DNA of 62,659 bases. It comes from a virus. Positions 1-62,659 of the stretch are shown here, one piece after another. The stretch is from IMG/VR virus record IMGVR_UViG_3300028048_000073, positions 1 to 62,659 of that record; one strand, given 5' to 3'. Under the pieces are notes generated by a model, which saw only the letters and a program-made list of their open reading frames with translations, did no database searches and was not told the DNA's origin. How positions within the stretch are numbered: the stretch's first letter is position 1; each line of letters starts with the position of its first letter. The translations under genes were made by a program, and so were the position numbers.

Positions 1-96
1 TATGTTCTCATTCGTTAATATAAAAATTGTCATATTATCATCTCCTATTGTTTTGGGTGCGGGATACCTCGTGTTCCGAGGTATCCCCATTTTGTT

Positions 97-291
97 TTAA
101 TTGAGTGTGTCCACTTTGTAGGTTACTTCTTCAAAAGTAACCTCGCCCCACTCAAACGTGTCCTCTGCGTCTCTGAATTCTTCATCAACCTTTGCTCTTG
201 CTTCTTCGTAAGTGTCATATGCGCCGAGTATTTCAGCGTTTTCATACTCCGAGCATTTCCAAGCTACCCACTTCATTAACTTAACTTTCAT
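97..291 (-). CDS. small acidic hypothetical protein (early gene)
   Basis: 64-aa ORF; AAAGGTGG RBS 9 nt upstream of ATG; own consensus promoter upstream (314-342). Confidence 0.5.
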   Translation of the reverse strand: MKVKLMKWVAWKCSEYENAEILGAYDTYEEARAKVDEEFRDAEDTFEWGEVTFEEVTYKVDTLN

Positions 292-313
292 TTTGTGTTA
301 CCACCTTTCTTTA

Positions 314-342
314 TTGTGTCTATATTATAACACATCTTTTTT
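314..342 (-). promoter_or_regulatory. sigma-70-type promoter, minus strand: TTGACA-17nt-TATAAT
   Basis: Reverse complement reads TTGACAaataaaaaaagatgtgtTATAAT. The hexamers match consensus perfectly and the spacer is exactly 17 nt. Confidence 0.6.
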
Positions 343-384
343 TATTTGTCAATAGGTTTTTTGAAAAAAAATTAAAAAATTTTC

Positions 385-402
385 AGAGGGCTTTCGCCCT
401 CT
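385..402 (-). terminator. rho-independent terminator hairpin (agagggc-tttc-gccctct) followed by T-run on minus strand
   Basis: 7-bp GC-rich stem overlapping stop of 402..653 gene, T-rich tract downstream in transcription direction. Confidence 0.5.
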
Positions 403-653
403 TACTTATTCCAGATTTCAATTATACAATCCTTAATTTCCTCAAAGTCGCTCAGCTTTGAGTTTAACGTGCAGATTATGTTACAAATCAGACCGCCGAT
501 AAGCACTTTTGGAAGCGTGAGCAGGTCAGCTTCAAAGAAGAAGTTAGCAAGGAAAAGAACGATTGAAGAACAGATACAACCCATTGCATAAGTAAGACCT
601 GCGTCAACAAGAACGGCAAGAGAAATTGCGAATACCTTTTTTACTGTTTTCAT
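402..653 (-). CDS. small hydrophobic/membrane hypothetical protein (early gene)
   Basis: ORF track 402..665 trimmed to ATG at 653 (MKTVKK...) preceded by AAAAGGTGG RBS; two predicted hydrophobic segments. Confidence 0.5.
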   Translation of the reverse strand: MKTVKKVFAISLAVLVDAGLTYAMGCICSSIVLFLANFFFEADLLTLPKVLIGGLICNIICTLNSKLSDFEEIKDCIIEIWNK

Positions 654-705
654 AATTAAAACCACCTTTTATTTTATTTGGGCTTTTCCTTAACCCTGTA
701 ATTAT

Positions 706-734
706 ATTATACAGCATATCGAGCGGAAAGTCAA
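706..734 (-). promoter_or_regulatory. sigma-70-type promoter, minus strand: TTGACT-17nt-TATAAT
   Basis: RC reads TTGACTttccgctcgatatgctgTATAAT upstream of the 402..653 gene. Confidence 0.55.
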
Positions 735-851
735 TAGTTTTAAGTGTAAAAGAATGTAAAAATATTTCGATGTTTTTTGTGCATTTTGCTAAAGCTGTAA
801 TAATAAAAAAATGAGCGGCTCACCGTGGCAATGGCTCACCGCTCCGCATAC

Positions 852-1031
852 TCAACTTACAAGTAAAGCAAGGACAATTACAAGTGCGTCATCTGCCATC
901 TCCGCAAAGAAACGGAGAATTTTCTTTACTGCGTTTATTACCTGCGTATCGTACTTTTCAAGCAATGTTGCAAGCCCGAAGCCCACAAACACAATAGCAA
1001 TGATAATCCACATTCTAACAAACCAACTCAT
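852..1031 (-). CDS. small membrane hypothetical protein (early gene)
   Basis: 59-aa ORF starting MSWFVRMW with AAAGGTGG RBS; single TM-like hydrophobic N-terminus; track ORF 852..1172 trimmed to RBS-supported ATG. Confidence 0.45.
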   Translation of the reverse strand: MSWFVRMWIIIAIVFVGFGLATLLEKYDTQVINAVKKILRFFAEMADDALVIVLALLVS

Positions 1032-1079
1032 ATTTATTACCACCTTTTCAAATTTCGTAATCTCTTGATTACATATATT

Positions 1080-1108
1080 ATTATATACTATTTTTTTAGA
1101 CTTTTCAA
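1080..1108 (-). promoter_or_regulatory. promoter, minus strand: TTGAAA-17nt-TATAAT
   Basis: RC reads TTGAAAagtctaaaaaaatagtaTATAAT. A TTTTGCACAAAA motif lies about 55 nt further upstream. Confidence 0.45.
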
Positions 1109-1192
1109 TAGGCAGAATACACAAATTTGACCTAAATTTTTTGTGCAAAATTATGTTCGATTTTTGCGGCAAAAAGAAAAGGGCTTGCGCCC

Positions 1193-1390
1193 TTATTCTT
1201 CTACAAATCTTCGATCAAGTCTCATTTCTGTAACTGTGTGTCCTTGCAGTTCAAGTAATTCGTACTCTCTCATAAGAGCCTTTTTAGCGTTTTTCTCTGT
1301 GCGAAAAACACCGAGCAGGTTATCAACCTCAAATTCATCGCCGAAACTGTCAAAACCTTCAAACTTTATTCTTGCTACATAAACCATCAT
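1193..1390 (-). CDS. small hypothetical protein (early gene)
   Basis: 65-aa ORF, AAAGGTGG RBS 9 nt before ATG, terminator hairpin aagggcttgcgccctt just downstream. Confidence 0.45.
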   Translation of the reverse strand: MMVYVARIKFEGFDSFGDEFEVDNLLGVFRTEKNAKKALMREYELLELQGHTVTEMRLDRRFVEE

Positions 1391-1442
1391 AATTCTTTAC
1401 CACCTTTTAGATTTTTTAGGGTTTGTCGTTCCCTGTGATTAT

Positions 1443-1471
1443 ATAATAGCACATTTCAAAGCAAATTGCAA
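1443..1471 (-). promoter_or_regulatory. promoter, minus strand: TTGCAA-17nt-TATTAT
   Basis: RC reads TTGCAAtttgctttgaaatgtgcTATTAT. It is preceded by the conserved 21-mer TTTTGTGCAAAACGTAGAAAC. Confidence 0.45.
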
Positions 1472-1590
1472 GCCTTTTGACAAAACTTTTTTTGTTTCTA
1501 CGTTTTGCACAAAAGTACAGTAATTTTTTGTATATCTTGCTATTGAGCCACTGCACGCCTTTAGTACTTTAAAGCGCTAAAGCGGCAGCG

Positions 1591-1627
1591 GCACAAAAAG
1601 AAAAAAGCGGCTTATTTTGCCGCCGCT
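1591..1627 (-). terminator. rho-independent terminator for the 1612..1839 gene
   Basis: gcggc...gccgc stem followed by a T-run on the minus strand. Confidence 0.45.
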
Positions 1628-1839
1628 CTTTTCTGTATTCCTGCATATCTCTTTTGAAGTGCGTTTATTGTTCTCACGCCCGTATTTATTGCCGCTCTTG
1701 CTTTGAACGCTTCAAATTCGCTCATGTTTTCAACTTCTGCGTTCATCTCTCCGAGTATCTCATACAGTCTGTTGACGTTTCCCGTCGTTCTTGCTTCTTC
1801 AATTTCCTGCATTGCTCTCTCAATCATTGTTTCAAACAT
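1612..1839 (-). CDS. small hypothetical protein (early gene)
   Basis: Track ORF 1612..1851 trimmed to ATG at 1839 (MFETMIE...). The GTG at 1851 lies inside the AAAGGTGG RBS itself. Confidence 0.45.
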   Translation of the reverse strand: MFETMIERAMQEIEEARTTGNVNRLYEILGEMNAEVENMSEFEAFKARAAINTGVRTINALQKRYAGIQKRAAAK

Positions 1840-1889
1840 TGTGTTTACCACCTTTTCAAAATTTGTTGTTGTTGTCTTTCGACACTATT

Positions 1890-1918
1890 ATAATATCACA
1901 TATCAACCTTAATTGCAA
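1890..1918 (-). promoter_or_regulatory. promoter, minus strand: TTGCAA-17nt-TATTAT
   Basis: RC reads TTGCAAttaaggttgatatgtgaTATTAT. It is preceded by a second copy of the conserved 21-mer (1941-1961). Confidence 0.45.
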
Positions 1919-1939
1919 TACTTTTGACCCAATTTTTTT

Positions 1940-2520
1940 CGTTTCTACGTTTTGCACAAAAAACAGGCAGCGGATTTGTTCATTTTGCTAAGTCAATATA
2001 CAAGTTGCACAAAGATTTTTTAGTGTAAAAAGTGTCGTCATTTTGCACAAAAGCTCTTTGTGCAACTTTAACAAAAAAGGCAGCGGCATTTTGTGCAAGT
2101 TGCTAAGTCAATGGGCAAAATGCACAAAACTTTTGTTCGATAAAAACCTCCGTCAAAATGCACAAAAAAGGTTACAAAGTTTTCCACATATTACAGAGTT
2201 GTAACCTTTTTTGTGCATTTTGACGGAGGTTTTCCACAGGGCAGCGGCTCAGAATATTTTTGTGCAAAATGCTGAAAATAGTTACAATTTTGTTACCTTT
2301 GTAACTTTTAAAAAATTACAATTATTACAATTTTGTAACTATTTTCTACGTTTTGCACAAAAAATGGGCAGCGGCAAGGCAAAATTTTGTGCAAATCGCC
2401 AAAAATTGTTACAAAATTGTAACTTATTACAATTTTGTTACTTTTGGGAAGTTACAAACCTGTAACTATATTTGTGCAAAATGCACAAAAATTTCATTAT
2501 GAAATTTTTGTGCAAAATGA
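1940..2520. repeat. noncoding block dense in operator/iteron-like repeats: TTTTGTGCAA / TGCACAAAA, GTTACA-N4-TGTAAC, GGCAGCGGC, TGCTAAGTCAAT
   Basis: At least 16 copies of the TTGTGCA(A/T) decamer in both orientations and about 5 GTTACA..TGTAAC inverted repeats. There is no ORF with an RBS in the block. Confidence 0.7.
2143..2233. repeat. perfect 35-bp inverted repeat (arms 2143-2177 and 2199-2233) with 21-nt loop
   Basis: Left arm aaaacctccgtcaaaatgcacaaaaaaggttacaa is the exact reverse complement of the right arm. U-runs flank both sides. Confidence 0.8.
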
Positions 2521-2556
2521 CGGGTCGCATCTATATGGCGCGAGCGCCAGCGACCC
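2521..2556 (-). terminator. GC-rich hairpin (gggtcgc...gcgaccc, nested ggcgc-ga-gcgcc) plus T-run on the minus strand; terminator for the 2705..2875 gene
   Basis: seen directly; the stem is the most GC-rich 36 nt in the region. Confidence 0.45.
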
Positions 2557-2704
2557 GAGGAGGCATTTTTTGACGTGTGCACTTTTGTCGTTTTGGGAAA
2601 CAATCATTATGTTGTTGTGTGTGCTTTTGCTCTTTGTTTTTTCTTCATTGTGCTTAGTCTGTACATCTTCGAGCTAAGGCCATGTGGCCTCAACCCTTGC
2701 GATG

Positions 2705-2875
2705 TTATCCTAAGAAGTATGCCTTGAGTACCTTATAGCATAGGTCAGCATTTTCTTTTCCTGTTTCTGAATCGTCTTCTGCAAATCCATTCATTGCTGC
2801 TTTGATTAATTCCTCAACAGAAATAAAAGATAACAACATCTGCAATGCTACTACATTATTGATGTTATTATACAT
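2705..2875 (-). CDS. 56-aa hypothetical protein (early gene, absent from the ORF track)
   Basis: ATG preceded by AAAGGAGA RBS; a perfect TTGACA-17-TATAAT promoter lies about 40 nt upstream; translation MYNNINNVVALQMLLSFISVEELIKAAMNGFAEDDSETGKENADLCYKVLKAYFLG. Confidence 0.45.
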   Translation of the reverse strand: MYNNINNVVALQMLLSFISVEELIKAAMNGFAEDDSETGKENADLCYKVLKAYFLG

Positions 2876-2910
2876 AATGATTGTTTCTCCTTTCTTTTGT
2901 TGTTATATAT

Positions 2911-2939
2911 ATTATAACATATATTTTATATGTTGTCAA
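2911..2939 (-). promoter_or_regulatory. sigma-70-type promoter, minus strand: TTGACA-17nt-TATAAT
   Basis: RC reads TTGACAacatataaaatatatgtTATAAT. Confidence 0.55.
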
Positions 2940-3585
2940 TGTGTTGTATCTATTGTGTTGTTGTGTGTGTTGTATATATGTATGTGTTGTGTGCGTTATT
3001 GTATGTGTGTTGTTGTATATATGTTTATGTTGTTGTATCTGTTGTTGTTGTGTTTATTATGTTATTATGTTATTGTTGTGTTAATGTTGTTGTGCTCTTT
3101 GTTGTGTGTGTTGTTACTGTTATGTACGTGTGTGTATGTCTATGTAGCTGTGTGTATATGCGTATATATGTATGTATATATGTTATAACAATAGTGTTGT
3201 TATGTATATGTATGTATATTAGTATGTGTGTATGTATTGTAGTGTATATTATTATGTTATTATGTGTATGTATTATTGTGTATGTTATGTTGTTGTATTG
3301 TATGTGTTTATGTATATTATTGTATGTGTTGTTATGTTGTATGTGTTTGTACATAAGTACATTGTGTTGTTATATGTCTGTGTAGATATGTATTGTTGTA
3401 TATCTATGTTGTTGTTGTATTATTTTATATTGTATTATTGTGTATATTGTTGTGTATGTTATTGTGTTATGTTTATTATATTGCTGTGTATGTTATGTGT
3501 TAGTGTTGTTGTGCTTGTCTCTTTATGTGTTGGTGTAGTTATAGTGTTATGTTGTTGTGTGCGTGGATAAGTGTGCGTGAGTAGC
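2925..3585. repeat. about 660-bp low-complexity GT-rich, C-depleted tract of degenerate TGT/TAT/GTT triplets with short (TG)n runs
   Basis: The plus strand is almost only G, T and A over 650 nt. There is no regular repeat unit and no credible ORF. Confidence 0.8.
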
Positions 3586-4252
3586 TGCTATGTGGCATCA
3601 TCTAAGCAAGTACTGCCGCATTTTATTCACCGTATTTTTATACCTCTTATTATCTCTTTCTATTGGTCTTAGCAATAGAACAATACAATATAATCTTATG
3701 TATTTATGCGCGCGTTCGGTTTGTATATCCTCGCACAAGTTTGGTTCATTACGAAACGGCTGCCCGCGCCTCAATATATACTCCATTATTTTCTCACTAT
3801 TGTTCTTCCACAAATGTTGTAATAAATATCCTTCATTAATAATATCATTCAAAATTTTTAAATAGTTTTATCAATACTCTTTAAATGTTTTTATACCTTT
3901 AAATAATTTATTAAGATAATTGTTTATAAAGCAAAATTTATTTAATTGTTTTTATTTATTTATGGCAGCGGCAAATATAAAAAGAAAATAAAACATAATG
4001 CGCTTGCTTTTGTGGCAGGTGTATTAAATAAACGGCTTACTTTTGTGGGAGGGTCCTAGGTGAACGGAGCCAAGAAAAAAAGTCTTCAGCTTCGTGACGT
4101 ACCGGGGGTATATTTTGGGATAATAAATTTGATTTTCTAAAAAATTTAATTTACCACGCACTTTCCGACAGCAAAAGTTTTTTCGTTTTAAAAAAGCGAA
4201 GCATATTTTCTAAACACCAATAACGAAAAATTTTTAAATCAATTAAATATTC

Positions 4253-4281
4253 TTGACATTGCGAAAAATTTTTGATATAAT
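4253..4281 (+). promoter_or_regulatory. sigma-70-type promoter with extended -10: TTGACA-17nt-tgaTATAAT
   Basis: Perfect hexamers; 27 of 30 positions are identical to the promoter at 21113. Confidence 0.6.
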
Positions 4282-4307
4282 AGGGATAGGAAAGGAGGGA
4301 ACGAAAA

Positions 4308-5384
4308 TTGGACAATTCAAAACAACACATTCCCCTTGATTACTCAATCACAGACCCAAAAGAAAGAAAGAAACTTGTTGATAAAATCCTTGCAGAGAAT
4401 CCAAATCCCTCCAAGCAATATTTAGAAATTTTATCAGATTACATCGTTTTAGCAATGACCAAAGAAGAAAAAAAAGAAAAGAAAATCCTTACAGATAATC
4501 GCATGGTAACTGTCAACAAGCGCGAAACCTCTTATCAAGGGCTTGTATCTAAACTTGAAAATGGCGAAGATGGCTTATACCATATGATGGGCGGCAATGA
4601 TAAAAACATCATTTTAACCCCCAAAATAAGTATTACTAAAAAAGACCTTGATGAAATACCTGCACTTCAACAAATGCGCAAAGATATCGAATATTGGAAA
4701 GAAAAAGAAAAAACTGCGGTGGGCAAAGACCGTTATATCATTAAAAAAACAATCATTGAACTTTCACAAGACCAATATATCGTCAAAAGTGCTTTTCGTA
4801 ATCCCATTATAACTCAAAACACCGTAAAAACAGAACACAAAATTGATTTTGGTGAAAACTATTATATCGACGCGGAAGGCAATATTCAAAGTGATGGTCT
4901 TGTCACCCTTCTCAATCCTCAGCACGTCTCTGCCATTCTCTGCAATTATAATTTATTCAGATGCGGCGACTCAGGTAAAGACCTCACAGACCTAGTAGAT
5001 GAGCTTGACAAACTTATTGATCAAACACTTAAAGACGACTATCCTTTCTATTATGACCTTGTTTGGCTTAAAATAGATGGAATAAAAAATGCGGATATCC
5101 ACAAACAACTTAATGACAAACACGGCTACACCTACTCCGTCGAATATCTTTCAGCTTTGTGGCGCAAAAAAATCCCCAAACTTCTATCAGAGCAAGCGCA
5201 AGAAAATGCGCTTATCTGGTATTACACCGAAGTAGAACGCGGCAAGTGGAAACGTTGCTCTCGATGTGGCGAAGTCAAATTAGCGCACAGCCGTTTTTTC
5301 TCTCGAAATAAAACTGCATCCGATGGCTGGTATAGTGTATGCAAGTGCTGCCGCAACAAGAAAAAAGGAGCTGGGCAGAAATGA
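4308..5384 (+). CDS. hypothetical protein with C-terminal Cys4 zinc-ribbon; possible small terminase or DNA-binding packaging protein
   Basis: 358-aa ORF with TTG start after GGAAAGGAGGG RBS; CSRCG...CKCC motif at the C-terminus; first gene of the rightward block before terL. Confidence 0.5.
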   Translation: MDNSKQHIPLDYSITDPKERKKLVDKILAENPNPSKQYLEILSDYIVLAMTKEEKKEKKILTDNRMVTVNKRETSYQGLVSKLENGEDGLYHMMGGNDKNIILTPKISITKKDLDEIPALQQMRKDIEYWKEKEKTAVGKDRYIIKKTIIELSQDQYIVKSAFRNPIITQNTVKTEHKIDFGENYYIDAEGNIQSDGLVTLLNPQHVSAILCNYNLFRCGDSGKDLTDLVDELDKLIDQTLKDDYPFYYDLVWLKIDGIKNADIHKQLNDKHGYTYSVEYLSALWRKKIPKLLSEQAQENALIWYYTEVERGKWKRCSRCGEVKLAHSRFFSRNKTASDGWYSVCKCCRNKKKGAGQK

Positions 5385-5431
5385 TTAATCTTATTGCTAT
5401 TGCCTCTATTTAACACAAAGGAGATGATATA

Positions 5432-6691
5432 ATGCCGTTTTGTCAAAAATGTCAAAAGACACTTAAAGATGTGGCTTTTTATACATATAAAGATGGAACA
5501 AAAACAGAATTATGTAAGAAATGTTTAACAATGCACGTAGACCCCTATAAACCTGAAACTTTCCTTTGGATACTTGAAAAAATGGATATTCCGTGGCTTC
5601 CTTGGGAATGGAATCCTCTTGTGGCGAGGGCAGCCGCTAAAGGAAGCCAGTATGTTAGTGGTACCGCCATTATGGGCAAATACCTTGGAAAGATGCGGCT
5701 AGGTCAATGGGGAAAATTAGGTTGGGCGGATACAGAAAAAGAACAGGCGAAAAGAGACGCCTTAAGAGCTGAATACACTATTGTTCATGGCGAAGCACCA
5801 AAAGATAAGGAAACTCTTCATCAGCAATATATTGATGGAGAAATAACAGAAGCTCAATATAAGACTATGCTGCCAGAAGAATTAGTCGTGCCGCCACCAC
5901 CTGAAGCACCCCCAGAGCCAGTAGACCCTTATAAAGAAAACGATTTTCTGGATGAAGTGGAAAGTCCTGCGGCTCAACTATCTCAAGAAGATAAAATTTA
6001 TTTAGCCATGAAGTGGGGCAGAAATTATCATGCTGAACAGTGGATAAAGCTTGACCGTATGTATGAAGAGATGTCTAATTCTTTTGATATATCAGATGCG
6101 GATTCTAAGATAAATTTGCGGCAGCTCTGTAAGACATGGCTGAAAGCTGAAGAAGCTATTGATATGGGTGATATTGATAGTTATCAAAAGCTCAATAGAG
6201 TTGCGGAAAGCCAACGTAAAAGTGGTAATTTTACTGCCGCACAAAATAAAAAAGAAAAAGATGACTTAGTAGATTGTGTTGGAAATCTTGTTGCCTATTG
6301 CGAGCGGGAAGGCGGAAAGATTCCTCGTTTCGATATATCTGCGCCAAGAGATCTCGTTGATAAAGAAATTCAAGACCAAAAAGATTATATTCATGCGCTC
6401 ATATATGAAGATAAGGCATTGGCACAGCAGATAGAAACTTATCTAAAGAAACGTGAACTATTGGATGAAAAAGTGCGGAAGAAGCTGCTCGAGCGCGCGG
6501 GAATCAAAGAAGACGACGAACTTAACGATGATGACTTTATGGATAGATTCAATGAAATTTCTCGTGAAGTTGAGCATGACTTAGCCGTTCAATCTGGTTC
6601 TATTGATAATGAAGACAATGATGAAAAATCAGTAGAGGGAGATGATGAATATGGCTTTGTCGGATTTGACAGCCCTCTACGACAAGTATGA
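5432..6691 (+). CDS. hypothetical protein with N-terminal zinc-ribbon (CQKC...CKKC) and acidic coiled-coil C-terminus; small terminase candidate
   Basis: 419-aa ORF, AGGAGATG RBS, 3-prime end overlaps the terL start. Confidence 0.5.
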   Translation: MPFCQKCQKTLKDVAFYTYKDGTKTELCKKCLTMHVDPYKPETFLWILEKMDIPWLPWEWNPLVARAAAKGSQYVSGTAIMGKYLGKMRLGQWGKLGWADTEKEQAKRDALRAEYTIVHGEAPKDKETLHQQYIDGEITEAQYKTMLPEELVVPPPPEAPPEPVDPYKENDFLDEVESPAAQLSQEDKIYLAMKWGRNYHAEQWIKLDRMYEEMSNSFDISDADSKINLRQLCKTWLKAEEAIDMGDIDSYQKLNRVAESQRKSGNFTAAQNKKEKDDLVDCVGNLVAYCEREGGKIPRFDISAPRDLVDKEIQDQKDYIHALIYEDKALAQQIETYLKKRELLDEKVRKKLLERAGIKEDDELNDDDFMDRFNEISREVEHDLAVQSGSIDNEDNDEKSVEGDDEYGFVGFDSPLRQV

Positions 6692-6987
6692 GTCCAAAAT
6701 AGGAATGTCGGAAGAACGCTTAAAAGAGCAACTTCCAAATTTAAGAAAATTAATTAGTTTTTTTAGAGAATATCCAGATTTATTTGTAGACTTCATGAAA
6801 GGCGAGAAGAGCACTTTTAAGTTCTATTATTATCAAAGAGTATTTATAAGAATGGTGGCGCGGCATCGATACGTTTATGCGACGTATCCGAGGGCCTTCA
6901 GCAAAAGCTTCTTGTCGGTATTAGTGCTAATGTTGAGGGCAGTTCTTTTTCCTGGTTCTCATTTGTTTGTAACTACGGGCGGTAAAT
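6642..6987 (+). CDS. terL: large terminase subunit, exon 1 (T4 gp17-like ATPase N-terminus including Walker-A-like PRAFSKS)
   Basis: FYYYQRVFIRM...YPRAFSKSF...FPGSHLFVTTGGK matches gp17 RDYQRDMLKIM...SRQLGKT...KAVGILAHKGS in order and spacing. Confidence 0.7.
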
Positions 6988-7921
6988 AATATAAAAAAGA
7001 AGGAGGAGCACATAGTGAGTGCAAAAAACGTCCTTAGATATTTTGATAAAATTAATACAGAAGAGAAAGCCTATTGGTTGGGTTTTTTATATGCAGATGG
7101 TTCTATTTCTTCCAAAGAAGATAAAATTGAATTAGGTTTAGCAGAGAAAGATTTACATCATATTGAAAAATTTAAACAAAGTTTACAATTACCAAATAAA
7201 ATATGTTATAGGGCTTCAACAAAATCTTATAGAATTAGCTTTAGAAGTCAATCATGTAAGCAAGATCTCATTAATAAAGGTTGTGTTCCTAAAAAATCTT
7301 TAATTCTAAAATTTCCAACAGAAAAACAAGTTCCTTTTTATCTTTTAAAACATTTTATTAGAGGATATTTTGATGGAGATGGATGGTTCACAAATACGTC
7401 TGATTGTTTTCAAGTTGGCATCATTGGAACACAGGACTTTATTCAAGGGTTTTTAAATGCAGTAGAAAACATTAATAAAACAAATAAAATTTTTAGTGTT
7501 CATAGAGAAAACGGTGCAAAAAGATACATATTTGGAGCTTATAATGATGTCTTAAATTTTTTAAATTGGATTTATAAAGATTCAACAATTTATTTAGATA
7601 GAAAATATGAATCTTATTTAGATTTTATTCAAAATGGAAGTAAATATCATAAATAATAATTTTTATATGCCGCCATATTAAAGTAATTTAATATAAGAAA
7701 ACTGCGGAATTAAGCGGGGAAGCTGAGATGCTAATCCGAACCGAAGGCCAATAAATAAAAGGATTGGTCAGGGGCAACGCATAGGGGGTGACGAAAGAAT
7801 AATCTCTCCACGAGGCCGCAGCTCCTTTGAAAGGATGAAAAGATATGCTAGACTTATACGAAAGCAAGTATAAGATTTTATGGATAAAAAGCCATAAAGA
7901 TAATATAATCGAAAGAACAAG
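6988..7921 (+). mobile_element. putative group I intron (about 934 nt) interrupting terL, carrying a LAGLIDADG homing-endonuclease ORF
   Basis: The two terL halves are in-frame homologues of contiguous gp17 sequence. The intervening sequence has stops, its own RBS, and a 3-prime 260 nt with P/Q/R/S-like core elements (attaagcggggaagc, taatccgaacc, ggtcaggggcaa, aagaataatctctcc). The modelled exon 1 ends in T and the modelled intron ends in G. Confidence 0.6.
7015..7656 (+). CDS. LAGLIDADG-family homing endonuclease (two motifs: LGFLYADGSI and IRGYFDGDGWF)
   Basis: 213-aa ORF inside the terL interruption, GTG start after GAAGGAGG RBS. Confidence 0.8.
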   Translation: MSAKNVLRYFDKINTEEKAYWLGFLYADGSISSKEDKIELGLAEKDLHHIEKFKQSLQLPNKICYRASTKSYRISFRSQSCKQDLINKGCVPKKSLILKFPTEKQVPFYLLKHFIRGYFDGDGWFTNTSDCFQVGIIGTQDFIQGFLNAVENINKTNKIFSVHRENGAKRYIFGAYNDVLNFLNWIYKDSTIYLDRKYESYLDFIQNGSKYHK

Positions 7922-9306
7922 CCTCAAGCATTACACTATCTAAAGTCGAAGAGCTCTGTAAGCTATTACCATTCTTACAGAATGAAATCAATTGGGAGCG
8001 TGGGGAAACAAGAAAAACAAAAGATGATGTATGTTACAAATTTAAAAATGGTTCAATTATAGATATTCTTGCAGCAAAAGAAAGTTCAAGAGGGCAAAGA
8101 AGACACTCTGGATTGATGGAGGAGTGCGTTCTTATAGATCAAACTGCTTTGAATGAAATAATTATCCCAACGACGAATGTGAACAGGAACCTTCCGGACG
8201 GATCAACTGACCCTAAGGAGATTGTGAACAAGAGCCAAGTGTATATCACCACAGCAGGCTGGAAAGCCTCGTTCGCGTACACAAAACTTATTGAACTATT
8301 GATTCAATCAATTATTGAACCAGATGAAGTCATGATTGCGGGAGGTACCTATGAAACGCCTGTACTCGAAGGGTTATTAGATGAAAACTTCGTTAATCAG
8401 TTACAGCTACAAGATACTTACAATGAGGATTCCTTTGACCGAGAGTACAGGTCTCGTTGGAGTGGAGATGTGGCGAACGCATTCTTCTCTGCGGAAAAAT
8501 TTGATAGATATAGAGTGCTGAAACAGGCTGAATACGAACATAGCGGCCGCTCCTCAAAAACAGCTTATTATGTATTTGGCGTGGATGTTGGACGCTTTGA
8601 TTGTACTACTGAGGTACTTGTTTTTAAAGTTACGCCTCAACCGCAGGGTCCAGCAATCAAATCGCTTGTTAATATTTATACCCTAAATGCAGAGCACTTT
8701 GAAGACCAAGCAATTAAATTGAAAAAACTATTCTTCAAATATCATGCCAAATGTATTGCTATTGACGCAAATGGCGTTGGTGCAGGTTTAGTTGACTATC
8801 TCGTAAAAGCTCAAACCGACCCAGATACTAATGAATATTTACCGCCTTTTGGCGTTGAGAATGATGATGATGGAAAATATAAGAATTTTAGAACTCCAGA
8901 TATGGAAGAAGATGCATTGTTCTTAATCAAAGCAAATGCGCCAATGAATACAGAAATGTATGCTTATGCAAAAGTACAAATGATTAATGGTAAGATTAAA
9001 CTATTAATTGATGAGTCTCAAGCAAAAGCAACACTTATGTCTACAAAGGCAGGACAAGCGATGAGTATCGCGCAACGCAATGATTATTTAAGACCTTATG
9101 TTTTAACAACTGTTTTAAGAGAACAATTGCTTAATCTCTCGCAAGAAAATGAAGGATTAAATATTATTCTTAAACAAGTATCTAAGACAATCAAAAAAGA
9201 TAAATTCTCTGCTTTTATATATGGACTTTACTATATTAAAAAGTATGAAGATTCGAAACATAAACGAAAGAAAGTTAGACTTTCTGATTATATGTTCTAT
9301 ACATAA
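7922..9306 (+). CDS. terL: large terminase subunit, exon 2 (Walker B / coupling motif / nuclease domain)
   Basis: SSSITLSKVEELCKLLPFLQ...NGSIIDILAAKESSRGQRRHSGLMEECVL aligns with gp17 [21 protein letters not shown]...[30 protein letters not shown]. The frame is open from 7909. Confidence 0.75.
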
Positions 9307-9388
9307 AATTGGACAAAAATAAGCATTTCTCTTTCTCTTGTTTTTAAATATGAGAGAAAGAGAATTTGCATAAAAGAAAGGGTGATGA

Positions 9389-9751
9389 ATGTGAGGGCTT
9401 CAAGAGCAGAAATAAAAATAGAAGATATATTAAAATTTTCAGATTTAAATTTTCAAGAAGAATATAGTTTTCCAGATTTAGTTTCAAATAATGGGCGTCC
9501 TCTTCGATAGCTTTGATTTTGCAGTATTTGATGATGAAGGAAATCTTGATTTCTTAATTGAATATAATGGAATTCAGCATTACGAACCCAAAAGCAAATT
9601 TGGTGGAATTTCTGGCTTGCGCAAACAACAATACAATGATAATATGAAAAGAAGATATTGTGAAAAACACAATATTACTCTTGTAGAAATTCCATATACT
9701 GAGGAAAACCTCATTAGTTATGATTATATAATGAAAGCCGCAGGCTACTAA
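9389..9751 (+). pseudogene. free-standing PD-(D/E)xK-like (DUF559 / Vsr / EDxHD-like) endonuclease gene split by a +1 frameshift at 9508-9512
   Basis: ORF A (9389..9511, ...NNGRPLR-stop) and ORF B (9491..9751, FDFAVFDDEGNLDFLIEYNGIQHY...) together align with the C-terminal domain of the 59937..60968 protein (LFFDIGIYNKDKLLYLIEYDGIQHF...IPLIRIPY). Confidence 0.55.
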
Positions 9752-9763
9752 AGGGGTGAGAAA

Positions 9764-11410
9764 ATGGATGAAAAAATGACATATATTAGTTATGATGCCA
9801 AAAGACAAGAGTATATTCATAGTAAAAGTTTTAATTTCTTTGAGCCAGGAGATAGGCTTGAAAATATGAATAGTCTTACGGCCTATGGTGACATAAAAGT
9901 TGGTCCAAAAATACTTGAAAATGCAGTTGTTGACTTAAACTTTTTTAAAAAGGTTAATCCAAGGCTTGGAGATAAGATGACAGTCATGCGGGCGCTAAAC
10001 GATGGTGACATTGTTACTTTACGAGAGGTGTCTGATTTCTTTTTTAGAACAAGTGGTATTTATGCTCGATTATGTAGATATCTTGCTTTTCTATATAGAT
10101 ACGATTGGATAATTACTCCGCACGTTATTCAAGCGGGCGCAGAGACTGATACTGAAAAAATTGTAGATAAATTTTATAAAGCTCAAAATAGATTTGAAAA
10201 TTTTGGTGTTAAGGCTTTTTGTCAAGACGTTGCTTTAAAAGTTGTTAAGCATGGCTGTTATTATGGCTATATAGTTGAAAATGGTAACACAGCAAGTGTA
10301 CAAGAATTGCCACCAAATTATTGCCGCAGCCGCTATAGAGTTAATGAGAAACCTGCTATTGAATTTAATATGAAATTCTTTGATGACCAATTCAGAACTT
10401 TAGAACTTCGTTTAAAAGTTTTAAAACTTTTCCCCAAAGAATTTAGAAAAGGATATAAACTTTATAAAGAGGGTAAACTAAAAGACGAGATGGGGCAACA
10501 TAATGGTTGGTATTTGCTCGATGTCGGTAATGCAATAAAATTTAATCTTAATGGTGAAGACAGTCCTATAATGGCGTCTGTTATTCCTGCGATAATAGAT
10601 TTAACTGCCGCACAAGAGTTAGATAAACAAAAAGCCGCACAAAAATTATTAAAAATTATTATTCAAAAATTGCCTTTAAACAAAGAAGGCGAAATGATCT
10701 TTGACCCAGATGAAGGTAGAGATATTCATAATAATGCTGTTAGAATGTTAGGTAATGCTATTGGTATCAATGTATTAACTACTTTTGCGGACGTTGAGGT
10801 TGCAGATACAGACTCTACTGCTTCACAAACTGCAACAGATGAATTGGAAAGAAGAGAGCGTACCGTTTATAATGAGGCGGGAGTTTCTCAAATGCAGTTT
10901 AATACAGATGGTAACATAGCTCTTGAGAAAAGTATTCTTAATGATGAAGCTATGATGTATAATTTAGTATTGCAGCTACAGAAATTCTTAAATATTCTAT
11001 TGAAGCCTTATAATAAAGCTCCAAAGAAACTGAATTTAATTGCAGAAATATTGCCAACTACAATTTATAATTATAAAGATATGGCAAAACAATATAAAGA
11101 AATGGCAACAATGGGCTTCTCAAAAATGGCGCCAATGGTTGCTATGGGACAGTCTCAAGCAAATATACTTGCTTCCGCTTACTTCGAGAATCAGGTTCTA
11201 CAGCTGTACAATATCTTAATACCACCACTAAGCACAAACGTTATGAATGGCGATACTCTATTGAATCTTGGACAGGGCGGCGATCCAAAAGGAAAACAAA
11301 CAGAACAGCCGCAGCAACAGCAAGGTGAAGAAAAAACGTCTGGTAGACCTGAAAAGCCAGATGATGAAAAAAGTGAGAAAACGATAATGAATAGAGAAAG
11401 TATGAATTAA
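9764..11410 (+). CDS. portal protein (putative)
   Basis: 548-aa ORF immediately after terL, acidic Q-rich C-terminus, GGGGTGAG RBS. Confidence 0.55.
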   Translation: MDEKMTYISYDAKRQEYIHSKSFNFFEPGDRLENMNSLTAYGDIKVGPKILENAVVDLNFFKKVNPRLGDKMTVMRALNDGDIVTLREVSDFFFRTSGIYARLCRYLAFLYRYDWIITPHVIQAGAETDTEKIVDKFYKAQNRFENFGVKAFCQDVALKVVKHGCYYGYIVENGNTASVQELPPNYCRSRYRVNEKPAIEFNMKFFDDQFRTLELRLKVLKLFPKEFRKGYKLYKEGKLKDEMGQHNGWYLLDVGNAIKFNLNGEDSPIMASVIPAIIDLTAAQELDKQKAAQKLLKIIIQKLPLNKEGEMIFDPDEGRDIHNNAVRMLGNAIGINVLTTFADVEVADTDSTASQTATDELERRERTVYNEAGVSQMQFNTDGNIALEKSILNDEAMMYNLVLQLQKFLNILLKPYNKAPKKLNLIAEILPTTIYNYKDMAKQYKEMATMGFSKMAPMVAMGQSQANILASAYFENQVLQLYNILIPPLSTNVMNGDTLLNLGQGGDPKGKQTEQPQQQQGEEKTSGRPEKPDDEKSEKTIMNRESMN

Positions 11411-11487
11411 TTTTGGACATAACTTATTAACATATTTTTAGATATTTTAAAATACAATAGATAAATTTTTGTGAGGAGGATTAAGAT

Positions 11488-12864
11488 ATGCATCAATCCG
11501 TTGCTACTATTAAGTCTCCAGAATTTATCAATCTTCAGCCTCTTGATATTAATCCCTTAATGAGTTCTTGCGAAGTTAAGGTTTTATACACTGGACAAAA
11601 TCGAAATGGTAGTTATATCACAAAAGAGGTTGCTACCGAAATGGCAAAAACATTGCGCGGAGCTCCGATTGTCGGCTACTATAAAGCAGATGCTGAAGAC
11701 TTCGGTGACCACGGCGATCAAATAGTTATTGATGGAGACGGTTTTCATTTTAATTGTTTGACTCGCCCTTATGGTTTTGTCTCACCAGATGCAAAAGTTT
11801 GGTTTCAAGAATTTGATGATACCGATGATTTTGGAAATATTACAACAAGAGAATATCTAATGACTACAGGTTTCCTTTGGACGGGTCAGTTTGAAGAAGC
11901 TCGCCGCGTTGTTGAGAAAGGCAATAACCAGTCTATGGAATTAGATGATAAGACTCTTGATGGGCATTGGAGTACAGATTCTCTAAAGGGTATTGAGTTC
12001 TTCATTATAGATGATGCAATATTCTCAAAGCTCTGTTTATTAGGTGAAGATGTAGAGCCATGCTTTGAAGGAGCAAGTGTAACTGCTCCAGAAATAAGTA
12101 CAGCATTTTCAAAAGATGAAAATGATTTTAAAGCTACTTTATATAATATGATGAAAGATTTAAAATATGCTTTAGAAAGGAGAAGTGACACTATGGACAA
12201 TGAAACAAAAGTTGAAGTTCAGGATACAACAACAGAGTTTGAAGCTACAACAGAAACAGTTGCTGAGGTAGCTGAAACAGTAGAAACTCCTGTAGAAGAA
12301 ACTGAATTTAAGAAAACTGAAGACGACGATAAGAAAGAAGCCCCTGCGGATGAACAGAAAGAAGATTCTGGTTCTGATTCAGAGTCAACAGATGATAAGA
12401 AAGAAGATTCATCTGATGATAAAGAAGATGATGAAAAGAAGAAAGACTTTAGTGCGAAGGCGCCTGAAGTAGATGCTCCCGCAGTTGATTATGAAAAAGA
12501 GTATAATACTCTAAAGAGTGAATATGCTCTTGTCGTAGAAGAACTTAAAGAATTACGCTCTTTCAAGGCACAGATAGAAAGTGCTCAAAAAGATGAATTG
12601 ATTGGTAAATTCTATATGCTTTCTGATGAAGATAAAGCAGATGTAATTGAAAATAAAGAGAAGTATTCTCTTGATGAAATTGAAGCAAAACTTTCAGTAA
12701 TTTGTTTTAGAAAAAAGGTCAATTTTGATTTAGAGACAAATGATAAAAATGAAAGTAATACAGAAGACGATGTTGAAATAACAACATATAATCTTTCTGA
12801 TGATGAGTGTCTAATGCCTGCTTGGATTAAAGAAGCATTGGCAAGACAAAATAAAACAGAATAA
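11488..12864 (+). CDS. prohead protease / scaffolding-like protein (putative)
   Basis: 458 aa; globular N-terminal domain, then a highly acidic segment with coiled-coil heptads; lies between portal and capsid genes. Confidence 0.4.
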   Translation: MHQSVATIKSPEFINLQPLDINPLMSSCEVKVLYTGQNRNGSYITKEVATEMAKTLRGAPIVGYYKADAEDFGDHGDQIVIDGDGFHFNCLTRPYGFVSPDAKVWFQEFDDTDDFGNITTREYLMTTGFLWTGQFEEARRVVEKGNNQSMELDDKTLDGHWSTDSLKGIEFFIIDDAIFSKLCLLGEDVEPCFEGASVTAPEISTAFSKDENDFKATLYNMMKDLKYALERRSDTMDNETKVEVQDTTTEFEATTETVAEVAETVETPVEETEFKKTEDDDKKEAPADEQKEDSGSDSESTDDKKEDSSDDKEDDEKKKDFSAKAPEVDAPAVDYEKEYNTLKSEYALVVEELKELRSFKAQIESAQKDELIGKFYMLSDEDKADVIENKEKYSLDEIEAKLSVICFRKKVNFDLETNDKNESNTEDDVEITTYNLSDDECLMPAWIKEALARQNKTE

Positions 12865-12886
12865 TCTTAAAGGAGGAAAATATACA

Positions 12887-13624
12887 ATGGCTAGTTTTAA
12901 AAGAATTGGATTTGGTCAAATAGAACCGAATCAGCTGTCTGCCATTAAGACAGGTCAGATTTATGCGAGCCTTCCACTTGACCCCACAGTAAAAATATTA
13001 CAAAATGGTCAATTTATGTATTACAATTATGCACGAAACATGGTAACTGCTGAAGATACAGTAAGCGATGCTCAGGGTGCTGCAACAATGCCAGAGCCTT
13101 ATTTGGTATATAATGAAATTAAAATTTATGAGGATTGGCGTTCTTATAAAGATTTTGCTATGATTCGTGTTGGTGACAACTATGTTACTGATGAGGCAAT
13201 GATTGGCAGACTTACTTCTGCAAATGTAGATGGTACGACTTATGGTGGTGGTTCATTAACAACTGGTGCTCCTGTTGGAACTCCTGCTTCGCCTGGTGAT
13301 ATTACAATTACACCAGCTTACACTGGAGCAACAATTGGACACACAGAGTATCCTTACCGTATGGATGGTATTGCTCCCCGTCTGCTTAAGACAAATATTG
13401 GTGATATCTTTACAACAAATACACTGAAAGCGCAGGCAAATGAGTATGAAGAGGGAGATGTCGTTACGCCGAAGCCTCTTCAGTACCCGATTGGCGGAAC
13501 TCCTGAGTATACCGTTCTCGAGTTTGATAAAGCAACAAATGAGACAACAATGCTATTTGTTATTGTAAAGAAATATACAATGCCTGATGGTCAACGTGGC
13601 TATAAGGTTCAGAGAATTGCTTAA
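12887..13624 (+). CDS. head protein (decoration or second capsid component), hypothetical
   Basis: 245-aa ORF with strong RBS AAAGGAGG, directly before the capsid candidate. Confidence 0.4.
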   Translation: MASFKRIGFGQIEPNQLSAIKTGQIYASLPLDPTVKILQNGQFMYYNYARNMVTAEDTVSDAQGAATMPEPYLVYNEIKIYEDWRSYKDFAMIRVGDNYVTDEAMIGRLTSANVDGTTYGGGSLTTGAPVGTPASPGDITITPAYTGATIGHTEYPYRMDGIAPRLLKTNIGDIFTTNTLKAQANEYEEGDVVTPKPLQYPIGGTPEYTVLEFDKATNETTMLFVIVKKYTMPDGQRGYKVQRIA

Positions 13625-13644
13625 TGAAAGGAAGGTGAACGAAT

Positions 13645-14673
13645 ATGGCATTAGCAGTAAATGATATTATTAGTTTAGGTAAAGTAGTTGCTAGAGCGGA
13701 TAGAAAGGCGGCTACAGCGTTCAGCTTCCAGGGTCAGAATTTGACTTATTCTGCTCTGAATGAAACATTTAGAGATGAAATGAAAGAGCTGGCAAAAGAT
13801 TATTATACATTCCAAAAGAATAAGGTAACTGTTTACCAGATCATGGCTGAAATTATTGAGGAAGTATTCCCACAGAAAGTATTCGAGCAATACGGTCAGT
13901 TTGCTGAGGTTAAAACTTTTGCACAGGGTACTAAACCTATCTTCGTTCAGAAGATTACACAGGCTTCACGCAGACGTGCAAAACAGTTCATCGGAAAAGT
14001 CGGTCTCGCAGGTATCTACGAAGTGTTCAAACTTGATGGCAAGAGCTATGAAGTTACAACGAACGCTATCGGCGGAGCTGCTCAGATTGGCTTCGAGGAA
14101 TTCCTTGACGGCCGCGTAGATTTCGCTGACGTACTTGACATTGTTATGGAAGGTATGGACGAGTGCATTTATGTAGAAATTGAGAAACAATTGTTTGGTG
14201 CTATTGGCAACGTTCAGGCTGCTAATATCGTTTCTACAAATAAGTTCGACGAAGTTCAGATGGATAGACTTCTTGCAATCGCTGATTCTTATGGCGGAAA
14301 GGCAGATATTTATTGTACATTTGAGTTCGCTGCAACGATGGTTCCCGCACAGGGTTGGGTTTCTGATAGAATGAGAGACGAGAAGTGGAATAATGGTTAC
14401 TTTGCTAATTATAAGGGTCACAGAGTTATCGTTCTTCCTCAGTCTTTTGAAGATGAAACTAACCAAGTTAAGGTTATCGACCCAAGATTTGCTTACATCT
14501 TTGCTTCTGGAGTTGAAAAGCCCGTTAAGATTGCTTTTGAGGGTTCGACAATCGTTGATGAATATGTTGGTTTTGATCGTTCAAGAGAAGTTCAGGTTTA
14601 TAAGAAGGTTGGCGTAAGAGCTATCTTCTCTAACGACTTCTGCGTATATGATAACTATAGCTTAACAAGATAA
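13645..14673 (+). CDS. major capsid protein (putative)
   Basis: 342-aa ORF after the protease/scaffold gene, AGGAAGGTG RBS; codon usage closer to host-like, suggesting high expression; followed by a stem-loop. Confidence 0.5.
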   Translation: MALAVNDIISLGKVVARADRKAATAFSFQGQNLTYSALNETFRDEMKELAKDYYTFQKNKVTVYQIMAEIIEEVFPQKVFEQYGQFAEVKTFAQGTKPIFVQKITQASRRRAKQFIGKVGLAGIYEVFKLDGKSYEVTTNAIGGAAQIGFEEFLDGRVDFADVLDIVMEGMDECIYVEIEKQLFGAIGNVQAANIVSTNKFDEVQMDRLLAIADSYGGKADIYCTFEFAATMVPAQGWVSDRMRDEKWNNGYFANYKGHRVIVLPQSFEDETNQVKVIDPRFAYIFASGVEKPVKIAFEGSTIVDEYVGFDRSREVQVYKKVGVRAIFSNDFCVYDNYSLTR

Positions 14674-14692
14674 TTTAAAATACATTCGAGTA

Positions 14693-14719
14693 CAGGGAGA
14701 TTAAAGTCTAATCTCCCTG
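14693..14719 (+). terminator. stem-loop (cagggagatt-aaagtct-aatctccctg) after the capsid gene; possible attenuator
   Basis: 10-bp perfect stem; no clean T-run. Confidence 0.3.
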
Positions 14720-14752
14720 TGCTTAAAAAAGAGATAAAGGAGAAAATTGAAT

Positions 14753-15346
14753 ATGGAAGAAATAGTATCGAAGAAAAAGGTAGTTCCCGTTCGCAATCGA
14801 AATAAGGGTACAACTTGCTATACCCTTGAAGACGGAATGAAAAGAGTATTTGCGCCAGGTCAGACAAGAAACATTGATATTGATGAACTTAAAGAATTGT
14901 CAATGTCTCCAGGCGGTGAGTATGCTTTAAAGAACTTTTTTATTGTTAAAGATAGAACTGCTCTTGAGGCATTGGAAATTGAAACAGAACCAGAGTATTT
15001 TTATACAGAAGCTGAAATTAAGAAGCTCCTAACAACAGGCTCTTTAGATCAGCTTGAGGACTGTTTGAATTTTGCGCCAGATGGTGTAATTGAGATTGTT
15101 AAGAGCATGAGTGTTGAAATGGAATTACCTGATACAAGAAAGAGAGAGCTTATTACTAAGAAGACAGGTTTTAATATTGAAAATGCTATTAACGTTAATA
15201 GGATTTTAAATGAAGAGACTGACGATTCGAGTGAGAAAAACCAAAAGCCCGAAAGAAAGGCAAAGGCGATAGAGACCGCCGATTCCGCTCCGAGCAGAAA
15301 GGCAGAACCTGTAACTACGTCAAAGTATAAGATACTCGAAAAGTAA
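14753..15346 (+). CDS. hypothetical head/connector-associated protein
   Basis: ORF track 14747 trimmed to the ATG after an AAGGAG RBS. Confidence 0.45.
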   Translation: MEEIVSKKKVVPVRNRNKGTTCYTLEDGMKRVFAPGQTRNIDIDELKELSMSPGGEYALKNFFIVKDRTALEALEIETEPEYFYTEAEIKKLLTTGSLDQLEDCLNFAPDGVIEIVKSMSVEMELPDTRKRELITKKTGFNIENAINVNRILNEETDDSSEKNQKPERKAKAIETADSAPSRKAEPVTTSKYKILEK

Positions 15347-15366
15347 TTTATGGGAGGAGGATTTAT

Positions 15367-15867
15367 ATGGCGGATGTCACATCTTTCTCTGACATATATA
15401 AAATATTCTTCTCAAAGATAACAGATGATATGTATATGGAATTAGATAGACAGGATACCGAAAAACTCGTTGGTGAGCTTTTTGTTAGTGCTTTGCACTG
15501 GTTTGAGTTTCCGCGTGTTGATATCCATGATTATTCTGATGAAGGATATAATATTGCGCTATCTAAGGAAGAACAAAATATTATAGCTCACTATATGATT
15601 GTTGAATGGCTTGGTCAGCAATTAGCGAGTGTTGAGCTTACACGACAGAAGTACAGCGGCAGCGACTTTAAGTTCACGTCTCAGGCGTCACATATCCAGC
15701 GGCTACAGGCGATGAAAAAAGACTGGGAAAGACTTGGTTTTCATTTGCAACGTCTTTATAAACGTAGAGAAAGAACTGAAGATGGCGAAGTTGTACCTAC
15801 AATGTCACATTTAATGGAGAGTTATGGTTCTGAAACCAAACCTTTCAGTAGAAGATACAGCTGTTAA
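15367..15867 (+). CDS. hypothetical protein (head-tail connector region)
   Basis: 166-aa ORF, GGGAGGAGG RBS. Confidence 0.45.
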   Translation: MADVTSFSDIYKIFFSKITDDMYMELDRQDTEKLVGELFVSALHWFEFPRVDIHDYSDEGYNIALSKEEQNIIAHYMIVEWLGQQLASVELTRQKYSGSDFKFTSQASHIQRLQAMKKDWERLGFHLQRLYKRRERTEDGEVVPTMSHLMESYGSETKPFSRRYSC

Positions 15868-16138
15868 AAAGTATCTTGTTCGGTTAACGAACCAAATCTA
15901 TAAATTATTACCAAGCCGAGAAGAGGGCGCAGATTGGCAATGGTCGCTCTCAATAGTAATTGAAGAAATTATGGGAATGAAAGAAATCTTTATTAATCAT
16001 CAGGACAAATTGCTTTCTGTATTGTGTAAATTAGAAGGTATGCGTTCTCTCAATGACGAGGAAGATTTTGCGTTATATCGTAGAACAGTTTTTGAATGTT
16101 TGGGTTTAATAAATGAGGTGGCTGCAGATGTTAACTGA
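15824..16138 (+). CDS. hypothetical protein (head-tail joining region)
   Basis: 104-aa ORF overlapping its neighbours in operon fashion. Confidence 0.35.
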   Translation: MVLKPNLSVEDTAVKKYLVRLTNQIYKLLPSREEGADWQWSLSIVIEEIMGMKEIFINHQDKLLSVLCKLEGMRSLNDEEDFALYRRTVFECLGLINEVAADVN

Positions 16139-17084
16139 AAATATGAATATGCGGCTGCAATGGATGGGTGGCGCTCGACAACAGGATCGAATGAATGAAG
16201 ATAAACTTCGAACCTTAAAGAAAGCATTGCTATATTCTTATCAGGCAATTACGCTTGAAAATGAGGAAGGAAAACAATTTAGAGCGTTGTTAAATCCAGA
16301 CAAGTTAAAAAACGACTACGACCAAAAAACACTTTCAATCCCGTTCAATGATATATGCCTTAATGAAGAGCGTATTGGAACTACAATTGAGGGATTGCAG
16401 CCGACTGGTATCTCTACAGGTCAGGTCTTCCGCAATGTAGACAACGATACCTATTGGTTAATTTATCTACGGAATCTGGAAGAAACAGCCTACTTCCGCG
16501 CAGAAGTGAGAAGATGCAAAGAAGAGGTTGAAATTAATGGACATAAATATAAAGTTTATGTGCGTGGGCCTGTAGAAACAAAGATTCAATGGAATCAAAA
16601 GAAAGGTGACAACTGGAACAATCTTAATTATAGTTTGCTTATGTATATTACAGAAAATGAAGAAACACGAGAATTTTTTCATAGGTTTTCTAAAATTAAA
16701 GTTAGAGGTAAGCCTTATGAATGCCAAGTGCAAGATTCATTCGCGGCAGATGATATAATTGAAGTTGTACTATTGGAAACCTATGATAATCCATTGGAAG
16801 ACCAAGAAGGTATCCCAGCAGTTGAAGAGATTATTCCCGCAGAAAATGAACCTCAAATTAAAGGTCCAAGCTATGTGGGTCCATACTCAATTAATGAATA
16901 TGAGATATCCAATATCGCTTCCGGTGGCACATGGAAAAAAGATTCTGCAAATGTTAAATTTATTTCTGGTGGGAATGGTAAAATTAACATAGAGATTTTA
17001 ACAGGGAAACCGTTTAAATTTAATTTATCTTATACTGTGAATGATGAAACAGTTACTAAACAAATCAATGTAGAATCTTTTTAA
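16113..17084 (+). CDS. hypothetical structural protein
   Basis: 323-aa ORF with translationally coupled start. Confidence 0.45.
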   Translation: MRWLQMLTENMNMRLQWMGGARQQDRMNEDKLRTLKKALLYSYQAITLENEEGKQFRALLNPDKLKNDYDQKTLSIPFNDICLNEERIGTTIEGLQPTGISTGQVFRNVDNDTYWLIYLRNLEETAYFRAEVRRCKEEVEINGHKYKVYVRGPVETKIQWNQKKGDNWNNLNYSLLMYITENEETREFFHRFSKIKVRGKPYECQVQDSFAADDIIEVVLLETYDNPLEDQEGIPAVEEIIPAENEPQIKGPSYVGPYSINEYEISNIASGGTWKKDSANVKFISGGNGKINIEILTGKPFKFNLSYTVNDETVTKQINVESF

Positions 17085-17100
17085 AGGAGTTGAAGGATAG

Positions 17101-17697
17101 ATGGTAGATTTGACAGTAAAATGTAAATCATCTTTTCTTTCTTGTGAAAAAGATACAGAAGAAATTCTTTATAAATTATTTATTAAAAGTAGACAATATA
17201 GTGAGAATCTCAAAAGATTACTTTTAATTCCTAATAAAGATTGCTTGACCAACAAAGAAAACGAGGAATATAAAAAGTTATTAGAACAAGCTGATTTAAA
17301 CTATCTTAGAAAAAATGGATATTTAAAACTTGAACCAAAGATTAGGATGCCAGAGCATGAAGATAAAAAATCATATATTATTATGTCTTTTGATAACTTC
17401 ACGCAAAGCGGCAATCCAGAATTTAGAGATTGTATTGTCACTTTTGATGTTATATGCCATATAGATACTTGGGATATAGGTAATTATCAATTGAGACCAT
17501 TGAAGATATGCGGATATATTGATGGACTTTTAAATAATACTCGTTTATCAGGTATTGGTACTTTTCAATTTATGGGATGTAGTGAGCTAATTCTTAATCA
17601 AGATTTAGCTGGATATACTTTGATGTATAGCGCTGTGCACGGATCTGATGATTTAATAGAACGAGATGGCGCAATCCCAGAACGGAAATATAAATGA
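17101..17697 (+). CDS. hypothetical protein (AT-rich)
   Basis: 198-aa ORF, GGAGTTGAAGGA RBS, lower GC than neighbouring structural genes. Confidence 0.45.
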   Translation: MVDLTVKCKSSFLSCEKDTEEILYKLFIKSRQYSENLKRLLLIPNKDCLTNKENEEYKKLLEQADLNYLRKNGYLKLEPKIRMPEHEDKKSYIIMSFDNFTQSGNPEFRDCIVTFDVICHIDTWDIGNYQLRPLKICGYIDGLLNNTRLSGIGTFQFMGCSELILNQDLAGYTLMYSAVHGSDDLIERDGAIPERKYK

Positions 17698-18455
17698 TAG
17701 ATCCTTTTATTCTTAACTCCAAAATAGACATTCCTTTTTATGGCGCTGAGGTTTCAGTTCATCAACCTTCCTTAAAAGAAATAGCATATATTGGAGGTCA
17801 AGATGTTTTGTTTCCTGGCTGTGAATTATTAAGAATTTCTAAAGATATCTTAAATGAGAATGACAAAGTTGATTTAGAAAACATCACAAACTTTGATATA
17901 TTAATGCAAGTAATTTCTATTTCTTCGCCAGAATTAAAAAAGCCAATAGAAAGTGCTAAATTAGTCTTGGAGATCTTGTTCCCAGAATATGAAATAGAAT
18001 GGAAACCACCTTTTGAGATTGTTTTGACTAAAGAGTTTTATAAAACCTCAATTAATCGTAATAATTATGATGAGCTAAGAGCAATGCTTCCTGAAATATT
18101 TTGTTTAGTTCGACAAGGACAGCAAGATGAGTTTGATCCAAATGATGCAATGGCAAGACGAATTGCGGAGCAGATTAAACGATATAGAAAAAAAATGGCT
18201 CAACAAAGGGGCGGCGAAACAGGCTCAATTTTTGATAGATATATTTCTATTCTATCTGTTGGTTTAAATAAGGATAAAAATAAGCTATTAGAATATTCGG
18301 TATATCAATTGTTTGATGAATTTGAGAGATATCAAGCTAAAGTAGCTTATGATATATATGTCCAAGCAAAAATGGCTGGGGCAAAAGATATTGAAGATGT
18401 AGACAATTGGATGAGGGATTTACACTCACGGTCTACAGAAGATGAATTTATTTAA
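17694..18455 (+). CDS. hypothetical protein (AT-rich)
   Basis: 253-aa ORF overlapping the previous stop (ATGA). Confidence 0.45.
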   Translation: MIDPFILNSKIDIPFYGAEVSVHQPSLKEIAYIGGQDVLFPGCELLRISKDILNENDKVDLENITNFDILMQVISISSPELKKPIESAKLVLEILFPEYEIEWKPPFEIVLTKEFYKTSINRNNYDELRAMLPEIFCLVRQGQQDEFDPNDAMARRIAEQIKRYRKKMAQQRGGETGSIFDRYISILSVGLNKDKNKLLEYSVYQLFDEFERYQAKVAYDIYVQAKMAGAKDIEDVDNWMRDLHSRSTEDEFI

Positions 18456-18469
18456 GGAGGAAAACCGAT

Positions 18470-19489
18470 ATGAAATTTGGTGTTAGAGAATGTACTAATA
18501 TTGTATTTAGAGCAAAATCTAAAGTTACTATTGGTAACACTACTTTCCAAGCTGGTCAGCCGGTTCTTTATATTGATACGGCAAAGACTTCAACACTTGA
18601 AGGTGCAGCAACCTCTGTATATGCAACTGGTGGTCGTGGTAACCCAAGATTGATTACTTGGGAGGGAGAAAGAACTTTGACTTTTACAGTTGAAGATGCG
18701 CTTTTATCCCCACTTGGTTTCTCAATTCTTTCTGGTGCAGGCCTATTGAAGAATAGCGGAACGGAGCCCGTACACGTGCATAAAGTTGTATATCAGAATA
18801 TCGCAACTGATGGTGTAGTTGACGTTTCTGACGCACTTGATGAAGGGGAGACTTTCTGTGCAGAGGCCCCAATCTTTGTATTACCTACAGAATTGGACGG
18901 TTCAATTGCGCAGGCAGATCCATTTAAAATTAGCACAGCGCCAACTGCTAATTCAATTAAACTAGCTGCAACAGATGCGCCTGGTTATACAAAATATGTT
19001 GAAGCTGACCATGTTGGTACAACTGTTATGGTAGATTTTTATGCTATTGCAGCCGGCGAAGAGGTCGTCCATGAATTACAAATTGATGCAGAAAATTTTG
19101 CTGGCTACTATTATGTTGAAGCAGACACGCTATTTAGACGTCAGGATACGGGAAAAGATATGCCTGCTATTTTAACACTTCCAAATGTTAAAATTCAGTC
19201 TAATTTTACCTTTACAATGGCAAGTTCTGGAGATCCATCAACATTTACATTTACTATGGATGCAATGCCTGGATATACATATTTTAACAAGAAAAAGAAA
19301 GTTCTTTGTGTTGTTCAAGTTATTGAGAGTACACAAGGTGCATCAACACGCGAAAGTGTAATGCCTCATAATGCAACTAGTCATACATCTTTGCATGATG
19401 AAAATGATGTGACAGGAAGAGACGGTACGACGGCTTATAAAGATGGTACATTTATGGATAGCTGGGTAAATGAAACAGCGAATGGTTGA
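18470..19489 (+). CDS. major tail protein (putative)
   Basis: 339-aa ORF, AAGGAGG RBS; beta-rich Thr/Gly composition; sits upstream of the chaperone and tape-measure genes. Confidence 0.45.
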   Translation: MKFGVRECTNIVFRAKSKVTIGNTTFQAGQPVLYIDTAKTSTLEGAATSVYATGGRGNPRLITWEGERTLTFTVEDALLSPLGFSILSGAGLLKNSGTEPVHVHKVVYQNIATDGVVDVSDALDEGETFCAEAPIFVLPTELDGSIAQADPFKISTAPTANSIKLAATDAPGYTKYVEADHVGTTVMVDFYAIAAGEEVVHELQIDAENFAGYYYVEADTLFRRQDTGKDMPAILTLPNVKIQSNFTFTMASSGDPSTFTFTMDAMPGYTYFNKKKKVLCVVQVIESTQGASTRESVMPHNATSHTSLHDENDVTGRDGTTAYKDGTFMDSWVNETANG

Positions 19490-19625
19490 AATAATCAACC
19501 AATTCCTGTAACGCCTGATCCTTAGACTGGTAATATGTAAATAATAATATTGATGCGGGGGTGGTGGCCAATAGGCTGCTACTTCCGTATTTTAATATAC
19601 TATATTATATGGGGGTGAGAAGCAT

Positions 19626-21111
19626 GGGAAGATACACATATAATTCAGCTACTCCATATTATATTCATAATTCTATTATGTCAAAAAGAAAAGGAACTTC
19701 TTTTTTAAATGATGTTGAAGAGAATCCTACCTATAAAACAATATTAGAACAACACTGTAAGGATATAAAATTAGAAAAAAGAATTTCTAATCAGTATTTA
19801 TCATTATATCAAAATTTTTTAAAAGATAACAATGTAAGAATAGATTTTACACAATTAGATATGGAAAAAATAAATCAACAAATTTCAACAGAAATGGAAA
19901 AATTACTTAATGGAGCATCAAAAAAAGCACAACAGCAATATATAGATCTTTTTGATGAAAAGACCCTTTATCAAAGAATTATGGAGAAAGCAGAAGAATA
20001 TATGGATACAGGAAATGGGCAAGCTTTATATGAAATTAATAATAAAATTATGGAACCTTTATTTGATAATATTGCAAAAAGTTTTGGTAGTAATTCATAT
20101 GGAGATTTTATTGAAATATTAAAAAATACATCATCTTTTCAAGATAGTGGTTTTTCTGATAAGTTTTTAAAACAAATACAGAAGACATCAGAACAATATG
20201 ATATAGCTATTGAAAAATTAAAAGCATTAAAAAGCAATAATGGAATTGATTCTAAATCCATTCAAAAATCATTAAGGAGAATTGTATCTGGATTGTCTAC
20301 ATCCCTTTCTCAAAACCTATTAAGCACAGTTATTGGAGAATATAGCGGGTTTTTAGCAACGGATAGTATTAAAAAAGAAATAGAAACCACTTTATTAGGA
20401 TATAAACATGAAGGTACAACACAAGCAGTATCTCTTTCAGGTGAAAAAGTTACAAAGAAACAAGATAATGCCATTTCAACTATTATTGATATTGATGGGA
20501 AAAAAATAAATATTATTATAGGTTTATCTAATAAATGGTATTTTAGTCAAAAAGAAACTAAAGCAGAAATTGGAAAAAATACTATTCAAAATGATTTATC
20601 AATTTCCAGTGGTAGGATGGGATCTGTAATAAGATTGCTTGAGCAAGTAGAAGATATAAAAATGAAATATTTGATAGCGAATGTTGTTCATTTTAAAACA
20701 ACAAATGCAAAAAATAAGAAAGAAGGCTTAATAGAATTGGAAAATCGATATCAAATACCGACTTTGGTTTATCGAAATATTATTTTATTAGGTTTTTTAT
20801 CTGGTTTTGTTTCTGCTGGTAAACGAGATTTTGTAAATTATTTTTTAATAAATGGACAATTTAAATCTGTCTTAGAGATAATTCAAGATTTTTTAGAAAC
20901 AAAAACTAAAATTGAAGATTATTTCTCTGTATTTTTTGGCTCAAAGCTATATAAGACTCCAGTTTCAGTAATCTCTGTTAATGAAAATTTTTGGGGAGAA
21001 AATCCATTAAAAGGAAGTAAAGAGAGATTGGTTAGATTGGATAGAGTTCCTATTTTATTAGAAATGCATATAGGAAAAATAATAAGAGCGCAAAATAATT
21101 TAGAAGGATAA
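19626..21111 (+). CDS. hypothetical 495-aa protein of unknown function (AT-rich, accessory/moron candidate)
   Basis: Track ORF 19561 trimmed to the ATG after a GGGGGTGAG RBS. GC is about 26% versus about 36% in flanking tail genes. A consensus promoter follows immediately downstream. Confidence 0.5.
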
Positions 21112-21112
21112 T

Positions 21113-21141
21113 TTGACATTTCAAAAAATTTTTGTTATAAT
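21113..21141 (+). promoter_or_regulatory. sigma-70-type promoter with extended -10: TTGACA-17nt-tgtTATAAT
   Basis: Perfect hexamers; nearly identical to the 4253 promoter; sits inside the tail module. Confidence 0.55.
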
Positions 21142-21185
21142 ATAAAAAAGGAATAAAATCAAAAGTGGAAAAGGAGTTAGATAAT

Positions 21186-21743
21186 ATGGAAACAGAAATT
21201 ACTTCTCTATATCCTCATTTTTCAGATATAGATACAAAATATAAAAAAGAATTTAAGACTTTTATTTGGCGCGATAAAGAAATTAAAGTATCTCAATATC
21301 TTCCTATTGATGAGAAAATTGCTTTAATTGATATTGCACTTCAAAAGTCAATGCACAATGGTATAGTACATCCGCTTCAGCTTGAAAAATATTACCAGCT
21401 TGGTCTTGTTTATATGTATTCTGATATTGTATTCTCAGAAGAGGATCGTACAGATGAAGCTAAGATTTATGATGAACTTTATGTAACGGGATTATTAAAT
21501 GAGGTTATAAAATATATCCCAACGAAAGAATTGCAGACTTGCGCAGATAAACTTAATCAAACTAAAGCTGCTATTGAAAAGCATAAAGTAAGTGCAGTTG
21601 GTATTATTGAAACATTGATTGATACTATTGAAAATGAAGTTCCGCATATCATGGATATGGTAAATAATCTTACACCAGAAAATGCACAGCAGCTATTGCA
21701 GATGATTTCATCAAAAATACCTGTAGAGGAAGGTCAAAATTAA
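21186..21743 (+). CDS. tail assembly chaperone (putative)
   Basis: Acidic protein of about 186 aa immediately upstream of the tape-measure gene; GGAAAAGGAG RBS. Confidence 0.4.
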   Translation: METEITSLYPHFSDIDTKYKKEFKTFIWRDKEIKVSQYLPIDEKIALIDIALQKSMHNGIVHPLQLEKYYQLGLVYMYSDIVFSEEDRTDEAKIYDELYVTGLLNEVIKYIPTKELQTCADKLNQTKAAIEKHKVSAVGIIETLIDTIENEVPHIMDMVNNLTPENAQQLLQMISSKIPVEEGQN

Positions 21744-21770
21744 ATAAGCAGAACAAGTTAATTCGTCTAA

Positions 21771-21806
21771 GTCTATTATCATTATATAATGATAATAGAC
21801 TTTTTT
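21771..21806 (+). terminator. rho-independent terminator/attenuator: 14-bp stem gtctattatcatta-tata-taatgataatagac plus T6
   Basis: perfect hairpin followed by TTTTTTATTTT, between the chaperone and tape-measure genes. Confidence 0.55.
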
Positions 21807-21840
21807 ATTTTATTGTGAAAACAAAAAGGAGGAAAAGGAT

Positions 21841-24800
21841 ATGGCTAACAGTGGTCGTTTTGAATATACGATTGGTTTTAAAACTGATGATAAAGGTTTA
21901 AGAGACGCTCGTAAAGCATTACAAGAAATTCAAAATTTGACAATTAATTCACCCGGTATGTCAGATAAAAGTGGATTTTTGGAAAATGCTAAAAAAAGTG
22001 CTGCAGAATTAGAATTAGCTTTAACAAAAGCATATAACGTAAAAATGGGCACTACAAGCGTAGCTAAATTAAATACAGAATTAAATAATTTAAAAACACC
22101 TTTGAATAAAATATATGAAGATATGGTTGCAATAGGACCGAAAGGTGAGGCAGCTTTTAATAAGATTGCTGCGCAAGCAATGAAAACGAATCTTCAAATT
22201 AAGCAAGGTAATATAATTTTAAATAAATTTGGAAAAACTTTATGGAGAAATGTTGAATGGTTAATTTCTGGTAATTTAATTAATACAGTTACTGGAGTTT
22301 TTACAAAAGCATACGGATTTACTAAAAATTTAGATAGCTCATTGAATGATATTCGTATTGTAACTGGAAAAAGCGCAGATGAAATGGCGCGTTTTGGTAA
22401 AGAAGCACAAGAAACTGCCGCAAAATTAGGCAAAGGGACTACAGATATCACCAATGCTTCTTTAATTTTCTATCAGCAAGGACTTGACAGAGAAGAGGTT
22501 GATGCGCGCACAGAAGTTACTGCAAAAATGGCGAATGTAACAAAACAATCTGCTGATGTTGTTGCGGATCAAATGACAGCTATTTGGAATGGTTTTAGAG
22601 CAGGTAGTGATGAATTGGAGCACTATGCGGATGTAATGACTGCTATTGCTGCAAGTACAGCGTCCAGCTCACAAGAATTGGCTGGATCAATCTCTAAGGT
22701 GGCATCTATTGCCAATACAACTGGTGTTGACATGGAGCAACTATCCGCTATGATATCAACTGTCATTTCTGTAACTAGAGACAGCCCAGAAACAGTTGGT
22801 ACAGCATTTAAAACTATTTTTGCCCGTATCAATGATTTAGTTGAAGATGGCACAGATGAGTTTGGTGTTTCTCTTGGTAGAATATCTTCTCATTTGGCTA
22901 ATATGGGCATTGAAATTCTTAATGAAGATGGAACATTAAGAAACTTAGGAAATACATTAACAGAAACGGGAGAAAAATGGAAATCTTATAGTAGAGAACA
23001 ACAAATCGCCATTGCTGAACAAATGGGTGGTAAACGTCAATGGAACCAAGTGCTTGCCCTGTTCGATAACTGGGATAAATATAAAAACGCTCTTGATGTA
23101 GCAAGAGATTCAACGGGAGCACTACAAAAACAACAAGATATTTATATGGATTCCACAGAAGCACATTTACAAGCGGTAAAGACTGCTTGGGAAGGCGTCT
23201 ATGGAGAAATGATGACTGCTGACAATATTAATACTGTTGCGGATTTCTTTACGGATTTATTAGAAAAAGTTCAAAGTTTTATTCAAGCCGTTGGAGGAAT
23301 GAAGCCTTTATTAACTAGCGTTGCAGGAATTTTAATGACTTCTTTTTCTTCTCAAATTGGTCAAAGTATTGGCAATATAGCTTTGAATTTTCAGAGAATG
23401 TCATATAATGCAAGAGAACTTTCTGCACAAAATCAATTAATTGCGCAATTTGGTAAGTTGGAAAGTCCTTTAATGAAAGAGTTGGCAGATAATCATCAAA
23501 AAATCTTACAATATCAGTCAAGTATGACGGAGCAACAAAGACAACAATATGAAAGTTTATTGGATATTAGAGTTGAAGCAGAAAATGAATATAAAGCTAT
23601 AAAAGAACAAGACGACGCTTTAAAAGGTCTCTTAACGAAATATGAACAAATTGGAGAAATACAAAAGCAAAACAATTCTTTATCAGAAACAACAGACGCT
23701 ATCCAGCAACGTGCGGGCGCCCTTGAAACAATGCGTGAGAATGAAGGGTTTGAAACAAAAAGTGGGCGTTTAGTTTCTTTAGATTGGACAGATAATGATC
23801 ATAAACAGACAATAGATAGTTTGAAAATTGTTAATGCCATAGAACAAGAAATAGTTAAAAGACAAGAACAAGCAATTAAATTAAAAGAACAAATGGTAGA
23901 ACAAACAGGAAAACAAAAGGAAGCTACTCGAAAACAAGCTAAAGAAGAAGAAACTATTGTAAAATATTTAAGAGAAGCTGCTGATATAGCTCGAGAAAAT
24001 GCTCATAGAAGAGCAACGGAAAAAGGAAATCCAAGCCTGCCAAGCAAGGCTGCAAAGACCATTGAAGAAGTACAACAAAAAATTACAAATAAATATCAGG
24101 GAAATCATGATGATGTTGTAGATTTAGTTAAAAATTTAAATGATGTGTTAGGTAAAACAAGTAAACCTGCTGAATCTGCTAAACAAAAAATTGATTTAAT
24201 TAAAGCAAGTTTAGAAAAACTTGGCAAACAAGGGGCTTTAACGGAGAAAGATGTTCAAAACTTAAAAGATAAGTATGATGCATTTGGACAAACAATATCT
24301 AAGGTAACATCTAAAGAAACTTTAATAGAAGGATTTGGAAAATTAAAACAAGAAGTTTTAGCTACGGGAGCAGTTTCTGAAGAAGAATTTACAAAAATGA
24401 TTCAAATGCTTCAAGATGGCGTTCCACAAGCGGCAGATACTGCAAAAGCACATCTTGAAGCTGCAAAAAAAGCAACTAAAGAATTTTTTGAACAATTGGA
24501 TTTTCAAAATAAAATAAAGAACATTACTACAGCAATCGGCGCAGTTGGTCAATTAGCGGGGGCAATTCAATCACTTAAAAATTTAGGTTCTATTTGGGAT
24601 AATAAAGATTTAACAACTGGAGAGAAACTATTACAAACTGTTCAAAATTTAGGTTTTGTAATTCCTATGCTAACTACTTCAGTAATGAATTTAACTAAAT
24701 CTTTATTTGCAAATGCCGGAGCTTTAACAGTAGAAATGCTAGCTGAAAAAGGAGTTGTGCTACAAAAAGGTGCTCATTTAACTGTTACACAATTATTAAC

Positions 24801-27800
24801 CATAGCACAAGTTGCATTAAATGCCGCTTTAAAAGCTAATCCAATCGGTCTCGTTATAACTGCAATTGCCGCACTAGTTTTGGCTATGAAAGGACTTTTG
24901 TCAATTCTTAATAAGGCAACTAAAATTACGGGCGGATGGAGGGCAGCTACTGTTGCCCTAGGCACAGGTATTGGGGCTCTATTTTTAGGTCCTATTGGGG
25001 CTGCTATTGGGTTGACTGCAGGATTAATAGCTAATTTCTGGCAATTAAAAGATGCTGAAGAAGCCGAAAGAAAAGCTATGATTGAATCATCAAAAGCTAA
25101 AATTGAAGCTAATAAAGAACTTCTGGAAACAGCAAAAGCTCAGCAAGAAGCTATACAGTCTTTTAAAGATGCTTATGATGCTTATGAAAAAGATAGGAAT
25201 AAATTAAGCGATTTAACCACAGCAGTTGAGGCATATAGACAAACACTGTCTAGTTCTGAACAAAAACAACTCGACCACTTAAAACATATTGCAGATATTA
25301 CTGGAAATTATGATCTTTTAAGAGATGCTATTCTTGGTGTTGAAGCGGCGGTGCAAGGAACAGAAAATAAAATTTCAGAAGAAAATAAATCTAATTATGA
25401 AAAACTTGTTGCTGCTGAAATAGAAGAAGGTAGTGGGGCAGAAAATTTTAAAGAAGTAAAAGGTAAAGATAGTATTTCTGATTTTACTGGAAAATCAGAT
25501 TCTTCTTCAATTACAGTAAAATATACTTATAATGGCTTAGGAAACAATTCAGGAGAAAAACGAGAATTTGGTACAGAAGAAGAAGCAACGGAATGGTATA
25601 GGAGCTTGAGTACGGATGAACAGGCACAATGGAGTGCTGGTAGCCCTGTTTCCGTAACTGGTAAAGGTTTTGTTGTATCTGGTTCTAGTTCACAAAATTT
25701 TTCCAATATAGGAAAAGCATATAATACTCATTTTAATCAACTTGGTCAGGCTATGGCTCAACAATTGGTTCAAAGTGGGTTAATAACAGAAAAAGATCAA
25801 AAAGAAGTTGCTAATTTTTTAACTTCGGAATTTAAAAAAGGCAATTTTAGTATGGATACTTTGCAACAGGCAATTCAATCCAAATGGGGCATCGATCCAG
25901 AAAAAATGAAAAAAGGATTTGCTAATGTTGTTGCAGAAACAATGCAAGATTGGGATGATATTCTTTTAAATAGTGAAAATTTGGATGTCAATAGCTCTTT
26001 TTATCAAATTGCTCGCGGTGCGATAAATTTTTATACAACTGAAAATACACAAGGCTTAGCTGACACCAATCAATTTTTAGATAAGAATAAAATAGAAAAA
26101 GCAGTATCAGAAACAACTAAAAAATACGAAAATGATTTTAAAAAAGCTGTAAAAATGTCTAAAGAGCAAATTCAATTAAAAACAGAAGAAATATATAAAG
26201 ATTTGCTTTCACAGGGATTAGATTCTGAAGATGCTAGAGATCAAGCTGAACAAATTGTCCAAGGGTTTTTTAGTGATATTGAAGGTGGTATGACTGAGGC
26301 CGCAAAGAATGGCATTTTAAGTTTTAATAATGGCGAAATTGTAAAAACATTAGTCAATGGAGTGAATTTAAAATCATTAAAAACAAATTTTGAAGAAGAA
26401 TTAAAGAGGCATCCAATAAAAGTTGATGGAAAAGATTTTTACATTGATGTCGAAAACTTATCTTGGGAAGGTATCCAACAAGATATTAATAACGGTTCAT
26501 TAAAAAAAGAAGATATTTTTAATGCAGAAGGTCAATTAAATGTTGATACAAAATCTTTACAAATTTTAGCATCTTATTCTCAAGAATATCAAAATTTAGG
26601 AAACAATGTTGCAACTACAACAACTAATTTTGAGCAATTAAATGGTACTATTGATAGTTTGAATGAAAAGATTGAAAAGAAAAATATTAAAAATCTTGAT
26701 AAGGATTCTGATTGGAAAGCATTACAAGAGTCTGAAAGTGATTTAAGAATTTTATTTAAAGATAATGAAGAAATGCTTGAAAAAATGGATATTCTTTTTG
26801 ATCCATCTAAATATGGCACAGATGAGTGGTATGAAGCTTTTCATCGAGTAGCTGATGGAATTAGGTCATCTGGAACAATAGAAGCTTTTAATGAAATGAG
26901 TAAGGTTGAAAATGATTTTCTTAATGAGCATAGAACAATCCAAGAAGAAATAGGCGGAAAGACAGATTTTCAAGTTAAAATGGAAGTTGATGGTGATGAA
27001 TATGAAGATTATATGGAAAAAATCACCGATGCTGATTATAAAGTCAATGTTCAAGTTCAAGTAGAAAATTCTAGAGAATTAAAAGATTTAAAAAATGAAC
27101 TTAATTCCACTATTGGGTTAGCTGGAAAAATTGGCGAGGGATTTATTGTTTCTCGAGATGATTTGTTCGAATTAGCAGAGGCATATCCTGCACTTTTAAA
27201 GAATGCCCAGCATATGACAGACGGGACTATTAAATTAAATGAGGCTTCTGTAAAAGATTTTATAGATGCTAAGAAAAAAGAATTTCAAGCAGAAGTTGAA
27301 GCAAAAAGGCAGAAAATATTAGCACAAATTGAAATTTTAAAGCATAAAAAAGAAACTTATGATAAAATGGCTGATATTGGCGCGAGAATGGCTTCAGGGG
27401 CAATTGATACGGAAGAAGACCTTGTTGAGGTTACTGGACAATTAGATGCACATAATGAGGATTTAAAAATTGCTAATCATTATCTTACAAATCAAGAAGA
27501 TAGTAAATTAATGGAAGCTAATGTAGATGATTTTAATAAATCAGGTAAAAAAATTGTAGACAGTAATAGATCGTTTTGGCAACAAGTTGTTGATGACAGG
27601 GCTGCAATTTTAAGTGGACAAGCAATAACGGATTCATATAATCCAGATGATTTTAAATGGTCATCGGATAGCTGGGATGATTTAATAGGCTTTATTAATA
27701 GAAAAGACCTTGGAAATGGACACTATCTTGCAGATTATTGGGGAGCTATTGATGAAATAAAAAACCGAGGTCAAGATATATATGATAAATTTCATAAGTT

Positions 27801-30800
27801 AAGTGAAGAAACTCAAGGGCTTATAGACGATGAGTATGCTTCATTAGATAGCTTAAATTTATATGAAAAAGCTGGATTAGATGCTTTTAATAATATTGGA
27901 AAAGTAACTGATGCGACCAAGGATAACACAAAAGCAGAAAAAGATGCAGCAGAAGCACAACAAGAATTGCTCGATTTGTTAAATGAAGAAATAGATGCAT
28001 ATCATGATGTTACGCAACAAATTGAGCGCCATACGACAGCATTAAATCGTCTTCAAAAAGCTCAAGAAAAAGCCACCGGAAAAACATTAATTAAAAATCT
28101 TCAAGATCAGATGAAGGCATATCAAGATCTAAATAATGACTATGCAGACAAGCAGTTCTTACAATATGAAGAGGCTGCTGCTTATAGAGTCCAACTTGAA
28201 GAGCAGGGTGTTGCTTTTGATGAAAACGGTGTCATTAGCAATTATAGTGATATTCTTAATCAAAAACAAAAAGAAATTAATGCTGATCTAGCATGGTATA
28301 ATTCTCTAAGTGCAGAGGATCAAGAGGCACAAAAAGATTGGATTGAATCTCGACAAGCAGAGTATGATAGCTTAGTAGATCTTATTGGCAATTATGACCA
28401 GCTATGGAATCAAGATATTCCTGATTTGGCAGATGAAATAGCTGAGAATATTGATAAACAAGTTGAGCTTGAATTAGAGATTAAAAAACAAATTGTTCAA
28501 ATTGAGGTAGATAAGGGTTCCTTAAAACGAATGGAGATGGAACTTAATAAAACACTCGATAATGTACAAGAGAAAGATTTAGAGAGAAATCTTGCCTATA
28601 ATATCCAATCTTATTTTACCTATAGTGATGAAGAAAAGGCAAAATTAAAAAGATATTTAGAGGCAAAGCAGAAAAAAGATGAAGCAGATACAAGTGGAGA
28701 AGACCTATCAGCAGCAGATTTGGAGAACTATAGGGAAGCATTAGAAGATTATAATTCAATAATGCAAGAAAAGGCTAAGCAAGCGAATGAGATAATTTCA
28801 AGTGCTTTTGATGGCTTAAATGAAAAAATTGAAAGACAAAAAACTCAATTTGAAACTATGTCTAAATTATTTGAACATGATATGAACCTTATAAAATTAA
28901 GATATGGTGATCAAGCTTTTGAACAATTGAAGACTCTTTACGCGGCAAGAGAAGAAAACGCAAAAGCACAGCTTAGTAATGCGAATTTGGCTTTAGAAGT
29001 CGCTCAAAAAGAACTAGCAGCTGCGCAAGCAAAAGGAGATTTAGATTTAGTGCAGGCGGCGCAGGATAAAGTAACATCAGCATTGGAAGCACAGAGACAA
29101 GCCGTCATTGATGGTATTAATGCAATTCAAGATACTGCAATGAATACTGTCGATGCTATCTTTGCGCATTTAGATGAACAAGTTGCTGGAGTTTCTTTTG
29201 AAAAAATGAAAAAACAATGGGATGACATGGAAAAGGATTCTGCTGATTATTATGATGCTATTAATGGAGCGTATGAGATAGAGAAATTACGTACTAATAT
29301 GAAAAAAGCAATTAATGAATCTGGAAGTGCGGCTACACAAAAGGCATTAAATAATTTAATGAATGAAGAAATTACAAAATTACAACAAAAAGATAAATTA
29401 TCAAAATATGATATTGAGAGAGCTAATGCTTTATTTGATATAGAACAAAAACGTGCTGCTTTTAGAGAAGCGCAAAACAATAAATCTAAAATGCGTTTAC
29501 GTAGAGATGCATCTGGTAACTATTCTTATCAGTTTGTTTCTGATGAAGATAAAGTAACTTCTGCAATACAAGATTTGGCAGATGCTCAAAATCAATTATA
29601 TAATATAGACAAGGAAGCATATAAAAATAATCTTGAAAAAATGCAAGAATACTACTTGGAATACCAAGAAGAAATGAAGGCGGCGGCGAACGCTAGCGCA
29701 GAAGAACGACAAGCAATCGAAGACAGATATATGGAACGTGTTGCTGAACTTCAAGAAGAAAATAGAGATGCAAGTAGGAACCTAATTCAAGATGTTGTAA
29801 ATGATAGCGAAATATTAACTGGAAAGAGTATTGAAAATATAGAAGATATGACTCAAGCCGAAGTAGATGCGCTTATGGGGAGTGCTATTCCTGCATGGAA
29901 GTCTTATCTTGGTGTTATGAGTCGATCAAAAGACTTATTGGCCGATATGAAACAAGCTGGACTGGATGCCTCTCAGGTTTTTGACACTTCAAAAGCAAAA
30001 ATTGATATTGAAATGGCTCTTAATGGACTATCATGGGATAGCTTAATAGAAGGCTTTGATCCAGCTGTAGAAAACATAAAAACAATGACATCCTCAACAA
30101 ATGAGATTGCGCAAGAGGTAAAGAATATTTCTGCAGGGGTTAGTCAATTTATAGAAGCTATTAAGTCTAACAATTTCACAGAGGGGCTAGAAAAATTTGT
30201 GATGGCTTTAGAAAATGGAACATTAATTACGCCTGCAATTAATATTTTACCTCAAAGAAATGCCTATATTTCTTCTGATAATATGGATACTATTGTTGAT
30301 TCTGCCGCTAGTCCAATGGATAGAATAATTACATCATATACACAACTTAAAGGGGAAGAGGCAAGAGCTCGTCGAGATCAACTTATTGATAATGGAGTGA
30401 TTTTTGATGCTGATGGAATTATTAATAACTATGCTGAAATTATAAAGCAAAAACAATTGGGGCTTAGCGCCGATTCAGCATGGAGCAGTTCCTTAAGTGG
30501 AGAAGATCAAGAGATACAGAAAGATTGGATTGAATCTCGTCAAGCAGAATATGATAATCTCATAGATTTAATTAGCGGTTATGACCAGTTATGGAATCGA
30601 GATATTCCTGCTTTAACAAATGAAATAACAAAAATCGCAGAAGAAAAAACGAGTAATGATTTACAAGAACGAGTTAGCGATTTAATAGATAATTCCATGT
30701 TTGTTTCTGAAACAGTTCAATTTTTAGCAGATAGGTTATCTAAGGTATATTCTCAGCAGTCTGAAATACTAAGCGAGACGATGGATTATTTACATACTTT

Positions 30801-30963
30801 GAGTACTGCTAAAGAAAAAGAAAGAGAACTTCAAGAATATCAACCAACTGTTGTTAATATTAACGCTGATTTCCCCGCAGTAACATCTCAACATGAAATT
30901 GAACAAGCTCTTGATTCTCTTGTTGCAAGAGCTACGCAGAGAGCTTATCGTACGGTTAGGTAA
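21841..30963 (+). CDS. tail tape measure protein (3040 aa)
   Basis: Giant alpha-helical, coiled-coil-rich ORF with a hydrophobic Gly/Ala-rich central TM-like block (aa about 1000-1070); position after the chaperone; internal duplication. Confidence 0.75.
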   Translation: MANSGRFEYTIGFKTDDKGLRDARKALQEIQNLTINSPGMSDKSGFLENAKKSAAELELALTKAYNVKMGTTSVAKLNTELNNLKTPLNKIYEDMVAIGPKGEAAFNKIAAQAMKTNLQIKQGNIILNKFGKTLWRNVEWLISGNLINTVTGVFTKAYGFTKNLDSSLNDIRIVTGKSADEMARFGKEAQETAAKLGKGTTDITNASLIFYQQGLDREEVDARTEVTAKMANVTKQSADVVADQMTAIWNGFRAGSDELEHYADVMTAIAASTASSSQELAGSISKVASIANTTGVDMEQLSAMISTVISVTRDSPETVGTAFKTIFARINDLVEDGTDEFGVSLGRISSHLANMGIEILNEDGTLRNLGNTLTETGEKWKSYSREQQIAIAEQMGGKRQWNQVLALFDNWDKYKNALDVARDSTGALQKQQDIYMDSTEAHLQAVKTAWEGVYGEMMTADNINTVADFFTDLLEKVQSFIQAVGGMKPLLTSVAGILMTSFSSQIGQSIGNIALNFQRMSYNARELSAQNQLIAQFGKLESPLMKELADNHQKILQYQSSMTEQQRQQYESLLDIRVEAENEYKAIKEQDDALKGLLTKYEQIGEIQKQNNSLSETTDAIQQRAGALETMRENEGFETKSGRLVSLDWTDNDHKQTIDSLKIVNAIEQEIVKRQEQAIKLKEQMVEQTGKQKEATRKQAKEEETIVKYLREAADIARENAHRRATEKGNPSLPSKAAKTIEEVQQKITNKYQGNHDDVVDLVKNLNDVLGKTSKPAESAKQKIDLIKASLEKLGKQGALTEKDVQNLKDKYDAFGQTISKVTSKETLIEGFGKLKQEVLATGAVSEEEFTKMIQMLQDGVPQAADTAKAHLEAAKKATKEFFEQLDFQNKIKNITTAIGAVGQLAGAIQSLKNLGSIWDNKDLTTGEKLLQTVQNLGFVIPMLTTSVMNLTKSLFANAGALTVEMLAEKGVVLQKGAHLTVTQLLTIAQVALNAALKANPIGLVITAIAALVLAMKGLLSILNKATKITGGWRAATVALGTGIGALFLGPIGAAIGLTAGLIANFWQLKDAEEAERKAMIESSKAKIEANKELLETAKAQQEAIQSFKDAYDAYEKDRNKLSDLTTAVEAYRQTLSSSEQKQLDHLKHIADITGNYDLLRDAILGVEAAVQGTENKISEENKSNYEKLVAAEIEEGSGAENFKEVKGKDSISDFTGKSDSSSITVKYTYNGLGNNSGEKREFGTEEEATEWYRSLSTDEQAQWSAGSPVSVTGKGFVVSGSSSQNFSNIGKAYNTHFNQLGQAMAQQLVQSGLITEKDQKEVANFLTSEFKKGNFSMDTLQQAIQSKWGIDPEKMKKGFANVVAETMQDWDDILLNSENLDVNSSFYQIARGAINFYTTENTQGLADTNQFLDKNKIEKAVSETTKKYENDFKKAVKMSKEQIQLKTEEIYKDLLSQGLDSEDARDQAEQIVQGFFSDIEGGMTEAAKNGILSFNNGEIVKTLVNGVNLKSLKTNFEEELKRHPIKVDGKDFYIDVENLSWEGIQQDINNGSLKKEDIFNAEGQLNVDTKSLQILASYSQEYQNLGNNVATTTTNFEQLNGTIDSLNEKIEKKNIKNLDKDSDWKALQESESDLRILFKDNEEMLEKMDILFDPSKYGTDEWYEAFHRVADGIRSSGTIEAFNEMSKVENDFLNEHRTIQEEIGGKTDFQVKMEVDGDEYEDYMEKITDADYKVNVQVQVENSRELKDLKNELNSTIGLAGKIGEGFIVSRDDLFELAEAYPALLKNAQHMTDGTIKLNEASVKDFIDAKKKEFQAEVEAKRQKILAQIEILKHKKETYDKMADIGARMASGAIDTEEDLVEVTGQLDAHNEDLKIANHYLTNQEDSKLMEANVDDFNKSGKKIVDSNRSFWQQVVDDRAAILSGQAITDSYNPDDFKWSSDSWDDLIGFINRKDLGNGHYLADYWGAIDEIKNRGQDIYDKFHKLSEETQGLIDDEYASLDSLNLYEKAGLDAFNNIGKVTDATKDNTKAEKDAAEAQQELLDLLNEEIDAYHDVTQQIERHTTALNRLQKAQEKATGKTLIKNLQDQMKAYQDLNNDYADKQFLQYEEAAAYRVQLEEQGVAFDENGVISNYSDILNQKQKEINADLAWYNSLSAEDQEAQKDWIESRQAEYDSLVDLIGNYDQLWNQDIPDLADEIAENIDKQVELELEIKKQIVQIEVDKGSLKRMEMELNKTLDNVQEKDLERNLAYNIQSYFTYSDEEKAKLKRYLEAKQKKDEADTSGEDLSAADLENYREALEDYNSIMQEKAKQANEIISSAFDGLNEKIERQKTQFETMSKLFEHDMNLIKLRYGDQAFEQLKTLYAAREENAKAQLSNANLALEVAQKELAAAQAKGDLDLVQAAQDKVTSALEAQRQAVIDGINAIQDTAMNTVDAIFAHLDEQVAGVSFEKMKKQWDDMEKDSADYYDAINGAYEIEKLRTNMKKAINESGSAATQKALNNLMNEEITKLQQKDKLSKYDIERANALFDIEQKRAAFREAQNNKSKMRLRRDASGNYSYQFVSDEDKVTSAIQDLADAQNQLYNIDKEAYKNNLEKMQEYYLEYQEEMKAAANASAEERQAIEDRYMERVAELQEENRDASRNLIQDVVNDSEILTGKSIENIEDMTQAEVDALMGSAIPAWKSYLGVMSRSKDLLADMKQAGLDASQVFDTSKAKIDIEMALNGLSWDSLIEGFDPAVENIKTMTSSTNEIAQEVKNISAGVSQFIEAIKSNNFTEGLEKFVMALENGTLITPAINILPQRNAYISSDNMDTIVDSAASPMDRIITSYTQLKGEEARARRDQLIDNGVIFDADGIINNYAEIIKQKQLGLSADSAWSSSLSGEDQEIQKDWIESRQAEYDNLIDLISGYDQLWNRDIPALTNEITKIAEEKTSNDLQERVSDLIDNSMFVSETVQFLADRLSKVYSQQSEILSETMDYLHTLSTAKEKERELQEYQPTVVNINADFPAVTSQHEIEQALDSLVARATQRAYRTVR

Positions 30964-30969
30964 GGTTAG

Positions 30970-30988
30970 GGCTGCGGTTACCGCAGCC
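30970..30988 (+). other. GC-rich stem-loop (ggctgcgg-tta-ccgcagcc) after the tape-measure gene
   Basis: 8-bp perfect GC stem in an AT-rich context. Confidence 0.3.
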
Positions 30989-31048
30989 TTAACTTGACTT
31001 TTATAAGATTTTTTGATACAATAAAAAGAGAAGAAGGAGTGATAAAAC

Positions 31049-34000
31049 ATGGCTTTTATTGAGAATGTCTTAGAAGCAGCAGAGATCACTGCGAATGCAA
31101 AACAGCAGGCCTTTGATAGAACTATTCAAGCAATAGTAAAAGATAACTCAGATCCAGATCATGAGGGCTTGATAAAAATATCTTATAAGGACGCTATTCT
31201 ATCTGTTTATACAGAGGCTAAAAATGTTAAGGAATACAAGCCGGGCGCGCATGTTTATGTTACAATTCCTAATAATGATATAAATGGGCGAAAAACGATT
31301 TTAGGATTGGTAGAAAAGATTGGTCCGTTAGCAATTATAAATGACAATGATGAATGGTCTATTGAAAATCGTTATCAGGCGGCGGAAGACGTGCAGTTTA
31401 TGGATGATGATTTTACTATTGGAACAAAATTCTTTAAATATGAATACGTAATAAACTCAGGAAATAATGAATTATCTTTTAAAAGATACGATAGTAGTCA
31501 TCCGGGCGGCGTAATAGAAAATAATGCAAAAATTCAAGAGTTTTTAAAGTACCTTAAAGATGCGGCGGTTCAAGGAAATTATCTTCGTTTAAAGGGTATA
31601 TTTACAACTTTTTTAATGTCAGAGCAACGAAATTTTTCCTCATCTAATTATGGTATTAAGATTAGTTTTAAGGTTGGTGGGGAATATTTTTCTACAACTT
31701 TAGATATTGATCAAATGACAGGCAATCCCTATTTCCAAAAAGAGCAGCAGCAATCTATAATTATTGATACGACGAAAGTGGACGCGAAACGACTTCAGTC
31801 TATAACAATTGAATATGAAAGGTATGGCTTCCCGCCATCACAGCAAAATTTGGAAGAAAATAATGTAGTGAATGCTATTAATCCTTTTATTTCCATTTCT
31901 AATTTTATTGTTGAAATAGTTTCTAGTATGTCTCAGGAAGAAACAGCTGATTTAACGTTGTATATCAATCCACTTAATGGAAAAACTTTTTTGGCACAAG
32001 GAAATGGTACTAGTATAACGGCATTAAAGTTAAATGCAGTTATAAAAGAGAATAAGGTACAATTAGACAATTCATCTTTGAAATGCTGGTGGTATGAAAG
32101 GGATAGCTCTTGGATTGACGCAAAGACTAATCTTTCAAGTACAGATGATAGTGATAATATTATATATGATTATTATAGTCAATTGAAAGCAGTTGCGATT
32201 CTTGATAGAGGCGGACCTGGCTGGCGGCCAGTCCATAGAGATACGTTAACAGCGGAAAAAGTTTCTAATGTAATTGGAAAAGATGTAACAAAAGAGTTTA
32301 GTAAATTAAAAAATAGTTATCCTAGCCAAGTGTATGATTACAATATTAATGATATTAATCCTTTTATCGTATATCGTGAAGATTTGGGACTAGCTATAAA
32401 TAAAGAATATAAAGTTGTTGGTATCTATAATGGAGTTGAATTATCTGCTACAATTATAATTAATGATCGTGATAAAGAGAATCCATATTCTTTAACGCTT
32501 GAAGAAAAAACATTATCTGGAGAAACATACACACAATATCGTTTAAAAACAACAGCAGATAGGCACGCGAATATTTCACTTAAATGGTTTTATCTTCAAG
32601 ATGGTGAAGCTTCAGAATTATTAATAGATACGAAAAGAATAGACGAAGAGAATAAAAAAATAGAAGGATGTTGTTCTTCTGACTATTGGACAATCGGATT
32701 GAAGCATAAAATTTTTCCTTATAGTGGTGAAGTTATTTGTGAAATTTATGAAAGCAATGAATTAGTAACAACATTAAGGGAAAATTATAATGCGCCATTA
32801 GGTGAACAAGTTTTATTTTATAATTTTGAACAAGTTTTTTTATACGATTCTAATGGAAAAATAAAAATAGTTGGGGATAATGCAGATGAAGAAGAGGAAG
32901 AAGATAAATATAGTATTACTGTTCGCCCATTGAGTTTATCTGGAGTAGTCTCTAATGTTAATTGGTATATCCCTGACAATCATTTTTTTGACACTTCACA
33001 ATTAGAAGCAACAGCAGAAAACACAAGTACAATAGATTTTATTGAACAGGATGGCATTCGATATATTAAAATTCGAGATAGAACGTCATTATCTAATTTA
33101 AAGATTAAAAAGGATTTTTCTAAAGACGCCTTTTGTGAAAACATTACTGTTACTTATCACTTTAATTCAGCTGATTATTCTAAATCTACTAATTTTTCTT
33201 TTTTAATGGAAGGCGATGATGGCACCAATGGCAGTGGACTTGTGTGCCGAGTAGTACCAAATATAGACACAGATGGCTATTGCCCCAACACTGTTATTTT
33301 AGGCGTTCAAAATGTCAATGGAGACGGCGGCACTCGCAAAGATACTAAAGCCATGTTTAATTTTCTTCCAGCAAGAATTAGCGAAGCAGATATGAATAGG
33401 GGCATTAAAAAAATGATGGAATCACGAACACCTCATTATTTTAAAGCTCAACTTTGGAAACAAAATAAAAAGATTTTTGAAGGGACAATTCGTAAGGCAT
33501 CTGATAGGGATATAACGAAATTAAAATGGGAACTATTAAATGATAATATTATACAGTGTAATAACAGCAGCGACTCTATTATTGGATGTCAAAAAGCTTT
33601 TTCTGAAGCAGAATTATTAGAAGCTCTTCGGCTGCCGCAAGGAATAAAAGCTATAATAAAATATCAAGGGCAAGAAATTTCCTATACCTTACCCTTTTTA
33701 ACTTTTGGTTTTACGGGACAAGATCGGGGTGCTAATAGCCATGCCCTTACTTATGCTAATTTAAAAGAATATGGTATTATAAATAATAAAAATGGTTTTT
33801 CTTTAAATCAATTGGTTAAATTTTATTACAATGAAGATGGAGAAGTAAATGGTATTTCTGTTAATAATAGTAATAATGTTTTGAGCGGTAATCTGAAAAA
33901 AAGTTATGCTATGATTAAGCCAGACAGCAAAGATAAAACAGAATGTCAAGCCTTTTTACTTAAAGGTGATGAATATTGGTGGATCGCCAAAGGAACCTCT

Positions 34001-35551
34001 GCAATAAAAGAAAAATGTCAGACAACTTATAAAGAAGTTGATTTAACATCTCACTTTGGAATACTTGCGAGTGGAGAGAATTCATATAAAATAAGTCCTT
34101 TTGCAACTAGATATTATCCCGGAAAAACATCTTCTGATGTAATTTGGATAATAGATAACAAAAGCAAGGTCTATATACAGATTCCTTTATTATCTTTTTT
34201 AATTTTAGTTTCAGATAGTTTTATCGCTGATTGGAATGGCGGCGTTGAAATAAATGAAGAAGAAGGCGATATTCTTACAGAATGGATCGCCGCAGGAGAG
34301 GTGCCTGCTGATAACAGTTTTTCTGGCGGAGTCTTAGGAAAAAGAAATAATAAAAATGGTTTAGTGCTTTATAATGGCGAAAGAACTATGTATTTAAGCA
34401 AAGAGGGTACAATAGAATTAGGTACAGACCCTGAGAAGCGATTAAAAATTGATGGTAAAACAAGTTCAATTTTTTCAGGCACGAAGAATGGGCTAATTTG
34501 TGATTTTAATAGTGATAGAATAGATATGCTTCAAAAAATCAGTGGAACAGATTCTACCATTAATAATTTATTTTTAAGAGTACGAGTCGGTAATGAAAAT
34601 CGTTTTTCAATTCAAAAAGATGGCACCATTACAGCTGATTTGATTGTCGGAAATACAAATAAAATGGTACATCCGTGGTACAAGGATAGTAAAGGGAAAA
34701 TTGAAGTTGTAAAAGACAATAGCAATAAACCAATAAAAAGCCGTTTTTATTTAAAAGAAGACACTGGGGCGCTGGGCGTTAATGTACTATATGTGCAGGA
34801 TGGAAAAACTGAAATGCCGACTGACAAAGACAGCTATATTGAAGGGATGAGAATCACTTGTGAAGGCATATATCATGGAATTGGCGCGCTTTGGTCGACT
34901 GGAGAAAACAAACCATTGGTATATAACGGCGAGCAGAAAAATAGCTTTGCTCTAAATCGCTCTGGAATAGTGACCTGTGATACAGGAGAAAATTATGCTG
35001 CATTATCAGCAAAAGGATGGGCATCAACCTCGCAGGGATTTGCCATTGGAATGAATCCGATTCCTAGAAGTGTTAATGAACAAGGTACGACACCATATTG
35101 GGTTTTTCGTAAAACGGGCTTATCTTCACCAGATAATCTTCAAAAAATCTATCAAGATCCTAGTGATTCATCAAAAAGATCTTTTTCTTTGTCAGGTAAA
35201 AGGGTTTCAATTGCATCTAAAACAGATAAAATTGTAATCACAGGATCTGGTTCTCCAAACTATGGCGCAGGATCTTCTCCAAATGATGATGACGTTCATG
35301 GAGAAGGTAGCTTACATGTTATAAGTGGACATGGTATTTGGGGTAGAGGAATTACTTCAGATGGAGAAATTTGTGCACAAGGCAGCATTCGATCTGCTTG
35401 TGATGTAAGCGCGGGAAGATTTCAAATAACTACTAATGATTCTTATACTGATGGGTTTACTGGTGGTCCTTTCTATTTTGTTGATGCAAATGGAGACACT
35501 TGTAGCTTTACAGTGACAGGCGGTATTATTACTAATGTGACTACTGGTTGA
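31049..35551 (+). CDS. large tail protein (distal tail / tail-associated lysin-like or fibre protein, 1500 aa)
   Basis: position directly after the tape-measure gene; beta-rich; GAAGGAG RBS. Confidence 0.55.
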   Translation: MAFIENVLEAAEITANAKQQAFDRTIQAIVKDNSDPDHEGLIKISYKDAILSVYTEAKNVKEYKPGAHVYVTIPNNDINGRKTILGLVEKIGPLAIINDNDEWSIENRYQAAEDVQFMDDDFTIGTKFFKYEYVINSGNNELSFKRYDSSHPGGVIENNAKIQEFLKYLKDAAVQGNYLRLKGIFTTFLMSEQRNFSSSNYGIKISFKVGGEYFSTTLDIDQMTGNPYFQKEQQQSIIIDTTKVDAKRLQSITIEYERYGFPPSQQNLEENNVVNAINPFISISNFIVEIVSSMSQEETADLTLYINPLNGKTFLAQGNGTSITALKLNAVIKENKVQLDNSSLKCWWYERDSSWIDAKTNLSSTDDSDNIIYDYYSQLKAVAILDRGGPGWRPVHRDTLTAEKVSNVIGKDVTKEFSKLKNSYPSQVYDYNINDINPFIVYREDLGLAINKEYKVVGIYNGVELSATIIINDRDKENPYSLTLEEKTLSGETYTQYRLKTTADRHANISLKWFYLQDGEASELLIDTKRIDEENKKIEGCCSSDYWTIGLKHKIFPYSGEVICEIYESNELVTTLRENYNAPLGEQVLFYNFEQVFLYDSNGKIKIVGDNADEEEEEDKYSITVRPLSLSGVVSNVNWYIPDNHFFDTSQLEATAENTSTIDFIEQDGIRYIKIRDRTSLSNLKIKKDFSKDAFCENITVTYHFNSADYSKSTNFSFLMEGDDGTNGSGLVCRVVPNIDTDGYCPNTVILGVQNVNGDGGTRKDTKAMFNFLPARISEADMNRGIKKMMESRTPHYFKAQLWKQNKKIFEGTIRKASDRDITKLKWELLNDNIIQCNNSSDSIIGCQKAFSEAELLEALRLPQGIKAIIKYQGQEISYTLPFLTFGFTGQDRGANSHALTYANLKEYGIINNKNGFSLNQLVKFYYNEDGEVNGISVNNSNNVLSGNLKKSYAMIKPDSKDKTECQAFLLKGDEYWWIAKGTSAIKEKCQTTYKEVDLTSHFGILASGENSYKISPFATRYYPGKTSSDVIWIIDNKSKVYIQIPLLSFLILVSDSFIADWNGGVEINEEEGDILTEWIAAGEVPADNSFSGGVLGKRNNKNGLVLYNGERTMYLSKEGTIELGTDPEKRLKIDGKTSSIFSGTKNGLICDFNSDRIDMLQKISGTDSTINNLFLRVRVGNENRFSIQKDGTITADLIVGNTNKMVHPWYKDSKGKIEVVKDNSNKPIKSRFYLKEDTGALGVNVLYVQDGKTEMPTDKDSYIEGMRITCEGIYHGIGALWSTGENKPLVYNGEQKNSFALNRSGIVTCDTGENYAALSAKGWASTSQGFAIGMNPIPRSVNEQGTTPYWVFRKTGLSSPDNLQKIYQDPSDSSKRSFSLSGKRVSIASKTDKIVITGSGSPNYGAGSSPNDDDVHGEGSLHVISGHGIWGRGITSDGEICAQGSIRSACDVSAGRFQITTNDSYTDGFTGGPFYFVDANGDTCSFTVTGGIITNVTTG

Positions 35552-35596
35552 CCAACAGCAGGCATATCTAGATGGAATGGATAATAGGAGGGTTTT

Positions 35597-35791
35597 ATGC
35601 AATTAATAAAACAACAACAATTATATCAAAATATTGAAAAGGTTATTTTTGAAAGCGAATTGTCTGTAGACATTGTTTATTTTATTATAAAAGATATCGA
35701 AAGGGAGCTAGCTAATCTATACCAAACAGCTCTTCAAGAAGAAATTAATAACAATATTTCAAAAGAGGAAAGTGATCAAAATGAAGATTGA
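35597..35791 (+). CDS. small hypothetical protein
   Basis: 64-aa ORF after a GGAGGG RBS. Confidence 0.3.
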   Translation: MQLIKQQQLYQNIEKVIFESELSVDIVYFIIKDIERELANLYQTALQEEINNNISKEESDQNED

Positions 35792-36185
35792 TTCTTTGAT
35801 AATGACAACAATATTGAGTATTTTTATTCCAGTTATCACATCAGTTTTAACTGTGCTTGTTAAGCGATGGGTGGATGAAAAAATTAAAGATATGGAAAAT
35901 AAAAAATTAAAAGCTCTTATCTCTGAGGGAACAAATATTATTTTAGATTCTGTTAATTATGTTCAACAGACTTATGTAGATGCTTTAAAGGGACAAGACT
36001 TTTTTGACACACAATCACATCAAGAAGCTTTTTACATGGCGCGAGATCGCGCCTTGGAGCTCCTTCCGCAAGAGATTTACGATACCATAGAAAAAAGATA
36101 TGGTAATGTAGACATTTTCGTAGAAACAATGATTGAAAGTTATATAGCTAAAAATAAACAAAAAGTCGAAAAAAAAGAGCTGTAA
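35781..36185 (+). CDS. single-pass membrane protein (holin-like architecture)
   Basis: N-terminal TM segment ILSIFIPVITSVLTVLV; AAGAGGAAAG RBS; followed by a clean terminator. Confidence 0.45.
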   Translation: MKIDSLIMTTILSIFIPVITSVLTVLVKRWVDEKIKDMENKKLKALISEGTNIILDSVNYVQQTYVDALKGQDFFDTQSHQEAFYMARDRALELLPQEIYDTIEKRYGNVDIFVETMIESYIAKNKQKVEKKEL

Positions 36186-36199
36186 AGCTCTTTTTTTTG
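36176..36199 (+). terminator. rho-independent terminator: agagct-gtaa-agctct plus T8
   Basis: seen directly. Confidence 0.55.
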
Positions 36200-36259
36200 G
36201 ACTACTTTATTTTGTTATATCTATTTATTTTTTATATAAAAATAAAGGAGGGGTTGTTC

Positions 36260-36700
36260 ATGGCGCAACTATTAGCAACTTATTCTGTTGCAGAAATTTT
36301 AGTATTTATTGTTCTTTTAGCTATTGCTACAAAAGGTGTTGTTACTTTTTGGGACTGGGGCGCAGAGAGGCTTCGCAAAGTGTTTCATAAAGAAACGCAG
36401 CAAGAATTGGATAGAGATAAAATAAATCAAATTGCTGAAAAACAAGAAAAATTTTTTGATGACCTACAAGAGATGAACAAAAAAATTAGTATTCTTGTAG
36501 ATTCAGATAAAGATGATATTAAGGCTTTTATTACAGATAAGTATCATCATTTTTGTTATGATAAGAAATGGATTGATGATTATAGCTTGGATTGTATTGA
36601 AAGAAGATATTCTCATTATAAAAATGAGGGTGGCAACTCTTTTATTGCTACATTAATGGGGGAGCTTAAAGCGTTACCAAAGCAACCACCGCAGCCTTAA
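36260..36700 (+). CDS. membrane-anchored hypothetical protein
   Basis: ATG after an AGGAGGGG RBS; N-terminal TM segment ILVFIVLLAIA; track ORF 36197 trimmed. Confidence 0.45.
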   Translation: MAQLLATYSVAEILVFIVLLAIATKGVVTFWDWGAERLRKVFHKETQQELDRDKINQIAEKQEKFFDDLQEMNKKISILVDSDKDDIKAFITDKYHHFCYDKKWIDDYSLDCIERRYSHYKNEGGNSFIATLMGELKALPKQPPQP

Positions 36701-36729
36701 AATCATAGGAGAAGAAGGTGTATTAAGTT

Positions 36730-37881
36730 ATGGCAATTAGTCAAAAACCATATCCACCAATTGTAGATACTTGGAATCCCACAGTTATAAAAGGCGAGGG
36801 TGTAAAAGTATATTTTTCATTATCTGCTTATAACAGTATAAAAGATATACGTAGAGATTTGCTATTGGTAGAGATAATGGATGTAGAAACAAATAACAGT
36901 GCTGTTAACGTACTGGGGAATAATGGTTATTATCAACTAATCTCAAGTATTAGCGTGGATGAAGATAATAATTATTATACTATGATACAAAATAACCGTC
37001 TAAATTTAGAGAAGGAAAAAACATATAAAATTCAATTAAGATTTTGTTCTAGCGCTTGTCAAGTATCATCCGCAATGGTTCAGACAAATCCTGCAAATTA
37101 TAGGGATTATATTTCTGATTATTCAAGTGCAACATTGATAAAAGTAATTTCACGACCAAAATTAAAATTGTCTACTTTTCCTATTGTAGATGCCAATTCT
37201 GAATATGTAGTATCTACAGCATCTTTTGTCATTAGCGGAAAAGTGCTATTTATACCGGAGGCGCAAACGGATAGCGAAGATATTGCTGAAAAAACCGAAG
37301 AGTGTTTAACGTCTTATTCTATTATTTTGTACGAGAATGAAGCGGTAAAAGCAACGTCAAATGATACAATATTTTATGATTCTGGAATTCTTTATCCAGA
37401 TACCAAAAATTTAAATTCCTTTTATAAAACTATTAAAAAGGATTTAAAGAATGGCGCACATTATTTATTAAATTTTTCTTACACAACATCATCAGGATAT
37501 ACTGCTACTGAGGAATATGCTTTTAGAGTGCTTTATGAGGCAGAAATTGATTATCCACCGCCATATGTTTTTACTGAATTAGATAAAGAGGATGGTTCGA
37601 TTTTAGTTACAATTACTGCTAATACTGAAAAAGCCTATCAAGGTTACTTCATTTTGAGACGATCAAGTAGCTTAGATAACTTTGAAACATGGGAAGATTT
37701 AAAATTTTATAAATATGAAACACCAAAAATTATACAAGAGCATTTAAAAGATTATCTTGTTCAAGCGGGTGTTATATACAGGTATCAAGTTATTCCTATG
37801 AACTCTGCTGGGTACAGAGGAATATGGGATGCAATAACTTTAAAACCCTCAGAACCAGATCCCGCACCGCAACATATGTGA
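36730..37881 (+). CDS. hypothetical tail/baseplate protein
   Basis: 383-aa ORF. Confidence 0.45.
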   Translation: MAISQKPYPPIVDTWNPTVIKGEGVKVYFSLSAYNSIKDIRRDLLLVEIMDVETNNSAVNVLGNNGYYQLISSISVDEDNNYYTMIQNNRLNLEKEKTYKIQLRFCSSACQVSSAMVQTNPANYRDYISDYSSATLIKVISRPKLKLSTFPIVDANSEYVVSTASFVISGKVLFIPEAQTDSEDIAEKTEECLTSYSIILYENEAVKATSNDTIFYDSGILYPDTKNLNSFYKTIKKDLKNGAHYLLNFSYTTSSGYTATEEYAFRVLYEAEIDYPPPYVFTELDKEDGSILVTITANTEKAYQGYFILRRSSSLDNFETWEDLKFYKYETPKIIQEHLKDYLVQAGVIYRYQVIPMNSAGYRGIWDAITLKPSEPDPAPQHM

Positions 37882-37896
37882 GGAGGCGAATAAAAA

Positions 37897-40371
37897 ATGG
37901 ATAATTTAATTTGGAATGCTGATTTGCAATTATGGGTAACTGAAGATGGTAGAGTTAATAGTGAAATTTTTTGCGATTTTGAAGATGTCCATATTGAAGG
38001 GGATAAACAAAATCGTTATAAATTAAAGCATAATACAACTATATCTTCTTTTCAATATACAGTTGTAGAGTCAAAAACAGATACATTAGGCGGAAAATAT
38101 CCTTTTATTCGCCGAAATGGAGATACTTATTATCGTCAATTTCCTATTGCGGGCATGATTACGCATTTTAATGAGAATGACTATCCAGAAGAATATTTAG
38201 CGAATTTTATTCGTAAAAATGCATCTAATGCTAACGATGAAGTAATTTATGATCAACATGATTTTGCAGAGGATGGCTCTTTAATTGAATTGAGAGATTC
38301 GTTAGAGAAAAAGCGTTTAAAATATGTTTCAAAAGATTCTGAGAGAGAGAACAAATATAACAAATATTATTATAATGATTTAAGTTTAAATGGATATACA
38401 GATTATTTATTAGAAAAAAATTATAGAGATGACGTTATAGATTATTTTTATCAAAATAAAGTTCGTCTTTTTCGATCTCCAACCGAGGGCAATATATTGG
38501 TTAAGCTAATGAATATAGCAATGACGCCTAATGAACAAATCAACAGAAGGGTGTATAATATTCAATGTACAGCTTTTGAAGTAGATGAGTTTACTTTTGA
38601 AAATTGTATTAAGTATGGCATTTGGGATAATGATGAAGAGTTATTTTCTGATTCATCTTCTTCAACATCAATTGTTGCAAAAGTAGGACAGTTACAATAT
38701 GATTTGACGAAAGATTTGAATAATAAAGATTTTTTTATAAAAACAAATTTTTATGAGGATATTTTTAATGAAGTTAAGCAATCTTTAGAAAATTTTGTAT
38801 CTTTAGATAAAGTTATTTGGATGAAAGCTAACTTTTATAGTGCACCGAGTTATTTTGGAATAGATCCAAATGACAGCACATCTGGAAAAGTAAAAAGAGT
38901 TTTACTTCCTAATAGCGAAATTGTTCAAGAATTGCAGGGGAAGCTTTCAGAATCGGAATTGGCAGATGAGGAAGAAGAAAATTTAATTATAGAAAAGCGT
39001 AGTTATACTGGAACTAAAGCAGATTTGTTATATCAAAGTCCATTTTTAAAGCAAACTGCTTTTACAGATGAAAATAATAGTTATGGTTTATTACAGAGAC
39101 TTGCCTATCTGGTAATAAAAATTCTTTATGGGGACACTTTTGATTTAGATAACGCTAAAGAATGGACAGAAGAACAACGAGATAATTTTTATCAAGAAAT
39201 TGGAGCGCATAATATTTGCAGTACATCAGGAGTCTTATGGATTAATGATGATAATGATAATATAATTATTCGTCCTATAATTCAGGATGTGCTTAATCAA
39301 ATTTTTTCCATAACAGATGTCGATAAATCGATTGCCGCTTTGTTTTTACTAAGATATTCCACAAGACTGGAAACTGATAAATTATTGGATAAAGTAGATG
39401 AAGTAATGCAATTTGACAATATACAATCACAAACTGCGTTAGCTTTCTTAAGATATTCGACTGGTTTCTTAGATGATTTGGCAACAGTTTTTATGTTATC
39501 AACTTATATTGCTTTAGTAGCTGCGGTAGGCGGAAAAGATGATAATGATGAAATTAAGGGACTTGGGTTTGGCAGTCCTATTACAACTTCTAGCCCCACA
39601 GAAACAACAGTTGATACTCGTGGATATTTAGTGGAAGATGGCGAGAATATAACCAGTTTAAAGAATTTAACAAGAGCTGATCCTACTGTTGCAGGTCATG
39701 AATTAATAGTAAATGGAAATACTATTATCGTACCACCACAAGTTTCATATGAATTAATTGATAAAGATACAGATATTACAGAGCTGCAAACAATAAGATT
39801 AAAAGATGAGCCTTTAAAGTGTCTAATTGATTATGTAGCGCAATGTCACGTTCTTTCAGCAGATATGCTCTCTAAAACTCGGCAGGTTTCTTTACAATAT
39901 TATAAAGTTGGACAAATTCAAACTGGCGTAAATGGAGAAAATTTAATTACAATGATTAAAAATAAATATGAGCGATCTATTACAACTGATGAAGGATCTT
40001 TAGCAAAAATATCCGTAGTTGGAGTTGCTTATGTGTCAATAGAAGCGGAACCATATTCTGTTTTTATTGTTCAAGATAGTTCTGATGCTAGTTATGATGT
40101 TCATGTTGTTAATAATACCGGTGTTTTAACTTTATATGATCCAGGCACTTTCATTTTAACATTACAAGCTAAAAAACGTAGAAGCGCAGGGGTGGATGCT
40201 CCAAGCTCATTGTTAATAAATGGCAATGATTTTTCTGAGACGTTAGAGGATTGGGAAGACCAGGAAGATGTTATAGTAGATAGAAATGAAGTTGTTTATT
40301 CTGATACGCACTCTCTCAACGATATGCTCATCAATTATATTGTATTATTAAAAGAAACGAGGTATGTATAA
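37897..40371 (+). CDS. hypothetical baseplate/tail fibre protein (824 aa) with internal L-x-LRYST repeats
   Basis: GGAGG RBS; repeat ALFLLRYSTRL / ALAFLRYSTGF. Confidence 0.5.
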   Translation: MDNLIWNADLQLWVTEDGRVNSEIFCDFEDVHIEGDKQNRYKLKHNTTISSFQYTVVESKTDTLGGKYPFIRRNGDTYYRQFPIAGMITHFNENDYPEEYLANFIRKNASNANDEVIYDQHDFAEDGSLIELRDSLEKKRLKYVSKDSERENKYNKYYYNDLSLNGYTDYLLEKNYRDDVIDYFYQNKVRLFRSPTEGNILVKLMNIAMTPNEQINRRVYNIQCTAFEVDEFTFENCIKYGIWDNDEELFSDSSSSTSIVAKVGQLQYDLTKDLNNKDFFIKTNFYEDIFNEVKQSLENFVSLDKVIWMKANFYSAPSYFGIDPNDSTSGKVKRVLLPNSEIVQELQGKLSESELADEEEENLIIEKRSYTGTKADLLYQSPFLKQTAFTDENNSYGLLQRLAYLVIKILYGDTFDLDNAKEWTEEQRDNFYQEIGAHNICSTSGVLWINDDNDNIIIRPIIQDVLNQIFSITDVDKSIAALFLLRYSTRLETDKLLDKVDEVMQFDNIQSQTALAFLRYSTGFLDDLATVFMLSTYIALVAAVGGKDDNDEIKGLGFGSPITTSSPTETTVDTRGYLVEDGENITSLKNLTRADPTVAGHELIVNGNTIIVPPQVSYELIDKDTDITELQTIRLKDEPLKCLIDYVAQCHVLSADMLSKTRQVSLQYYKVGQIQTGVNGENLITMIKNKYERSITTDEGSLAKISVVGVAYVSIEAEPYSVFIVQDSSDASYDVHVVNNTGVLTLYDPGTFILTLQAKKRRSAGVDAPSSLLINGNDFSETLEDWEDQEDVIVDRNEVVYSDTHSLNDMLINYIVLLKETRYV

Positions 40372-42593
40372 TGAATACTTATCCTTATTTATTAGATAAA
40401 AACTTTTTAAAAGAATTTGATGAGTTACAGCTAAAAGAGCAATCCATTAGAATTATTGTTTTAGATTGGTATGAGAAACCGATTCAAAATATAGAAGGAC
40501 AAGTAACTTCTGGTTCAATTAGCTTAGATGGACAGTCTAGCGTTAGAAGAACATGTAATTTAACTTTTACCGCAGATGAGCACCAGGCGCAAATTACAAA
40601 AGTAGAGAATCTGCTTTCAATTAATAAAAAAATAAAATTAGAAATTGGTTTTACTAATATTACAAAAATGTATCCACAGTATAAAAAAATTTGGTTTCCT
40701 TTAGGAACTTATTTAATTATAAATCCTTCGATTACCCATAATAACAACGGAATTAATATTTCTTTACAACTAAAAGATAAAATGTGTCTTTTAAATGGAG
40801 AATGCGGAGGTGTGATTCCCGCAGCTGTTGATTTTACGATAATGGAATCTTACGATGATAATGGACAATTAATCACAACACAGCCAACTATTTATCAAAT
40901 TATCCAAGAGGTTGTTAATCATTATGGTGGAGAACAGTTGGGGAAAATTATAATCTCAGGTTTAGATAAAAAAGTAAAACAAATGGTACAATGGCATGGG
41001 AATAAGCCATTATATTATGTTCAAAAAGATACTGCCGTTGGAAAAGTTCAATTTTATACAACTGATGAAAATGAAATTTTTCAGCTTTCTTCATCAGACG
41101 ATTTTCAAGAATACACGCTTGGAGATGATATAGGATATCAATTAGTAGATTTTATTTATCCAGATGAATTAAATGTAGATGCTGGAGCAACTGTTTGTTC
41201 CGTATTGGACTCTATTAAAGAAAAATTAGGAAATTTTGAATATTTTTATGATTTAGATGGAAATTTTATTTTTCAAGAAATCCCTAATTTCTTAAATACT
41301 TCACAATCTACTAATATTATTTCTGAAATTAAAGGTGAAAAAAATATCTTGAAGAATTTAGGAAAAAATGCTCAGTTGTATTTAACTGATAGGACAAGCG
41401 GAAAGACGGTTTATAGATTTAGTAATCAAAAGATTATCACATCTTATGCTAACACTCCGCAATACAGCATGATAAAAAATGATTTTGTAGTTTGGGGAAC
41501 GAGAAAAACGGTTGATGGACTCGAATTTCCTATTAGATATCATTTAGCTATTGATGAAAAACCTATGATAGCAGATGAAATTTATCAATTATGCTTTTAT
41601 GAAGATGAAGAATTGGGTTATGAAATTCCATTTTTACCGGTAAATACTATTAAGATATCTTCAGAAGTGTCTATTGGTACTGAAAATAATTATTTAAAAG
41701 CTCAAATTCCAGATCGTAATCCAGAGTATATTTATTTAATTATAGATACTCGGACGCCAGGGACATCCTTTAAGTATTTAGTGCGTTGGGATACAGATGA
41801 AAAAATATTTAAAGCAATACGAGGTTCTATTTGTGATGTAAAGGCTACGGACTGGCGCACACAGCTTTTAATTAATGGACTACAAGCAAAAAAGACTGGT
41901 GCTGATACTAATTACTATTATGCTGAACTTTTGAATGAATGGCCTAAGATATATGATATAAAAGGAATCCGACATGACATCAATGAAGTTATTGAAGGGA
42001 CTTTTTATAATAATCAAAAAGAGAAAATAGACCACTATTATGAAGGAATTTTTAGAGAGGAAGCAGTGACCTCTTTAACAAGTATGGACTATTTTTTAGA
42101 TTTTATTGAGCCAACTGGCTTATTACAAGGATTAAGTGTTAATCAAATAGGTAGAAGAACAAAAGTTTTAAATGACAAATCTGTTAATTGTATCTTTGAG
42201 CCAATTGTCCCTGACTATATCCTGATTGAAAAAGGCGTTTCAAATTCGCAAGAAGAGTATGGCAATACGAATGAGAAACGCCGCTATTGTATTGATAGGG
42301 GATACGCATTTCTACAAGTTGATGATAACATAATACAGGGTATAGGAAAAGGTGGCCATTATAATAGTGCTTTTTACACTATTCAAGATCTTTTATACCA
42401 ATATACGGGATATAATGAAAGTATTACGCTTAATTGTTTACCAATTTATTATCTAGAACCCAATACTCGCATTTTTGTATCAGATTCAAAAAGTGATATT
42501 CAAGGTGAATATGCAATAAAATCTTTAACAATACCGTTGGATATAAATGGAACAATGACAATAACGGCAAATAAAGTATTAGATAAGATTTAA
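40371..42593 (+). CDS. hypothetical baseplate protein (740 aa)
   Basis: start overlaps the previous stop (TAATG). Confidence 0.5.
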   Translation: MNTYPYLLDKNFLKEFDELQLKEQSIRIIVLDWYEKPIQNIEGQVTSGSISLDGQSSVRRTCNLTFTADEHQAQITKVENLLSINKKIKLEIGFTNITKMYPQYKKIWFPLGTYLIINPSITHNNNGINISLQLKDKMCLLNGECGGVIPAAVDFTIMESYDDNGQLITTQPTIYQIIQEVVNHYGGEQLGKIIISGLDKKVKQMVQWHGNKPLYYVQKDTAVGKVQFYTTDENEIFQLSSSDDFQEYTLGDDIGYQLVDFIYPDELNVDAGATVCSVLDSIKEKLGNFEYFYDLDGNFIFQEIPNFLNTSQSTNIISEIKGEKNILKNLGKNAQLYLTDRTSGKTVYRFSNQKIITSYANTPQYSMIKNDFVVWGTRKTVDGLEFPIRYHLAIDEKPMIADEIYQLCFYEDEELGYEIPFLPVNTIKISSEVSIGTENNYLKAQIPDRNPEYIYLIIDTRTPGTSFKYLVRWDTDEKIFKAIRGSICDVKATDWRTQLLINGLQAKKTGADTNYYYAELLNEWPKIYDIKGIRHDINEVIEGTFYNNQKEKIDHYYEGIFREEAVTSLTSMDYFLDFIEPTGLLQGLSVNQIGRRTKVLNDKSVNCIFEPIVPDYILIEKGVSNSQEEYGNTNEKRRYCIDRGYAFLQVDDNIIQGIGKGGHYNSAFYTIQDLLYQYTGYNESITLNCLPIYYLEPNTRIFVSDSKSDIQGEYAIKSLTIPLDINGTMTITANKVLDKI

Positions 42594-42598
42594 AGGAG

Positions 42599-42919
42599 TT
42601 GAAATTAATGGCATATAAAGTTGGACAGGTAATAAAGACTGTTTCTGGGGATGAAGAATTTTATGAAATAACAGCTAATGGACAATACATCATTAAAGGA
42701 ACTCCAGAAAATGTTTTAAATACAATTCATGATAATTTTGGTGTATATAATTTATCTCATTTTGGAATACAATCCCGTCCAGGTGCTATTTTTGCAATAG
42801 ACGATGAGGTTATTATCATTGGGCGGTCAGGCTCATATGAACTTTCTGTTGATTTAGTGTCTGTTGATAAATTATATATGTTGTCAAAAGATACTTTTAT
42901 TATTGACTTTAGATATTAA
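42599..42919 (+). CDS. small hypothetical tail protein
   Basis: 106-aa ORF, AGGAGTTGAAA RBS. Confidence 0.4.
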   Translation: MKLMAYKVGQVIKTVSGDEEFYEITANGQYIIKGTPENVLNTIHDNFGVYNLSHFGIQSRPGAIFAIDDEVIIIGRSGSYELSVDLVSVDKLYMLSKDTFIIDFRY

Positions 42920-42932
42920 AGGAGGGGAAATT

Positions 42933-44252
42933 ATGGATTATTTTTATGGCGGTAAACAAGGCTTTTCTTTTATTTTACGCCCCAATACAGCTTCAAGCGA
43001 TAGATATTGGCATAGCTTGGCGGAAATCCAAGCTTTGGGAATTAATCGCGGAGCTTTAAAATATGGCGACTATGCTGTCATTACAGAGTCTGGTCCCTCT
43101 TATTCAGATGAACATGGAAAAGTATATCGAATAGATAACGCTAATGTTCCGGTCTTAGTGGGGAAAATAGGCAACCCCGCGCCACTTTATAATATAGAAT
43201 TAACAGATGATAGAAAAGATGCTCAAAGTATTGTATTTAATTTTATGGATGAAACTTCTTCAAGATTTCAAACAGGCGTAACAGGATATTGGAAAATGAT
43301 TAAAAATGAAAACGACGAAGACGTGATTGGAATTAGCTTTGATTTCCCAGTTCCCGCAATTTCTTTTACAAACGTTCCTTTTAATAATTTTGAGTCCAAT
43401 AGAAAAGCGGGCATTACTCGAATAGTAAATACATTAGAAAATCGACCAATGGAATATTTTTTTGAAAATGTAATTCCTCCAGCAACATATATAGGGGATA
43501 TACAAGAAAGATATAATATTTCAAACCTAGATCCCTTTAATGAAGGAGATCTTTGGTTCCAAGTTTTTAATGCGGAAGAAGATAAAATTACCACTGAACA
43601 AAAAACCATATTGTTTAGCAGCGAATTGAGTCAATTAACAAATCAGCCTAATTATGAAGAATGTTTAAAAATTAATTTTTCTACTTATGCCCCTCACGGT
43701 AGTGGACCAATAATGGTGGATACAACAGAGCTTGACATATTGGGGGATGCAGTGCAAGACGCTTTAGTTTGTGATTTTTCATTTTTTTCGGGAGAAGCTA
43801 TTGATAGCGTTCTAAATTCACTAAAAATTAGTAATATTTCTAATTTTTCAAAAATTTCAGCTAATTTATCTTTGAAAGACTCCCCATATGTTGAAGATAT
43901 TTATCAAGATTATGTTTTGACTTTCATTGGCTATTCTCAAATAGAAGATACCGATGTAAATGCAGATGAAGATCATATGTTCATTGTATATGGTAAAGCA
44001 GGCGAGAAAAAAGCCCTTATTATTTATGGTAAAGATATGGAAGAAGTAAACTTATCAGATTTAATTGAAAGGTATGATATTTTAATACCTTATCGTATCG
44101 TTTTTTATAATAAAAACAATACATATGCAGATCATATGACCATTACGCAGCAAGGCTTCCCCGCGATATACAACGGCAATGAAGAGAATAACACTACGAC
44201 ATTATTAAATAATTACATTAAATCTTTAGGTGTTACTTTTTATCCATTTTAA
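42933..44252 (+). CDS. hypothetical tail fibre / receptor-binding candidate with conserved FYGGKxGFSFIL N-domain
   Basis: ATG after an AAAGGAGGGG RBS (track ORF 42864 trimmed). The N-terminal 60 aa are paralogous to the 47243 protein. Confidence 0.5.
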   Translation: MDYFYGGKQGFSFILRPNTASSDRYWHSLAEIQALGINRGALKYGDYAVITESGPSYSDEHGKVYRIDNANVPVLVGKIGNPAPLYNIELTDDRKDAQSIVFNFMDETSSRFQTGVTGYWKMIKNENDEDVIGISFDFPVPAISFTNVPFNNFESNRKAGITRIVNTLENRPMEYFFENVIPPATYIGDIQERYNISNLDPFNEGDLWFQVFNAEEDKITTEQKTILFSSELSQLTNQPNYEECLKINFSTYAPHGSGPIMVDTTELDILGDAVQDALVCDFSFFSGEAIDSVLNSLKISNISNFSKISANLSLKDSPYVEDIYQDYVLTFIGYSQIEDTDVNADEDHMFIVYGKAGEKKALIIYGKDMEEVNLSDLIERYDILIPYRIVFYNKNNTYADHMTITQQGFPAIYNGNEENNTTTLLNNYIKSLGVTFYPF

Positions 44253-44268
44253 AGGAGGCGATTAACAT

Positions 44269-44883
44269 ATGTCAGAAATAGAGTTTTCACCTTCTAATTT
44301 TATTCAATATCCGCTTCCTTTTAATGTTGATATAACAACAAATACCGTTTATTCAGGTATTTACAGCCAAGACCATAATATGCGTGAAGTTTTACATTTT
44401 ATAAATTGGGAAGGTGTACGACATGAATATGACTTTCCCGAGGGGATATCTGAAGACTATCAGGGGTTTGTTGCTATTGACGAACCAGCAGACGATACAG
44501 CCATCGTTTATCATTTGGCAATTTATGCAAAAGAAAACTGTGAATTTTATATTATGAATTATGAAAAATATAATAAAGATATTGAATTAGCAAATGAACA
44601 GACGATCCCCGCAGGGTGGGTAATTCATAGACGAAAATATCGTATTGGTATGGGCAATAAATTAGAATTTCAAAATGTAAGGATTTTAAGTGTTGGTATT
44701 GTTGATACAGAGAAGAATAATTCAGAGTATTTCGGAAAAAATGCTCAGTTGGACATGTGCATTTCTACTTTTGGTAATATGGCATATTTAGATACAGATG
44801 GCGATATGTATGAAGGTATTATCGATCCTTTTACTATTGACGTTATAGGTAAAACAGATGGCAATTCAGATGACATAAATTGA
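44269..44883 (+). CDS. hypothetical protein; possible stop-codon readthrough into 44899..45099
   Basis: 204-aa ORF ending at TGA; a 72-codon open frame with no RBS or ATG follows in the same frame. Confidence 0.5.
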   Translation: MSEIEFSPSNFIQYPLPFNVDITTNTVYSGIYSQDHNMREVLHFINWEGVRHEYDFPEGISEDYQGFVAIDEPADDTAIVYHLAIYAKENCEFYIMNYEKYNKDIELANEQTIPAGWVIHRRKYRIGMGNKLEFQNVRILSVGIVDTEKNNSEYFGKNAQLDMCISTFGNMAYLDTDGDMYEGIIDPFTIDVIGKTDGNSDDIN

Positions 44884-44898
44884 GATGCTAGCAGAACA

Positions 44899-45099
44899 TT
44901 GAGTGATATTACTAACTTAGTTTCTATCGTTGGAGACGGTGTAGCAATAGGCTTATCTGAGGAAGACGTTATTACCGAAGTCAATGGAATTATTAATAGC
45001 GAGAACTTTTCATCAGGAATTACACCTTTTGAAGATTATCCGGCGGGAGTTGAAATGGCTTCTGATGAAGATTGGATAGAATATAATAATGGTGGGTGA
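44899..45099 (+). other. in-frame downstream open reading frame (candidate C-terminal readthrough extension)
   Basis: Same frame as 44269..44883; separated by a single TGA plus 5 sense codons; no SD; TTG start only. Confidence 0.3.
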
Positions 45100-45273
45100 T
45101 AAAAATGGCGTTAACATTAGAAAAAAATAAATATTATAGAAGAGCACGAATTCCTTATTTATATGTAAAAACAATTCCAAATGAAAATTTATTTGGACAT
45201 ATTAAAATGGGTAATAAAGAATTTATTGCAGGAAGTTATTTATGCTTAGAGTGTGGACAAGGAGGGACATTTA

Positions 45274-47229
45274 ATGAACAATAAGACAAAAGTTGTTACA
45301 AAAATTAACCGACTTGAAGATAAAGTGAATGATCAATGGACTACATATAATATTGGTGCAGAAGCAACAAATGTATATGGGCGGAATGGCGATCGAGGTC
45401 GCCATACTGCTCAATCACTTCTTTTAAAAGATATGCCACCTGTAAAGTACGTATATGGTCAAGATATATATAATGCTAGTGACAATACTTTTGAACCTTT
45501 AACTTGGAAGAATATTCAAAGATGGCTAGACAACAAACAAATTTCAGAATTTTTGAAAGAAGGGGACTGCATAGAAGTGCAGTATCATCCTGGAATTTGG
45601 GGCTATTTTTGGATTATTGGTATTAATAGACATAATGGTCAAAGTGGCAAAGAATTAGACCAAAACTTAGATCATATTGATTTTTGCGGCGGATCTTTTC
45701 GATATTTTTCCTCCGCTCATAAGGGGACCTTTTTCCAAGTTGACCATAACAATGGCTCAGAACAAAACAATGGCATTGCCTTTGGTCATTTCTGGCAGCA
45801 GGCTGGACAAAAAAACAATAAAAACTTTTTTGATTTTATTAAAACACCATTCTTAAATGGGAGTGGTTTAGGACATGTAAATAGCGATGGTGTGGTAGAA
45901 TGGACATATATAAAACCAAAAACATTATATTTAGGGGCAAGATATGCTCAGACTCCAGTTTTTGATTCAATTGCTACCAATATTTTTTATGCAAACTTTA
46001 TTTCTACTGAAACGAGTACGGAACAATCATTGGATAATTTTGTATCTTTCTTAGGTTCAATTAATGAAAAAGTTCAAACAGCAATTGATACAGATTTACT
46101 TTCAAATGTTGGTACTGATACGATTGTTAACTATCAAAAATCATTAATTTTAGAATTATTGATAAGAATGAGTTTTGACTTAGAAACATATATTGAGTCA
46201 TATATAGAAAATGCTCGTGATTCTAATCATCCTACTATTGTATATAACTATTATGGCGTGCAATCATCTGCAGCAGCTCTTGATGTATTACGATACAGCG
46301 TTGGCTTGATAAAAGATAGCGTATTGGATGGCGTGTCTCAATATTATGCAGTGACGAGTTATTGGGCGTTGTCTTTGTTAAGATATCGTCTAGCTGCCTT
46401 TTTACCTATTCTTTCTTCTTCTAGCGACAGGGTTGGTCTTAAAGAAAGAGATAACGGTTTAAATATTATTTTTTCTCCTGAGCTGGAAACTGCGATTAAT
46501 GAGGCAATTGCTGCACAAACTTCATCAAGTTATATTGACAAACTTAATCAAGCAAAGCGAATCGCTAAGGAGTTACGTTATGCACATTTGCTAGACAATA
46601 CTTTTATTTCCTTTTTAGATGAAGATGGAGAATCTTCTGTCTTAAGATGGGTAAAAGAAGTTGCTGCAGGCAGTACTCAGTCGCATATTGCCACAGCGGA
46701 AAATAAAGCATTGATTAATGAAACTTTAGATGTTTTATGTGATTTGTGTGATTATTTTAATAAAACTGGCGCAACCAGAACGACACCCTATTCAACAGGA
46801 GTAATAAAACTTCCTGTGAATGAAGAAGATACCAGCACATATCTTTGGGGATTAACGGAGCAAGAATTGTTTGGACATAATGCTTTTGGCGACCCTCTTT
46901 TTGAGCAGGGTCAATTATTTCAATATCCCATACTTGCTGATCCTGCGATGCGAAGAAAAATATGCCACGATTTGGTTAAAGATCCTAATTCTGAAAGTTT
47001 ACATATGGCAACATTAACAGCAGTAAAAGGGTCTAGCTATCAAGTTGCAGGTATGGATAGCGAAACATTAATGCCAGAGACTTTAGATATAGTACACTCA
47101 AGACTTCAAGACCCAAATGACGCAAATTCAGATGTTATAAATCCTATTGACATGCCCATTTGTTTCAGGATGCAGCAAAATGCCGAAGATACAACGGGTA
47201 TTATTGCAGATAATTCTGGGTTAATGTAA
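45274..47229 (+). CDS. hypothetical tail fibre-like protein (651 aa) with LRYS-type repeats
   Basis: ATG after an AGGAGGG RBS; motifs ALDVLRYSVGL and SLLRYRLAAFL resemble the repeats in the 37897 protein. Confidence 0.5.
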   Translation: MNNKTKVVTKINRLEDKVNDQWTTYNIGAEATNVYGRNGDRGRHTAQSLLLKDMPPVKYVYGQDIYNASDNTFEPLTWKNIQRWLDNKQISEFLKEGDCIEVQYHPGIWGYFWIIGINRHNGQSGKELDQNLDHIDFCGGSFRYFSSAHKGTFFQVDHNNGSEQNNGIAFGHFWQQAGQKNNKNFFDFIKTPFLNGSGLGHVNSDGVVEWTYIKPKTLYLGARYAQTPVFDSIATNIFYANFISTETSTEQSLDNFVSFLGSINEKVQTAIDTDLLSNVGTDTIVNYQKSLILELLIRMSFDLETYIESYIENARDSNHPTIVYNYYGVQSSAAALDVLRYSVGLIKDSVLDGVSQYYAVTSYWALSLLRYRLAAFLPILSSSSDRVGLKERDNGLNIIFSPELETAINEAIAAQTSSSYIDKLNQAKRIAKELRYAHLLDNTFISFLDEDGESSVLRWVKEVAAGSTQSHIATAENKALINETLDVLCDLCDYFNKTGATRTTPYSTGVIKLPVNEEDTSTYLWGLTEQELFGHNAFGDPLFEQGQLFQYPILADPAMRRKICHDLVKDPNSESLHMATLTAVKGSSYQVAGMDSETLMPETLDIVHSRLQDPNDANSDVINPIDMPICFRMQQNAEDTTGIIADNSGLM

Positions 47230-47242
47230 AAGAGGTGATAAA

Positions 47243-47518
47243 ATGTCAAATAGTTTTTATGGTGGGAAAAGAGGATTCTCTTTTATTTTACAAAAAAATC
47301 CACATAATGTGCAAGGATATTTTAATTCATCAGAGGAAATCTTAACAGCAGTGAAAAATGGCGATTTAAAATATGGCGAATATGCTATGGTATCATCAGG
47401 AGAAGAACAAGGCTTTCTTTATCGTGCGGTTTTTGATAATATAGTTCTTTGTGGGAAAATGCCAACTTCTTCTGGAGGAGGCGCCATTCAATATTTAGAA
47501 TGGCAAAACTATCCATAA
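47243..47518 (+). CDS. small protein consisting of the FYGGKxGFSFIL domain alone
   Basis: 91-aa ORF, AGAGGTG RBS; paralogous to the N-terminus of 42933..44252. Confidence 0.5.
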   Translation: MSNSFYGGKRGFSFILQKNPHNVQGYFNSSEEILTAVKNGDLKYGEYAMVSSGEEQGFLYRAVFDNIVLCGKMPTSSGGGAIQYLEWQNYP

Positions 47519-47545
47519 AATTTTAATAAAATTTCATACAAATTT

Positions 47546-47580
47546 GGGCAACGTTGATTTATTGCGTTGCCCTTGTTTTT
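47546..47580 (+). terminator. rho-independent terminator: gggcaacg-loop-cgttgccc plus TTGTTTTT
   Basis: seen directly. Confidence 0.6.
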
Positions 47581-47614
47581 ATATACTGATGACAGAGGAA
47601 AGGAGTGTAAAAAA

Positions 47615-48052
47615 ATGGCTTATCAATCTACAAGTGGATTTTTTCCGCAACAACCAATAAATCCTTATGTGCCACAGTTTCCAACTCAAAGATATTTTGG
47701 GGTAGAACAATCAGCTATTCCACAAGGCTTTTTAAAAGGAAGGCCTGTTTCTTCCATTGATGAGGCGAGAGTAGCACAAATAGATTTCGATGGAAGCTTG
47801 AACATTTTTACCGATATCGCAAATAAAAAAATATATACAAAGCAAATTAACATGGATGGAACGTCAAACTTTAATACATATTGTCTGACTGCGCCAGAAC
47901 CAGAAAAGCCAGCAGCGCCCGCAATTAATTTAGATGAATATGTGACAAAGAATGAATTGAATACGTTATTATCACAACTAACATCTACTATTGCAGCAAT
48001 AGAACAAAGAATACAGAAAAAAGAAAATGCGGAAGCAGGATCTAAATTTTAA
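47615..48052 (+). CDS. hypothetical Pro/Gln-rich protein
   Basis: ATG after a GAGGAAAGGAG RBS; track ORF 47567 trimmed. Confidence 0.45.
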   Translation: MAYQSTSGFFPQQPINPYVPQFPTQRYFGVEQSAIPQGFLKGRPVSSIDEARVAQIDFDGSLNIFTDIANKKIYTKQINMDGTSNFNTYCLTAPEPEKPAAPAINLDEYVTKNELNTLLSQLTSTIAAIEQRIQKKENAEAGSKF

Positions 48053-48063
48053 GAGGTGATTTT

Positions 48064-48300
48064 ATGCCAATCAATGGATTACAATTAATACAAATGATAA
48101 AAAGTGGAAATAACCCACAGCAACTTGTTATGTCAGTTTTAAATCAGAGAGCGCAAAGCAATCCCATGTTTGCGAATATGCTTGCCTTAGCAAATAAAAA
48201 TGATACTGCTGGTTTGGAACAGATAGCAAGAAACCTCGCGAAAGAGCGAGGAATGGATTTTGATAAAGAATTTGCTAATTTTAAGCAAATCTTTAAATAA
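48064..48300 (+). CDS. small hypothetical protein
   Basis: 78-aa ORF, AGAGGTG RBS. Confidence 0.4.
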   Translation: MPINGLQLIQMIKSGNNPQQLVMSVLNQRAQSNPMFANMLALANKNDTAGLEQIARNLAKERGMDFDKEFANFKQIFK

Positions 48301-48327
48301 ATATTTTTTTGAAAGGAGAACAGATAT

Positions 48328-49203
48328 ATGTTCAACACAAGTAAAGACAGCGGTTATAGTTTATCTGATATTGCCGCAGTAACAGGCAATGGATACGGCG
48401 GCAACCGCGGTGATGGTATTTTTGGTGATGGAGGCTCTTGGTGGATAATTCTATTTATCCTGCTCATCTTCGGTGGATGGGGTGGAAATAACTGGGGTGG
48501 AAATGGAAACAGCGGAATAAACGGCATCCTCCCAGTAATGGCTATGAACAGTTCAGCTGCAACTGATGTTCAAAGAGGATTCGATCAATCCGCTGTTATG
48601 AATGCTTTATCAGGGCTAACATCTGCAGTCTCTAATGGTTTTGCGAACGCAGAGGTTACAAGATGCAATGCCCAAGCTAATTTATTGTCCACTCTTGGCA
48701 GTAACCAAATGGGACTATATCAAACCCTCAATGCAAATCAAAATGCGACAACAGCAAACATGAATGCGCTTGCAATGAGTCTACAGAATTGTTGCTGCGA
48801 TAACCGTGCAGGACTAGCTGATTTGAAATATACTGTAGCAACTGAGAATTGCGCAGATAGAACAGCTCTTAACGACGGTATTAGAGATTTAATGGCTGCG
48901 GGTACTGCCAATACCCAAGCATTAATTAATTCTCAGACAGCAGGTTTCCAAGCAATTCAAGACAAACTTTGTCAGATGGAAATTGACGCTCTTAAAGATA
49001 AGAACGCAGAGCTTCTCGCTCGTAATAATGCACTTGAATTTGCTCAGACCCAGACTGCACAAACAGCTCAGATTCTTGCGGACAACGCTGCTCAAACAGC
49101 TACATTGGAACAATATCTCAACCCTGCTCCAATTCCAGCCTATGTAGTTCAAAATCCAAATTGTTGCAGCCAGCAATATTTTGGATGCGGTTGTGGCGCA
49201 TAA
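48328..49203 (+). CDS. Gly-rich membrane protein with Ala/Asn/Gln-rich repeats and Cys clusters (NCCCDN, NCCSQQYFGCGCGA)
   Basis: 291-aa ORF, AAAGGAGAA RBS; TM segment WWIILFILLIFGGW flanked by GGxGG/NWGGNGN. Confidence 0.5.
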   Translation: MFNTSKDSGYSLSDIAAVTGNGYGGNRGDGIFGDGGSWWIILFILLIFGGWGGNNWGGNGNSGINGILPVMAMNSSAATDVQRGFDQSAVMNALSGLTSAVSNGFANAEVTRCNAQANLLSTLGSNQMGLYQTLNANQNATTANMNALAMSLQNCCCDNRAGLADLKYTVATENCADRTALNDGIRDLMAAGTANTQALINSQTAGFQAIQDKLCQMEIDALKDKNAELLARNNALEFAQTQTAQTAQILADNAAQTATLEQYLNPAPIPAYVVQNPNCCSQQYFGCGCGA

Positions 49204-49225
49204 TTTGAAAGGAGAGTATTAAACA

Positions 49226-49660
49226 ATGGCAGAATATACAAGTAATGCCTTGCAGACAGTAGCTGCAGGACAAAATGTACTTTTTACTGAGACACCAATT
49301 CCCTGTAATAGGGGCTATGTCCTTCATCGTGAGGGATCTGGTATTCTCACTTTACGCGGCATTGTGAATAATTGTAACGGGTGTTTTGCCCGTTACAAGG
49401 TTTCCTTTGGCGCAAATATAGCTCTCCCTGAAGGCGGTACCGTTGAAGCAATTTCATTGGCTTTAGCTATTGATGGAGAACCTATTCCAACAAGCTCAAT
49501 GATTGTAACTCCCGCCGCAGTGGAAGAGTTTGATAACGTGTATGCGTCTATTTTCATCACGGTGCCCAGAGGTTGCTGCTATACAATAGCAGTTGAAAAT
49601 ACAAGCACGCAAGCTATCGACGTTCAAAATGCAAATTTAATTATAGAAAGGACGGCGTAA
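49226..49660 (+). CDS. BclA C-terminal-domain-like (C1q/TNF-like jelly-roll) protein
   Basis: 144 aa ending ...YTIAVENTSTQAIDVQNANLIIERTA; this parallels the Bacillus BclA C-terminus ...ITVIANTATAS...SASIIIEKVA, recalled from memory. Confidence 0.45.
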   Translation: MAEYTSNALQTVAAGQNVLFTETPIPCNRGYVLHREGSGILTLRGIVNNCNGCFARYKVSFGANIALPEGGTVEAISLALAIDGEPIPTSSMIVTPAAVEEFDNVYASIFITVPRGCCYTIAVENTSTQAIDVQNANLIIERTA

Positions 49661-49666
49661 TAGATA

Positions 49667-50260
49667 ATGAGTGTTGAAAGATTAAAAAGTATTAAAGAAC
49701 AGCTTATGAGTTGTGTAGAGTCTCAAATGCATAATCTAAAAGAAGTAGACGCAAAAGAACTTGGTGAAGCTGTTGATATGGTAAAAGATATGGAAGAGGC
49801 TATTTACTATTGTACAATAGTAGAAGCTATGAAGGAAACAGATAAAAAGCCTTCGGAAATCCAACCCGTTAATAATACATATTATTATGGAGGCGGCTAT
49901 CCAATTTACTATGGGGAAGATATGCGTATGATAGACCGACGCAATGGTCAAATGTATTATGATGGAAATAGAAGTACAATGCCATCCAATATGAATACTC
50001 GACCATATACAGACTGGTATGACCACGGACCTGAAGTTTCTCAAGTGAGAGATTCTCGTGAGGGTAGAAGTCCTATGTATAGAAAGATGTATATGGAAGG
50101 GCAGGAAAAACAGCATAATAAAGATACCCAAATGAAAGAATTAGAAAAATATATGCAGGAGCTCTCTACCGACATTACAGAAATGATTGCTAAAGCTTCT
50201 CCAGAGGAGAAAGCTATTTTACGTCAAAAAATGACTAATTTAGCTAATAAAATTGCTTAA
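49667..50260 (+). CDS. hypothetical Tyr/Met-rich protein
   Basis: 197-aa ORF. Confidence 0.4.
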   Translation: MSVERLKSIKEQLMSCVESQMHNLKEVDAKELGEAVDMVKDMEEAIYYCTIVEAMKETDKKPSEIQPVNNTYYYGGGYPIYYGEDMRMIDRRNGQMYYDGNRSTMPSNMNTRPYTDWYDHGPEVSQVRDSREGRSPMYRKMYMEGQEKQHNKDTQMKELEKYMQELSTDITEMIAKASPEEKAILRQKMTNLANKIA

Positions 50261-50580
50261 TGTTTATAATTAATGGAGAGACCTGGAATGTGAGATATGT
50301 AAACCCATATGATTCTTCTTTAAAACACTATAACAATAATACCTACGCATTAGGCTGTTGCAATAATATTGAAAAAACAATTTATATCAATAACACGCTA
50401 CGGGGGTCATTAGCTAAAAAAGTATTATGTCATGAAATTGCACATGCCGCAATGTTTTCGTATGGAGTTGATTTAACATATGAGCAAGAGGAATTAGTAG
50501 CAGATCTGATTGCTACATATGGGGATGAAATTATCTTTATTACAAATAAAATATTTAACAAATTAAGAGAGGGGTATTAA
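50260..50580 (+). CDS. small HExxH zinc-metallopeptidase-like protein (SprT / ImmA-IrrE-like motif LCHEIAHAAMFSYG)
   Basis: 106-aa ORF with TAATG overlap with the previous gene. Confidence 0.45.
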   Translation: MFIINGETWNVRYVNPYDSSLKHYNNNTYALGCCNNIEKTIYINNTLRGSLAKKVLCHEIAHAAMFSYGVDLTYEQEELVADLIATYGDEIIFITNKIFNKLREGY

Positions 50581-50594
50581 CCCTCTCTTTTTTA
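50566..50594. terminator. terminator hairpin agagaggg-gtattaa-ccctctct plus T6, between convergent gene blocks
   Basis: seen directly; convergent genes end on both sides. Confidence 0.6.
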
Positions 50595-51077
50595 TCGAAA
50601 GAAAGAAGGAACAAAAGCGGAGTAAGCAATACAAATTGCATCTGCTATATCATCATTAACTTTTATACCATAATGTGTTTCTACATAGTGGATATCAGAC
50701 TTTTTTAACTTTTCTCTTATTTCTCCTTTACCTGTATGAATACCAATGCGAGAACGCCATGAATTAGGATATATTAATTCTGTTTTTATTTTTGGAAACT
50801 TTTTATATAGCATCATCATAACAATAGCTTGTAAGTACATAAGCGCTTTCCAAGTTTTAACATTTTTACCAGTTGTTGGTATAACTTCTTCCATTATAAT
50901 TTTTTCTATATCTGGATATCTATTTAATATATCTTCAATACCGCCTACAATTTTTTCTATTCTTTTCATTAAGTCAGTAGAAGATGCTGTAAGGCAGGTA
51001 TAATAGATTAATTCTTTATCTTCAAATATGGCAACTCCAGTGCTTTTTGTTGACATATCCAATCCCATAATTTTCAT
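50592..51077 (-). CDS. RuvC-like Holliday junction resolvase
   Basis: N-terminus MKIMGLDMSTKSTGVAIF is a typical RuvC-fold start. It has the acidic catalytic residues expected of a RuvC fold, and its 161-aa size matches Lactococcus-phage-type resolvases. Confidence 0.6.
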   Translation of the reverse strand: MKIMGLDMSTKSTGVAIFEDKELIYYTCLTASSTDLMKRIEKIVGGIEDILNRYPDIEKIIMEEVIPTTGKNVKTWKALMYLQAIVMMMLYKKFPKIKTELIYPNSWRSRIGIHTGKGEIREKLKKSDIHYVETHYGIKVNDDIADAICIAYSAFVPSFFR

Positions 51078-51178
51078 ATCTTAATCAGTCCTTCCTTTGT
51101 TTACATTATATCAAAATTTTTAAAAGAAGTCAAATTAAGATAGACAAAAAAAGAGTGACTTTAAGTCACTCTTTAAAA

Positions 51179-51619
51179 TTATATTCCAGTGCTACCAAAG
51201 CCGCCTATTCCACGAGCCGTTTCACTTAATTCATCCGCAACAGTAAATTCAGTATTTAGATAGGGAAGAAGAACTATTTGCGCAATTCGGTCTCCTTGCT
51301 TTATTACTCTTGCTTCATTAGAGTCATTATACATTGGAATTTTAATTTCTCCTCGGTAATCGGCGTCAATCACCGCAACCGCATTTGCAAGTCGGAGTCC
51401 CTGCTTTGTAGCTAATCCACTGCGAGGGAAAATCGCACCAAAAAGAGTAACAGGAATTTCCATAGCAATACCAGTACCTATTACTTCTGTTGTATGGGGT
51501 TGAATGACAATTTCTTTTTCAGGTACAGCCGCATAAAGATCGTGCCCCGCAGACCATACTGTTCCTTTTGTGGGGATAGTTGCTAATTCATTTAAAATCT
51601 TAATTTTTGTATTCATCAC
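51179..51619 (-). CDS. dut: dUTP diphosphatase
   Basis: motifs AGHDLY, RSGLATK, VIDADYRGEI and GDRIAQ in a 146-aa ORF. Confidence 0.8.
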   Translation of the reverse strand: MMNTKIKILNELATIPTKGTVWSAGHDLYAAVPEKEIVIQPHTTEVIGTGIAMEIPVTLFGAIFPRSGLATKQGLRLANAVAVIDADYRGEIKIPMYNDSNEARVIKQGDRIAQIVLLPYLNTEFTVADELSETARGIGGFGSTGI

Positions 51620-51858
51620 AGCACCTCATAAGAAATAGCTACTTGGTCTTCGGGCTCGCGGATATCAGTAAAAGCTCTTACGAGCTGAACTTTAAAAAAC
51701 TCATCTATAACTTCGCCCTTAGCTTTACGTTCTTTATATTCACTTGTATATTTGGTGAGTGTCGAATGGCTATCCTGCTTTGCTGTTTCAATCAGTTCCT
51801 TAGCCTCTGCCTCTGTATCTACTCTATATGTCTCTGTTGTTGTAATCAAGTATTTCAT
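51616..51858 (-). CDS. hypothetical protein
   Basis: 80-aa ORF with ATGA overlap with dut. Confidence 0.4.
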   Translation of the reverse strand: MKYLITTTETYRVDTEAEAKELIETAKQDSHSTLTKYTSEYKERKAKGEVIDEFFKVQLVRAFTDIREPEDQVAISYEVL

Positions 51859-51875
51859 ATTCCTTTTTCTCCTTA

Positions 51876-52172
51876 TTATTTTGTGATAATAACTTCAACG
51901 TTACTCTTACTATATGCTTCTTTTGCAATCTTTTCTATGCTATCTTTTAGTCCCATAGAAAATTTTTTATGCCCTTTAATATTAATTCGATCTGCTGAAT
52001 ATGTACTCCATAGAGTATAACATTCTTTTGCAAAATCTGTTGTTTTTACTTTAAAAACTTGTTTTTGTTTTTTATCTTCAAGTAAAAAAATAGTTTGCAT
52101 TAGATCAAAAGGTTGAATTTTGCATACTAATTCTTTCATTTTAACAATCAATAACTCCTCTGTCATACTCAA
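51876..52172 (-). CDS. hypothetical protein
   Basis: 98-aa ORF. Confidence 0.4.
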   Translation of the reverse strand: MSMTEELLIVKMKELVCKIQPFDLMQTIFLLEDKKQKQVFKVKTTDFAKECYTLWSTYSADRINIKGHKKFSMGLKDSIEKIAKEAYSKSNVEVIITK

Positions 52173-52512
52173 ACAAGTAATAGCAACTGTTCATATCATC
52201 TTCATATCTTATCCAAATTTCATATGCAAGATTATCTGGAGTTCTATCAATAGCTAAAATCGTTCCACGCTCTTTCATACATTCAATAGCTTCTTCTGCT
52301 GCTTTAATATAAGATTTTTCATTCTGTAAATGAAACAAAGTATAATCAGAACGCTCTTTACAAAGCATCATAAAATATTCAGCAGAACTATTTTTGAAGA
52401 ACATTTCTAAAGATTTTCGCTTATTAATTAAATTCATACCAGACATTTTCTTTTCATTTGCCATTAGTTGTTGATTCATCTCATATAGTGTTTGACCTTG
52501 AATTTCAGCCAT
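52141..52512 (-). CDS. hypothetical protein
   Basis: Track ORF trimmed to MAEIQ, the ATG after an AAAGGAG RBS. Confidence 0.4.
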   Translation of the reverse strand: MAEIQGQTLYEMNQQLMANEKKMSGMNLINKRKSLEMFFKNSSAEYFMMLCKERSDYTLFHLQNEKSYIKAAEEAIECMKERGTILAIDRTPDNLAYEIWIRYEDDMNSCYYLFEYDRGVIDC

Positions 52513-52562
52513 GCTTTTTCTCCTTTTCATTATCTTACAAGATAATTATAACATAAATTTTT

Positions 52563-53048
52563 TTAAAAATCAACCCCTCGACGGAGGATACGTTGATTTG
52601 AACTTCCGCGAAGTTTTAAAGTAATATCTCTTTTATCTTTTTCATAACGTCCATCCACAATTGTATCAACAAGACTTAGGATAGTACCAATATCATTATC
52701 ATTCATATTCAAAAGAGCTTCTAAAGTATATCCTGTCCAAAGGTTAAGAGTAAGATCAGGATAAATCTTATGAATTGCAACAAGTAGTTTTGCTACTTCT
52801 GCCCTATTCTCTGGCGCCAATGGCTCCCCGCCTAAAACGGAAAAGAATGAGAGATATTCCTTTTTTTGTCCAATTAAAGAGAGTATTAATTCTTTAGTGG
52901 CGGAGGTAAATAACTCTCCGCCATTAAAGTCCCATGTTGATTGATTAAAGCACTCTGAACAATGAAAATGGCATCCTTGGACAAATAAAGAAATGCCAAA
53001 TCCTTGTCCATTTGTTACATCCGTTTCCCTTATTTGTGCGTATCTCAT
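52563..53048 (-). CDS. nrdG: anaerobic ribonucleotide reductase activating protein (radical SAM, CxxxCxxC = CHFHCSEC)
   Basis: 161 aa; GQGFGISLFVQGCHFHCSEC; lies immediately downstream of nrdD. Confidence 0.8.
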   Translation of the reverse strand: MRYAQIRETDVTNGQGFGISLFVQGCHFHCSECFNQSTWDFNGGELFTSATKELILSLIGQKKEYLSFFSVLGGEPLAPENRAEVAKLLVAIHKIYPDLTLNLWTGYTLEALLNMNDNDIGTILSLVDTIVDGRYEKDKRDITLKLRGSSNQRILRRGVDF

Positions 53049-53049
53049 A

Positions 53050-55242
53050 TTATTCTCCTATTGCATGATCTGTTACATGAACGTAGCGATTAACAAATTC
53101 ATCCATTCGTCCTTGATTTGGAACAGTTGTAGAAATATAACCACAAACTCTACGAGCAATATTCATTTTATCTGTGTTAGTATTTCCGCAATTTGGACAT
53201 TTATAATAGTGTTTGCCTAACTCGTTGGTTTTAATCTCAATTTCTCCATCATAACCACACTCTTGGCAATAGTCTGACTTAGTATTTAATTCCGCGTAGC
53301 CAATATGATGAGAAATAAATTTAATGATTTCTAAAATCGCAGGTATATTATCTTGTAAGTTAGAAGTTTCTCCATAAGAAATATATCCGCCAGGACTTAG
53401 TTTCTGATATTCTGCTTCTATTTTTAGCTTATCAAATATATTAATATGCTCTTTAACATCTACATGATAAGAATTAATTATATATTCTTTATCAGTAATA
53501 TCTTTGATAATTCCAAAATCTCTTTGAAGAGCCTTTGCAAATTTCCAAGTCAAACTCTCTTCCGGAGTGCCATATACAGAGTATCCAATATCTTCTTCTT
53601 GTGCCCATTTGTTACACATATCATTAAGATGTTGCATTAATTCTTTTGCAAATTTCATACCTTGGGGAGTGGTATGACTAAAACCAGTCATTACTTTTGT
53701 AGTTTCATAAACTCCAACATAACCAAGAGAAGAGGTCATATAACCATGATGAACTAAATCATATAAAGTTTCTTCGGGGTCTAATCGAGCCAATGCTCCA
53801 TGACACCAAAGAATTGGTGCTACCTTTGCCTTAGTGTTGGATAATCGTTCTGCTCTAATTTTTTGAATTTGGTGACATTCTTCTAAATACTTATCCAATA
53901 TTTCGTAAAAATCTTTATTTTGTTTTTGTGATAGTAAAGCGATATAAGGAAGATTGATAGTAGTAACGCCGCAATTTGCGCGTCCATAATACTTGGGCTG
54001 TCCCTGAACGTAATCTTTTGCTTTTGCTAAATTTCCATATTTGCTTGAAAAAGTATCTGGGGATAAACTACTGCGGCATCCCATGCTCGGCCAACAACCG
54101 CCCTTATTATGAGTCATTACTTCTGCACTTACATAGTCTGGAACCATACGTTTTGCTGTGCATTTTGCAGCTAACTCTGTTAGCCACCAATACTCAGATT
54201 GTTCGTTATCATTATCTTTATCCAAAATGTATAGAAGTTTTGGAAAAGCTTGTGTTATGGGTATTCCCTGTGGATTTTTTAAACCTTCAATTCTTTGTTT
54301 AAAAATTTCTGCGGTTAATTGAGCTACTTCATTTTTATACTGTTTTTGCTCATTGAGATACATACATACGCTAACAAATGGCGACTGACCATTAGTTGTG
54401 GTGAAACTATTTAGCTGATAGTTCATTGTTTGAACAGCGTCTTCAATTTCTTTAGCTAAATCTTGTTTTGCTAGTTTTTCCGCTTGCTCACGAGTAACAA
54501 TCTTTTTATATTTTTCTAAATATCTTTCATAGCTTGCTCGAACAAAAGGAGCTAAATGTGTGAGTGAAAAAGTACAACCTCCATATTGCGAACTAGCCAC
54601 TGCACTTACAATTTGTGTAGCAATAGTCATGGCAGTAATAAGTCTATGGGGTTTTTCGATAAGAACTCCATTAATTACAGTACCATTTTGTAGCATATCA
54701 TTAAGATTAATTAAGCAACAGTTAGACAATGTTTCTTGTGCCATATAATCCATATCGTGAATATGAATAATTCCCTTTTCATGATCTTGAATTATTTCTT
54801 GCGGGAATATATATTTTTTTGCAATATATTTAGAAAGAATCCCCGCCAAATAGTCACGCTGAGTAGTTACTAATTCAGCTCTTTTATTAGAGTTTTCCGT
54901 TTTCAAATATTCATTTTCACCTTTAACAAGTTCTAGGGCAGGCTTATCAAGAGGGGTAGTTCTCATAATGTCGCGCAATTGGCGATATTCAATATAAGCA
55001 TGAGCAACATCTCTTCTTTTTGTTGCCATGAGACCATTTTCAACATAGTCCTGAATTTCTTCTATTGTCAAAACCTTCTCTTTGCAAACTATTTCAATAT
55101 AGTCTGCAATTTTTTCTGCTTTCGAGATAGCATAATCTGTAAGTTGTCCATCTACAGCTGCAAAAGCTTTTAATACGGCTTTTACGATTTTATCTTTATC
55201 AAATTCAACTTTTCTGCCATCTCTTTTTATTATGTAAACCAT
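53050..55242 (-). CDS. nrdD: anaerobic ribonucleoside-triphosphate reductase (class III)
   Basis: 730 aa; ATP-cone-like N-terminus; C-terminal Zn site CQECG...CPNCG; glycyl-radical motif RRVCGY. Confidence 0.85.
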   Translation of the reverse strand: MVYIIKRDGRKVEFDKDKIVKAVLKAFAAVDGQLTDYAISKAEKIADYIEIVCKEKVLTIEEIQDYVENGLMATKRRDVAHAYIEYRQLRDIMRTTPLDKPALELVKGENEYLKTENSNKRAELVTTQRDYLAGILSKYIAKKYIFPQEIIQDHEKGIIHIHDMDYMAQETLSNCCLINLNDMLQNGTVINGVLIEKPHRLITAMTIATQIVSAVASSQYGGCTFSLTHLAPFVRASYERYLEKYKKIVTREQAEKLAKQDLAKEIEDAVQTMNYQLNSFTTTNGQSPFVSVCMYLNEQKQYKNEVAQLTAEIFKQRIEGLKNPQGIPITQAFPKLLYILDKDNDNEQSEYWWLTELAAKCTAKRMVPDYVSAEVMTHNKGGCWPSMGCRSSLSPDTFSSKYGNLAKAKDYVQGQPKYYGRANCGVTTINLPYIALLSQKQNKDFYEILDKYLEECHQIQKIRAERLSNTKAKVAPILWCHGALARLDPEETLYDLVHHGYMTSSLGYVGVYETTKVMTGFSHTTPQGMKFAKELMQHLNDMCNKWAQEEDIGYSVYGTPEESLTWKFAKALQRDFGIIKDITDKEYIINSYHVDVKEHINIFDKLKIEAEYQKLSPGGYISYGETSNLQDNIPAILEIIKFISHHIGYAELNTKSDYCQECGYDGEIEIKTNELGKHYYKCPNCGNTNTDKMNIARRVCGYISTTVPNQGRMDEFVNRYVHVTDHAIGE

Positions 55243-55290
55243 TATAATTGGCCTCCTTAGATATATAAATTAGTTTAAAGGAAAGCATCC

Positions 55291-55896
55291 TTATAATATA
55301 TTATTTTTTGAATTGAAATATTTAATTGCTTCGTCCATTATATTTTTAACTAAAACTTCCGTTGGGAAATCTTCATAATCAGTCTGCGTATATCCTAAAT
55401 AAAGATGAGGATACTTGTTAAAAAATGCCTCAAAATCTTTTTTATCGGTATGATAACGTCTTATAATTTCTTCTATATCTGGAGAAATTTCTCTGTTCAA
55501 ACTTCTAATTAATCGTACTTTATCAAAGCAATCCAAAAAACAAGGAAAAACACATATATCTTGCTTCTCTTTCTCGCGGCAAAGCAAAAAATCAATTCCT
55601 GTAGGATTAAAAACGCCAATATTTATTTTTGAAACTCTAAGATCCTCAATACCTGTTCCATAATACCAATTATTGAAAACAGTTGTTTCTAAAAATTTAC
55701 CTTGAGCTTCTTTTAAAGCAAAGTCCATTTTATTGACAAAATGATAATTGATTCCATCTACCTCTCCAATACGCTTTGGGCGAGTGGTGTATGAAACAAT
55801 AGTATGAATATCTTTAGGATATTGTTTTTCAATGGCTTTGAGCAGCGTGTCTTTCCCCGCGCCGCTCTTACCAAATATAGCAAGTATGTTATACAT
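55291..55896 (-). CDS. gmk: guanylate kinase-like (d)NMP kinase
   Basis: GKSGAGKDTL P-loop and TTRPKRIGEVDGINYHFV match Gmk TTRPPRxGExDGxDYxFV. Start trimmed to MYNIL after a GGAGGA RBS. Confidence 0.65.
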   Translation of the reverse strand: MYNILAIFGKSGAGKDTLLKAIEKQYPKDIHTIVSYTTRPKRIGEVDGINYHFVNKMDFALKEAQGKFLETTVFNNWYYGTGIEDLRVSKINIGVFNPTGIDFLLCREKEKQDICVFPCFLDCFDKVRLIRSLNREISPDIEEIIRRYHTDKKDFEAFFNKYPHLYLGYTQTDYEDFPTEVLVKNIMDEAIKYFNSKNNIL

Positions 55897-58800
55897 ATTC
55901 TTCCTCCGTTTTGTATCTTTCACTTGTCAAGACTAAGCTGTCTTTATTTACTTTTGTTATTTTATATAACTGATGACCAGGGGTATCAAAATAAGTCTTT
56001 GATACAAAAGTATCATCTTTACGATATCCTTGAATCATAAGTTTTGTTCCTCTCTTGAACCAAGATTTTTCCTTTACGTGCTTATCGCCTGCTTCATCTT
56101 TTTCAGATATCTGTTTCTTAAACATAGCATAATACTCTTTTGTGAACTTTACATTGACGACACCATCCACTGTCAGCAGAGCAATGGATGCCTTTGTATC
56201 ATTCTTACCGATAACAGTGCCTGCAATTCTTTTTATTTTATAAACAGGAAGTCGTCTACCATTCCTCTTATAATAATGGTCAACTTCTGGCTGCTGTGGC
56301 ATTGAGAAGAAGTTTTCAATTCCATATCTATTGAAATCAACATTTGCTAACTCATGTGGATGTGAGTAGAAACATAATGCAGACATTTCCCAGAATGAGA
56401 TACTTCCTTCGGCATAATGATCCCAATAATCTAAGAACAGCTTTATATTCAATTCTTGTAGAACTTGCTCTTGATATTCTTTAAGCCAAGTGCGGGCGCC
56501 ATCCATGAACTTATCATATAACTTTGCCCATACGGAGACCTTTATGCAAGGAGTTCCCGCAATTATTTCAACCTTATCAATATCAAAATACTGCTCATAG
56601 AAGTTGTAACAGTCATCATCAAAAGCATAATAGCCCCTTACTTTTCGCTTTGCTTTAAGATATTTATTAAAGTTAAAAGCATATTTGTATTGAACCATAT
56701 TCTCAGGAATTAAATCTTGGTTAATTAGTCCATTAAAATTCTGTAAGGTTAATCTCCGCTTCGGCTCACAAGCCTTTGCACAGAAGATTGTCATAATCAA
56801 AATGCGGGGGTCAACCCCTAATTCCATTGCCCATTCTCTCTCCAAGTTATCAAATGCACCACCTTTAATAAGTGATAACATCGTTGGCTTTTTCAAAGGG
56901 CATCTATTCATAAAATCAAAGAAGCTAACATAAGGTCTGCCCGCAATAATCTGGTCAATCTGTGCTTCATTAACCTGTGTAACTGGCTTTAATCCATATA
57001 GAATTTGATTATTTTTTGCATCCGGTTTAAACGTATATCCTGAACTATTGATATCAATAATAGAAACTTTAATTCCTCTATTAATTAATGTTCCAATAGC
57101 ACGAGCAATTTTTTCATAGTTGGCATTTTTTGCTTTTTTAGCATTATCTTCTTCTTCTTCTTCTTCATCCCATTCATTTTCTTCTGAATTGCTATTCACA
57201 ATTAAGCATGCTGTATTCCAATAAATGGGATTCCAATTTGTAGCTAAAAATGCTGTCTGCAGTCCTATGAAACTATAAGCAAGCGCATGGATGACGCTAA
57301 AACTGTAGGTAGCTTGAGGTTTTACCCCACAATCCCATATATATCTTCCTAAGTTAGGAGATTTTGCTCTTGTTTGAACTTTTATTTTTAATTCATTAAT
57401 GCGTTTTGTTTGTTTCTTTGAAATAATTTTGCGTGCGTCGTTACTTTCTGCCAGCGAGAAATTACAAATATTGGCGTCCATCAACATCCGCATAAGATCT
57501 TCTTGAGCGATTGGAACACCGCAAGAGGGTTCAAAATACGGTCTAACAGCTTCTACTTCTTCTCTTGTCAAACCATATTTTCTCATTTCATCGTACCACA
57601 ATGCAATATTCTTCTTAAAACGGATATATTTTTCCATAGGCGGTTCCGCGCCTTTTTCGCTTGGTGCTAATCTCATAAGTCCGTTACTAAGTGCTAATTC
57701 TTCAACTGACCGGGGAGCAATTTTCTTTGCCGCTTGGCTTCCTACGTCTGAGTCAAATTGGAATAAATCTAGCACACATCCTTCTTTGATCGCTTGCCAA
57801 ATTTCTTTTCGATTGGTAGGAAGAACCTCAGGGTGAAGATATTTATTGTAGATTTCTCTTAACGACAAATCCTTTTCTATTTGCCCATCTTCTTGTAAAA
57901 GTTTTATTGTTTGTAATATTTTATCTTGGATTTTTGTGATCAGAACGTCATATTTAATGTTCCCTGCCGCCTCGGCTTGATGAAGATCCCATTGTGTAAT
58001 AATATCTCCATTTGGCGCACGCATAAAAGCACACTTTTCAAAAGGATTTCCTTCAAAAAAGATAACCCCGGATGCATGCTCTCCTCTGCCGCTAATTGTT
58101 TGCTGCACGCCTAACGCAATATCAATTAATCCAGGGTATTGTTCAACCTCTCTTACAAAAGGCATTACAGGTTTTCTCGCCTTTTCTTCATTTCCATAAA
58201 GAACATCCTCTAATGACCAAGCTTCTCCTCTTTCAGTGGGAATTAGACTAGAAAGATACTGACCGATGTCAATATCAATGCCTTCTGGCCACTCTTCGGA
58301 ACGATAACCTCGACAAGCTACAAGAATTGCAGATTTTGCACTCTCTGTTCTAAAAGTTGCAACAAGAGTACAGCCTAAATTTTCCTTAAAAATATCGTCT
58401 AAATCATCATCTAAATAAGCTTTTCGTTCTGCTTTAATTCGTTTCAAGATAGTAGGGCGACGATCTGAAGCTACATCTATGTCAACATCAGCAATTTCAA
58501 GTCTTTCACTGTTCATATAACGAAACCAAGGGAGGTTCCATTTGACCGGGTCTAGCTGCGTAATTCCCAATAACCAGTGATTTAGTCCTGCACAGGCGCT
58601 TCCTCGTCCCGCTCCGACCGTGCTTCCGCAATCCCATATCATATCAATATAGTGTTGCAAAGTAACTGGATAAGAAAACATATTGGTATGGATTTTTTCT
58701 CCAATGATTTTCTTAGTACAAGCTTCTTCTTCAAGCCTTTCCAAGTAAATAATTTTATCAGGGTCTTCTTCCCAATTAATGTTTTTGCTCTTTAATCCTT

Positions 58801-59860
58801 CAAAACATTGATTTACCCAATATCTTTCAACCTCATTTGTTGAACTAAATAACGAACTGAGGACTGGAAATTTTTCTTTAGGCAGTATAGATTCTCTTTT
58901 AGGATAATCTTTGATATCAACAGTAGGTATCTCTGGATGAGAAAGAATAGAATACTCTTCTACTTTATTATATATATCATTACTATTTTGGAACATTTTT
59001 TGAACATAGAGTCTATCATAGTCAGACTGTGCAAGATGTTCAATTATTTCTTCGTTGGATTGAAGATAAGCATACTGATAAAAAGCATCAACTTCTCTTT
59101 CGCCCTCTTTAGAATTAAGAAAAGCTTTATGGATGGGGCGTTGTTCTGGAGTTAAATAATGAGAGTCTGACCCTATTACCATAGGAACATTAAAGCATGA
59201 GCTAACTGAAAGCAATCTTCTATTAACCATAACCTGATCTTTTGAACAACCAGGCGCACATTCAATATAAAAATCTTCTCCAAAAAGGTCTTTACACATT
59301 AATATAAAATTAACAATTTCATCATGTGCTCTTGCTACTTCTACATGATCTTCTAACCGCTCAGCTTCAATCAACTTTTTAGTATTGTAAGATAGACACC
59401 CAGCCAAGCAAGCTGTTGTTGCTATTAAAGTATTAGGATACTTTTTACAAATTTTCTTTAAGTCATCATAGGTTGTTACTACCCGTTCCATCCTGCGGTC
59501 AACGTAAGAATTGAGCCAAGCTTTTGAAGATAATTCTCTTAACGCAATATGTCCTTGAAGATTTTTTGCAATCAAGATAAAATGGTAATAAGGTTGATTT
59601 TTACTTCTATCTCCACATAGGTAAATTTCATTTCCAAGAGCGACTTTAAAATCGGGGTGTTTTTCTTTTATCTGCATAGCATATTTGTTTGCGTGAATAT
59701 GTGCACTAAGGCAGTCATGATCAGTTATTGCTATTCCGCTCAAACCCAATTCTATTGCTTTGTCAATTAACTGCTCCGGTGCATTAATTGCATCAATGAG
59801 ACGTAAAGAAGAATAATAGGTATGAGAATGTGGTTCAAAGCGAGTGTCTGTTATTTGCAT
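55889..59860 (-). CDS. dnaE: DNA polymerase III alpha subunit (DnaE-like, N-terminal PHP domain)
   Basis: 1323 aa; PHP motifs HSHTYYS and AITDHD at the N-terminus; length and architecture of pol III alpha. Confidence 0.75.
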   Translation of the reverse strand: MQITDTRFEPHSHTYYSSLRLIDAINAPEQLIDKAIELGLSGIAITDHDCLSAHIHANKYAMQIKEKHPDFKVALGNEIYLCGDRSKNQPYYHFILIAKNLQGHIALRELSSKAWLNSYVDRRMERVVTTYDDLKKICKKYPNTLIATTACLAGCLSYNTKKLIEAERLEDHVEVARAHDEIVNFILMCKDLFGEDFYIECAPGCSKDQVMVNRRLLSVSSCFNVPMVIGSDSHYLTPEQRPIHKAFLNSKEGEREVDAFYQYAYLQSNEEIIEHLAQSDYDRLYVQKMFQNSNDIYNKVEEYSILSHPEIPTVDIKDYPKRESILPKEKFPVLSSLFSSTNEVERYWVNQCFEGLKSKNINWEEDPDKIIYLERLEEEACTKKIIGEKIHTNMFSYPVTLQHYIDMIWDCGSTVGAGRGSACAGLNHWLLGITQLDPVKWNLPWFRYMNSERLEIADVDIDVASDRRPTILKRIKAERKAYLDDDLDDIFKENLGCTLVATFRTESAKSAILVACRGYRSEEWPEGIDIDIGQYLSSLIPTERGEAWSLEDVLYGNEEKARKPVMPFVREVEQYPGLIDIALGVQQTISGRGEHASGVIFFEGNPFEKCAFMRAPNGDIITQWDLHQAEAAGNIKYDVLITKIQDKILQTIKLLQEDGQIEKDLSLREIYNKYLHPEVLPTNRKEIWQAIKEGCVLDLFQFDSDVGSQAAKKIAPRSVEELALSNGLMRLAPSEKGAEPPMEKYIRFKKNIALWYDEMRKYGLTREEVEAVRPYFEPSCGVPIAQEDLMRMLMDANICNFSLAESNDARKIISKKQTKRINELKIKVQTRAKSPNLGRYIWDCGVKPQATYSFSVIHALAYSFIGLQTAFLATNWNPIYWNTACLIVNSNSEENEWDEEEEEEDNAKKAKNANYEKIARAIGTLINRGIKVSIIDINSSGYTFKPDAKNNQILYGLKPVTQVNEAQIDQIIAGRPYVSFFDFMNRCPLKKPTMLSLIKGGAFDNLEREWAMELGVDPRILIMTIFCAKACEPKRRLTLQNFNGLINQDLIPENMVQYKYAFNFNKYLKAKRKVRGYYAFDDDCYNFYEQYFDIDKVEIIAGTPCIKVSVWAKLYDKFMDGARTWLKEYQEQVLQELNIKLFLDYWDHYAEGSISFWEMSALCFYSHPHELANVDFNRYGIENFFSMPQQPEVDHYYKRNGRRLPVYKIKRIAGTVIGKNDTKASIALLTVDGVVNVKFTKEYYAMFKKQISEKDEAGDKHVKEKSWFKRGTKLMIQGYRKDDTFVSKTYFDTPGHQLYKITKVNKDSLVLTSERYKTEEEYV

Positions 59861-59936
59861 TTTATCACCTCATTTTTTATTCTATATATATTATAACATA
59901 TTTTTTATTAAAAGTCAAGAGGAGCAAAAGCTCCTC

Positions 59937-60968
59937 TTATTTATTTTGATAATATAATGATTCATTTTCTGGTGTTAATAAAAATTTTGTTGTTGTTAAA
60001 AATAGATCTTTTTCTTCATATTCTTTATTATACGGGATTCTAATAAGAGGGATATTATGCTCAAAACAATATTTATTTTTAACTATATCATTTTTATGGG
60101 TTGTATCAAAATCATTACTAAAATGTCCTTGATGAAAATGTTGTATTCCATCGTATTCAATTAAATATAAGAGTTTATCTTTATTGTATATTCCAATATC
60201 AAAAAACAATGTTTGTCTATATGGAAAATCAGAAAAATAAATCTGTTGTTTATATTGAATATTATTTTTATCTAATATAGAACAAATTTTACTCTCATTA
60301 AAACTATTCAAACAACCGCAGCTTTTTGTATTCCCATTTCTCAAATAATCTCCAAAAACAATAACATTTTTCCGGCCACATTTAAGACATTCACAATTCC
60401 AATAAGCGCCAGTTCGATCAGTTCTAGGTTTTTCTTCTTCTGTGGCTCGTTTTACAACTTTTAAAAAGCCATATACTTTTCCACACTCGTCCTTACTATT
60501 TTTCAAACCTGCCGCTTTTGCTCCACAACTAAGACATTTAGTGCTTTGTCCACTTTTTAAATTTTTATAACTAACCTCTTTTTCAGTTTTATTACAACAT
60601 AAGCATTTACATAAATAATAAACTCTATCATTGGTTCGATTTGGTACACGTTTAATAACTTCCCATTGTCCAAAAATTGTGCCAGCTGGAACTTCTATTG
60701 TTCTATGTCCTTTCTTACACCCGCAACTGACAACTTTTCCATTTCTGATGTCTATTCCAGATTTTATTAAAATAGTTTGATTTTCACATAAACATTTACA
60801 AACCCATTGTGGTCTTCGGTTTTTTGTTACATCTTCTCTATTTAATGTTCTGTATAGAATTAATAAATTTCCATATTGCTTTCCAGTTAAATCAATGGCA
60901 TTATTTGCAATTTTTCCGTTATATTCTGGATATTGAATCTTAAGTTTTTCTAATTCTTGTTCTTTCAA
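59937..60968 (-). CDS. homing-endonuclease-like protein with three Cys-rich (Zn-ribbon-like) tandem repeats and a C-terminal PD-(D/E)xK-like (DUF559/Vsr/EDxHD-like) domain
   Basis: Repeats of the form YGxLxV(I/V)KR...W.C.C..CG...SCGC occur three times. The C-terminus LYLIEYDGIQHF...IPLIRIPY is paralogous to 9389..9751. Confidence 0.55.
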   Translation of the reverse strand: MKEQELEKLKIQYPEYNGKIANNAIDLTGKQYGNLLILYRTLNREDVTKNRRPQWVCKCLCENQTILIKSGIDIRNGKVVSCGCKKGHRTIEVPAGTIFGQWEVIKRVPNRTNDRVYYLCKCLCCNKTEKEVSYKNLKSGQSTKCLSCGAKAAGLKNSKDECGKVYGFLKVVKRATEEEKPRTDRTGAYWNCECLKCGRKNVIVFGDYLRNGNTKSCGCLNSFNESKICSILDKNNIQYKQQIYFSDFPYRQTLFFDIGIYNKDKLLYLIEYDGIQHFHQGHFSNDFDTTHKNDIVKNKYCFEHNIPLIRIPYNKEYEEKDLFLTTTKFLLTPENESLYYQNK

Positions 60969-60989
60969 TTCTAATCCCTTTCCTTTTTT

Positions 60990-62187
60990 CTACCTTATCC
61001 ACACCAGTTTTTGTTCTGCTCTTGTGCAAGCCGTGTATAAAAATTTTTTTCGTTCTTCTTTGTCAAATGGGAAGTTCTCCTCGTACACAAGAACTTTTTT
61101 CCAAGAGCTGCCTTGAGCTTTCCACCCCGTTACTGCGTAGCCGTATGTAAAACTTTTTGGAATTAATTTTCTTAATTTATCATTTTTAAAGAGTTTATAA
61201 TTCTCTTGCGGAGTAAGATAAGGCTTATTATAAAGAAAATCACTTTTATCCATATCCAATACTCCGAAATTTTCGTCTATCTCGCTTGTAAAATCGCAAG
61301 TGACAATTGGAATTTTATTACCATGAATTTTCATTCTACGCGGAGGATAAAAATTCTGCTCAAAGACATTAGAAGCGTAACCTATGCAGCCATTGATAAG
61401 TGGATATCCATTTTCTATTGACTCTATTTCCCAATAGTTCTGCAAACAAATAAGTTTTTCACCCTCATCAACAGCTACCTCTGGATTCATGCCATTTAAT
61501 ATTCGCATTTGTTGGTTCAAAGAATGTCTTGTTTTATTTGTCGCACACAAAACGATATCTGCCCATTGTAGCATGCCTTCACTTAATTCATTTTTATTGG
61601 CGACAATAACTTCATTGGTTTTCATATAGGGAATTGATTTGCCTTCGCGAATAGCCATTGTTAATTTTATTATATCACTTTCAGCTGCTTGCCGCATAAT
61701 TTCATCAAGAAATACGTGCGGACAGTCAAGGAGGTGGTTATCTTGGTCATGTGACACTGGGGGCAGCTGCCCCGGGTCTCCGCAGGCTATTACATGAACA
61801 GGATATTTCATTAAATCATTGAGTAAGTCTTTACTTACCATGGAAATTTCATCAATAACAACTATCTTATATTCAATAAAAGGAACAGGAGTTCTAATAT
61901 AAACGCCTTTTGGAGTTAACTTATGTGTGTATAAAAGTTTATGCAAAGTTAATACATTTTTATTGCCCTTTTGCCGCAAAACATTAACCGCCTTGCCTGT
62001 AAAACTTGTATATACAACATCTTTATCTGGATTAATGCCTGGTAATGCTTCAATAAGATATTTTATTAATGTACTTTTGCCCGTGCCCGCCTTAGGCGTA
62101 GCCAGATATCACAGTAAATTTTTCATGATTACGATATCTGGCTACAGCTATTTTCAAACCTTCTTCTTGCTTTTTTGTTAATTGCAT
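60990..62187 (-). pseudogene. Dda/RecD-like SF1 helicase with the N-terminal 31 codons in a different frame (+1 shift at GCC-TAA inside Walker A)
   Basis: Frame A reads MQLTKKQEEGLKIAVARYRNHEKFTVISGYA-stop. Frame B reads LATPKAGTGKSTLIKYLIEAL..., with Walker B VVIDEISM, motifs YAVTGWKAQGSSW and LYTACTRAEQKL. An AAGGAGG RBS precedes MQLTKK. Confidence 0.6.
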
Positions 62188-62246
62188 AGGTTTTATTTCC
62201 TCCTTCTTTAAGTATCTTTAATATTTCTTTATTTTGTTCTTTAATT

Positions 62247-62405
62247 TCACCTTTTTTTGTGTAATAATTCAATTTCATGCGATATTGCTTGTAGTACCTG
62301 TTGATAGTATTTTTCTCGTTCAACATCTCCATCCATATTGGCTAGCTGCGCGCAAAAGGAGGTTACCGCCATTGTGGCCAACAAGCCTAAACCATTATTT
62401 TTCAT
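62247..62405 (-). CDS. small hypothetical protein (52 aa)
   Basis: ATG after an AAGAGG RBS and a TATAAT-containing region; not in the ORF track. Confidence 0.25.
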   Translation of the reverse strand: MKNNGLGLLATMAVTSFCAQLANMDGDVEREKYYQQVLQAISHEIELLHKKR

Positions 62406-62455
62406 TCTTTTTGCCTCTTTATATTATTATATCATTTTTTTAAATAAAATTCAAA

Positions 62456-62659
62456 TTAAAAATCATATTGTTTTATTTCTTCAACTTGATAATCTTCAAT
62501 AAAAATTTGAGGAGTAACTTTGCCCATCCAAACGTTCTCATTACATCTTCCAACAAGAGTAATAACTACAGCTTCATTAGATGTAAACAATTCACATTGA
62601 GCCTCTGTTGCTTTAAAAATCATTAAATCTACTCCTGCGGGAGTTGATATTTTTATTGT
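62456..62659 (-). CDS. 3-prime end of a gene whose start lies beyond the window (C-terminus ...VTPQIFIEDYQVEEIKQYDF)
   Basis: Open frame running to the window edge and ending at a TAA at 62456-62458. Confidence 0.35.
   Translation of the reverse strand, partial: TIKISTPAGVDLMIFKATEAQCELFTSNEAVVITLVGRCNENVWMGKVTPQIFIEDYQVEEIKQYDF

Follow-up and report, generated by a model that had tools for sequence, protein, structure and literature searches.

What are the short inverted repeats for that fill about 600 bp of gene-free DNA near the left end of the 62.7-kb window (the whole stretch of viral DNA analysed here), and which protein would recognize them? The first-pass annotation had offered two answers, the operators of a DNA-binding regulator encoded elsewhere or by the host, and the iterons of a replication origin. 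The feature is real, strongly non-random and conserved. By its gene content, the window belongs to the genome of a large phage of the SPbeta-like kind whose host is a low-GC Firmicute, an assignment based on a portal gene, structural genes of the YonG_N, YonD_N and YonB types, a PolC-like polymerase, NrdDG and a sigma-like gene (4308-5384). The YonG_N, YonD_N and YonB domains sit in syntenic genes. Relatives are found on metagenomic contigs of 138-150 kb; when the region was compared with deposited phages at the DNA level, for close as well as remote similarity, there was no match.

The region of interest, which we call the hub, spans positions 1941-2526 and consists of palindromic sites, GC linkers and GTTACA palindromes. 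The small genes to its left (97-1851) are read leftward, and every one of them has a sigma-A-type promoter and a terminator to itself. They are followed by a gene-poor region of 2.4 kb containing the hub, a GC-rich hairpin on the minus strand (GGGTCGC...GCGACCC, 2524-2556, outside the array), a leftward gene for 56 amino acids (2705-2875), a C-poor, GT-rich tract (2940-3560) and the promoter of the sigma-like gene (4253-4281). The hairpin is probably the terminator of the 56-aa gene. The earlier statement that no regulator gene is encoded in the block holds, as the hub is free of genes and none is called in the hubs of the relatives. No DNA-binding protein is recognizable among the adjoining genes, and no DNA-binding domain came up when the small proteins encoded nearby, in the window and in its relatives, were compared with Pfam and PHROGs. 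A family of 120-140-aa proteins that adjoins the clusters in 13 related contigs gave no significant Pfam or PDB match; we rejected it as the candidate binder, as it is tied to the clusters by synteny and not by independent association.

When both strands of the window were compared with dinucleotide-shuffled sequence, a check suggested by the first-pass annotation, the word TTTGTGCA proved far more frequent than by chance, with 21 exact copies against 4.32 +/- 2.31 expected, a count reached in none of 100 shuffles. Most of these copies (17 of 21) fall between 776 and 2514, in the first 2.5 kb, and 13 fall inside 1940-2520; the earlier count of at least 16 copies is thus right for the first 2.5 kb and too high for 1940-2520 itself. 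The GC-rich word GGCAGCGG occurs six times against 0.23 expected in the window, always on the plus strand and always below 4 kb: four times in the hub (1966-1973, between two full sites, 2079-2086, 2240-2247 and 2367-2374) and twice outside it (1584-1591 and 3964-3971).

When all copies are aligned, TTTTGTGCA stands out as conserved; the next three bases vary, and T/C-G comes after them. The unit, hereafter the X site, is a 21-bp palindrome of the form TTTTGTGCA-N3-TGCACAAAA that typically combines one consensus half with one degenerate half; TGCTAAGTC is the weak half of two X sites and GTTTCTACG that of three. Neighbouring X sites are 33 or 43 bp apart, corresponding to three or four helical turns, and the linker of 12 or 22 nt holds GGCAGCGG. 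In the phage and host loci taken together, facing half-sites are spaced by 10 bp from start to start in 24 of 28 pairs, and back-to-back pairs by 22-24, 31-33, 43-45 or 60-65 bp, in steps of one helical turn. The earlier description of two repeat families plus a composite element can therefore be reduced to a single grammar of strong and weak halves and a GC linker, with one separate palindrome family, treated below, retained.

Starting from the left edge of the hub, a full X site with a weak and a strong half (GTTTCTACG-TTT-TGCACAAAA, 1941-1961) is followed at a distance of 33 bp by a weak full site (ATTTGTTCA-TTT-TGCTAAGTC, 1974-1994), which includes TGCTAAGTCAAT. The site at 2032-2052 (GTGTCGTCA-TTT-TGCACAAAA) has a TGACG-type weak half that also occurs in the relative L130 and in the host locus L246. 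The sites at 2056-2076 (CTTTGTGCA-ACT-TTAACAAAA) and 2089-2109 (TTTTGTGCA-AGT-TGCTAAGTC) are again 33 bp apart, and further full sites lie at 2109-2129 (CAATGGGCA-AAA-TGCACAAAA) and 2258-2278 (TTTTGTGCA-AAA-TGCTGAAAA). A distance of 43 bp separates the sites at 2342-2362 (TTTTCTACG-TTT-TGCACAAAA) and 2385-2405 (TTTTGTGCA-AAT-CGCCAAAAA), with GGCAGCGG in the 22-nt linker. The best site, ATTTGTGCA-AAA-TGCACAAAA (2470-2490), is identical to the host-type palindrome described below, and the last one, TTTTGTGCA-AAA-TGACGGGTC (2506-2526), has a strong left half. The head-to-head pairs of TTTGTGCA that had been pointed out are present at 2471-2489, as a perfect 19-bp palindrome TTTGTGCA-AAA-TGCACAAA, and at 2044-2064, as TGCACAAA-agctc-TTTGTGCA. 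The composite element TGCACAAA-(GGCAGCGG)-TTTGTGCA, said to occur three times, is real, but has two consensus halves only at 2354-2393; the right half of the copy at 1953-1982 reads TTTGTTCA and the left half of that at 2068-2097 reads TTAACAAA. The two reported copies of TGCTAAGTCAAT are exact, at 1986 and 2101, and looser matches to this word are at chance level.

Interleaved with the X sites is the second family, GTTACA-N4-TGTAAC, of which at least five copies had been noted. Allowing up to two mismatches, we counted six in the hub (2190, 2281, 2324, 2408, 2426 and 2451), five of them within 2281-2466 and two of them exact (2408 and 2451), and ten in the whole window against 2.5 expected. 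By its occurrence, this second site family is lineage-specific: the exact GTTACAATTTTGTAAC unit showed no clustering in the other viral contigs scanned. The relative L125 carries about 26 GTTACA units at a strict 20-bp period, as well as units paired at a distance of 41 bp; at three paralogous early promoters one of these directly adjoins the -35 hexamer, and there the GTTACA unit takes the position held by an X site in the window. WalR (YycF) binds the consensus TGTWAH-N5-TGTWAH (PMC9210968). All six GTTACA units of the hub deviate from this consensus by no or one mismatch, on both strands, with the mismatch nearly always, and systematically, at the first T; in the window as a whole, matches of this quality number 42 against 24 expected. 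The way in which the L125 units abut the -35 hexamer is also reminiscent of OmpR-family activator sites, and in two host loci (L159 and L224) GTTACA-type units lie upstream of genes for G5/3D-domain cell-wall proteins. The GTTACA units are true palindromes, however, whereas WalR sites are direct repeats, and we take their WalR-like sequence as a lead.

X sites are not confined to the hub. The first-pass annotation had placed the motif upstream of the -35 elements of four early leftward promoters, and indeed TTTGTGCA lies 31-41 nt from the -35 hexamers of the promoters at 734-706, 1108-1080, 1471-1443 and 1918-1890, with the corresponding full sites ending 10-22 nt upstream of the -35. These sites are located at 775-795 (promoter 734-706), at 1119-1147, where a dyad TACACAAA-N14-TTTGTGCA ends 10 nt upstream of the -35 of promoter 1108-1080, at 1494-1514, 22 nt upstream of the -35 of promoter 1471-1443, and at the 1941-1961 site of the hub itself, 22 nt upstream of the -35 of promoter 1918-1890. 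The 1494-1514 site is a paralogue of the 1889-1961 cassette. Promoter 1918-1890, on the minus strand at the hub's left edge, is of the sigma-A type and TG-extended (TTGCAA-17-TATTAT). A promoter search of the hub interior detected no strong sigma-A promoter, so that activator sites inside the hub would lack an obvious target other than promoter 1918-1890. In L122, L123 and L127 the early genes have more promoter-proximal copies of the motif, and in L130 sites end 8-11 nt upstream of consensus promoters.

The expectation that related phages would conserve the motifs was also borne out. In three close relatives (L122, L123 and L127), which share 93%, 79% and 77% identity with the window in the sigma protein, the hub is 92-98% identical, compared with only 74-76% for the adjoining 56-aa gene; beyond this gene the next 1.3 kb cannot be aligned, and in two of the three the GT-rich tract does not align. 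The high identity of the hub among these close relatives could partly reflect recent recombination, and the four near-identical hubs differ by 3 changes in 104 motif positions, which gives too little power for a comparison of positions inside and outside the motifs. In L130 and L133, where identity to the sigma protein of the window is 59% and 43%, respectively, the hub is unalignable, yet the early region of L130 contains two hubs of X sites and that of L133 contains X-site clusters. Other boxes are found at equivalent places: L130 has Rex-like boxes, which are absent from the window, and L003 has four LexA-like boxes against 0.1 expected. Since relatives hold LexA-, Rex- or WalR-like boxes at the same places, the pattern of sites suggests that the early-region hubs of these phages gather the sites of host physiological regulators.

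The X motif is widespread in bacteria. A pattern of 18 specified bases had at least 120 perfect matches in bacterial genomes, compared with 9-25 expected by chance according to our own estimate for the 596-Gb collection; the host set considered here consists of perfect matches only, among the matches listed. The 80 record titles listed include 57 from Clostridia/Bacillota, 10 from Streptococcus and 9 from other phyla, and the host genomes reach 66% GC. Host sites are single, and 101 of the 120 listed matches lie outside long ORFs. Among these listed matches, the site is found upstream of rpsJ in six different genomes and also precedes gap, recA, radA, glnA, nrdD, mraZ and msmK, genes for G5/3D-domain wall proteins and many genes for secreted proteins. 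Beside the site upstream of a host nrdD gene (L149), and not within it, there is an NrdR box. The host composite is often built like that of the hub, with a palindrome, a GC-rich linker of 10-11 nt and a third half-site such as ATTTTCTACA.

The position of the host sites relative to promoters is also informative. In the listed host loci, we counted 42 strong sigma-A-like promoters that lie 10-59 bp from the site and are directed away from it, against about 2.7 expected from the remainder of the same loci, and none was found 0-9 bp from it. The distances bunch near 17, 30, 40, 50 and 61 bp, and the vector strength at a period of 10.0 bp is 0.39 (p ~0.014 against a uniform null), which is only moderately significant. 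Part of the signal may represent terminator-like structure instead of protein binding, because some host copies and phage dyads sit in longer hairpins followed by T runs, as observed in the Streptococcus locus upstream of msmK, in L148 and L246 and at 1529-1558 of L123. We set the Streptococcus matches aside as a probable coincidence, as they represent one orthologous hairpin and T-run terminator upstream of msmK.

Among viral contigs, a scan with the exact 19-mer retrieved 13 contigs (GC 0.29-0.46) with several copies each. Some of these are distant members of the same superfamily of SPbeta-like gut phages, but L136, L138, L139 and L140 are phi29-like, with a protein-primed-type polymerase, an upper collar connector and a terminase, and in these 14-kb genomes each inverted terminal repeat of about 350 bp carries 4-6 palindromes. 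A looser scan found at least 119 stretches with the palindrome; in the 112 newly fetched stretches that were analysed the GC content ranged from 0.27 to 0.63, and 43 of the 112 had at least four half-sites within 600 bp. A scan with a 15-mer was discarded as too unspecific, all matches being single and by chance.

The motif does not correspond to the boxes of well-known regulators with which we compared it. The guess that a CRP/FNR-family protein might be the binder fails on spacing: X sites have the form TGTG-N7-CACA, one base short of the N8 of the CRP/FNR format, and TTGTGCA-N3-TGCACAA is likewise one base shorter than, and of odd length compared with, the CRP/FNR and Rex boxes (TGTGA-N6-TCACA, TTGAT-N4-ATCAA and TTGTGAA-N4-TTCACAA). 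The consensus sequences of Spo0A, GlnR/TnrA, NrdR, CIRCE and LexA, compared by eye, differ in core or spacing. Full-text literature searches for the X motif returned only primers and unrelated systems.

Because the same palindrome occurs upstream of sigma-A-type promoters of Clostridia and in unrelated phages, the evidence points to a host factor, and the operator-array reading of the first-pass annotation, with a binder encoded elsewhere or by the host, gains support from the same two observations. In our favoured interpretation, to which we give about an even chance, the hub would be a dense, phased array of putative host-factor sites wired to early phage promoters. A candidate dimeric, sequence-specific protein ("factor X"), most likely supplied by the Clostridia host and not encoded by the phage, would bind the 21-bp palindromes and work from upstream of sigma-A promoters, the geometry at the host loci being that of an upstream activator. 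At least four early leftward promoters of the phage have a single unit upstream of them, in a position that corresponds to the one in the hosts; these promoters would use a host factor, as they need to fire before any phage protein exists. About 13 further sites in the hub, next to promoter 1918-1890 and interleaved with the GTTACA-N4-TGTAAC family, might form a cooperative platform, for which long-range enhancement of this promoter, titration of the factor at high copy number and help in replication are candidate roles. The sequence comparisons demonstrate the enrichment, the site grammar, the conservation, the presence of the sites in host genomes and unrelated phages and their placement relative to promoters; from these we infer the binding of a host protein, the activation or gating of early transcription, and a function of the hub as a cooperative platform and possible sink.

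This organization resembles several known arrangements. The Bacillus phage phi29 reportedly carries, according to work by Meijer, Castilla-Llorente, Salas and co-workers, 0A boxes for the host regulator Spo0A at early promoters and near the replication origins or genome ends, and these boxes tie phage development to the state of the host. As in that system, sites of a presumed host global regulator appear to have accumulated at early promoters and genome ends: the X motif coincides with sites in host chromosomes, and it is found at early promoters in the window and L130 and in the terminal repeats of L140. The half-site TTTGTGCAA also resembles the 0A box TTTGTCGAA, but its core is GC and not CG, X sites are inverted with a 3-bp spacer whereas 0A boxes are tandem and head-to-tail, and the density of about 13 sites in 580 bp is far above that of the 0A boxes in phi29. 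Like the sites of class I activators of the CRP type or of Fis, the palindromes are in helical register with the -35, at 10-60 bp upstream of it, and occur at ribosomal-protein and other highly expressed genes; Firmicutes are not known to have a Fis homologue. The inverted terminal repeats of adenovirus contain host NFI and Oct-1 sites that help protein-primed initiation, and L139 and L140 are similar by analogy in that the terminal repeats of their linear, protein-primed genomes contain putative host-factor sites, although adenovirus is a eukaryotic system. On these comparisons, the hub is best filed under the known kind of phage array of host-regulator sites, with the unusually high density and an apparently undescribed, widespread motif as what would be new.

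We consider it unlikely that the hub is instead a replication origin, or an auxiliary of one, at which factor X and a GTTACA-binding factor would form a nucleoprotein complex beside AT-rich DNA and aid initiation. The hub does coincide with the strand-switch point, and cumulative GC skew reaches its minimum there; both the switch in gene orientation and that in GC skew fall in its gene-poor region, but GC skew also follows gene orientation and so is no independent evidence for an origin. The gene-poor, divergent 2.4-kb region with its large inverted repeats and the AT-rich stretch at 2296-2345 would suit an origin, the whole region being AT-rich too. The terminal repeats of the phi29-like phages, the place of protein-primed origins, are filled with the same palindromes, and arrays placed there are equally in keeping with a function in replication and with one in transcription. 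The assemblies of L124, L128 and L129 break at the hub, as is expected at any repeat-rich region. The iteron version of this idea, put forward in the first-pass annotation, finds little in the layout, as iterons are tandem 17-22-bp repeats in one orientation next to a Rep gene, whereas here the half-sites alternate, the full sites are palindromic and of mixed orientation with spacings of 20-85 bp, and no Rep gene adjoins the repeats. No initiator gene is present within 2 kb: the hub's neighbours encode proteins of 56-87 aa without assigned function and the sigma-like protein, the replication genes start about 48 kb away, and the polymerase and helicase genes are at 55.9-62 kb. The occurrence of the same motif upstream of host promoters and of four phage early promoters also speaks against an origin-specific element. 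A cluster of DnaA boxes (TTATCCACA or TTWTNCACA) was rejected, since the conserved 9-mer is TTTTGTGCA instead and the likeness rests on the variable N3 spacer, the non-conserved side; TTTTGCACA, which fits TTWTNCACA, arises only where this spacer is TTT or AAA, and TTTTCCACA has two copies (2181 and 2232).

It is quite unlikely that the array consists of the operators of a phage-encoded regulator acting in immunity or early shutoff, with the host copies being sites of a host homologue. The model for such a regulator is SPBRE, a 15-bp motif in ten SPbeta promoter regions that is bound by the master repressor MrpR (YopR) (PMC10516654). There are parallels: the phage is SPbeta-like, a short motif first noticed in silico is repeated in many early or intergenic promoter regions, and the promoter-proximal copies are dispersed like SPBRE. 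Moreover, the palindromes found at these places differ between relatives, as is the case in heteroimmune phages (GTTACA in L125, Rex-like in L130 and LexA-like in L003). However, SPBRE is bound by a phage-encoded protein of the tyrosine-recombinase fold and is confined to the prophage, whereas the X motif has at least 120 bacterial copies and is present in phi29-like phages; SPbeta has dispersed single sites and no counterpart of a 600-bp hub. The palindrome is common to relatives with sigma proteins only 43-59% identical, to phi29-like phages and to Clostridia housekeeping promoters, a spread that would not result from a private, co-evolving repressor. Neither the window nor the surroundings of the hub yielded an MrpR-like or HTH protein, about 75 kb of the genome lying outside the window, and the early promoters fire before any phage protein is made.

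It is very improbable that the repeated words are simply the stems of structured DNA or RNA, such as cruciforms, hairpin terminators or a structured non-coding RNA. The hub does contain a perfect inverted repeat of 35 nt (2143-2233, arms 2143-2177 and 2199-2233), each arm of which holds one strong half-site (2159-2166 and 2210-2217) and a GTTACA unit, and two longer, imperfect inverted repeats with arms of 38-53 nt; some copies elsewhere sit in hairpins followed by T runs, and the hub matches miRNA models, at sub-threshold scores and of the hairpin type and by chance only, with no Rfam family at its gathering score. In L122 and L127, though, none of the three substitutions that fall in the arms of the 35-nt repeat is compensated, whereas the GC-rich hairpin at 2524-2556 is altered on both sides by compensatory changes (T>G / A>C), a difference that favours protein sites over DNA or RNA structure. 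The 18 conserved bases, kept across genomes of 27-66% GC, are not required for stems, and spacing in helical turns from -35 hexamers is a feature that belongs to DNA, not RNA. Hardly more can be said for a partition centromere or pac site, a repeat array for a segregation or terminase protein, which the parC-like series of about 26 GTTACA copies at a 20-bp period in L125 and a terminase gene about 6 kb to the right of the hub might suggest, as no par, tub or small-terminase gene adjoins the hub and the repeats of the window, L125 and L122 have no par-like gene next to them, the window has only six irregularly spaced GTTACA units, the L125 units also occur at early promoters, and the contig ends of the relatives are not consistent with a fixed terminus.

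To return to a host-supplied factor X, the early control region of the virus is probably coupled to a regulator of the host, because the same sites are found just upstream of Clostridia promoters and in many phages. More tentatively, as a possibility that we rate well below an even chance, TTTTGTGCA-N3-TGCACAAAA might be recognized in gut and rumen Clostridia by an undescribed factor that acts globally from upstream of promoters and whose sites at least two unrelated phage lineages hoard. Such a factor would serve ribosomal-protein, glycolytic, DNA-repair and cell-envelope promoters; in the phage, single sites would fire the early promoters, and arrays of at least ten sites would become a sink after genome multiplication, stripping the factor from host promoters and switching off the early genes. 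The control of early transcription in the abundant large phages of gut Clostridia is little known, and their hosts have few mapped regulons. If the proposed role is true, the 21-bp sequence would be a bait for the purification of a widely used, as yet unnamed host DNA-binding protein and would predict the regulon of this protein, and many phages would be predicted to sense or hijack it.

Window positions 2524-2556 form a GC hairpin (GGGTCGC...GCGACCC, inner stem GGCGC/GCGCC). Compensatory changes preserve its outer stem in two close relatives, L122 and L127, and the hairpin probably terminates transcription of the leftward 56-aa gene (2705-2875). To the right of this gene we observed a 620-bp low-complexity tract (2940-3560) that on the + strand is GT-rich and nearly devoid of C (A 109, C 19, G 151, T 342) and lies directly upstream of the perfect leftward promoter at 2939-2911. 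The tract is retained with many changes in a third close relative, L123, and is unalignable in L122 and L127; the related contig L125 carries other repeats in its place.

The sigma-like gene (4308-5384) is preceded, at a distance of ~190 bp, by a box that is conserved in all relatives, ACCGGGGGTATATTTTGGGA, with variants such as ACCCGGGGTATATTATGGGA (window 4101-4121; L125 9779-9800; L122 about 9770; L130 7752-7775); this box could act as a promoter or operator specific to the phage. Repeated hairpin units of the TTTTCGTTTTAAAAAACGAA type directly precede the promoter of this gene (window 4170-4200; L125 9880-9930; L123 9830-9880). Inverted repeats of another type, CTTTAACGCTTTAGTGCGCTAAAG, adjoin copies of GGCAGCGGC (window 1535-1600; L123 7100-7260), and in L130 (3700-3745) a consensus promoter is followed by the similar CTTTACCACTTTAACGCACTAAAGTG. 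This element may represent a small RNA.

The second palindrome family of the hub (the gene-free array of the window), GTTACA-N4-TGTAAC, forms a strict 20-bp tandem array of ~26 units at L125 8280-8790. The unit is also present at L125 437/478, 1225 and 2191/2232, with pairs spaced by 41 bp, and one unit of such a pair abuts the -35 element of three paralogous early promoters of L125. Regions equivalent to the hub in relatives contain other host-type boxes, namely seven Rex-like TTGTTAA-N4-TTAACAA boxes with at most two mismatches (L130 3366-3593 and 7186-7334), four LexA/Cheo-like CGAAC-N4-GTTCG boxes (L003 4331-6268) and one perfect Cheo box each at L125 8899 and L130 3759.

Clusters of the X site, the 21-bp palindromic unit of the hub, are adjoined in 13 related contigs (L131, L132, L135, L141, L381, L397-L399, L423, L428 and others) by a family of 120-143-aa proteins, frequently as two to three tandem paralogues, and homologues are encoded at L130 1093-1461 and L125 1627-1989; no member was found in the window. 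Comparison with Pfam and PDB gave no significant match for this family, and its C-terminus resembles a winged helix on visual inspection only. Elsewhere, homing-endonuclease insertions of the HNH_3/NUMOD, LAGLIDADG and GIY-YIG types, differing among relatives, separate the YonG-like gene from the terminase/portal genes (L123 12896-17388; L127 12697-13341; L129 8114-9784; L130 14192-15034).

Two phi29-like viral contigs, L139 and L140 (14.0 kb, whole contigs), have inverted terminal repeats of ~350 bp, each containing four to six X palindromes together with a second repeat, TTATCGTAAAACGATAAA. In the bacterial loci L168, L175, L184, L193 and L212, the X palindrome and TGRCGRTTTTGTGTAAC constitute a conserved module, which is located ~200-250 bp upstream of a gene for a PqqD-like small protein (five Oscillospiraceae, Ruminococcus or Clostridia genomes). 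This module may belong to a gene cluster for peptide maturation that the putative X-site factor would also control.

Follow-up and report, generated by a model that had tools for sequence, protein, structure and literature searches.

A perfect 35-bp palindrome conserved for its sequence carries operator-like sites of two motif families in a non-coding repeat hub of a gut siphovirus

The DNA analysed here, referred to as the window, is a stretch of 62,659 nt of the virus record IMGVR_UViG_3300028048_000073, about half of a ~139 kb genome, and it belongs to an uncultivated, incomplete SPbeta/phAss-1-like siphovirus genome from a gut phage. Circular closure of the window was rejected, as it comes from the interior of a 68,287-nt contig that shows no terminal overlap and its relatives are ~139.5 kb long; the three relatives' genomes of that length have differing break points. 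Since the window holds only about half of the genome, genes relevant to the locus described below may be unseen. The locus is a non-coding repeat hub, flanked by genes for proteins of 56–87 aa with no recognisable domains and followed in gene order by the sigma factor, a YonG-like protein, TerL and the portal protein. The sole early gene conserved beside the hub encodes a 56-aa protein, and this gene was used as the anchor by which the hub was located in other strains. A small plus-strand open reading frame (2575–2727) lies behind a GAGGAGG, a ribosome-binding site that is not conserved in the P0007 lineage. No match was returned by blastn of positions 1400–2700 against 50,697 phage records. 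The features of the locus are as follows.

773–791, unstranded: single type-1 site, ~39 nt upstream of the -35 of the leftward promoter at 734–706
1137–1155, unstranded: single type-1 site, 31 nt upstream of the -35 of the leftward promoter at 1108–1080
1495–1517, unstranded: single type-1 site TTTCTACGTTTTGCACAAAA, 32 nt upstream of the -35 of the leftward promoter at 1471–1443
1942–1962, unstranded: type-1 site and left boundary of the hub, 32 nt upstream of the -35 of the leftward promoter at 1918–1890
1940–2522 (about 580 bp), unstranded: non-coding repeat hub, four degenerate units with 13 type-1 cores
2143–2177, unstranded: left arm of the palindrome, AAAA-CCTCC-GTCAAAATGCACAAAA-AA-GGTTACAA, variable among strains at 2147 and 2161 only
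2178–2198, unstranded: spacer of 21 nt, non-palindromic, AGTTTTCCACATATTACAGAG
2199–2233, unstranded: right arm, identical to the reverse complement of 2143–2177
2280–2466, unstranded: AT-rich type-2 block, five GTTACAA-WW-TTGTAAC sites at 2281, 2324, 2408 (perfect), 2426 and 2451
2523–2557, minus strand: GC-rich hairpin at the right edge of the hub, stem GGGTCGC/GCGACCC, extended by the alignment to 2526–2533 paired with 2548–2555
2705–2875, minus strand: gene for the 56-aa acidic early protein, with a consensus promoter TTGACA-17-TATAAT at 2939–2911

The hub is built from four units, which start with GGCAGCGG(C/A) at 1966, 2079, 2240 and 2367, and it holds three conserved motif families, two or three of which are interleaved. 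The type-1 motif, TTTGTGCA-WWW-TGCACAAA, has its hub cores centred at 1951, 2004, 2042, 2066, 2099, 2119, 2157, 2219, 2268, 2352, 2395, 2480 and 2516, at spacings of 20–85 bp that are not regularly phased. The motif enrichment is confined to the hub. Of the 21 copies of TGCACAAA in the window, 17 fall within 776–2517, and the type-1 12-mer has 10 matches against 2.2 expected. The variants of the weak half, together with a perfect 19-bp type-1 palindrome at 2471–2489, fit a putative dimer site. The type-2 motif, (AAAG)GTTACAA-WW-TTGTAAC(CTTT), is confined to 2190–2466, where all six sites found in the 62.7 kb scanned (allowing up to 2 mismatches) lie, the sixth of them at 2190 inside the palindrome. 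The third family, GGCAGCGGC, occurs on the plus strand in every copy, with AGCGG co-oriented with the genes; it was considered as a late-promoter or Chi-like motif. A literature search for the hub motif turned up nothing relevant. Sigma-54, BirA, Spo0A, cre, Rex, LexA, NtrC and TnrA boxes were each rejected for the type-1 and type-2 sites on grounds of spacing or core. A cluster of DnaA boxes, as at an origin dependent on host DnaA, was likewise rejected: there are 10 TTWTNCACA matches in or near the hub, but 8 of them are TTTTGCACA, part of the type-1 site. That site is variable at its first four positions (TTTT, AAAA, AGTT and others), and its conserved AAAA tail falls beyond the limits of a DnaA box. 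Based on which positions are conserved, a DnaA-box reading of TGCACAAAA does not hold, and the remaining DnaA-like boxes, TTTTCCACA, number two, one of which is lost in L175, L177 and L180.

Single type-1 sites stand at a fixed distance of 31–39 nt upstream of the -35 elements of four sigma-70-like early promoters (734, 1108, 1471 and 1918), the last of these lying downstream of the site at the hub's left edge. This arrangement suggests that a protein recognising type-1 sites would most likely be a regulator of early transcription. When the hub itself was scanned for promoters, no convincing one was found within it or firing into the palindrome; a weak promoter-like site at 2348–2321 is directed leftward, toward the palindrome.

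The first-pass annotation had drawn attention to a perfect 35-bp palindrome inside the hub with one TGCACAAAA and one GTTACAA in each arm, and both repeat search and direct reading bear this out: arms 2143–2177 and 2199–2233 are 100% complementary and 21 nt apart. Its judgement that such a structure is improbable by chance also stands, as the longest arms seen in 30 Markov-1 simulations of the window measured 10–14 bp. No other perfect hairpin in the window is as long, those that follow having arms of 17, 16, 14 and 14 bp, and the palindrome's folding energy of -59.1 kcal/mol as RNA (z = -11.6) or -40.7 kcal/mol as DNA (z = -11.8) was equalled by none of 200 shuffles in either case. Rfam returned only sub-threshold plant and animal miRNA-hairpin models, which are generic for any long hairpin. 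Each arm follows the formula A4-CCTCC-[type-1 site]-AA-[type-2 half-site], the left arm thus comprising a type-1 site, with the strong half TGCACAAAA and the weak half GTCA, and a type-2 half-site. The centres of the two type-1 sites are 62 bp apart, about 6 helical turns, which places both on the same face of the helix. The spacer contains the DnaA-box-like TTTTCCACA at 2180–2188, and a type-2-like site, ATTACAGAGTTGTAAC, spans 2190–2205, partly in the spacer and partly in the right arm. The left arm also lies within D10, a direct repeat of 78 nt that matches the preceding unit at 72% identity.

The palindrome is not an assembly artefact, since contigs assembled from nine other samples (MEGAHIT, SPAdes-type, JGI) traverse it with unique flanks; it recurs in at least 10 independent assemblies. 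Further, the Logan k=31 contigs of L154 and L005 stop at 2172 and restart at 2204, the first and last 31-mers outside an arm, and the same break is seen in L177, L178, L180 and L183. A perfect inverted repeat of at least 31 bp predicts exactly such breaks 30 nt into each arm. The exact arm sequence was absent from the 2.9 million viral contigs of IMG/VR. We considered a miniature inverted-repeat mobile element and rejected it, as there is a single copy in the window and it occupies the same locus in all strains; a protelomerase target was rejected on account of the asymmetric 21-nt spacer and because no protelomerase gene was seen. The P0008 lineage is without the left half of the hub, palindrome included, so the element is dispensable there and is not essential in every background.

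To follow the element through related strains, we compared seven lineages that are 91–96% identical over the hub. Variable columns make up 5.4% of the type-1 cores, 5.6% of the GGCAGCGGC copies, 10.4% of the type-2 sites and 6.6% of the whole palindrome, as against 29.1% of the rest of the hub (Fisher p = 1.5e-9 for the motifs, 3e-6 for the palindrome). Thus the motifs and the entire 91 bp, loop too, are 4–5 times less variable than the hub spacers, and purifying selection is both motif-specific and palindrome-wide. The loop is conserved as much as the arms (1 of 21 columns variable): the spacer is invariant in all strains except for G2196A in L156, which improves the type-2 match, and TTTTCCACA is invariant in the loop. 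In the right arm, the variable positions 2200, 2208, 2222, 2224 and 2229 each differ in single lineages. Pairing is not specifically maintained. The changes give one compensated pair, two wobbles and three mismatches, a score reached by 132 of 500 shuffles (not significant); the compensated pair is G2229A with C2147T in L156, with a shared U-G intermediate (L176, then L156), and uncompensated arm changes occur in four lineages, wobble-compatible on different strands. It is the sequence, loop included, that is conserved instead, and the element is a well-documented case of a long perfect palindrome conserved for its sequence and not for its hairpin. It is kept in lineages whose 56-aa protein is just 77–82% identical, and the block 1887–4200 is 91–94% conserved among strains with mosaic flanking early genes, in several of them better than the adjacent sigma gene (83–87%). 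The hub is the best-conserved non-coding DNA of the mosaic early region.

The hairpin at the right edge of the hub behaves differently. At 2523–2557, the stem is 100% paired in nine lineages, with three pair types at one position and a loop that varies (0 of 500 shuffles); GTCATTTTGCAC comes next on the minus strand, and the hairpin is probably the terminator of the 56-aa gene. Intrinsic terminators combine a GC-rich stem of ~5–14 bp and a loop of 3–8 nt with a U-tract of at least 5, and the stem covaries around a free loop. The palindrome, with its conserved loop, shows no significant compensatory change of this kind. The flanking U-runs reported on both strands are A4/T4 tracts that make up the outermost four positions of the arms, themselves paired to one another, and past them there is one extra T on the minus strand (TTTTTATCG: TTTTT then A) and CC on the plus strand (TTTTCC). 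A bidirectional terminator was among the functions first offered and is the least supported of them; for another, a nicking or primosome-loading site, nothing observed speaks in favour or against. The broader idea that the palindrome acts at the RNA level, either in this way or as an RNase III processing hairpin for transcripts crossing the hub, its stem base CCUCCGUC/GACGGAGG followed by U4–5, draws on the very stable hairpin (-59 kcal/mol), on the compensatory pair with its intermediate, on the weak leftward site at 2348–2321 that could fire into the palindrome, and on a stem base rich in GC that lies between an A-tract and a T-tract, a likeness shared with Rho-independent bidirectional terminators, including the genome's own short ones. 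Real terminators in this genome, however, are short GC hairpins with stems of 5–11 bp and loops of 4–7 nt, against a 35-bp stem and a 21-nt loop here, and a terminator consensus scan does not list the palindrome, yet finds four short terminators nearby. Moreover, a leftward transcript of the 56-aa gene already meets the covarying hairpin at 2557–2523; the U-run is just 4–5 long; the loop and other non-pairing features are conserved like the stem, covariation is not significant and four lineages carry uncompensated changes; and the motifs of the arms recur unpaired elsewhere. We regard a role in RNA as improbable.

The reading that we favour, at a probability of roughly 45%, is that the palindrome would act as DNA, serving as a symmetrical composite protein-binding platform within a multi-site hub for early control or replication initiation. 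Each arm presents what could be a complete type-1 operator (TTTTGTGCA-WWW-TGAC) and an inward-facing type-2 half-site (AAAGGTTACAA), and the spacer may add a further type-2-like site. From this arrangement we infer binding by dimers of one sequence-specific protein at the type-1 sites and by a second protein at the type-2 sites, possibly cooperative, which together with ~11 more type-1 and 5 more type-2 sites in the hub would build a higher-order nucleoprotein complex; the process so controlled may be early transcription, with the hub a high-density nucleation or titration centre of the type-1 protein that may double as a replication origin. The symmetry most likely arose by inverted duplication, with constraint on both copies and occasional templated correction keeping it near-perfect, and selection for hairpin formation would not be needed to explain it. 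The motif repeated at four early promoters and the purifying selection on its cores (5.4% vs. 29.1% variable columns) are what an array of operators would present. On the other side, the promoter scan of the window offers no convincing hub promoter to regulate, the P0008 lineage lives without the palindrome, the single compensatory pair and the perfection seen in most lineages could reflect selection on a hairpin, and the GC-skew minimum and tandem type-2 arrays described below fit an origin as well or better. Pfam and PHROG scans of ~40 ORFs, drawn from the available half of the genome, revealed no HTH- or recombinase-like regulator, the sigma factor excepted, and no protein was common to the sampled loci that carry the motif. 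The single type-1 sites at a fixed distance upstream of early promoters, the reading of the arms as complete operator-like sites of two families, the half-genome scope and the occurrence of such hubs across the phage family all go beyond the first-pass annotation.

The hub is shared across the family, its motifs differing by lineage. Distant relatives, with a sigma factor 43–48% identical, carry the type-1 motif in hubs with perfect inverted repeats of their own and of other design (23 bp in L024, 23 bp in L008, several in L028). L028 has four separate hubs, and its type-1 site abuts the -35 of consensus promoters. In L191 and L192 the type-2 site is extended to AAAGGTTACAA-WW-TTGTAACCTTT in 20-bp tandem arrays, and these relatives also have an unrelated perfect 34-bp palindrome. 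Other boxes stand at the equivalent place in further relatives, namely GTTTACATAA in 29 copies (L021), the LexA-box-like CGAACN4GTTCG (L003, L021) and, in Enterococcus phage VRE9_4, cre- and Rex-like boxes. Type-1 sites also fill the inverted terminal repeats of unrelated phi29-like phages (L014, L015), where origins lie.

These comparisons bear on the other roles that we weighed for the hub. That it is a replication origin, in which type-1 and type-2 sites would be iterons of a phage initiator and the palindrome, with initiator sites in its arms and a DnaA-box-like 9-mer in its AT-rich centre, would be remodelled or extruded to open the duplex, is to us a rather less likely reading. The sites (13 type-1 and 6 type-2) cluster in a non-coding, promoter-poor stretch beside the AT-rich type-2 block, the cumulative GC skew has its minimum at 1800–2200, the block is the best-conserved DNA among mosaic strains and TTTTCCACA in the loop is invariant; the tandem arrays of L191 and L192 look iteron-like and come with a 34-bp palindrome, and the filled terminal repeats are origin-bearing. 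However, GC skew tracks gene orientation too, and type-1 sites upstream of four unrelated early promoters, like the four L028 hubs by promoters, fit a transcription factor better. In addition, the equivalent place in relatives is occupied by LexA-, cre- and Rex-like boxes, the P0008 lineage is without the half of the hub that carries the palindrome, there are just two DnaA-like boxes, one of them dispensed with in three lineages, and among the genes examined none was recognised as an initiator, whether adjoining or overlapping the hub. Recognition by the packaging machinery, with the hub as a pac region bound by the small terminase, is very improbable. The idea rests on synteny (hub, sigma, YonG-like, TerL, portal) with SPbeta, whose pac site is in the yonR–yonP interval, directly ahead of the late operon (PMC8270828; bioRxiv 10.1101/2021.11.22.469490). 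Repeated sites are typical of pac regions, and the three ~139.5 kb genomes end at differing points, as permuted headful genomes would. Against it, the kinship with SPbeta is remote (tblastn with the YonG-like protein found no SPbeta match), the small terminase was not identified, and a pac role would leave unexplained why type-1 sites occur at early promoters and in the terminal repeats of phi29-like phages.

The palindrome might instead have no function of its own, having arisen recently when one hub unit was duplicated in inverted orientation, with hairpin-templated correction keeping it perfect and only the embedded motifs mattering. The left arm's place in the 72%-identical direct repeat, the differently designed inverted repeats that fill relatives' hubs, dispensability in the P0008 lineage and the lack of significant covariation would all agree with this; but the whole 91 bp, non-motif positions and asymmetric loop included, is 4–5 times less variable than the spacers and has been kept across lineages with a 56-aa protein 77–82% identical, and we consider this explanation quite unlikely. 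A somewhat better, though still unlikely, case can be made that the type-1 site is the operator of a host (Clostridia) regulator rather than of a phage protein and that the hubs are arrays of host-regulator boxes sensing host physiology. The phage would then time early expression or replication by the state of its host, relatives would use LexA-like boxes for the purpose and an Enterococcus relative cre- and Rex-like ones, and the sensor would bind most tightly at the paired site formed by the 35-bp palindrome. By analogy to the Spo0A boxes of phi29, the terminal repeats of an unrelated phi29-like podovirus would have acquired the type-1 box by recruitment. A scan of 185,579 genomes with the 19-bp type-1 palindrome found at least 120 loci, mostly in Clostridia MAGs; among the matches listed, 108 of 122 were intergenic and no neighbouring gene recurred, the largest cluster being 8 loci with ABC ATPases. 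We take this result as suggestive only, and a host origin of the type-1 binding protein is likewise only suggested.

To our knowledge, most lineages of the large phAss-1/EF1/SPbeta-like gut siphoviruses have no cultured model, and we know of nothing on how replication starts or early genes are controlled in this group. The hub motifs are now defined precisely enough to seek the proteins that bind them and to test origin activity. If the type-1 site were a host-regulator box common to unrelated phages, gut Clostridia phages would couple their development to the state of the host.

Among known systems, a protein-binding platform has a precedent in SPBRE of SPbeta. At first a regulator site by in silico prediction, SPBRE proved to be the operator of a single phage protein, the master repressor MrpR (YopR), which binds SPBRE sites at ten early promoters (PMC10516654). 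As here, a short element is repeated at intergenic early promoters of a large siphovirus with a Pol III-alpha replisome. The two differ in that our phage is only remotely related, that its motif would appear to differ in sequence from the 15-bp SPBRE motif, and that most copies are gathered in a single hub poor in promoters, where they form part of long perfect inverted repeats; no MrpR-like protein of tyrosine-recombinase fold was found in the available half genome. Phages of the phi29 family have Spo0A boxes near early promoters and origins, and the type-1 motif resembles them in being one short site near early promoters and at origin-bearing ends, but it does not correspond to a 0A, LexA, cre, Rex or DnaA box. 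The lambda origin combines a palindrome and an AT-rich region with four dyad-symmetric iterons, and P4 ori/crr is of a like type. The hub shares with them clustered dyad-symmetric sites in both orientations, an AT-rich block, a palindrome and further sites lying elsewhere; it differs in having no recognised initiator gene that adjoins or overlaps it, no regular phasing and two or three motif families interleaved. Finally, HSV-1 oriS and the SV40 core origin carry initiator boxes in the arms of a palindrome, and inverted initiator-type sites in palindrome arms around an A+T-rich centre are what the present element has in common with them, whereas those are eukaryotic viruses without homology to this phage, and the palindrome described here has a 21-nt asymmetric spacer and much longer arms.

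Both repeat detection and direct reading confirm that the two arms proposed in the first-pass annotation are exact reverse complements: positions 2143-2177 read AAAACCTCCGTCAAAATGCACAAAAAAGGTTACAA, the reverse complement lies at 2199-2233, and a 21-nt spacer, AGTTTTCCACATATTACAGAG, separates them. This 91-bp palindrome is the longest perfect hairpin of the window, and the view that it exceeds chance holds, as the longest arms in 30 Markov-1 simulations reached only 10-14 bp. As a single strand, the region folds at -59.1 kcal/mol when modelled as RNA and at -40.7 kcal/mol when modelled as DNA; z is about -11.7, and none of 200 shuffles was as stable. Its placement within a repeat hub also stands, the non-coding region 1940-2522 carrying three motif families, restricted to the hub region, and holding four of the window's seven longest hairpins. 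A perfect 34-bp palindrome without spacer (17-bp arms) lies at 21769-21802, in the short gap between an ORF at 21165-21743 and a 3040-aa ORF.

The palindrome is not an assembly artefact, because contigs that other assemblers built from nine further samples span it with unique flanks, and the breaks in Logan k=31 contigs match the arms: two strain contigs (L154, L005) stop at 2172 and resume at 2204, the last and first 31-mers not fully within an arm, and four further Logan contigs, from a sister lineage, break there as well. The window lies inside a 68,287-nt ENA contig (ERZ27252073 k141_713716); since sister lineages were assembled at ~139.5 kb in three samples, this source contig amounts to about half a genome. 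Among annotated phages, the closest are Enterococcus phages EF1, EF5 and VRE9 and phage phAss-1, SPbeta-like phages being more remote; the EF1/phAss-1 group is a proposed new family with hosts in the Eubacteriales (PMC10607447).

Genes and repeated motifs of the window
55889-59860, minus strand: Pol III-alpha polymerase
4308-5384: phage sigma factor (phrog_5767)
Further genes: NrdD, NrdG, dUTPase, SF1 helicase, YonG_N protein, large terminase, portal
3040-aa ORF: similar in size to phAss-1-group tape-measure proteins (~3150 aa)
776-2517: 17 of the 21 window copies of the type-1 core, TGCACAAA
2471-2489: perfect 19-bp type-1 palindrome, TTTGTGCAAAATGCACAAA
2190-2466: all six type-2 sites (GTTACAA-WW-TTGTAAC) at two mismatches or fewer
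1584, 1966, 2079, 2240, 2367, 3964, plus strand: GGCAGCGGC, exact at five of the sites; the variant reads GGCAGCGGA

A LAGLIDADG-like ORF (7015-7656) between the YonG-like gene and the terminase, a GIY-YIG ORF interrupting a DHH/RecJ-like gene (contig L019, 3693-4427) and large-terminase genes matched as two or three separate pieces in relatives L001 and L023 suggest homing-endonuclease or intron traffic. phAss-1 is classed under a 'code 15 clade'. The sigma gene of relative L002 has in-frame TAG codons (2500-2600), and a Zn-ribbon/nuclease-like ORF at the beginning of the source contig, outside the window (L019 1-760), has four; the long ORFs of the window itself appear uninterrupted.

On its left the hub is flanked by small minus-strand genes, every one of which has a short GC-rich bidirectional terminator as well as a sigma-70-like promoter; on its right follow, in order, a GC hairpin (2523-2557), a 56-aa gene (2705-2875, minus strand) with a consensus promoter, a C-free tract and the sigma/late operon, which a consensus promoter at 4253 drives rightward. 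The tract, ~650 nt in 2900-3580 between divergent promoters 2939 (leftward) and 4253 (rightward), has a G/T-rich plus strand nearly without C and with many TG/TA alternations. Though low-complexity, it is kept in sequence and length among strains (within the 91-94% block 1887-4200), and it is probably non-coding, because ORFs called there vary in length between strains. Relatives L191 and L192 carry tandem type-2 arrays at the equivalent position.

The type-1 12-mer has 10 matches against 2.2 expected. Since its copies align as xCA-WWW-TGCACAAAA and the one at 2471-2489 is perfectly palindromic, the site reads as a putative operator of the dimer type, in which one half is strong and the other, weaker half varies (TGAC, TGCT or CGTA). 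Each arm, described earlier as one repeat unit plus a GTTACAA half-site, resolves into A4, CCTCC, a complete type-1 site (GTCA-AAA-TGCACAAAA), AA and a type-2 half-site (GGTTACAA), with 62 bp between the type-1 centres of the two arms. Spacer and right arm together form a type-2-like site, ATTACAGAGTTGTAAC, and a DnaA-box-like TTTTCCACA lies in the spacer, with a second copy at 2230-2238. No credible ORF or strong promoter was found in 1940-2522; single type-1 sites, in both orientations, precede the -35 of four leftward promoters, by 31 nt at promoter 1108, by 32 nt at promoters 1471 and 1918, and by ~39 nt at promoter 734. Four copies of GGCAGCGGC start degenerate units of 113-161 nt each; the element is confined to its six plus-strand sites at 1584-3964 and kept among strains. 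It contains AGCGG, the B. subtilis Chi sequence, which is co-oriented with genes (CAGCGG plus:minus, 12:1 in the window).

Type-1-rich hubs recur in relatives whose sigma is 43-48% identical (L008, L024, L028, weakly L026). L024 has its own perfect inverted repeat of other design (23-bp arms, motif facing outward), L008 one with 23-bp arms and L028 several of 16-22 bp; in L028 a type-1 site adjoins the -35 of consensus promoters, which face a GC hairpin. At the equivalent place relative L021 has 29 copies of GTTTACATAA. Hubs of L003 (6320-6380, 7550-7565, 8265-8285) and L021 (3267, 3360, 4565) carry CGAACN4GTTCG, presumably the Gram-positive LexA (SOS) box form, which hints at SOS-responsive control and thereby possibly at a temperate or carrier lifestyle in the group. 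The equivalent 1.2-kb non-coding region of Enterococcus phage VRE9_4 (L189 2350-3300; PP680570.1 ~127.0-128.0 kb), annotated with only tiny spurious ORFs, contains two copies of TGTAAGCGCTTACA, presumably the optimal cre, three of TTGTGAAACATTTCACA, presumably Rex-like, and a AATAACAnnTGTTATT family. It also has a 111-bp stretch duplicated perfectly in tandem, as well as LexA-like repeats (GAAC-N4-GTAC/ATTC). L191 and L192 (139.5 kb) have 20-bp tandem arrays made up of the type-2 site in a longer form, AAAGGTTACAA-WW-TTGTAACCTTT. Long perfect palindromes of differing sequence recur in the phage group, because these two contigs carry unrelated ones (L191 8189-8288, L192 7362-7461; arms 34 and 31 bp, spacer 32-38 nt) in another non-coding stretch, 1.9 kb, of the early region.

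In two 14-kb phi29-like podoviruses from IMG/VR (L014, L015; collar, encapsidation ATPase and PolB genes), the ~350-bp inverted terminal repeats are likewise packed with the 19-bp type-1 palindrome, alongside a TTATCGTAAAACGATAAA repeat; L015 and the type-1 siphovirus L008 come from one metagenome, 3300045988. No protein common to these podoviruses and the siphoviruses was found among the sampled motif-carrying loci. Among the bacterial matches listed, mostly Clostridia MAGs, type-1 sites are intergenic in 108 of 122 (a raw fraction, uncorrected for composition), with no recurrent neighbour gene.

Searching for the exact 56-aa protein, and for its homologues, retrieved ~30 related contigs. Block 1887-4200 is 91-94% identical among strains with swapped flanking early genes, and in several it is more conserved than the sigma gene (83-87%).

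The palindrome in strains, and variable columns in the hub
L155, L157/L163, L159, L164: perfect, same as window
L156: perfect; compensated pair C2147T + G2229A
L158/L160/L162: 34/35 pairs; C2161T within type-1 core
L176: 33/35 pairs; C2147T, T2200C
L175: 33/35 pairs; T2208C, G2222A
L186: one indel + C2224T
P0008 strain lineage: missing, as is the hub's entire left half
Variable columns: type-1 cores 5.4%; GGCAGCGGC 5.6%; type-2 sites 10.4%; whole 91-bp palindrome 6.6%; all remaining hub 29.1%

The low column variability, loop included (1/21 columns), indicates that the palindrome is constrained as sequence, spacer too (Fisher p: motifs vs. rest 1.5e-9; palindrome vs. rest 3e-6). Selection on its pairing as such is not demonstrable, because 98.8% of cells are paired yet a single pair is altered on both sides, a count that 132 of 500 shuffles match; with 7-9 distinct lineages and few substitutions in the alignment, this covariation test has low power. 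By contrast, the GC hairpin (2526-2533 with 2548-2555) is 100% paired in nine lineages, shows T-A, C-G and G-C at one pair position, has a freely varying loop, and its score is reached by 0 of 500 shuffles. This is the signature expected of a structural hairpin, which probably serves the 56-aa gene as terminator. The module of GC hairpin followed by GTCA-WWW-TGCACAAAA (window 2506-2557) reappears in both L008 and L028, where consensus promoters lie immediately upstream of it.

Taken together, a DNA-level element fits the evidence best, and we tentatively favour a protein-binding dyad in an early-control hub (probability about 0.45). The palindrome would be a symmetrical pair of composite sites for two putative sequence-specific proteins, within a hub that is the densest cluster of both putative binding-site types; no binding protein for the motifs was found in the ORFs scanned, about half of the genome being available. 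For all the folding stability, a terminator or RNA processing hairpin is improbable: the uncompensated transitions would allow wobble pairing on one strand in some cases and on the other strand in others, which speaks against a single transcribed strand, and pairing is not demonstrably selected, unlike in the GC hairpin. That the repeat is a duplication without function apart from its motifs is no easier to credit, given 6.6% variable columns over the whole 91 bp vs. 29.1% in the rest of the hub, and a pac site seems more improbable still. Origin function as the primary role is less probable than the dyad but ahead of these three readings, with a hub lacking promoters, a GC-skew minimum at 1800-2200, the iteron-like tandem type-2 arrays of relatives and type-1 sites within phi29-like terminal repeats in its favour; transcription control and an origin are not mutually exclusive and not separable by computation. 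As for the dyad reading, the putative type-1 factor would be a transcription regulator, judging by the position of type-1 sites at early promoters. The closest precedent for such sites at early promoters is the SPbeta repeated element (SPBRE), bound by the SPbeta master repressor MrpR (PMC10516654).

Follow-up and report, generated by a model that had tools for sequence, protein, structure and literature searches.

What is a stretch of nearly cytosine-free, low-complexity DNA doing between the early and the late transcription units of an uncultured phage? The window analysed here, 62,659 nucleotides of the IMG/VR record IMGVR_UViG_3300028048_000073 and part of a larger genome, poses that question at positions 2940 to 3585, where the plus strand is 54% T, 25% G, 18% A and 3.5% C. 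An initial annotation had called the tract GT-only and cytosine-depleted and had started it at 2925. The depletion of cytosine stands, as does the description of the plus strand as almost exclusively T, G and A (356 T, 164 G, 118 A and 23 C in 2925-3585), but GT-only does not, given the share of A, and the left edge has had to be moved to 2940, since 2911-2939 is a perfect minus-strand promoter (TTGACA-17-TGnTATAAT). Across 2901-3600, every 200-bp interval has a GC skew of +0.66 to +0.88 and an AT skew of -0.40 to -0.54. The lowest count of C in 200 bp is 2 inside the tract and 10 elsewhere in the 62.6 kb, and the longest C-free run, 162 nt (3190-3351), compares with 61 nt in the rest of the window; by chance, such a run would be expected ~1.4e-7 times per window. 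The tract is present in 11 near-identical assemblies that come from different samples and different assemblers, with a length of 529-773 bp, and is therefore not an artefact of assembly. Its composition is confirmed as extreme and genuine.

The internal grammar of the tract is simple. Its purines are isolated: 241 of 259 purine runs have a length of one, with one T (164 cases) or two (81 cases) as separators, and AA, AG, GA and GG dinucleotides are found at 0.05-0.41 of expectation. Because purines are isolated and these four dinucleotides are rare, 79% of dinucleotide steps alternate between purine and pyrimidine (R/Y), compared with 46% in the whole window, and perfect alternation extends for up to 35 bp. 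This is simple sequence with motifs of 1-3 nt (T-R and T-T-R) in which no long unit recurs: Tandem Repeats Finder yields only many periods with 65-90% matches (most of them 67-80%) and 0-20% indels, and in Fourier analysis periods 2 and 2.5 alone exceed the expectation for a first-order Markov sequence. A periodicity of 10-11 bp is absent from the Fourier spectrum, and the idea of helical phasing or curvature was rejected on that ground. Pure C-to-T deamination is likewise insufficient as the origin of the bias: G is enriched (25% versus 18.5%) and the isolation of purines would be left unexplained.

That the tract lies between divergent transcription units was correctly read from the start. 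The leftward unit begins with a consensus sigma-70-type promoter on the minus strand (2911..2939; TTGACA-17-TATAAT with a TG extended -10, a 12/12 match), whose -35 box abuts the left edge of the tract and which fires away from it. The site and its position are identical in L044, a relative with 72% amino acid identity in the portal protein, and direct reading places related promoters at the corresponding site in L017, L018 and L021-26. The first gene of this promoter (2705..2875, minus strand, with an AGGAGA ribosome-binding site) is conserved and encodes a 56-residue protein that has no Pfam match; a search for the gene in IMG/VR also returned no match. The collection lists the identical protein in 96 index blocks, 23 contigs from which were read, and homologues with 55-68% identity are found in L017 and L016. 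A GC-rich hairpin (GGGTCGC...GCGACCC; 2522..2556, minus strand), followed on the minus strand by TCATTTTG, is a candidate terminator for the transcript of this gene, and lies below the threshold of the terminator scan.

On the other side of the tract, non-coding DNA of normal composition (3586..4103) includes an AT-rich segment at ~3800-3960; 3841-4131 is 94-100% conserved in seven of nine relatives, dropping to 91-92% in L012 and L015, in one block each. The one minus-strand ORF on this side, at 3598-3852, was considered as a source of leftward transcripts and discarded: it is frameshifted in L009, its changes are mostly non-synonymous and it is replaced in L015. The rightward consensus sigma-70-type promoter (4253..4281, plus strand, extended -10, 12/12), kept in L044 and 1.3 kb from its divergent counterpart, drives the packaging and structural operon. 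The first gene of that operon (4308..5384, plus strand, 358 aa) belongs to phrog_5767, annotated 'sigma factor', and its product has a zinc-ribbon-like C-terminal region; downstream lie a YonG-like gene, a split gene for the large terminase and a portal gene. From 4308 to about 50580 every gene is read rightward.

Does the tract itself encode anything? Plus-strand ORFs of 114-151 aa can be read in it, gene callers place ORFs of 85-196 aa inside it in some contigs, and it has 14 stop codons versus 42.5 +/- 4.1, a three-fold depletion; the corresponding proteins would be very hydrophobic and rich in Cys, Val and Tyr. Against this, stop codons are depleted in all three frames, likely because AA, AG and GA are rare, neither strand has a Shine-Dalgarno word, and the frames are lost between near-identical relatives through indels that are mostly not multiples of three, which excludes coding. 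The original call of non-coding DNA whose ORFs lack ribosome-binding sites is thus upheld. Coding capacity, or an artefact on which 11 assemblies happen to agree, is refuted for practical purposes, and the probability that we leave to either is negligible. G/C-containing palindromes are scarce in the tract (5 tetramers versus 12.9 expected and 1 hexamer versus 3.6), and the leftward strand has just three start codons. At the gathering threshold Rfam has no match in the whole window; sub-threshold matches are miRNA-like, most of them in long hairpins at 2003-2431, with weak ones at 1535-1628 and only two, at 3130-3191, within the tract. A nucleotide search of the INPHARED phages with the tract region and 20 kb of late genes gave no match. 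Weak minus-strand -35/-10 look-alikes number 17 in the tract, with 15.7 +/- 4.9 expected from composition, and the idea of a promoter island was dropped.

The tract turns over more rapidly than the DNA on either side of it. Among close relatives, 18.7% of its alignment columns are variable (6.5% and 10.5% in the flanks) and 29% hold gaps (5% and 16%). The indels measure 1, 2, 4, 5, 6, 8, 16, 20, 30 and 52 bp and include slippage-like units such as TG, TA, TGTGT and TGTTGTTA; the tract is polymorphic in length through motif-sized indels and varies more than the flanks. L044 shares both promoters, as well as a bipartite element that is described below. Its tract (~590 bp; T 55, G 21, A 20 and C 4%) is 68% identical to that of the window, as against 62.5 +/- 1.4% for random sequence of equal composition, and alignment rises above chance only in the first 160-300 bp, identity in the distal two-thirds being at the random level; neighbouring non-coding DNA is saturated at this divergence. 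In the two tracts alike, 51-58% of the purines are G and only 6% of the pyrimidines are C. Composition and length have thus been retained while the sequence has been randomised.

At still larger divergence the sequence is not conserved while the site stays permissive. L017 has there a 750-bp TA/TG/CA alternating tract without strand bias (75% alternating steps and a 36-bp run), strains of L021-26 differ in the copy number of a 370-bp (TTA)n/(TA)n tract, and L034 has AT-rich low-complexity DNA with GT patches; alternation is only weak (59%) in the AT-only L021-26 and L034 tracts. The strand bias, expressed as an excess of C over G in leftward RNA, is not found in the syntenic tracts of L017 (plus strand C 9, G 12%), L021-26 (6 and 6%) and L046. 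There is no tract at the site in L018, L019, L029 and Enterococcus phage EF1. Similar tracts thus occur in the 11 assemblies and L044, and other lineages have different low-complexity DNA or none. The tract, then, holds a defined position, lacks signals and is hypervariable.

What lies beyond the tract bears on its interpretation. The phage is a distant relative of SPbeta, with about 28-30% protein identity to Bacillus SPbeta-like phages. (Genome bins point inconsistently to Methanobrevibacter, Bacilli, Bacteroidales and Treponema; this is binning noise, and host assignment by that route was given up.) Alignment with the Bacillus phages brings out a bipartite element at 4104..4165 on the plus strand, GGGGGTATATTTTGGGA followed after ~35 nt by TTACCACGCACTTTCC, which is single-copy in the window (a partial genome) and in every locus that carries it; GGGGGTATATTT with CCA(C/T)(G/A)GCAC..TCC is common to the window, seven gut/rumen lineages and three Bacillus phages. 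In Bacillus SPbeta-like phages the element falls in the yonR-yonP gap, to which the genome opening point has been mapped, with packaging starting at the pac block and proceeding rightward (10.1101/2021.11.22.469490). The neighbourhood thus contains a conserved non-coding element in common with phages of mapped opening point, and we take 4104-4165 as the candidate pac or genome-opening block, with a putative right boundary near 4158|4159. This element speaks for an early suggestion in which the tract was a strand-biased spacer close to a packaging site or genome terminus. The two edges of the block are where the records of BUCT082 and BUCT083 start, exactly 250 bp from each other. Contig ends are inconsistent, and their use as a proxy for physical DNA ends was abandoned.

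The Bacillus phages add a further feature. phi3T, Goe11, SPbetaL5, BUCT082 and BUCT083 each have a C-depleted tract of 215-335 bp (C 3-5.6%, G 25-28%) that has a leftward gene on one side and ends on the other at the opening point, its final 50-100 nt being fully C-free (as is also the case in SPBc2). Like the tract of the window, this interval lies between the leftward first gene and the pac block with GGGGGTATATTT...CCA..GCAC, and the C-poor, G-bearing strand is the same one. The two differ in that the Bacillus interval is purine-rich, with GG/GA runs and no R/Y alternation, and reaches the opening point, whereas in the tract of the window T predominates and purines stand singly, and at least 320 bp separate its end from the predicted block. 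In the literature examined, no description of this C-depleted interval was found.

The explanation that we favour, at slightly less than an even chance, is that the tract is a spacer, shaped by slippage and free of signals, that sets the early promoter apart from the pac block. It would occupy untranscribed DNA, flanked on one side by the first early promoter, which reads leftward, and on the other by the block that lies ahead of the rightward late operon. It would separate two divergent promoters of consensus strength and act through its inertness, holding the early promoter ~1 kb from the pac block and probably also from the DNA end. Its one-sided composition would be inherited from the expansion of T-R and T-T-R units, the bias being perpetuated because small duplications and deletions would renew the tract faster than point mutation randomises it. 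We infer the role of the block as pac, a mechanism by slippage and a benefit as spacer or insulator. The evidence for the explanation as a whole is the following: the tract begins at a -35 box and lies between 12/12 promoters; it resembles a first-order Markov sequence, without repeat unit or helical phasing; it has no Rfam match at the gathering threshold, few G/C palindromes, hardly any leftward start codons, no Shine-Dalgarno words and no stable structure in a leftward read-in RNA; it has slippage-like indels and turns over faster than the flanks; its composition outlasts its sequence in L044; the site recurs across lineages and the sequence does not; and the nearby bipartite element, common to SPbeta-like phages, lies in the interval of the mapped opening point.

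Cryptically simple sequence and degenerate microsatellites evolve by replication slippage, and the tract is like them in its low complexity, its unit-sized indels, its fast turnover and its lineage-specific motifs at a permissive site. It is unlike them in being unusually long for a phage, in having no dominant unit and in keeping its strand asymmetry at saturating divergence. That last difference also weighs against an inert spacer: at 34% GC, strand-symmetric neutral mutation would erode the G/C asymmetry, and its persistence at saturating divergence therefore requires either very fast turnover by slippage or selection on strand composition. Phage genomes are, moreover, compact, and 650 bp of functionless filler lasting across a clade is unexpected; C depletion and G enrichment in the analogous interval of Bacillus SPbeta-like phages hint at a strand-specific function. 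Several family members lack the tract, and any requirement for spacing therefore cannot be strict.

Could the physical properties of the DNA be what matters? Alternating purine-pyrimidine DNA that lies upstream of active promoters can melt or turn into Z-DNA through twin-domain supercoiling, and the tract resembles such elements in its dense TG/TA/GT steps, its runs of up to 35 bp and its position between strong divergent promoters. A flexible, R/Y-alternating element of low duplex stability might absorb or pass on the negative supercoiling that arises between those promoters, through a B-Z transition or local melting, or might ease wrapping near pac as a bendable surface for terminase or nucleoid proteins; we consider this rather unlikely. 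The extent of alternation argues for it, as does a longest perfect run well beyond the about 12 bp or more that marks Z-DNA-prone sequence, and the L017 tract, built from other bases and with unbiased strands, shares that alternation; within the tract, 3163-3262 is the fourth least stable 100-bp duplex of the window. On the other hand, TT interrupts the alternation every few bases, the DNA is A/T-rich and Z-DNA is disfavoured by TA steps; the 10-11-bp phasing that would point to wrapping or curvature is absent, alternation is weak in the AT-only DNA of L021-26 and L034, and several lineages are tract-less. The least stable 100-bp duplex of the region, and indeed of the whole window, is at 3820-3919, outside the tract, and the unwinding element that had been proposed fits that AT-rich neighbour better. 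A phage protein like HU or TF1 was considered as a binding partner and set aside, no homologue being encoded in the window (which is part of the genome). The likeness to twin-domain elements is one of DNA sequence.

The first proposal had been a Rho-utilisation (rut) site. Rut sites are typically about 80 nt long, those of lambda tR1 (rutA/rutB) being an example, and the RNA that would be copied leftward from the tract is likewise C-rich, G-poor, unstructured and untranslated: it was correctly predicted to be C/A-rich (A 54, C 25, U 18 and G 3.5%), it has a 162-nt G-free run within its 646 nt, its minimum free energy is -17.9 kcal/mol over that length with a centroid structure almost free of pairs, and its three start codons come without any Shine-Dalgarno word. 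The anatomy is less accommodating. The early genes were thought to be transcribed leftward across the tract, but the sole strong leftward promoter starts downstream of it, so that the tract is upstream rather than downstream of the only credible same-strand promoter and no unit reads into it (for sigma-70-type sites; promoters of a phage polymerase are possible). There being no credible promoter into the tract, a rut role for early transcripts fails; the composition of the RNA is rut-like, and a transcription-termination signal as first proposed is not supported. Rut-like composition alone is evidently a poor predictor of Rho termination if the anatomy of promoters is disregarded. What might be saved of the idea is an insulator at which Rho would end stray leftward transcripts, G-less, unstructured and untranslatable, before they reach the early promoter and genes. 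Such RNA might arise at chance promoters, at promoters of a phage polymerase or in leftward genes inserted next to pac, an arrangement seen in some relatives. phi3T and SPbetaL5 do have leftward genes to the right of the pac block, pointing at their tracts, and the leftward RNA of the Bacillus tracts would also be 25-28% C and 3-6% G. In the window, however, 3586-4252 has no minus-strand promoter-like site matching in at least 9 of 12 positions and the genes that follow are all rightward; the tract, at ~650 nt, is about eight times the typical rut length; the C>G bias is not kept in every syntenic tract; and the reading presupposes a host that has Rho. We regard such an insulator as distinctly unlikely.

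Another possibility is a strand-specific leader near the DNA terminus. If packaging starts at the putative pac block and runs rightward, as in SPbeta-like phages, the tract would be packaged last and ejected first, with the DNA end on one side of it and the inward-reading early promoter on the other. The strand that ends in 3' would be the one rich in G and T and devoid of C, and the jobs of the leader might include buffering against exonucleases, loading of a recombinase or circularisation, avoidance of restriction sites and formation of the end. The common bipartite element, the opening point and direction of packaging established for SPbeta-like phages (10.1101/2021.11.22.469490), the BUCT082 and BUCT083 record starts, the C-depleted tracts that end at the opening point in five Bacillus phages and the depletion of G/C palindromes in the window's own tract all point this way. 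The tract of the window, however, stops about 320-570 bp short of the predicted block, with DNA of normal composition between; contig ends show no consistent signal of physical ends; C-depletion is the sole trait in common with the purine-rich Bacillus tracts and their GG/GA runs; many family members have no skewed tract; and a local lack of restriction sites is of use only where DNA enters stepwise. A leader of this kind is, in our estimate, very unlikely. A broader version would treat such a leader, C-less, G-enriched and running from the pac block up to the first of the inward-reading early genes, as a functional module conserved among SPbeta-like phages, in Bacillus as well as in rumen and gut, with a strand-specific job at the DNA end (end protection or processing, recombinase loading, or finishing or duplicating of the end by terminase) and with the lineage of the window carrying an expanded, microsatellite-like form; this too seems quite unlikely to us. 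The recurrence of C-depleted DNA beside the Bacillus opening point nevertheless suggests an undescribed strand-specific feature of genome ends, one that is open to direct testing in the genetically tractable phi3T, Goe11 and SPbeta.

Phage T7 has arrays of short repeats that flank its terminal repeat, upstream of the first early promoters; these arrays are about 100-200 bp long and have heptamer units. Like them, the tract is non-coding, of low complexity and placed between inward-reading early promoters and a genome end or packaging signal. The T7 arrays are shorter and heptamer-built, and the likeness, which is positional, is offered as a lead. Should the tract be no more than a spacer, it would chiefly serve as the landmark of a control hub that combines two divergent promoters of consensus type, a probable pac site in common with Bacillus SPbeta and a hot spot of simple-sequence turnover. 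The uncultured SPbeta-like family in which this hub is found is large, with about 4,750 homologues of a neighbouring gene and contigs of 134-159 kb.

The low-complexity tract between the divergent transcription units occupies 2940-3585. The initial annotation placed its left edge at 2925, but a minus-strand promoter lies there (2939->2911). It also called the tract GT-only; the low complexity is real and the depletion of C is extreme, but that label is too strong, for A makes up 18% (T 356, G 164, A 118 and C 23 in 2925-3585). In each 200-bp window across the tract, GC skew stays between +0.66 and +0.88 and AT skew between about -0.4 and -0.54. The C count falls to a minimum of 2 per 200 bp inside the tract and of 10 elsewhere in the 62.6 kb; the longest C-free run, 162 nt (3190-3351; 61 nt elsewhere in the window), is expected by chance about 1e-7 times per window. 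The grammar of the tract is stricter than base composition alone: single purines account for 241 of the 259 purine runs and are spaced by one T (164) or two T (81), while the counts of AA, AG, GA and GG are 0.05-0.41 of those expected. Since purines are isolated and purine-purine dinucleotides rare, 79% of the dinucleotide steps alternate between purine and pyrimidine (46% in the whole window). Plus-strand stop codons are three-fold depleted (14, compared with 42.5 +/- 4.1), in all three frames, likely as a consequence of how rare AA, AG and GA are, and this depletion gives the tract its long spurious ORFs. There is no repeat unit in it (Tandem Repeats Finder rows are all 65-90% matches, mostly 67-80%, at many periods), and a Fourier scan reveals no 10-11-bp phasing, only periods 2 and 2.5 rising above first-order Markov expectation. 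These are the properties of cryptically simple, slippage-prone DNA; features of Z-DNA-prone DNA are also present, and that structure is a prediction from sequence. The tract would appear to be a simple-sequence spacer with an unusual and persistent strand bias. At its right edge, GTGTGCGTG occurs twice (3557-3565 and 3571-3579).

Two consensus-strength divergent promoters are separated by a gap of 1.3 kb, and the tract fills its left half. The leftward one (2939->2911, minus strand; a perfect TTGACA-17-TATAAT, TG-extended at the -10) drives expression of a 56-aa gene (2705-2875) with an AGGAGA ribosome-binding site, whose transcript may end at a GC-rich hairpin seen by direct reading at 2522-2556. 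The rightward one (4253-4281, plus strand, also a perfect match) drives an operon that opens with a 358-aa phrog_5767 protein, followed by genes for a YonG-like protein, the large terminase (with an intervening LAGLIDADG ORF), the portal and proteins similar to YonD and YonB. No transcription across the gap is apparent from its sequence: minus-strand promoter-like sites scoring at least 9/12 are absent from 3586-4252, and the weak promoter look-alikes in the tract region (17; 15.7 +/- 4.9 in shuffles) are as numerous as composition predicts. (The one plausible minus-strand ORF to the right of the tract, 3598-3852, does not look convincingly coding; it is frameshifted in the related locus L009, most of its substitutions are non-synonymous, and L015 has other sequence in its place.) The tract had been proposed as a rut site for leftward early transcripts. 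Its RNA does resemble rut RNA, but it lies upstream of the leftward promoter instead of inside a transcript, and this anatomy leaves the proposal unsupported. The alternative of a spacer near a packaging site frames the tract better, since the DNA around it is similar to the SPbeta pac region and has a conserved element in common with it.

An INPHARED nucleotide search gave no match, and it is by its proteins (Pfam YonG_N, YonD_N and YonB, a DnaE-type polymerase and NrdD) that the phage looks like a distant relative of SPbeta. Database homologues of the 358-aa protein number 4,757; related phages occur on 134-159 kb contigs. Sample labels such as STEW19, XIEF21 and RUG suggest rumen or gut sources, and the MAG bins with related contigs disagree in taxonomy. 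Distant cultured kin include Enterococcus phages EF1 and VRE9, Phass-1, Geobacillus E3 and Bacillus SPbeta-like phages. The shared element is bipartite (4104-4165, plus strand: GGGGGTATATTTTGGGA, about 35 nt, TTACCACGCACTTTCC), single-copy in the window, which is part of a genome, and present once per locus in many lineages. Its form across the alignment (which includes 4203-4262 of L035, the SPbetaL2 locus) is GGGGGTATATTT(T/A), about 35-40 nt, CCA(C/T)(G/A)GCAC..TCC; Bacillus SPbeta, phi3T and BUCT082 carry it as GGGGGTATATTTACA...GTACCCATAGCACTTCC. The rumen/gut family and the Bacillus SPbeta-like phages thus have it in common despite about 28-30% protein identity. In the latter it lies in the yonR-yonP gap, the interval to which restriction mapping and read pile-ups have assigned the SPbeta genome opening point and start of headful packaging; a block of about 250 bp with sharp boundaries comes after the opening point (10.1101/2021.11.22.469490). 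The deposited genomes of BUCT082 and BUCT083 begin exactly 250 bp apart and in opposite orientations, each at one edge of such a block (L035 4007, plus strand, and L035 4257, minus strand, at GTACCCATAGC|ACTTCC), a pattern that a short direct terminal repeat, and not a simple pac cut, would be expected to give. The bipartite element is a probable pac/terminase site. By homology, the right edge of the corresponding block in the window should lie near 4158|4159, and the block probably includes the AT-rich segment around 3820-3919, the least stable 100-bp duplex of the whole window. Contig ends are uninformative on physical DNA ends.

C-poor DNA recurs beside the SPbeta-like opening point, and it is mainly this recurrence, together with a probable pac element common to very distant relatives, that gives the tract its interest. 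In phi3T, Goe11, SPbetaL5, BUCT082 and BUCT083, a C-depleted stretch of 215-335 bp (C 3-5.6%, G 25-28%, T 36-39%, A 31-33%) runs from the upstream region of the leftward yonT-like gene to the opening point; in SPBc2 the skewed stretch is merely about 66 bp. (The intervals in the Bacillus-phage loci are L040 1151-1485, L041 1261-1505, L042 1291-1505, L043 1441-1506 and the last 320 nt of L038.) C is absent from the 50-100 nt that directly precede the opening point, SPBc2 included. These tracts share with the window tract C depletion and G enrichment on the same strand and at the same relative position, but they do not alternate and are rich in purines, with runs like GATGAG and GTGAGT. They also reach the opening point, whereas the window tract abuts the promoter and is separated from the predicted block by 320-570 bp of normal composition. 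A limited literature search found no published description of such an interval in SPbeta-like phages, which is not proof of novelty. GCGTGTG words similar to GTGTGCGTG also occur in the Bacillus tracts; both bear a loose likeness to the Chi sequences of some Firmicutes, which contain GC and are rich in G and T.

Among closer relatives, the tract is found in all 11 assemblies, from different samples, that carry an identical 56-aa gene, at lengths of 529-773 bp. In this near-identical set, the tract changes more quickly than the DNA on either side: 18.7% of its columns are variable (6.5% in the left flank, 10.5% in the right) and 29% hold gaps (5% and 16%, respectively), with 78 A/G and 36 C/T substitutions and 15 transversions. 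The indels (1-52 bp) are mostly not multiples of three and are motif-like (TG, TA, TGTGT, TTATTA, TGTTGTTA), which excludes coding and fits replication slippage; coding sequence and assembly artefact are both excluded for practical purposes. A more distant relative, L044 (a 138.8-kb contig, portal 72% identical), keeps both perfect promoters and the downstream element, and its tract (about 590 bp; T 55, G 21, A 20, C 4) has the composition of the window tract. Only the first 160-300 bp still align (77% and 65% identity); the remainder is 56-59% identical, at or below the 62.5 +/- 1.4% of composition-matched random sequences (neighbouring non-coding DNA: 52-57%). Composition and length have thus outlived sequence. 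Just upstream of the leftward promoter's -35 box, other lineages have a 750-bp TA/TG/CA alternating tract without strand bias and with 75% alternating steps (L017), a (TTA)n/(TA)n stretch of about 370 bp with copy numbers that vary among strains (L021-26), low-complexity AT-rich DNA with GT patches (L034) or arrays of palindromic GTTACAAnnTTGTAAC boxes (L016); nothing unusual was seen at that site in L018, L019, L029 and EF1. In L016, about 30 tandem GTTACAAnnTTGTAAC palindromes (8270-8800) separate the 56-aa gene from the late operon, and a separate 700-bp AT-only tract with (AATAAT)n is also present (6119-6819). Contigs of related phages end in, or have gaps at, simple repeats near the control region (L017 1-135, L029 1-30, L019 5650-5800; (ATTTGAAT)17, (GTCT)n and an N run). 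The control region is repeat-prone throughout the phage family. In EF1, the -35 box of the analogous leftward promoter is preceded, about 40 bp upstream, by a short stretch, ATACATTATGTATGTATATATGCAT (L028 3150-3185); the resemblance of this stretch to the TATGTATGTATATATG words of the window tract could reflect a seed motif or coincidence.

Of four readings of the tract, the one that we rank first, tentatively, would make it a spacer or insulator, inert and driven by slippage, that separates the early promoter from the pac block. It is favoured by the anatomy, by the pattern of conservation and by a dearth of signals: three leftward start codons, no Shine-Dalgarno words, and too few G/C palindromes (five 4-mers and one 6-mer, compared with 12.9 and 3.6 expected). 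It sits uneasily with the compactness of phage genomes and with a strand bias that survives saturating divergence (G is 51-58% of purines, C 6% of pyrimidines). That the tract might instead be supercoil-responsive or flexible DNA, placed between divergent promoters or beside pac, seems unlikely: purine/pyrimidine alternation is the sole property common to it and the compositionally different L017 tract, but that alternation is interrupted and unphased, and the tracts of other lineages are absent or weakly alternating.

In a third reading, the tract would load Rho to insulate against leftward read-in RNA. As a substrate for Rho, its leftward RNA would be extreme, and the Bacillus tracts are alike in this, but with no visible source of such RNA, a length eight times that needed and no bias in L017 or L021, we hold this improbable, more so than a response to supercoiling. 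Least probable of the four is a terminus-proximal, strand-specific leader, built on SPbeta homology and a packaging direction taken from a preprint (10.1101/2021.11.22.469490) and inferred at every step.

To the left of the 56-aa gene, 1940-2520 is dense in repeats and has no credible ORF. It contains a perfect 35-nt inverted repeat (2143-2177/2199-2233), an imperfect one of 53 nt (2257-2363), TTTTGTGCAAAATGCACAAAA boxes, GTTACAAAATTGTAAC palindromes and four GGCAGCGG(C) boxes, a fifth lying at 3958-3973; these iteron- or operator-like repeats might serve as an origin or as a regulatory array. Through a perfect 16-nt inverted repeat (2597-2612 and 2872-2887), the opposite strand has a second copy of the 56-aa gene's ribosome-binding site and ATG, with GT-rich sequence after it; this plus-strand copy opens a hydrophobic 22-aa ORF (2609-2677, plus strand; MLLCVLLLFVFSSLCLVCTSSS) convergent with that gene. 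The arrangement recalls, by analogy, a type I toxin-antitoxin layout; the analogous position in SPbeta-like Bacillus phages is held by the yonT-like toxin gene. The large terminase appears to be split, with ORFs at 6642-6989, 7015-7656 and 8113-9306: N- and C-terminal parts (the latter matching phrog_2 terminase) and a free-standing LAGLIDADG endonuclease ORF between them; no group I intron was found at the Rfam gathering threshold, and relatives have HNH, GIY-YIG or no endonuclease in this area. The late operon includes two giant ORFs (21841-30963, 3,040 aa; 31049-35551, 1,500 aa). An HNH/homing-endonuclease-like ORF (59937-60968), flanked by the DnaE-type polymerase (55889-59860) on one side and a Dda-like helicase fragment (60990-61979) on the other, suggests more mobile endonuclease insertions in replication genes.

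Follow-up and report, generated by a model that had tools for sequence, protein, structure and literature searches.

A YonF/SPbeta-type phage large terminase gene interrupted by a putative group I intron with a LAGLIDADG endonuclease gene

Essential genes of phage T4, among them td, nrdB and nrdD, contain self-splicing group IA introns whose homing endonuclease ORFs are looped out of the ribozyme and whose distribution among relatives is sporadic. These ORFs are of the GIY-YIG or HNH type and lie in peripheral loops other than that of P1. The terL gene of Lactobacillus phage LL-H is a further case of a terminase gene with a group I intron. Among phages and prophages of Bacillus, group I introns have been described in the terL genes of SIOphi and other Bastillevirinae (PMC11878797) and, as term-IVS1 and term-IVS2, in terminase genes of B. 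cereus prophages (PMC2504315). The terL introns of Bacillus phages are spliced in vitro and in vivo, and the splicing of SIOphi TerL is experimental (PMC11878797). Chromosomal group I introns in Bacillus recA and nrdE have likewise been published as splicing in vivo, and phage 0305phi8-36 has been linked to them in a published paper.

The window, that is, the whole 62.7-kb stretch of viral DNA analyzed here, comes from a large Firmicute-type phage. From its sequence, positions 6642-9306 (plus strand, as are all features described below) are read as a single YonF/SPbeta-type large terminase gene (terL), interrupted by an intron between codons 114 and 115. We put a probability of roughly 0.93 on the whole reading, in which terL is split by a mobile group I intron carrying a LAGLIDADG endonuclease gene and the pre-mRNA self-splices. 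The original prediction of such a split gene is borne out by intron-less alleles, orthologous introns at the same site, covarying helices and the features of the boundaries.

The terminase gene and the boundaries of the insert

The open segments 6642-6989 and 7909-9306 jointly encode one large terminase. The joined protein aligns as a single piece with 123 of the 142 matching phage records (at least 80% of the query covered), and its homologues carry the annotation terL or YonF. The match to phrog_15503 spans the junction uninterrupted (residues 15-223), and further matches are to phrog_2, "terminase large subunit" (8e-24, residues 27-479), and phrog_5909 (4e-9). Homologues run uninterrupted through the end of exon 1, and two of them, MT836163 (68% identity) and the terL of Enterococcus phage H1 (44% identity), align end to end in one piece. 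Pfam-A gave no match to the joined terminase, and neither phmmer (E<=1) nor a family profile (E<=10) found a terminase match among PDB chains. The original prediction had relied on a gapless alignment to T4 gp17 and on the spacing that this alignment implied. In hhalign the alignment to T4-type gp17 is gapped and has a probability of only 4.7%, so the spacing argument rests on an alignment without significance; the motifs named do pair, PRAFSKS with the Walker A and GLMEEC with the Walker B of gp17.

Predicted exon 1 (6642..6983; tblastn residues 1-115) ends in ACG GGC GGT (T-G-G); translation may in fact begin not at 6642 but at ATG 6651, 9 nt downstream of AGAGGGAG. Predicted exon 2 (7912..9306; tblastn residues 115-578) opens with AAA GAA CAA GCC (K-E-Q-A). 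Between them lies the putative group I intron, 6984..7911, which begins with AAAUAA, ends with AAUCG and has G7911 as its terminal G. An in-frame TAA (6987-6989) stands three bases into the insert. The junction was fixed by three intron-less alleles (L001, L003 and L134) together with nine orthologous introns that share its codon position. L134, which is the closest relative and has 98.5% identity across residues 68-200, reads TTGGKEQASSITLSK uninterrupted. All nine orthologous introns are preceded by GGT and end in G, and in every one with a definable 3′ end this G stands directly before AAR GAR CAR. Since three of them (L019, L020 and L029) begin with AGA, only a cut after GGT restores GGK, and other registers are excluded. 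Splicing L020 and L049 in silico by the same rule gives full-length ORFs. This puts the splice sites behind T6983 and G7911; in the joined protein, TTGG is followed by KEQASSITL. The junctions first proposed, after T6987 and G7921, miss the 5′ site by 4 nt and the 3′ site by 10 nt, and the insert measures 928 nt, not 934. The peptide that they implied, GGK joined to SSSITL, loses the conserved EQA of homologues, which read GGKEQA(A/S)SIT; the codons in question, AAA GAA CAA GCC, lie at 7912-7923.

The site is empty in the three intron-less alleles, holds ORF-less introns of 306-317 nt in L016, L029 and L049, and holds ORF-bearing introns in L019, L020, L031, L054 and L075. This patchy distribution would be in keeping with mobility. 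Relatives of the gene are interrupted at at least nine sites, making this terL family a hot spot of intron invasion. Contrary to the original prediction, terminase introns can hardly be called uncommon, given these sites and the published cases (PMC11878797, PMC2504315).

It could be argued that the terminase consists of two polypeptides, a free-standing endonuclease gene having split terL and the halves assembling after translation, with no RNA splicing. Such a split would fit the stop codon met by exon 1 directly after the insertion point, database annotations that give the pieces of relatives as separate proteins, and the existence of separate PHROG families for the N- and C-terminal parts. 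The frame of exon 2, however, opens only at 7909 and has its first in-frame start codon at TTG 8113; a protein begun there would be without about 66 conserved residues and would start inside the Walker B segment GLMEEC. Moreover, a free-standing endonuclease gene cannot explain the ORF-less versions at the same site, and a simple split needs no structured RNA, whereas the 250 nt between the ORF and exon 2 form a conserved, covarying RNA of group I topology. We regard two polypeptides as extremely unlikely. The original prediction had named two findings that would together speak against it, a missing group I match and evidence for separate genes: Rfam indeed gave no group I intron match in the window, but the evidence on the two halves points to one gene.

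The intron-encoded endonuclease

The ORF within the insert (7015..7656, 213 codons) encodes an intact single-chain LAGLIDADG homing endonuclease of 213 aa with two motifs, LGFLYADGS at about residues 22-30 and IRGYFDGDG at about residues 115-123. It matches Pfam LAGLIDADG_3 (1.3e-8, 35.4 bits against a cut-off of 22.5) and phrog_4645 (5e-51). A Shine-Dalgarno sequence read from the DNA, AAGGAGG (7000..7006), precedes the GTG start at 7015 by 8 nt, and the orthologues L020 and L075 have the same AGGAGGAGCAC...ATGAGTGCAAAA arrangement. Both the intact two-motif enzyme and its own ribosome-binding site had been predicted, and both stand. Six full-length orthologues, 71-83% identical, are without stops or indels, and give dN/dS values of 0.12-0.23 at dS 0.75-1.3; the endonuclease is under purifying selection.

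By analogy with characterized homing endonucleases, this enzyme would cut intron-less terminase alleles in co-infection, the intron-less allele being its presumed target, and repair after the cut would copy the intron into that allele.

Structure and family of the ribozyme core

The predicted core begins with P1, in which the last six exon bases, GGCGGU (6978..6983), are complementary to the guide GCCGCC (7669-7674), a pairing recovered in the minimum free energy (MFE) fold. Within P1, U6983 forms a U-G wobble at the 5′ splice site. The complementarity of exon and guide and the wobble are kept in all nine orthologues, and L020 has GGUGGU with GCCACC, a compensatory change from C-G to U-A. Directly before the guide, UUUUUAUAU (7660-7668) pairs with AUAUAAAAA (6989-6997), so that 7660..7674 comprises one strand of the stem closing the ORF loop together with the guide; this assignment is based on the MFE fold of the ORF-deleted intron and the table of P1 pairings across orthologues. 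The endonuclease ORF is accordingly located in the P1 loop. A hairpin in the position of P2 (7675..7694, AUAUUAAA-GUAA-UUUAAUAU) forms in most family members.

The helices P3-P4-P5-P6-P7-P8-P9 could be mapped in the window in canonical group I order. P3 (CUGCGG 7702-7707 with CCGCAG 7816-7821) encloses P4 (7715-7718 with 7735-7738), P5 (7721-7723 with 7730-7732), P6 (7741-7742 with 7771-7772 and 7746-7752 with 7763-7769), the 5′ strand of P7 (GCAUA, 7779-7783) and P7.1 (7785-7788 with 7804-7807). Introns of subgroup IA have extra helices, P7.1 and P7.2, in the interval from P7 to the second strand of P3. In that interval P7.1 is the one covarying helix here, some members having an optional inner hairpin; no second helix is evident after it, and a conserved single-stranded CCACGAG is found there instead. 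The P8 hairpin, UCCUU-UGA-AAGGA (7823..7835), occupies the same place across the family and is followed by J8/7, UGAAAAGA, and the 3′ strand of P7, UAUGC (7844-7848), which together span 7836..7848; UAUGC is complementary to GCAUA, and the segment resembles the Rfam consensus gAAGAUAUAGUC. P7 and P3 would thus form a pseudoknot of the group I type. P9 (7853-7859 with 7868-7874) and P9.1 (7877-7883 with 7892-7898, with the conserved loop GAUAAAAAGC) were assigned from pair counts in the model-based alignment, and the intron closes with the 3′ tail GAUAAUAUAAUCG, ending at G7911.

The same features bear on whether the insert might be some intervening element other than a group I intron. Candidates are inteins and group II introns, both of which are known from phage terminase genes or genes next to them (annotations; PMC12350094), as well as elements for translational bypass. 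The present insert has stops in the host frame and so cannot be an intein. It is without a reverse transcriptase and without an Rfam group II match, and a group II intron was rejected; translational bypass was rejected as well, 928 nt far exceeding any known bypass. With the P3/P7 pseudoknot, the U-G wobble and the terminal G all present, sequence features effectively refute such an element.

The group I core-like sequence that had been predicted in the 3′ part is confirmed over about 250 nt, which match a family HMM at 1.6e-49 and a family covariance model at 204.8 bits, a score typical of the family. The core occurs as a single copy in the window and belongs to a large family found in at least 120 viral and at least 120 bacterial contigs. 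In a sequence-only MAFFT alignment of 49 members, paired cells make up 83%, compared with 68% in shuffled alignments, and compensatory changes occur at 6/6 pairs of P3 and 4/4 pairs of P7.1. A covariance-model alignment of 132 distinct sequences, mostly bacterial and for the most part not used to build the model, has 98.3% of cells paired (34-48% in slid controls) and double changes at 35 of 37 pairs, values biased towards the structure on which the model was built. Strong covariation is seen in P3, P4, P5, P6, P7.1, P9 and P9.1, with 97-100% of cells paired in P3 and P7.1, and with 98-99% of cells paired and double changes at 7/7 pairs in each of P9 and P9.1. Although their sequences there are unrelated, 47/47 members have a P8 hairpin of at least 4 bp (mean z -3.9). 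The guanosine-binding helix P7 is complementary throughout the family and varies only in one GCGUA/UACGC double change, which leaves covariation almost uninformative for this helix; the search pattern for the family contained GCAUAG, and this accounts for some of the invariance.

When the proposed check against Rfam Intron_gpI (RF00028) was run, no match was obtained, either in the window at the gathering score of 50 bits or on the core alone at E<=10. In the ORF-less orthologue L049 the best match is RF00028, but at 16.9 bits (E 0.046), far below the gathering score; that alignment nevertheless assigns P3, P4, P6, P3′ and P8 as we had done manually. Other introns of homologous genes reach 52-88 bits with RF00028, and published work reports that it misses phage intron variants (PMC11878797). 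A standard Rfam screen gives a false negative for this ribozyme lineage. Family members interrupt recA (3′ exon NPETTPGGRALKFY) and a ribonucleotide reductase gene (3′ exon EQPLAPYSVCNLAAVNL) in many Bacillaceae; in other hosts they lie in gyrA, dUTPase, terL and tail genes, and among the phages of Firmicutes and Proteobacteria the family is widespread. Its features are a GCAUA/UAUGC P7, a minimal P5, a single P7.1 followed by the conserved CCACGAG, and the conserved L9.1 loop. That it constitutes a distinct lineage of group IA-like introns covered by no public model is a tentative proposal, which we hold to be possible but somewhat doubtful.

Predicted splicing and comparison with known introns

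The covarying helices, the P1 wobble and the terminal G support a group I intron, and the following steps of its predicted splicing are modeled on group I chemistry, including catalysis and the timing of splicing. The terL gene would be transcribed as one pre-mRNA, and the intron RNA would fold into the group I core, with exon GGCGGU pairing with guide GCCGCC. External guanosine would attack after U6983, and the freed exon 1 would then attack after G7911, so that ligation joins ACGGGCGGU to AAAGAACAAGCC and yields a 578-aa terminase reading VTTGGKEQASSITL. Unspliced RNA would halt translation at TAA 6987-6989 and give only a 115-aa fragment; packaging would thus depend on splicing.

The insert may instead be a group I descendant that splices poorly, either because the terminase is a pseudogene in a defective phage or because a host or phage factor is needed. 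Some phage introns are spliced in vivo and remain unspliced in vitro (PMC11878797), the window shows weak P10 pairing to exon 2, and the 3′ tail reads GAUAAU as opposed to the GAUAAC of about 90% of family members. Against this, the window matches 69 of the 71 columns conserved at 95% or more, both exceptions lying in an optional loop, and the covariance score is ordinary for the family. Both exons and the endonuclease ORF are intact, and the genes of the structural module around them are long and open, including a portal gene downstream of terL (9764-11410; phrog_2739, "portal protein", 3e-76). Poor splicing is very unlikely in our estimation, and self-splicing remains the preferred reading.

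For annotation, the terminase should be joined as 6642..6983 + 7912..9306 and the endonuclease named as intron-encoded. Relatives of this terminase have been deposited as several "hypothetical proteins", and terminase fragments seem to make up two PHROG families of "unknown function". With the family-specific covariance model, considerably more than a hundred additional copies were retrieved, some of them in Bacillaceae genes for RecA and ribonucleotide reductase. Should the lineage fall outside all existing subgroup models, many split genes of phages and bacteria will have been annotated as separate fragments for want of a model. The locus would also be a further example of an essential late gene dependent on RNA splicing for its expression.

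Compared with the known terL introns, the present one interrupts the same kind of host gene within a highly conserved ATPase segment, and the host frame is likewise stopped in the first intron codons; in those systems, too, a homing endonuclease ORF is often present and some relatives have several introns per gene. It differs in its terminase family, which is YonF/SPbeta-like, in its insertion site, in a ribozyme lineage that RF00028 does not detect, and in its LAGLIDADG protein, whereas the Bastillevirinae introns carry VSR-type "HNH" proteins. RF00028-type (IA2-like) introns are found in homologous terL genes of Enterococcus phage EF1 (three introns) and contig L029 (position 1358-1627). These share the helix order, an extra element between P7 and P3′ and the J8/7 consensus AAGAUAU, but they score 52-88 bits against RF00028, compared with 0-17 bits for the present family, and have a GACUA/UAGUC P7 where the present family has GCAUA/UAUGC, a P5 of only 3-4 bp, a single P7.1, the CCACGAG linker and GAUAAAAAGC in L9.1.

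The occurrence of the family in recA and ribonucleotide reductase genes of many Bacillaceae resembles that of the published Bacillus chromosomal introns, and homology of the introns in recA and nrdE of the B. cereus group to this ribozyme family is a lead; a blastn search from a recA family member did not recover phage 0305phi8-36. Among solved structures, the nearest to the endonuclease by sequence is the archaeal intron-encoded I-Tsp061I (PDB 2DCH, E 8e-4), which likewise has two LAGLIDADG motifs in one chain of comparable length, although the similarity is very distant and host and target differ. Unlike the ORFs of the T4 introns, the LAGLIDADG ORF here occupies the loop of P1, with the 5′ splice site on one side and the guide on the other. 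As an intron with a homing endonuclease is already known in phage terminase genes, the present case is an ordinary one, and current understanding is unchanged by it.

The split terminase gene and its splice junctions

The large terminase gene (terL, of the YonF/SPbeta type) occupies positions 6642–9306 and consists of two coding segments separated by an insert. The ORF listing places the first segment at 6642–6989 (115 codons), the intron ORF at 7015–7656 (213 codons), and the exon-2 frame, which is open from 7909 to 9306, has TTG 8113 as its first start codon. In the PHROG search, the joined segments match the large terminase family phrog_2 (8e-24, residues 27–479), and the match to phrog_15503 spans the junction in one stretch (residues 15–223 of the joined protein). 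The joined protein matched 142 phage records in tblastn, 123 of them with at least 80% query coverage, including a human-gut phage contig with an uninterrupted, 68%-identical gene and genes from Enterococcus, Geobacillus, Bacillus, and Lactococcus phages that carry the annotation terL or YonF. Next downstream comes a portal gene, identified by its PHROG match. This continuity of the joined segments therefore indicates one terminase gene with an insertion, as originally predicted. The phage itself is absent from a collection of 50,697 phage records, in which megablast of 6400–9400 found nothing.

The start of terL is ambiguous, with ATGs at 6642, 6645, and 6651; a Shine-Dalgarno-like AGAGGGAG (6634–6641) is spaced best for ATG 6651. 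An upstream ORF (5432–6691) and terL overlap by about 40–50 nt. Promoter and terminator sites in a scan of 6300–9800 were no more numerous than in shuffled sequence.

At the junction, homologues without an interruption read ...VTTGGKEQAASITIAK... in tblastn. Exon 1 of the window ends in ...ACG GGC GGT AAA TAA, and the exon-2 frame opens with TAA TCG AAA GAA CAA GCC TCA AGC... (*SKEQASS). The family sequence is restored by cuts after T6983 and after G7911, which define an intron of 928 nt at 6984–7911. The spliced product is predicted to read ...ACGGGCGGT followed directly by AAAGAACAAGCC... across 6983/7912, with a junction peptide across GGK-EQASSITLSK. The joined, intron-less window sequence at the insertion site is TTTGTAACTACGGGCGGTAAAGAACAAGCCTCAAGC. 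The closest relative found, viral contig L134 (98.5% identity over residues 68–200), is continuous at this position (site 115, between codons 114 and 115 of the joined terminase), where it reads TTGGKEQASSITLSK and carries the insertion-site variant ...GGAGGAAAAGAGCAG....

An AAA repeat flanking both sides leaves a formal 3-nt ambiguity, which nine viral contigs with orthologous introns at this codon resolve. The introns of L019, L020, and L029 start with AGA rather than AAA, so that GGK is obtained solely by cutting immediately after GGT, and all orthologous introns with a definable 3′ end terminate in G before AAR GAR CAR. In-silico splicing by the same rule yields open products of 582 aa for L020 and 575 aa for L049. 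The original prediction had instead placed the junctions after T6987 and G7921, giving a 934-nt insert; this would produce GGK-SSSITL with loss of the conserved E-Q-A codons, and is also ruled out by the AGA-starting introns. Its ruler was a gapless alignment to T4 gp17. Neither sequence nor profile searches link the window terminase significantly to a solved terminase, and hhalign against gp17 pairs the motifs used in that alignment in a gapped, low-probability match; gp17 was consequently rejected as a measure of spacing.

The ribozyme core and the Rfam model

Sequence features rule out that the insert is an intein, a group II intron, or a bypass element, and minus-strand ORFs at 7688–7927 and 7768–7920 were taken as chance because they lie on top of a conserved ribozyme. 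The Rfam search suggested with the original prediction did not identify the intron: RF00028 (Intron_gpI) has no match in the whole window at its gathering threshold, and none at E≤10 on 6800–8300 or on the core at 7655–7925. We do not read this as absence of a group I intron, because this lineage escapes the model, as positive and negative controls with homologous genes demonstrate. RF00028 scores 52–88 bits on other introns in homologous terminases (Enterococcus phage EF1; L029, 1358–1627), and fails to find the introns that L016, L029, and L049 carry at site 115, though these lack an ORF. When the 306-nt intron of L049 was searched alone, RF00028 was the best match at just 16.9 bits (E 0.046), and its alignment places P3, P4, P6, the post-P7 insertion, P3′, and P8 exactly as assigned by hand.

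Enterococcus phage EF1 (MF001358) has three RF00028 matches inside its terL homologue at 2052–3044 (87.9, 52.1, and 39.4 bits, the last below the 50-bit gathering score), and each of its terL exons is annotated as a "hypothetical protein" of its own. Two PHROGs of "unknown function," phrog_15503 and phrog_24618, cover this terminase's N- and C-terminal regions and were probably built from such fragments.

Blastn of the window core found similar cores within split genes of unrelated phages, including the gyrA genes of phiR1-37 and BpSp and the terL regions of Listeria LIS04 and an Exiguobacterium phage, and a pattern for the most conserved stretch occurs in at least 120 viral and at least 120 bacterial contigs. 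In a sequence-only MAFFT alignment of 49 family members, 83% of cells are paired versus 68% when shuffled; compensatory changes affect every pair of P3 (6/6) and P7.1 (4/4) and also occur in P4, P9, and P9.1. A covariance model built from this alignment scores the window at 204.8 bits over its full length, as a single copy in 62.7 kb. Aligned to the model, 132 distinct sequences, mostly bacterial and outside the training set, have 98.3% of cells paired (slid controls, 34–48%) and double changes in 35 of 37 pairs; this alignment is biased towards its model, and the sequence-only alignment agrees with it. P8 varies in sequence and length and forms a hairpin in 47/47 members. The P7 strands, GCAUA/UAUGC, are complementary and almost invariant (one GCGUA/UACGC variant); because the 5′ strand formed part of the family search pattern, P7 is supported by complementarity rather than covariation. 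Of 71 near-invariant family columns, the window matches 69, and the other two fall in an optional loop. The group I core originally proposed for the 3′ part of the insert is thus borne out.

Members of the family are found in diverse genes. In Yersinia phage phiR1-37 (1274–5062), gyrase A is annotated as two genes, g327 and g329, separated by an "endonuclease," g328; the family core follows g328, which makes this an intron of that lineage that the annotation lacks. The gyrA region of Bacillus phage BpSp looks alike. Among the bacterial contigs (L136–L255), the family is found in Bacillaceae chromosomes in the ribonucleotide reductase gene of dozens of species (3′ exon EQPLAPYSVCNLAAVNL...) and in recA (3′ exon NPETTPGGRALKFYSSVR...); other locations include tail genes, dUTPase, gyrA (KYHPHGD), and terL, there again at the KEQA site.

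P1 and the endonuclease gene

In P1, exon GGCGGU (6978–6983) pairs with GCCGCC (7669–7674) just 5′ of P2, and U6983 forms a wobble pair with G7669. Group I introns typically have such a U-G wobble at their 5′ splice site. A second stem, AUAUAAAAA (6989–6997) with UUUUUAUAU (7660–7668), closes off the ORF, and MFE folding of the RNA with the ORF deleted recovers both stems. All nine orthologues preserve the exon/guide pairing, L020 with a compensatory change (GGUGGU with GCCACC). The same loop is about 18 nt in ORF-less orthologues, which places the endonuclease gene in the P1 loop. In other viral loci, such as L009, L027, L062, L092, L050, and L105, the family-HMM match is split at other loops, near model positions 125–135 (P7.1 loop) or 160 (P8 loop), the two halves lying several hundred bases apart. 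Endonuclease ORFs would therefore sit in different ribozyme loops in different members, which implies separate invasions.

The original prediction of an intact two-motif LAGLIDADG enzyme with its own ribosome binding site is confirmed. AAGGAGG lies 8 nt 5′ of the GTG start, and the 213-codon ORF contains two LAGLIDADG motifs, matches Pfam LAGLIDADG_3 above the cut-off and phrog_4645 strongly, and is distantly similar to the LAGLIDADG enzyme 2DCH. Six orthologues in the same intron are 71–83% identical over all 213 codons, without a stop or indel, and dN/dS is 0.12–0.23 at dS of about 1. The gene is under selection, and the enzyme is presumably active.

Between terL and the portal gene are two overlapping ORFs in different frames, 9382–9510 (42 aa) and 9491–9751 (86 aa). 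Similarity of the latter to PHROG nuclease families labelled "HNH / homing / intron-encoded" (phrog_559, 7e-21; phrog_9084, 1e-20) is confined to their C-terminal portions, and there is a weak match to DUF2726; phrog_559 is the VSR-type nuclease of Bastillevirinae terL introns (PMC11878797). The 9382–9751 region looks like a truncated or frameshifted remnant of a free-standing homing endonuclease.

Probable mobility and splicing, and relation to known introns

Site 115 is empty in L001, L003, and L134, carries an ORF-less intron in L016, L029, and L049, and carries an ORF-bearing intron in L019, L020, L031, L054, and L075/L126. This patchy occupancy is what a homing element would produce. L134 (IMGVR_UViG_3300031760_002075) has three other insertions where the window is continuous, at 2781–4001 (about 1220 nt), 4399–4647 (about 248 nt), and 4742–5874 (about 1132 nt), near residues 70, 200, and 227–230, respectively; the 248-nt insertion holds a canonical GAUAUAGUC element. 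Homologous terminase genes are interrupted at nine or more positions (about residues 70, 85/87, 115, 178/181, 200, 227–232, 294, 340–349, and 521/522; from IMG/VR contigs L075/L126, L024/L104, L039, L019, L031, and L132), with up to four insertions per gene. Consequently, this terminase family is an intron hot spot in which introns are common; the earlier view that introns in terminase genes are uncommon does not hold, terL introns having also been published.

Unspliced RNA terminates at TAA 6987–6989, and full-length terminase would thus require splicing. Separate translation of exon 2 is unlikely, since its first start loses about 66 conserved residues and falls inside the Walker-B segment. 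By established group I chemistry, guanosine would attack after U6983 and the exons would be ligated after G7911; homing biology suggests that the endonuclease would drive the intron into empty alleles. We infer both splicing and homing, and the anatomy they require is seen in the window. On sequence evidence, we conclude that the large terminase gene harbors a real, intact group I intron with a LAGLIDADG homing endonuclease, with its boundaries corrected to 6984–7911.

The intron is of a known type, and is mildly interesting in that its lineage, though abundant, goes undetected by the standard model. Blastn from the family towards the published B. cereus recA and nrdE-IVS3 introns via phage 0305phi8-36 did not recover a link. 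Bacillus phages and prophages are known to carry introns in terL, for which splicing has been demonstrated (PMC11878797, PMC2504315), and the first of these studies states that phage variants escape the Rfam and GISSD models. The family members in Bacillaceae recA and ribonucleotide reductase genes occupy the same host genes as published IA1/IA3-like Bacillus introns.
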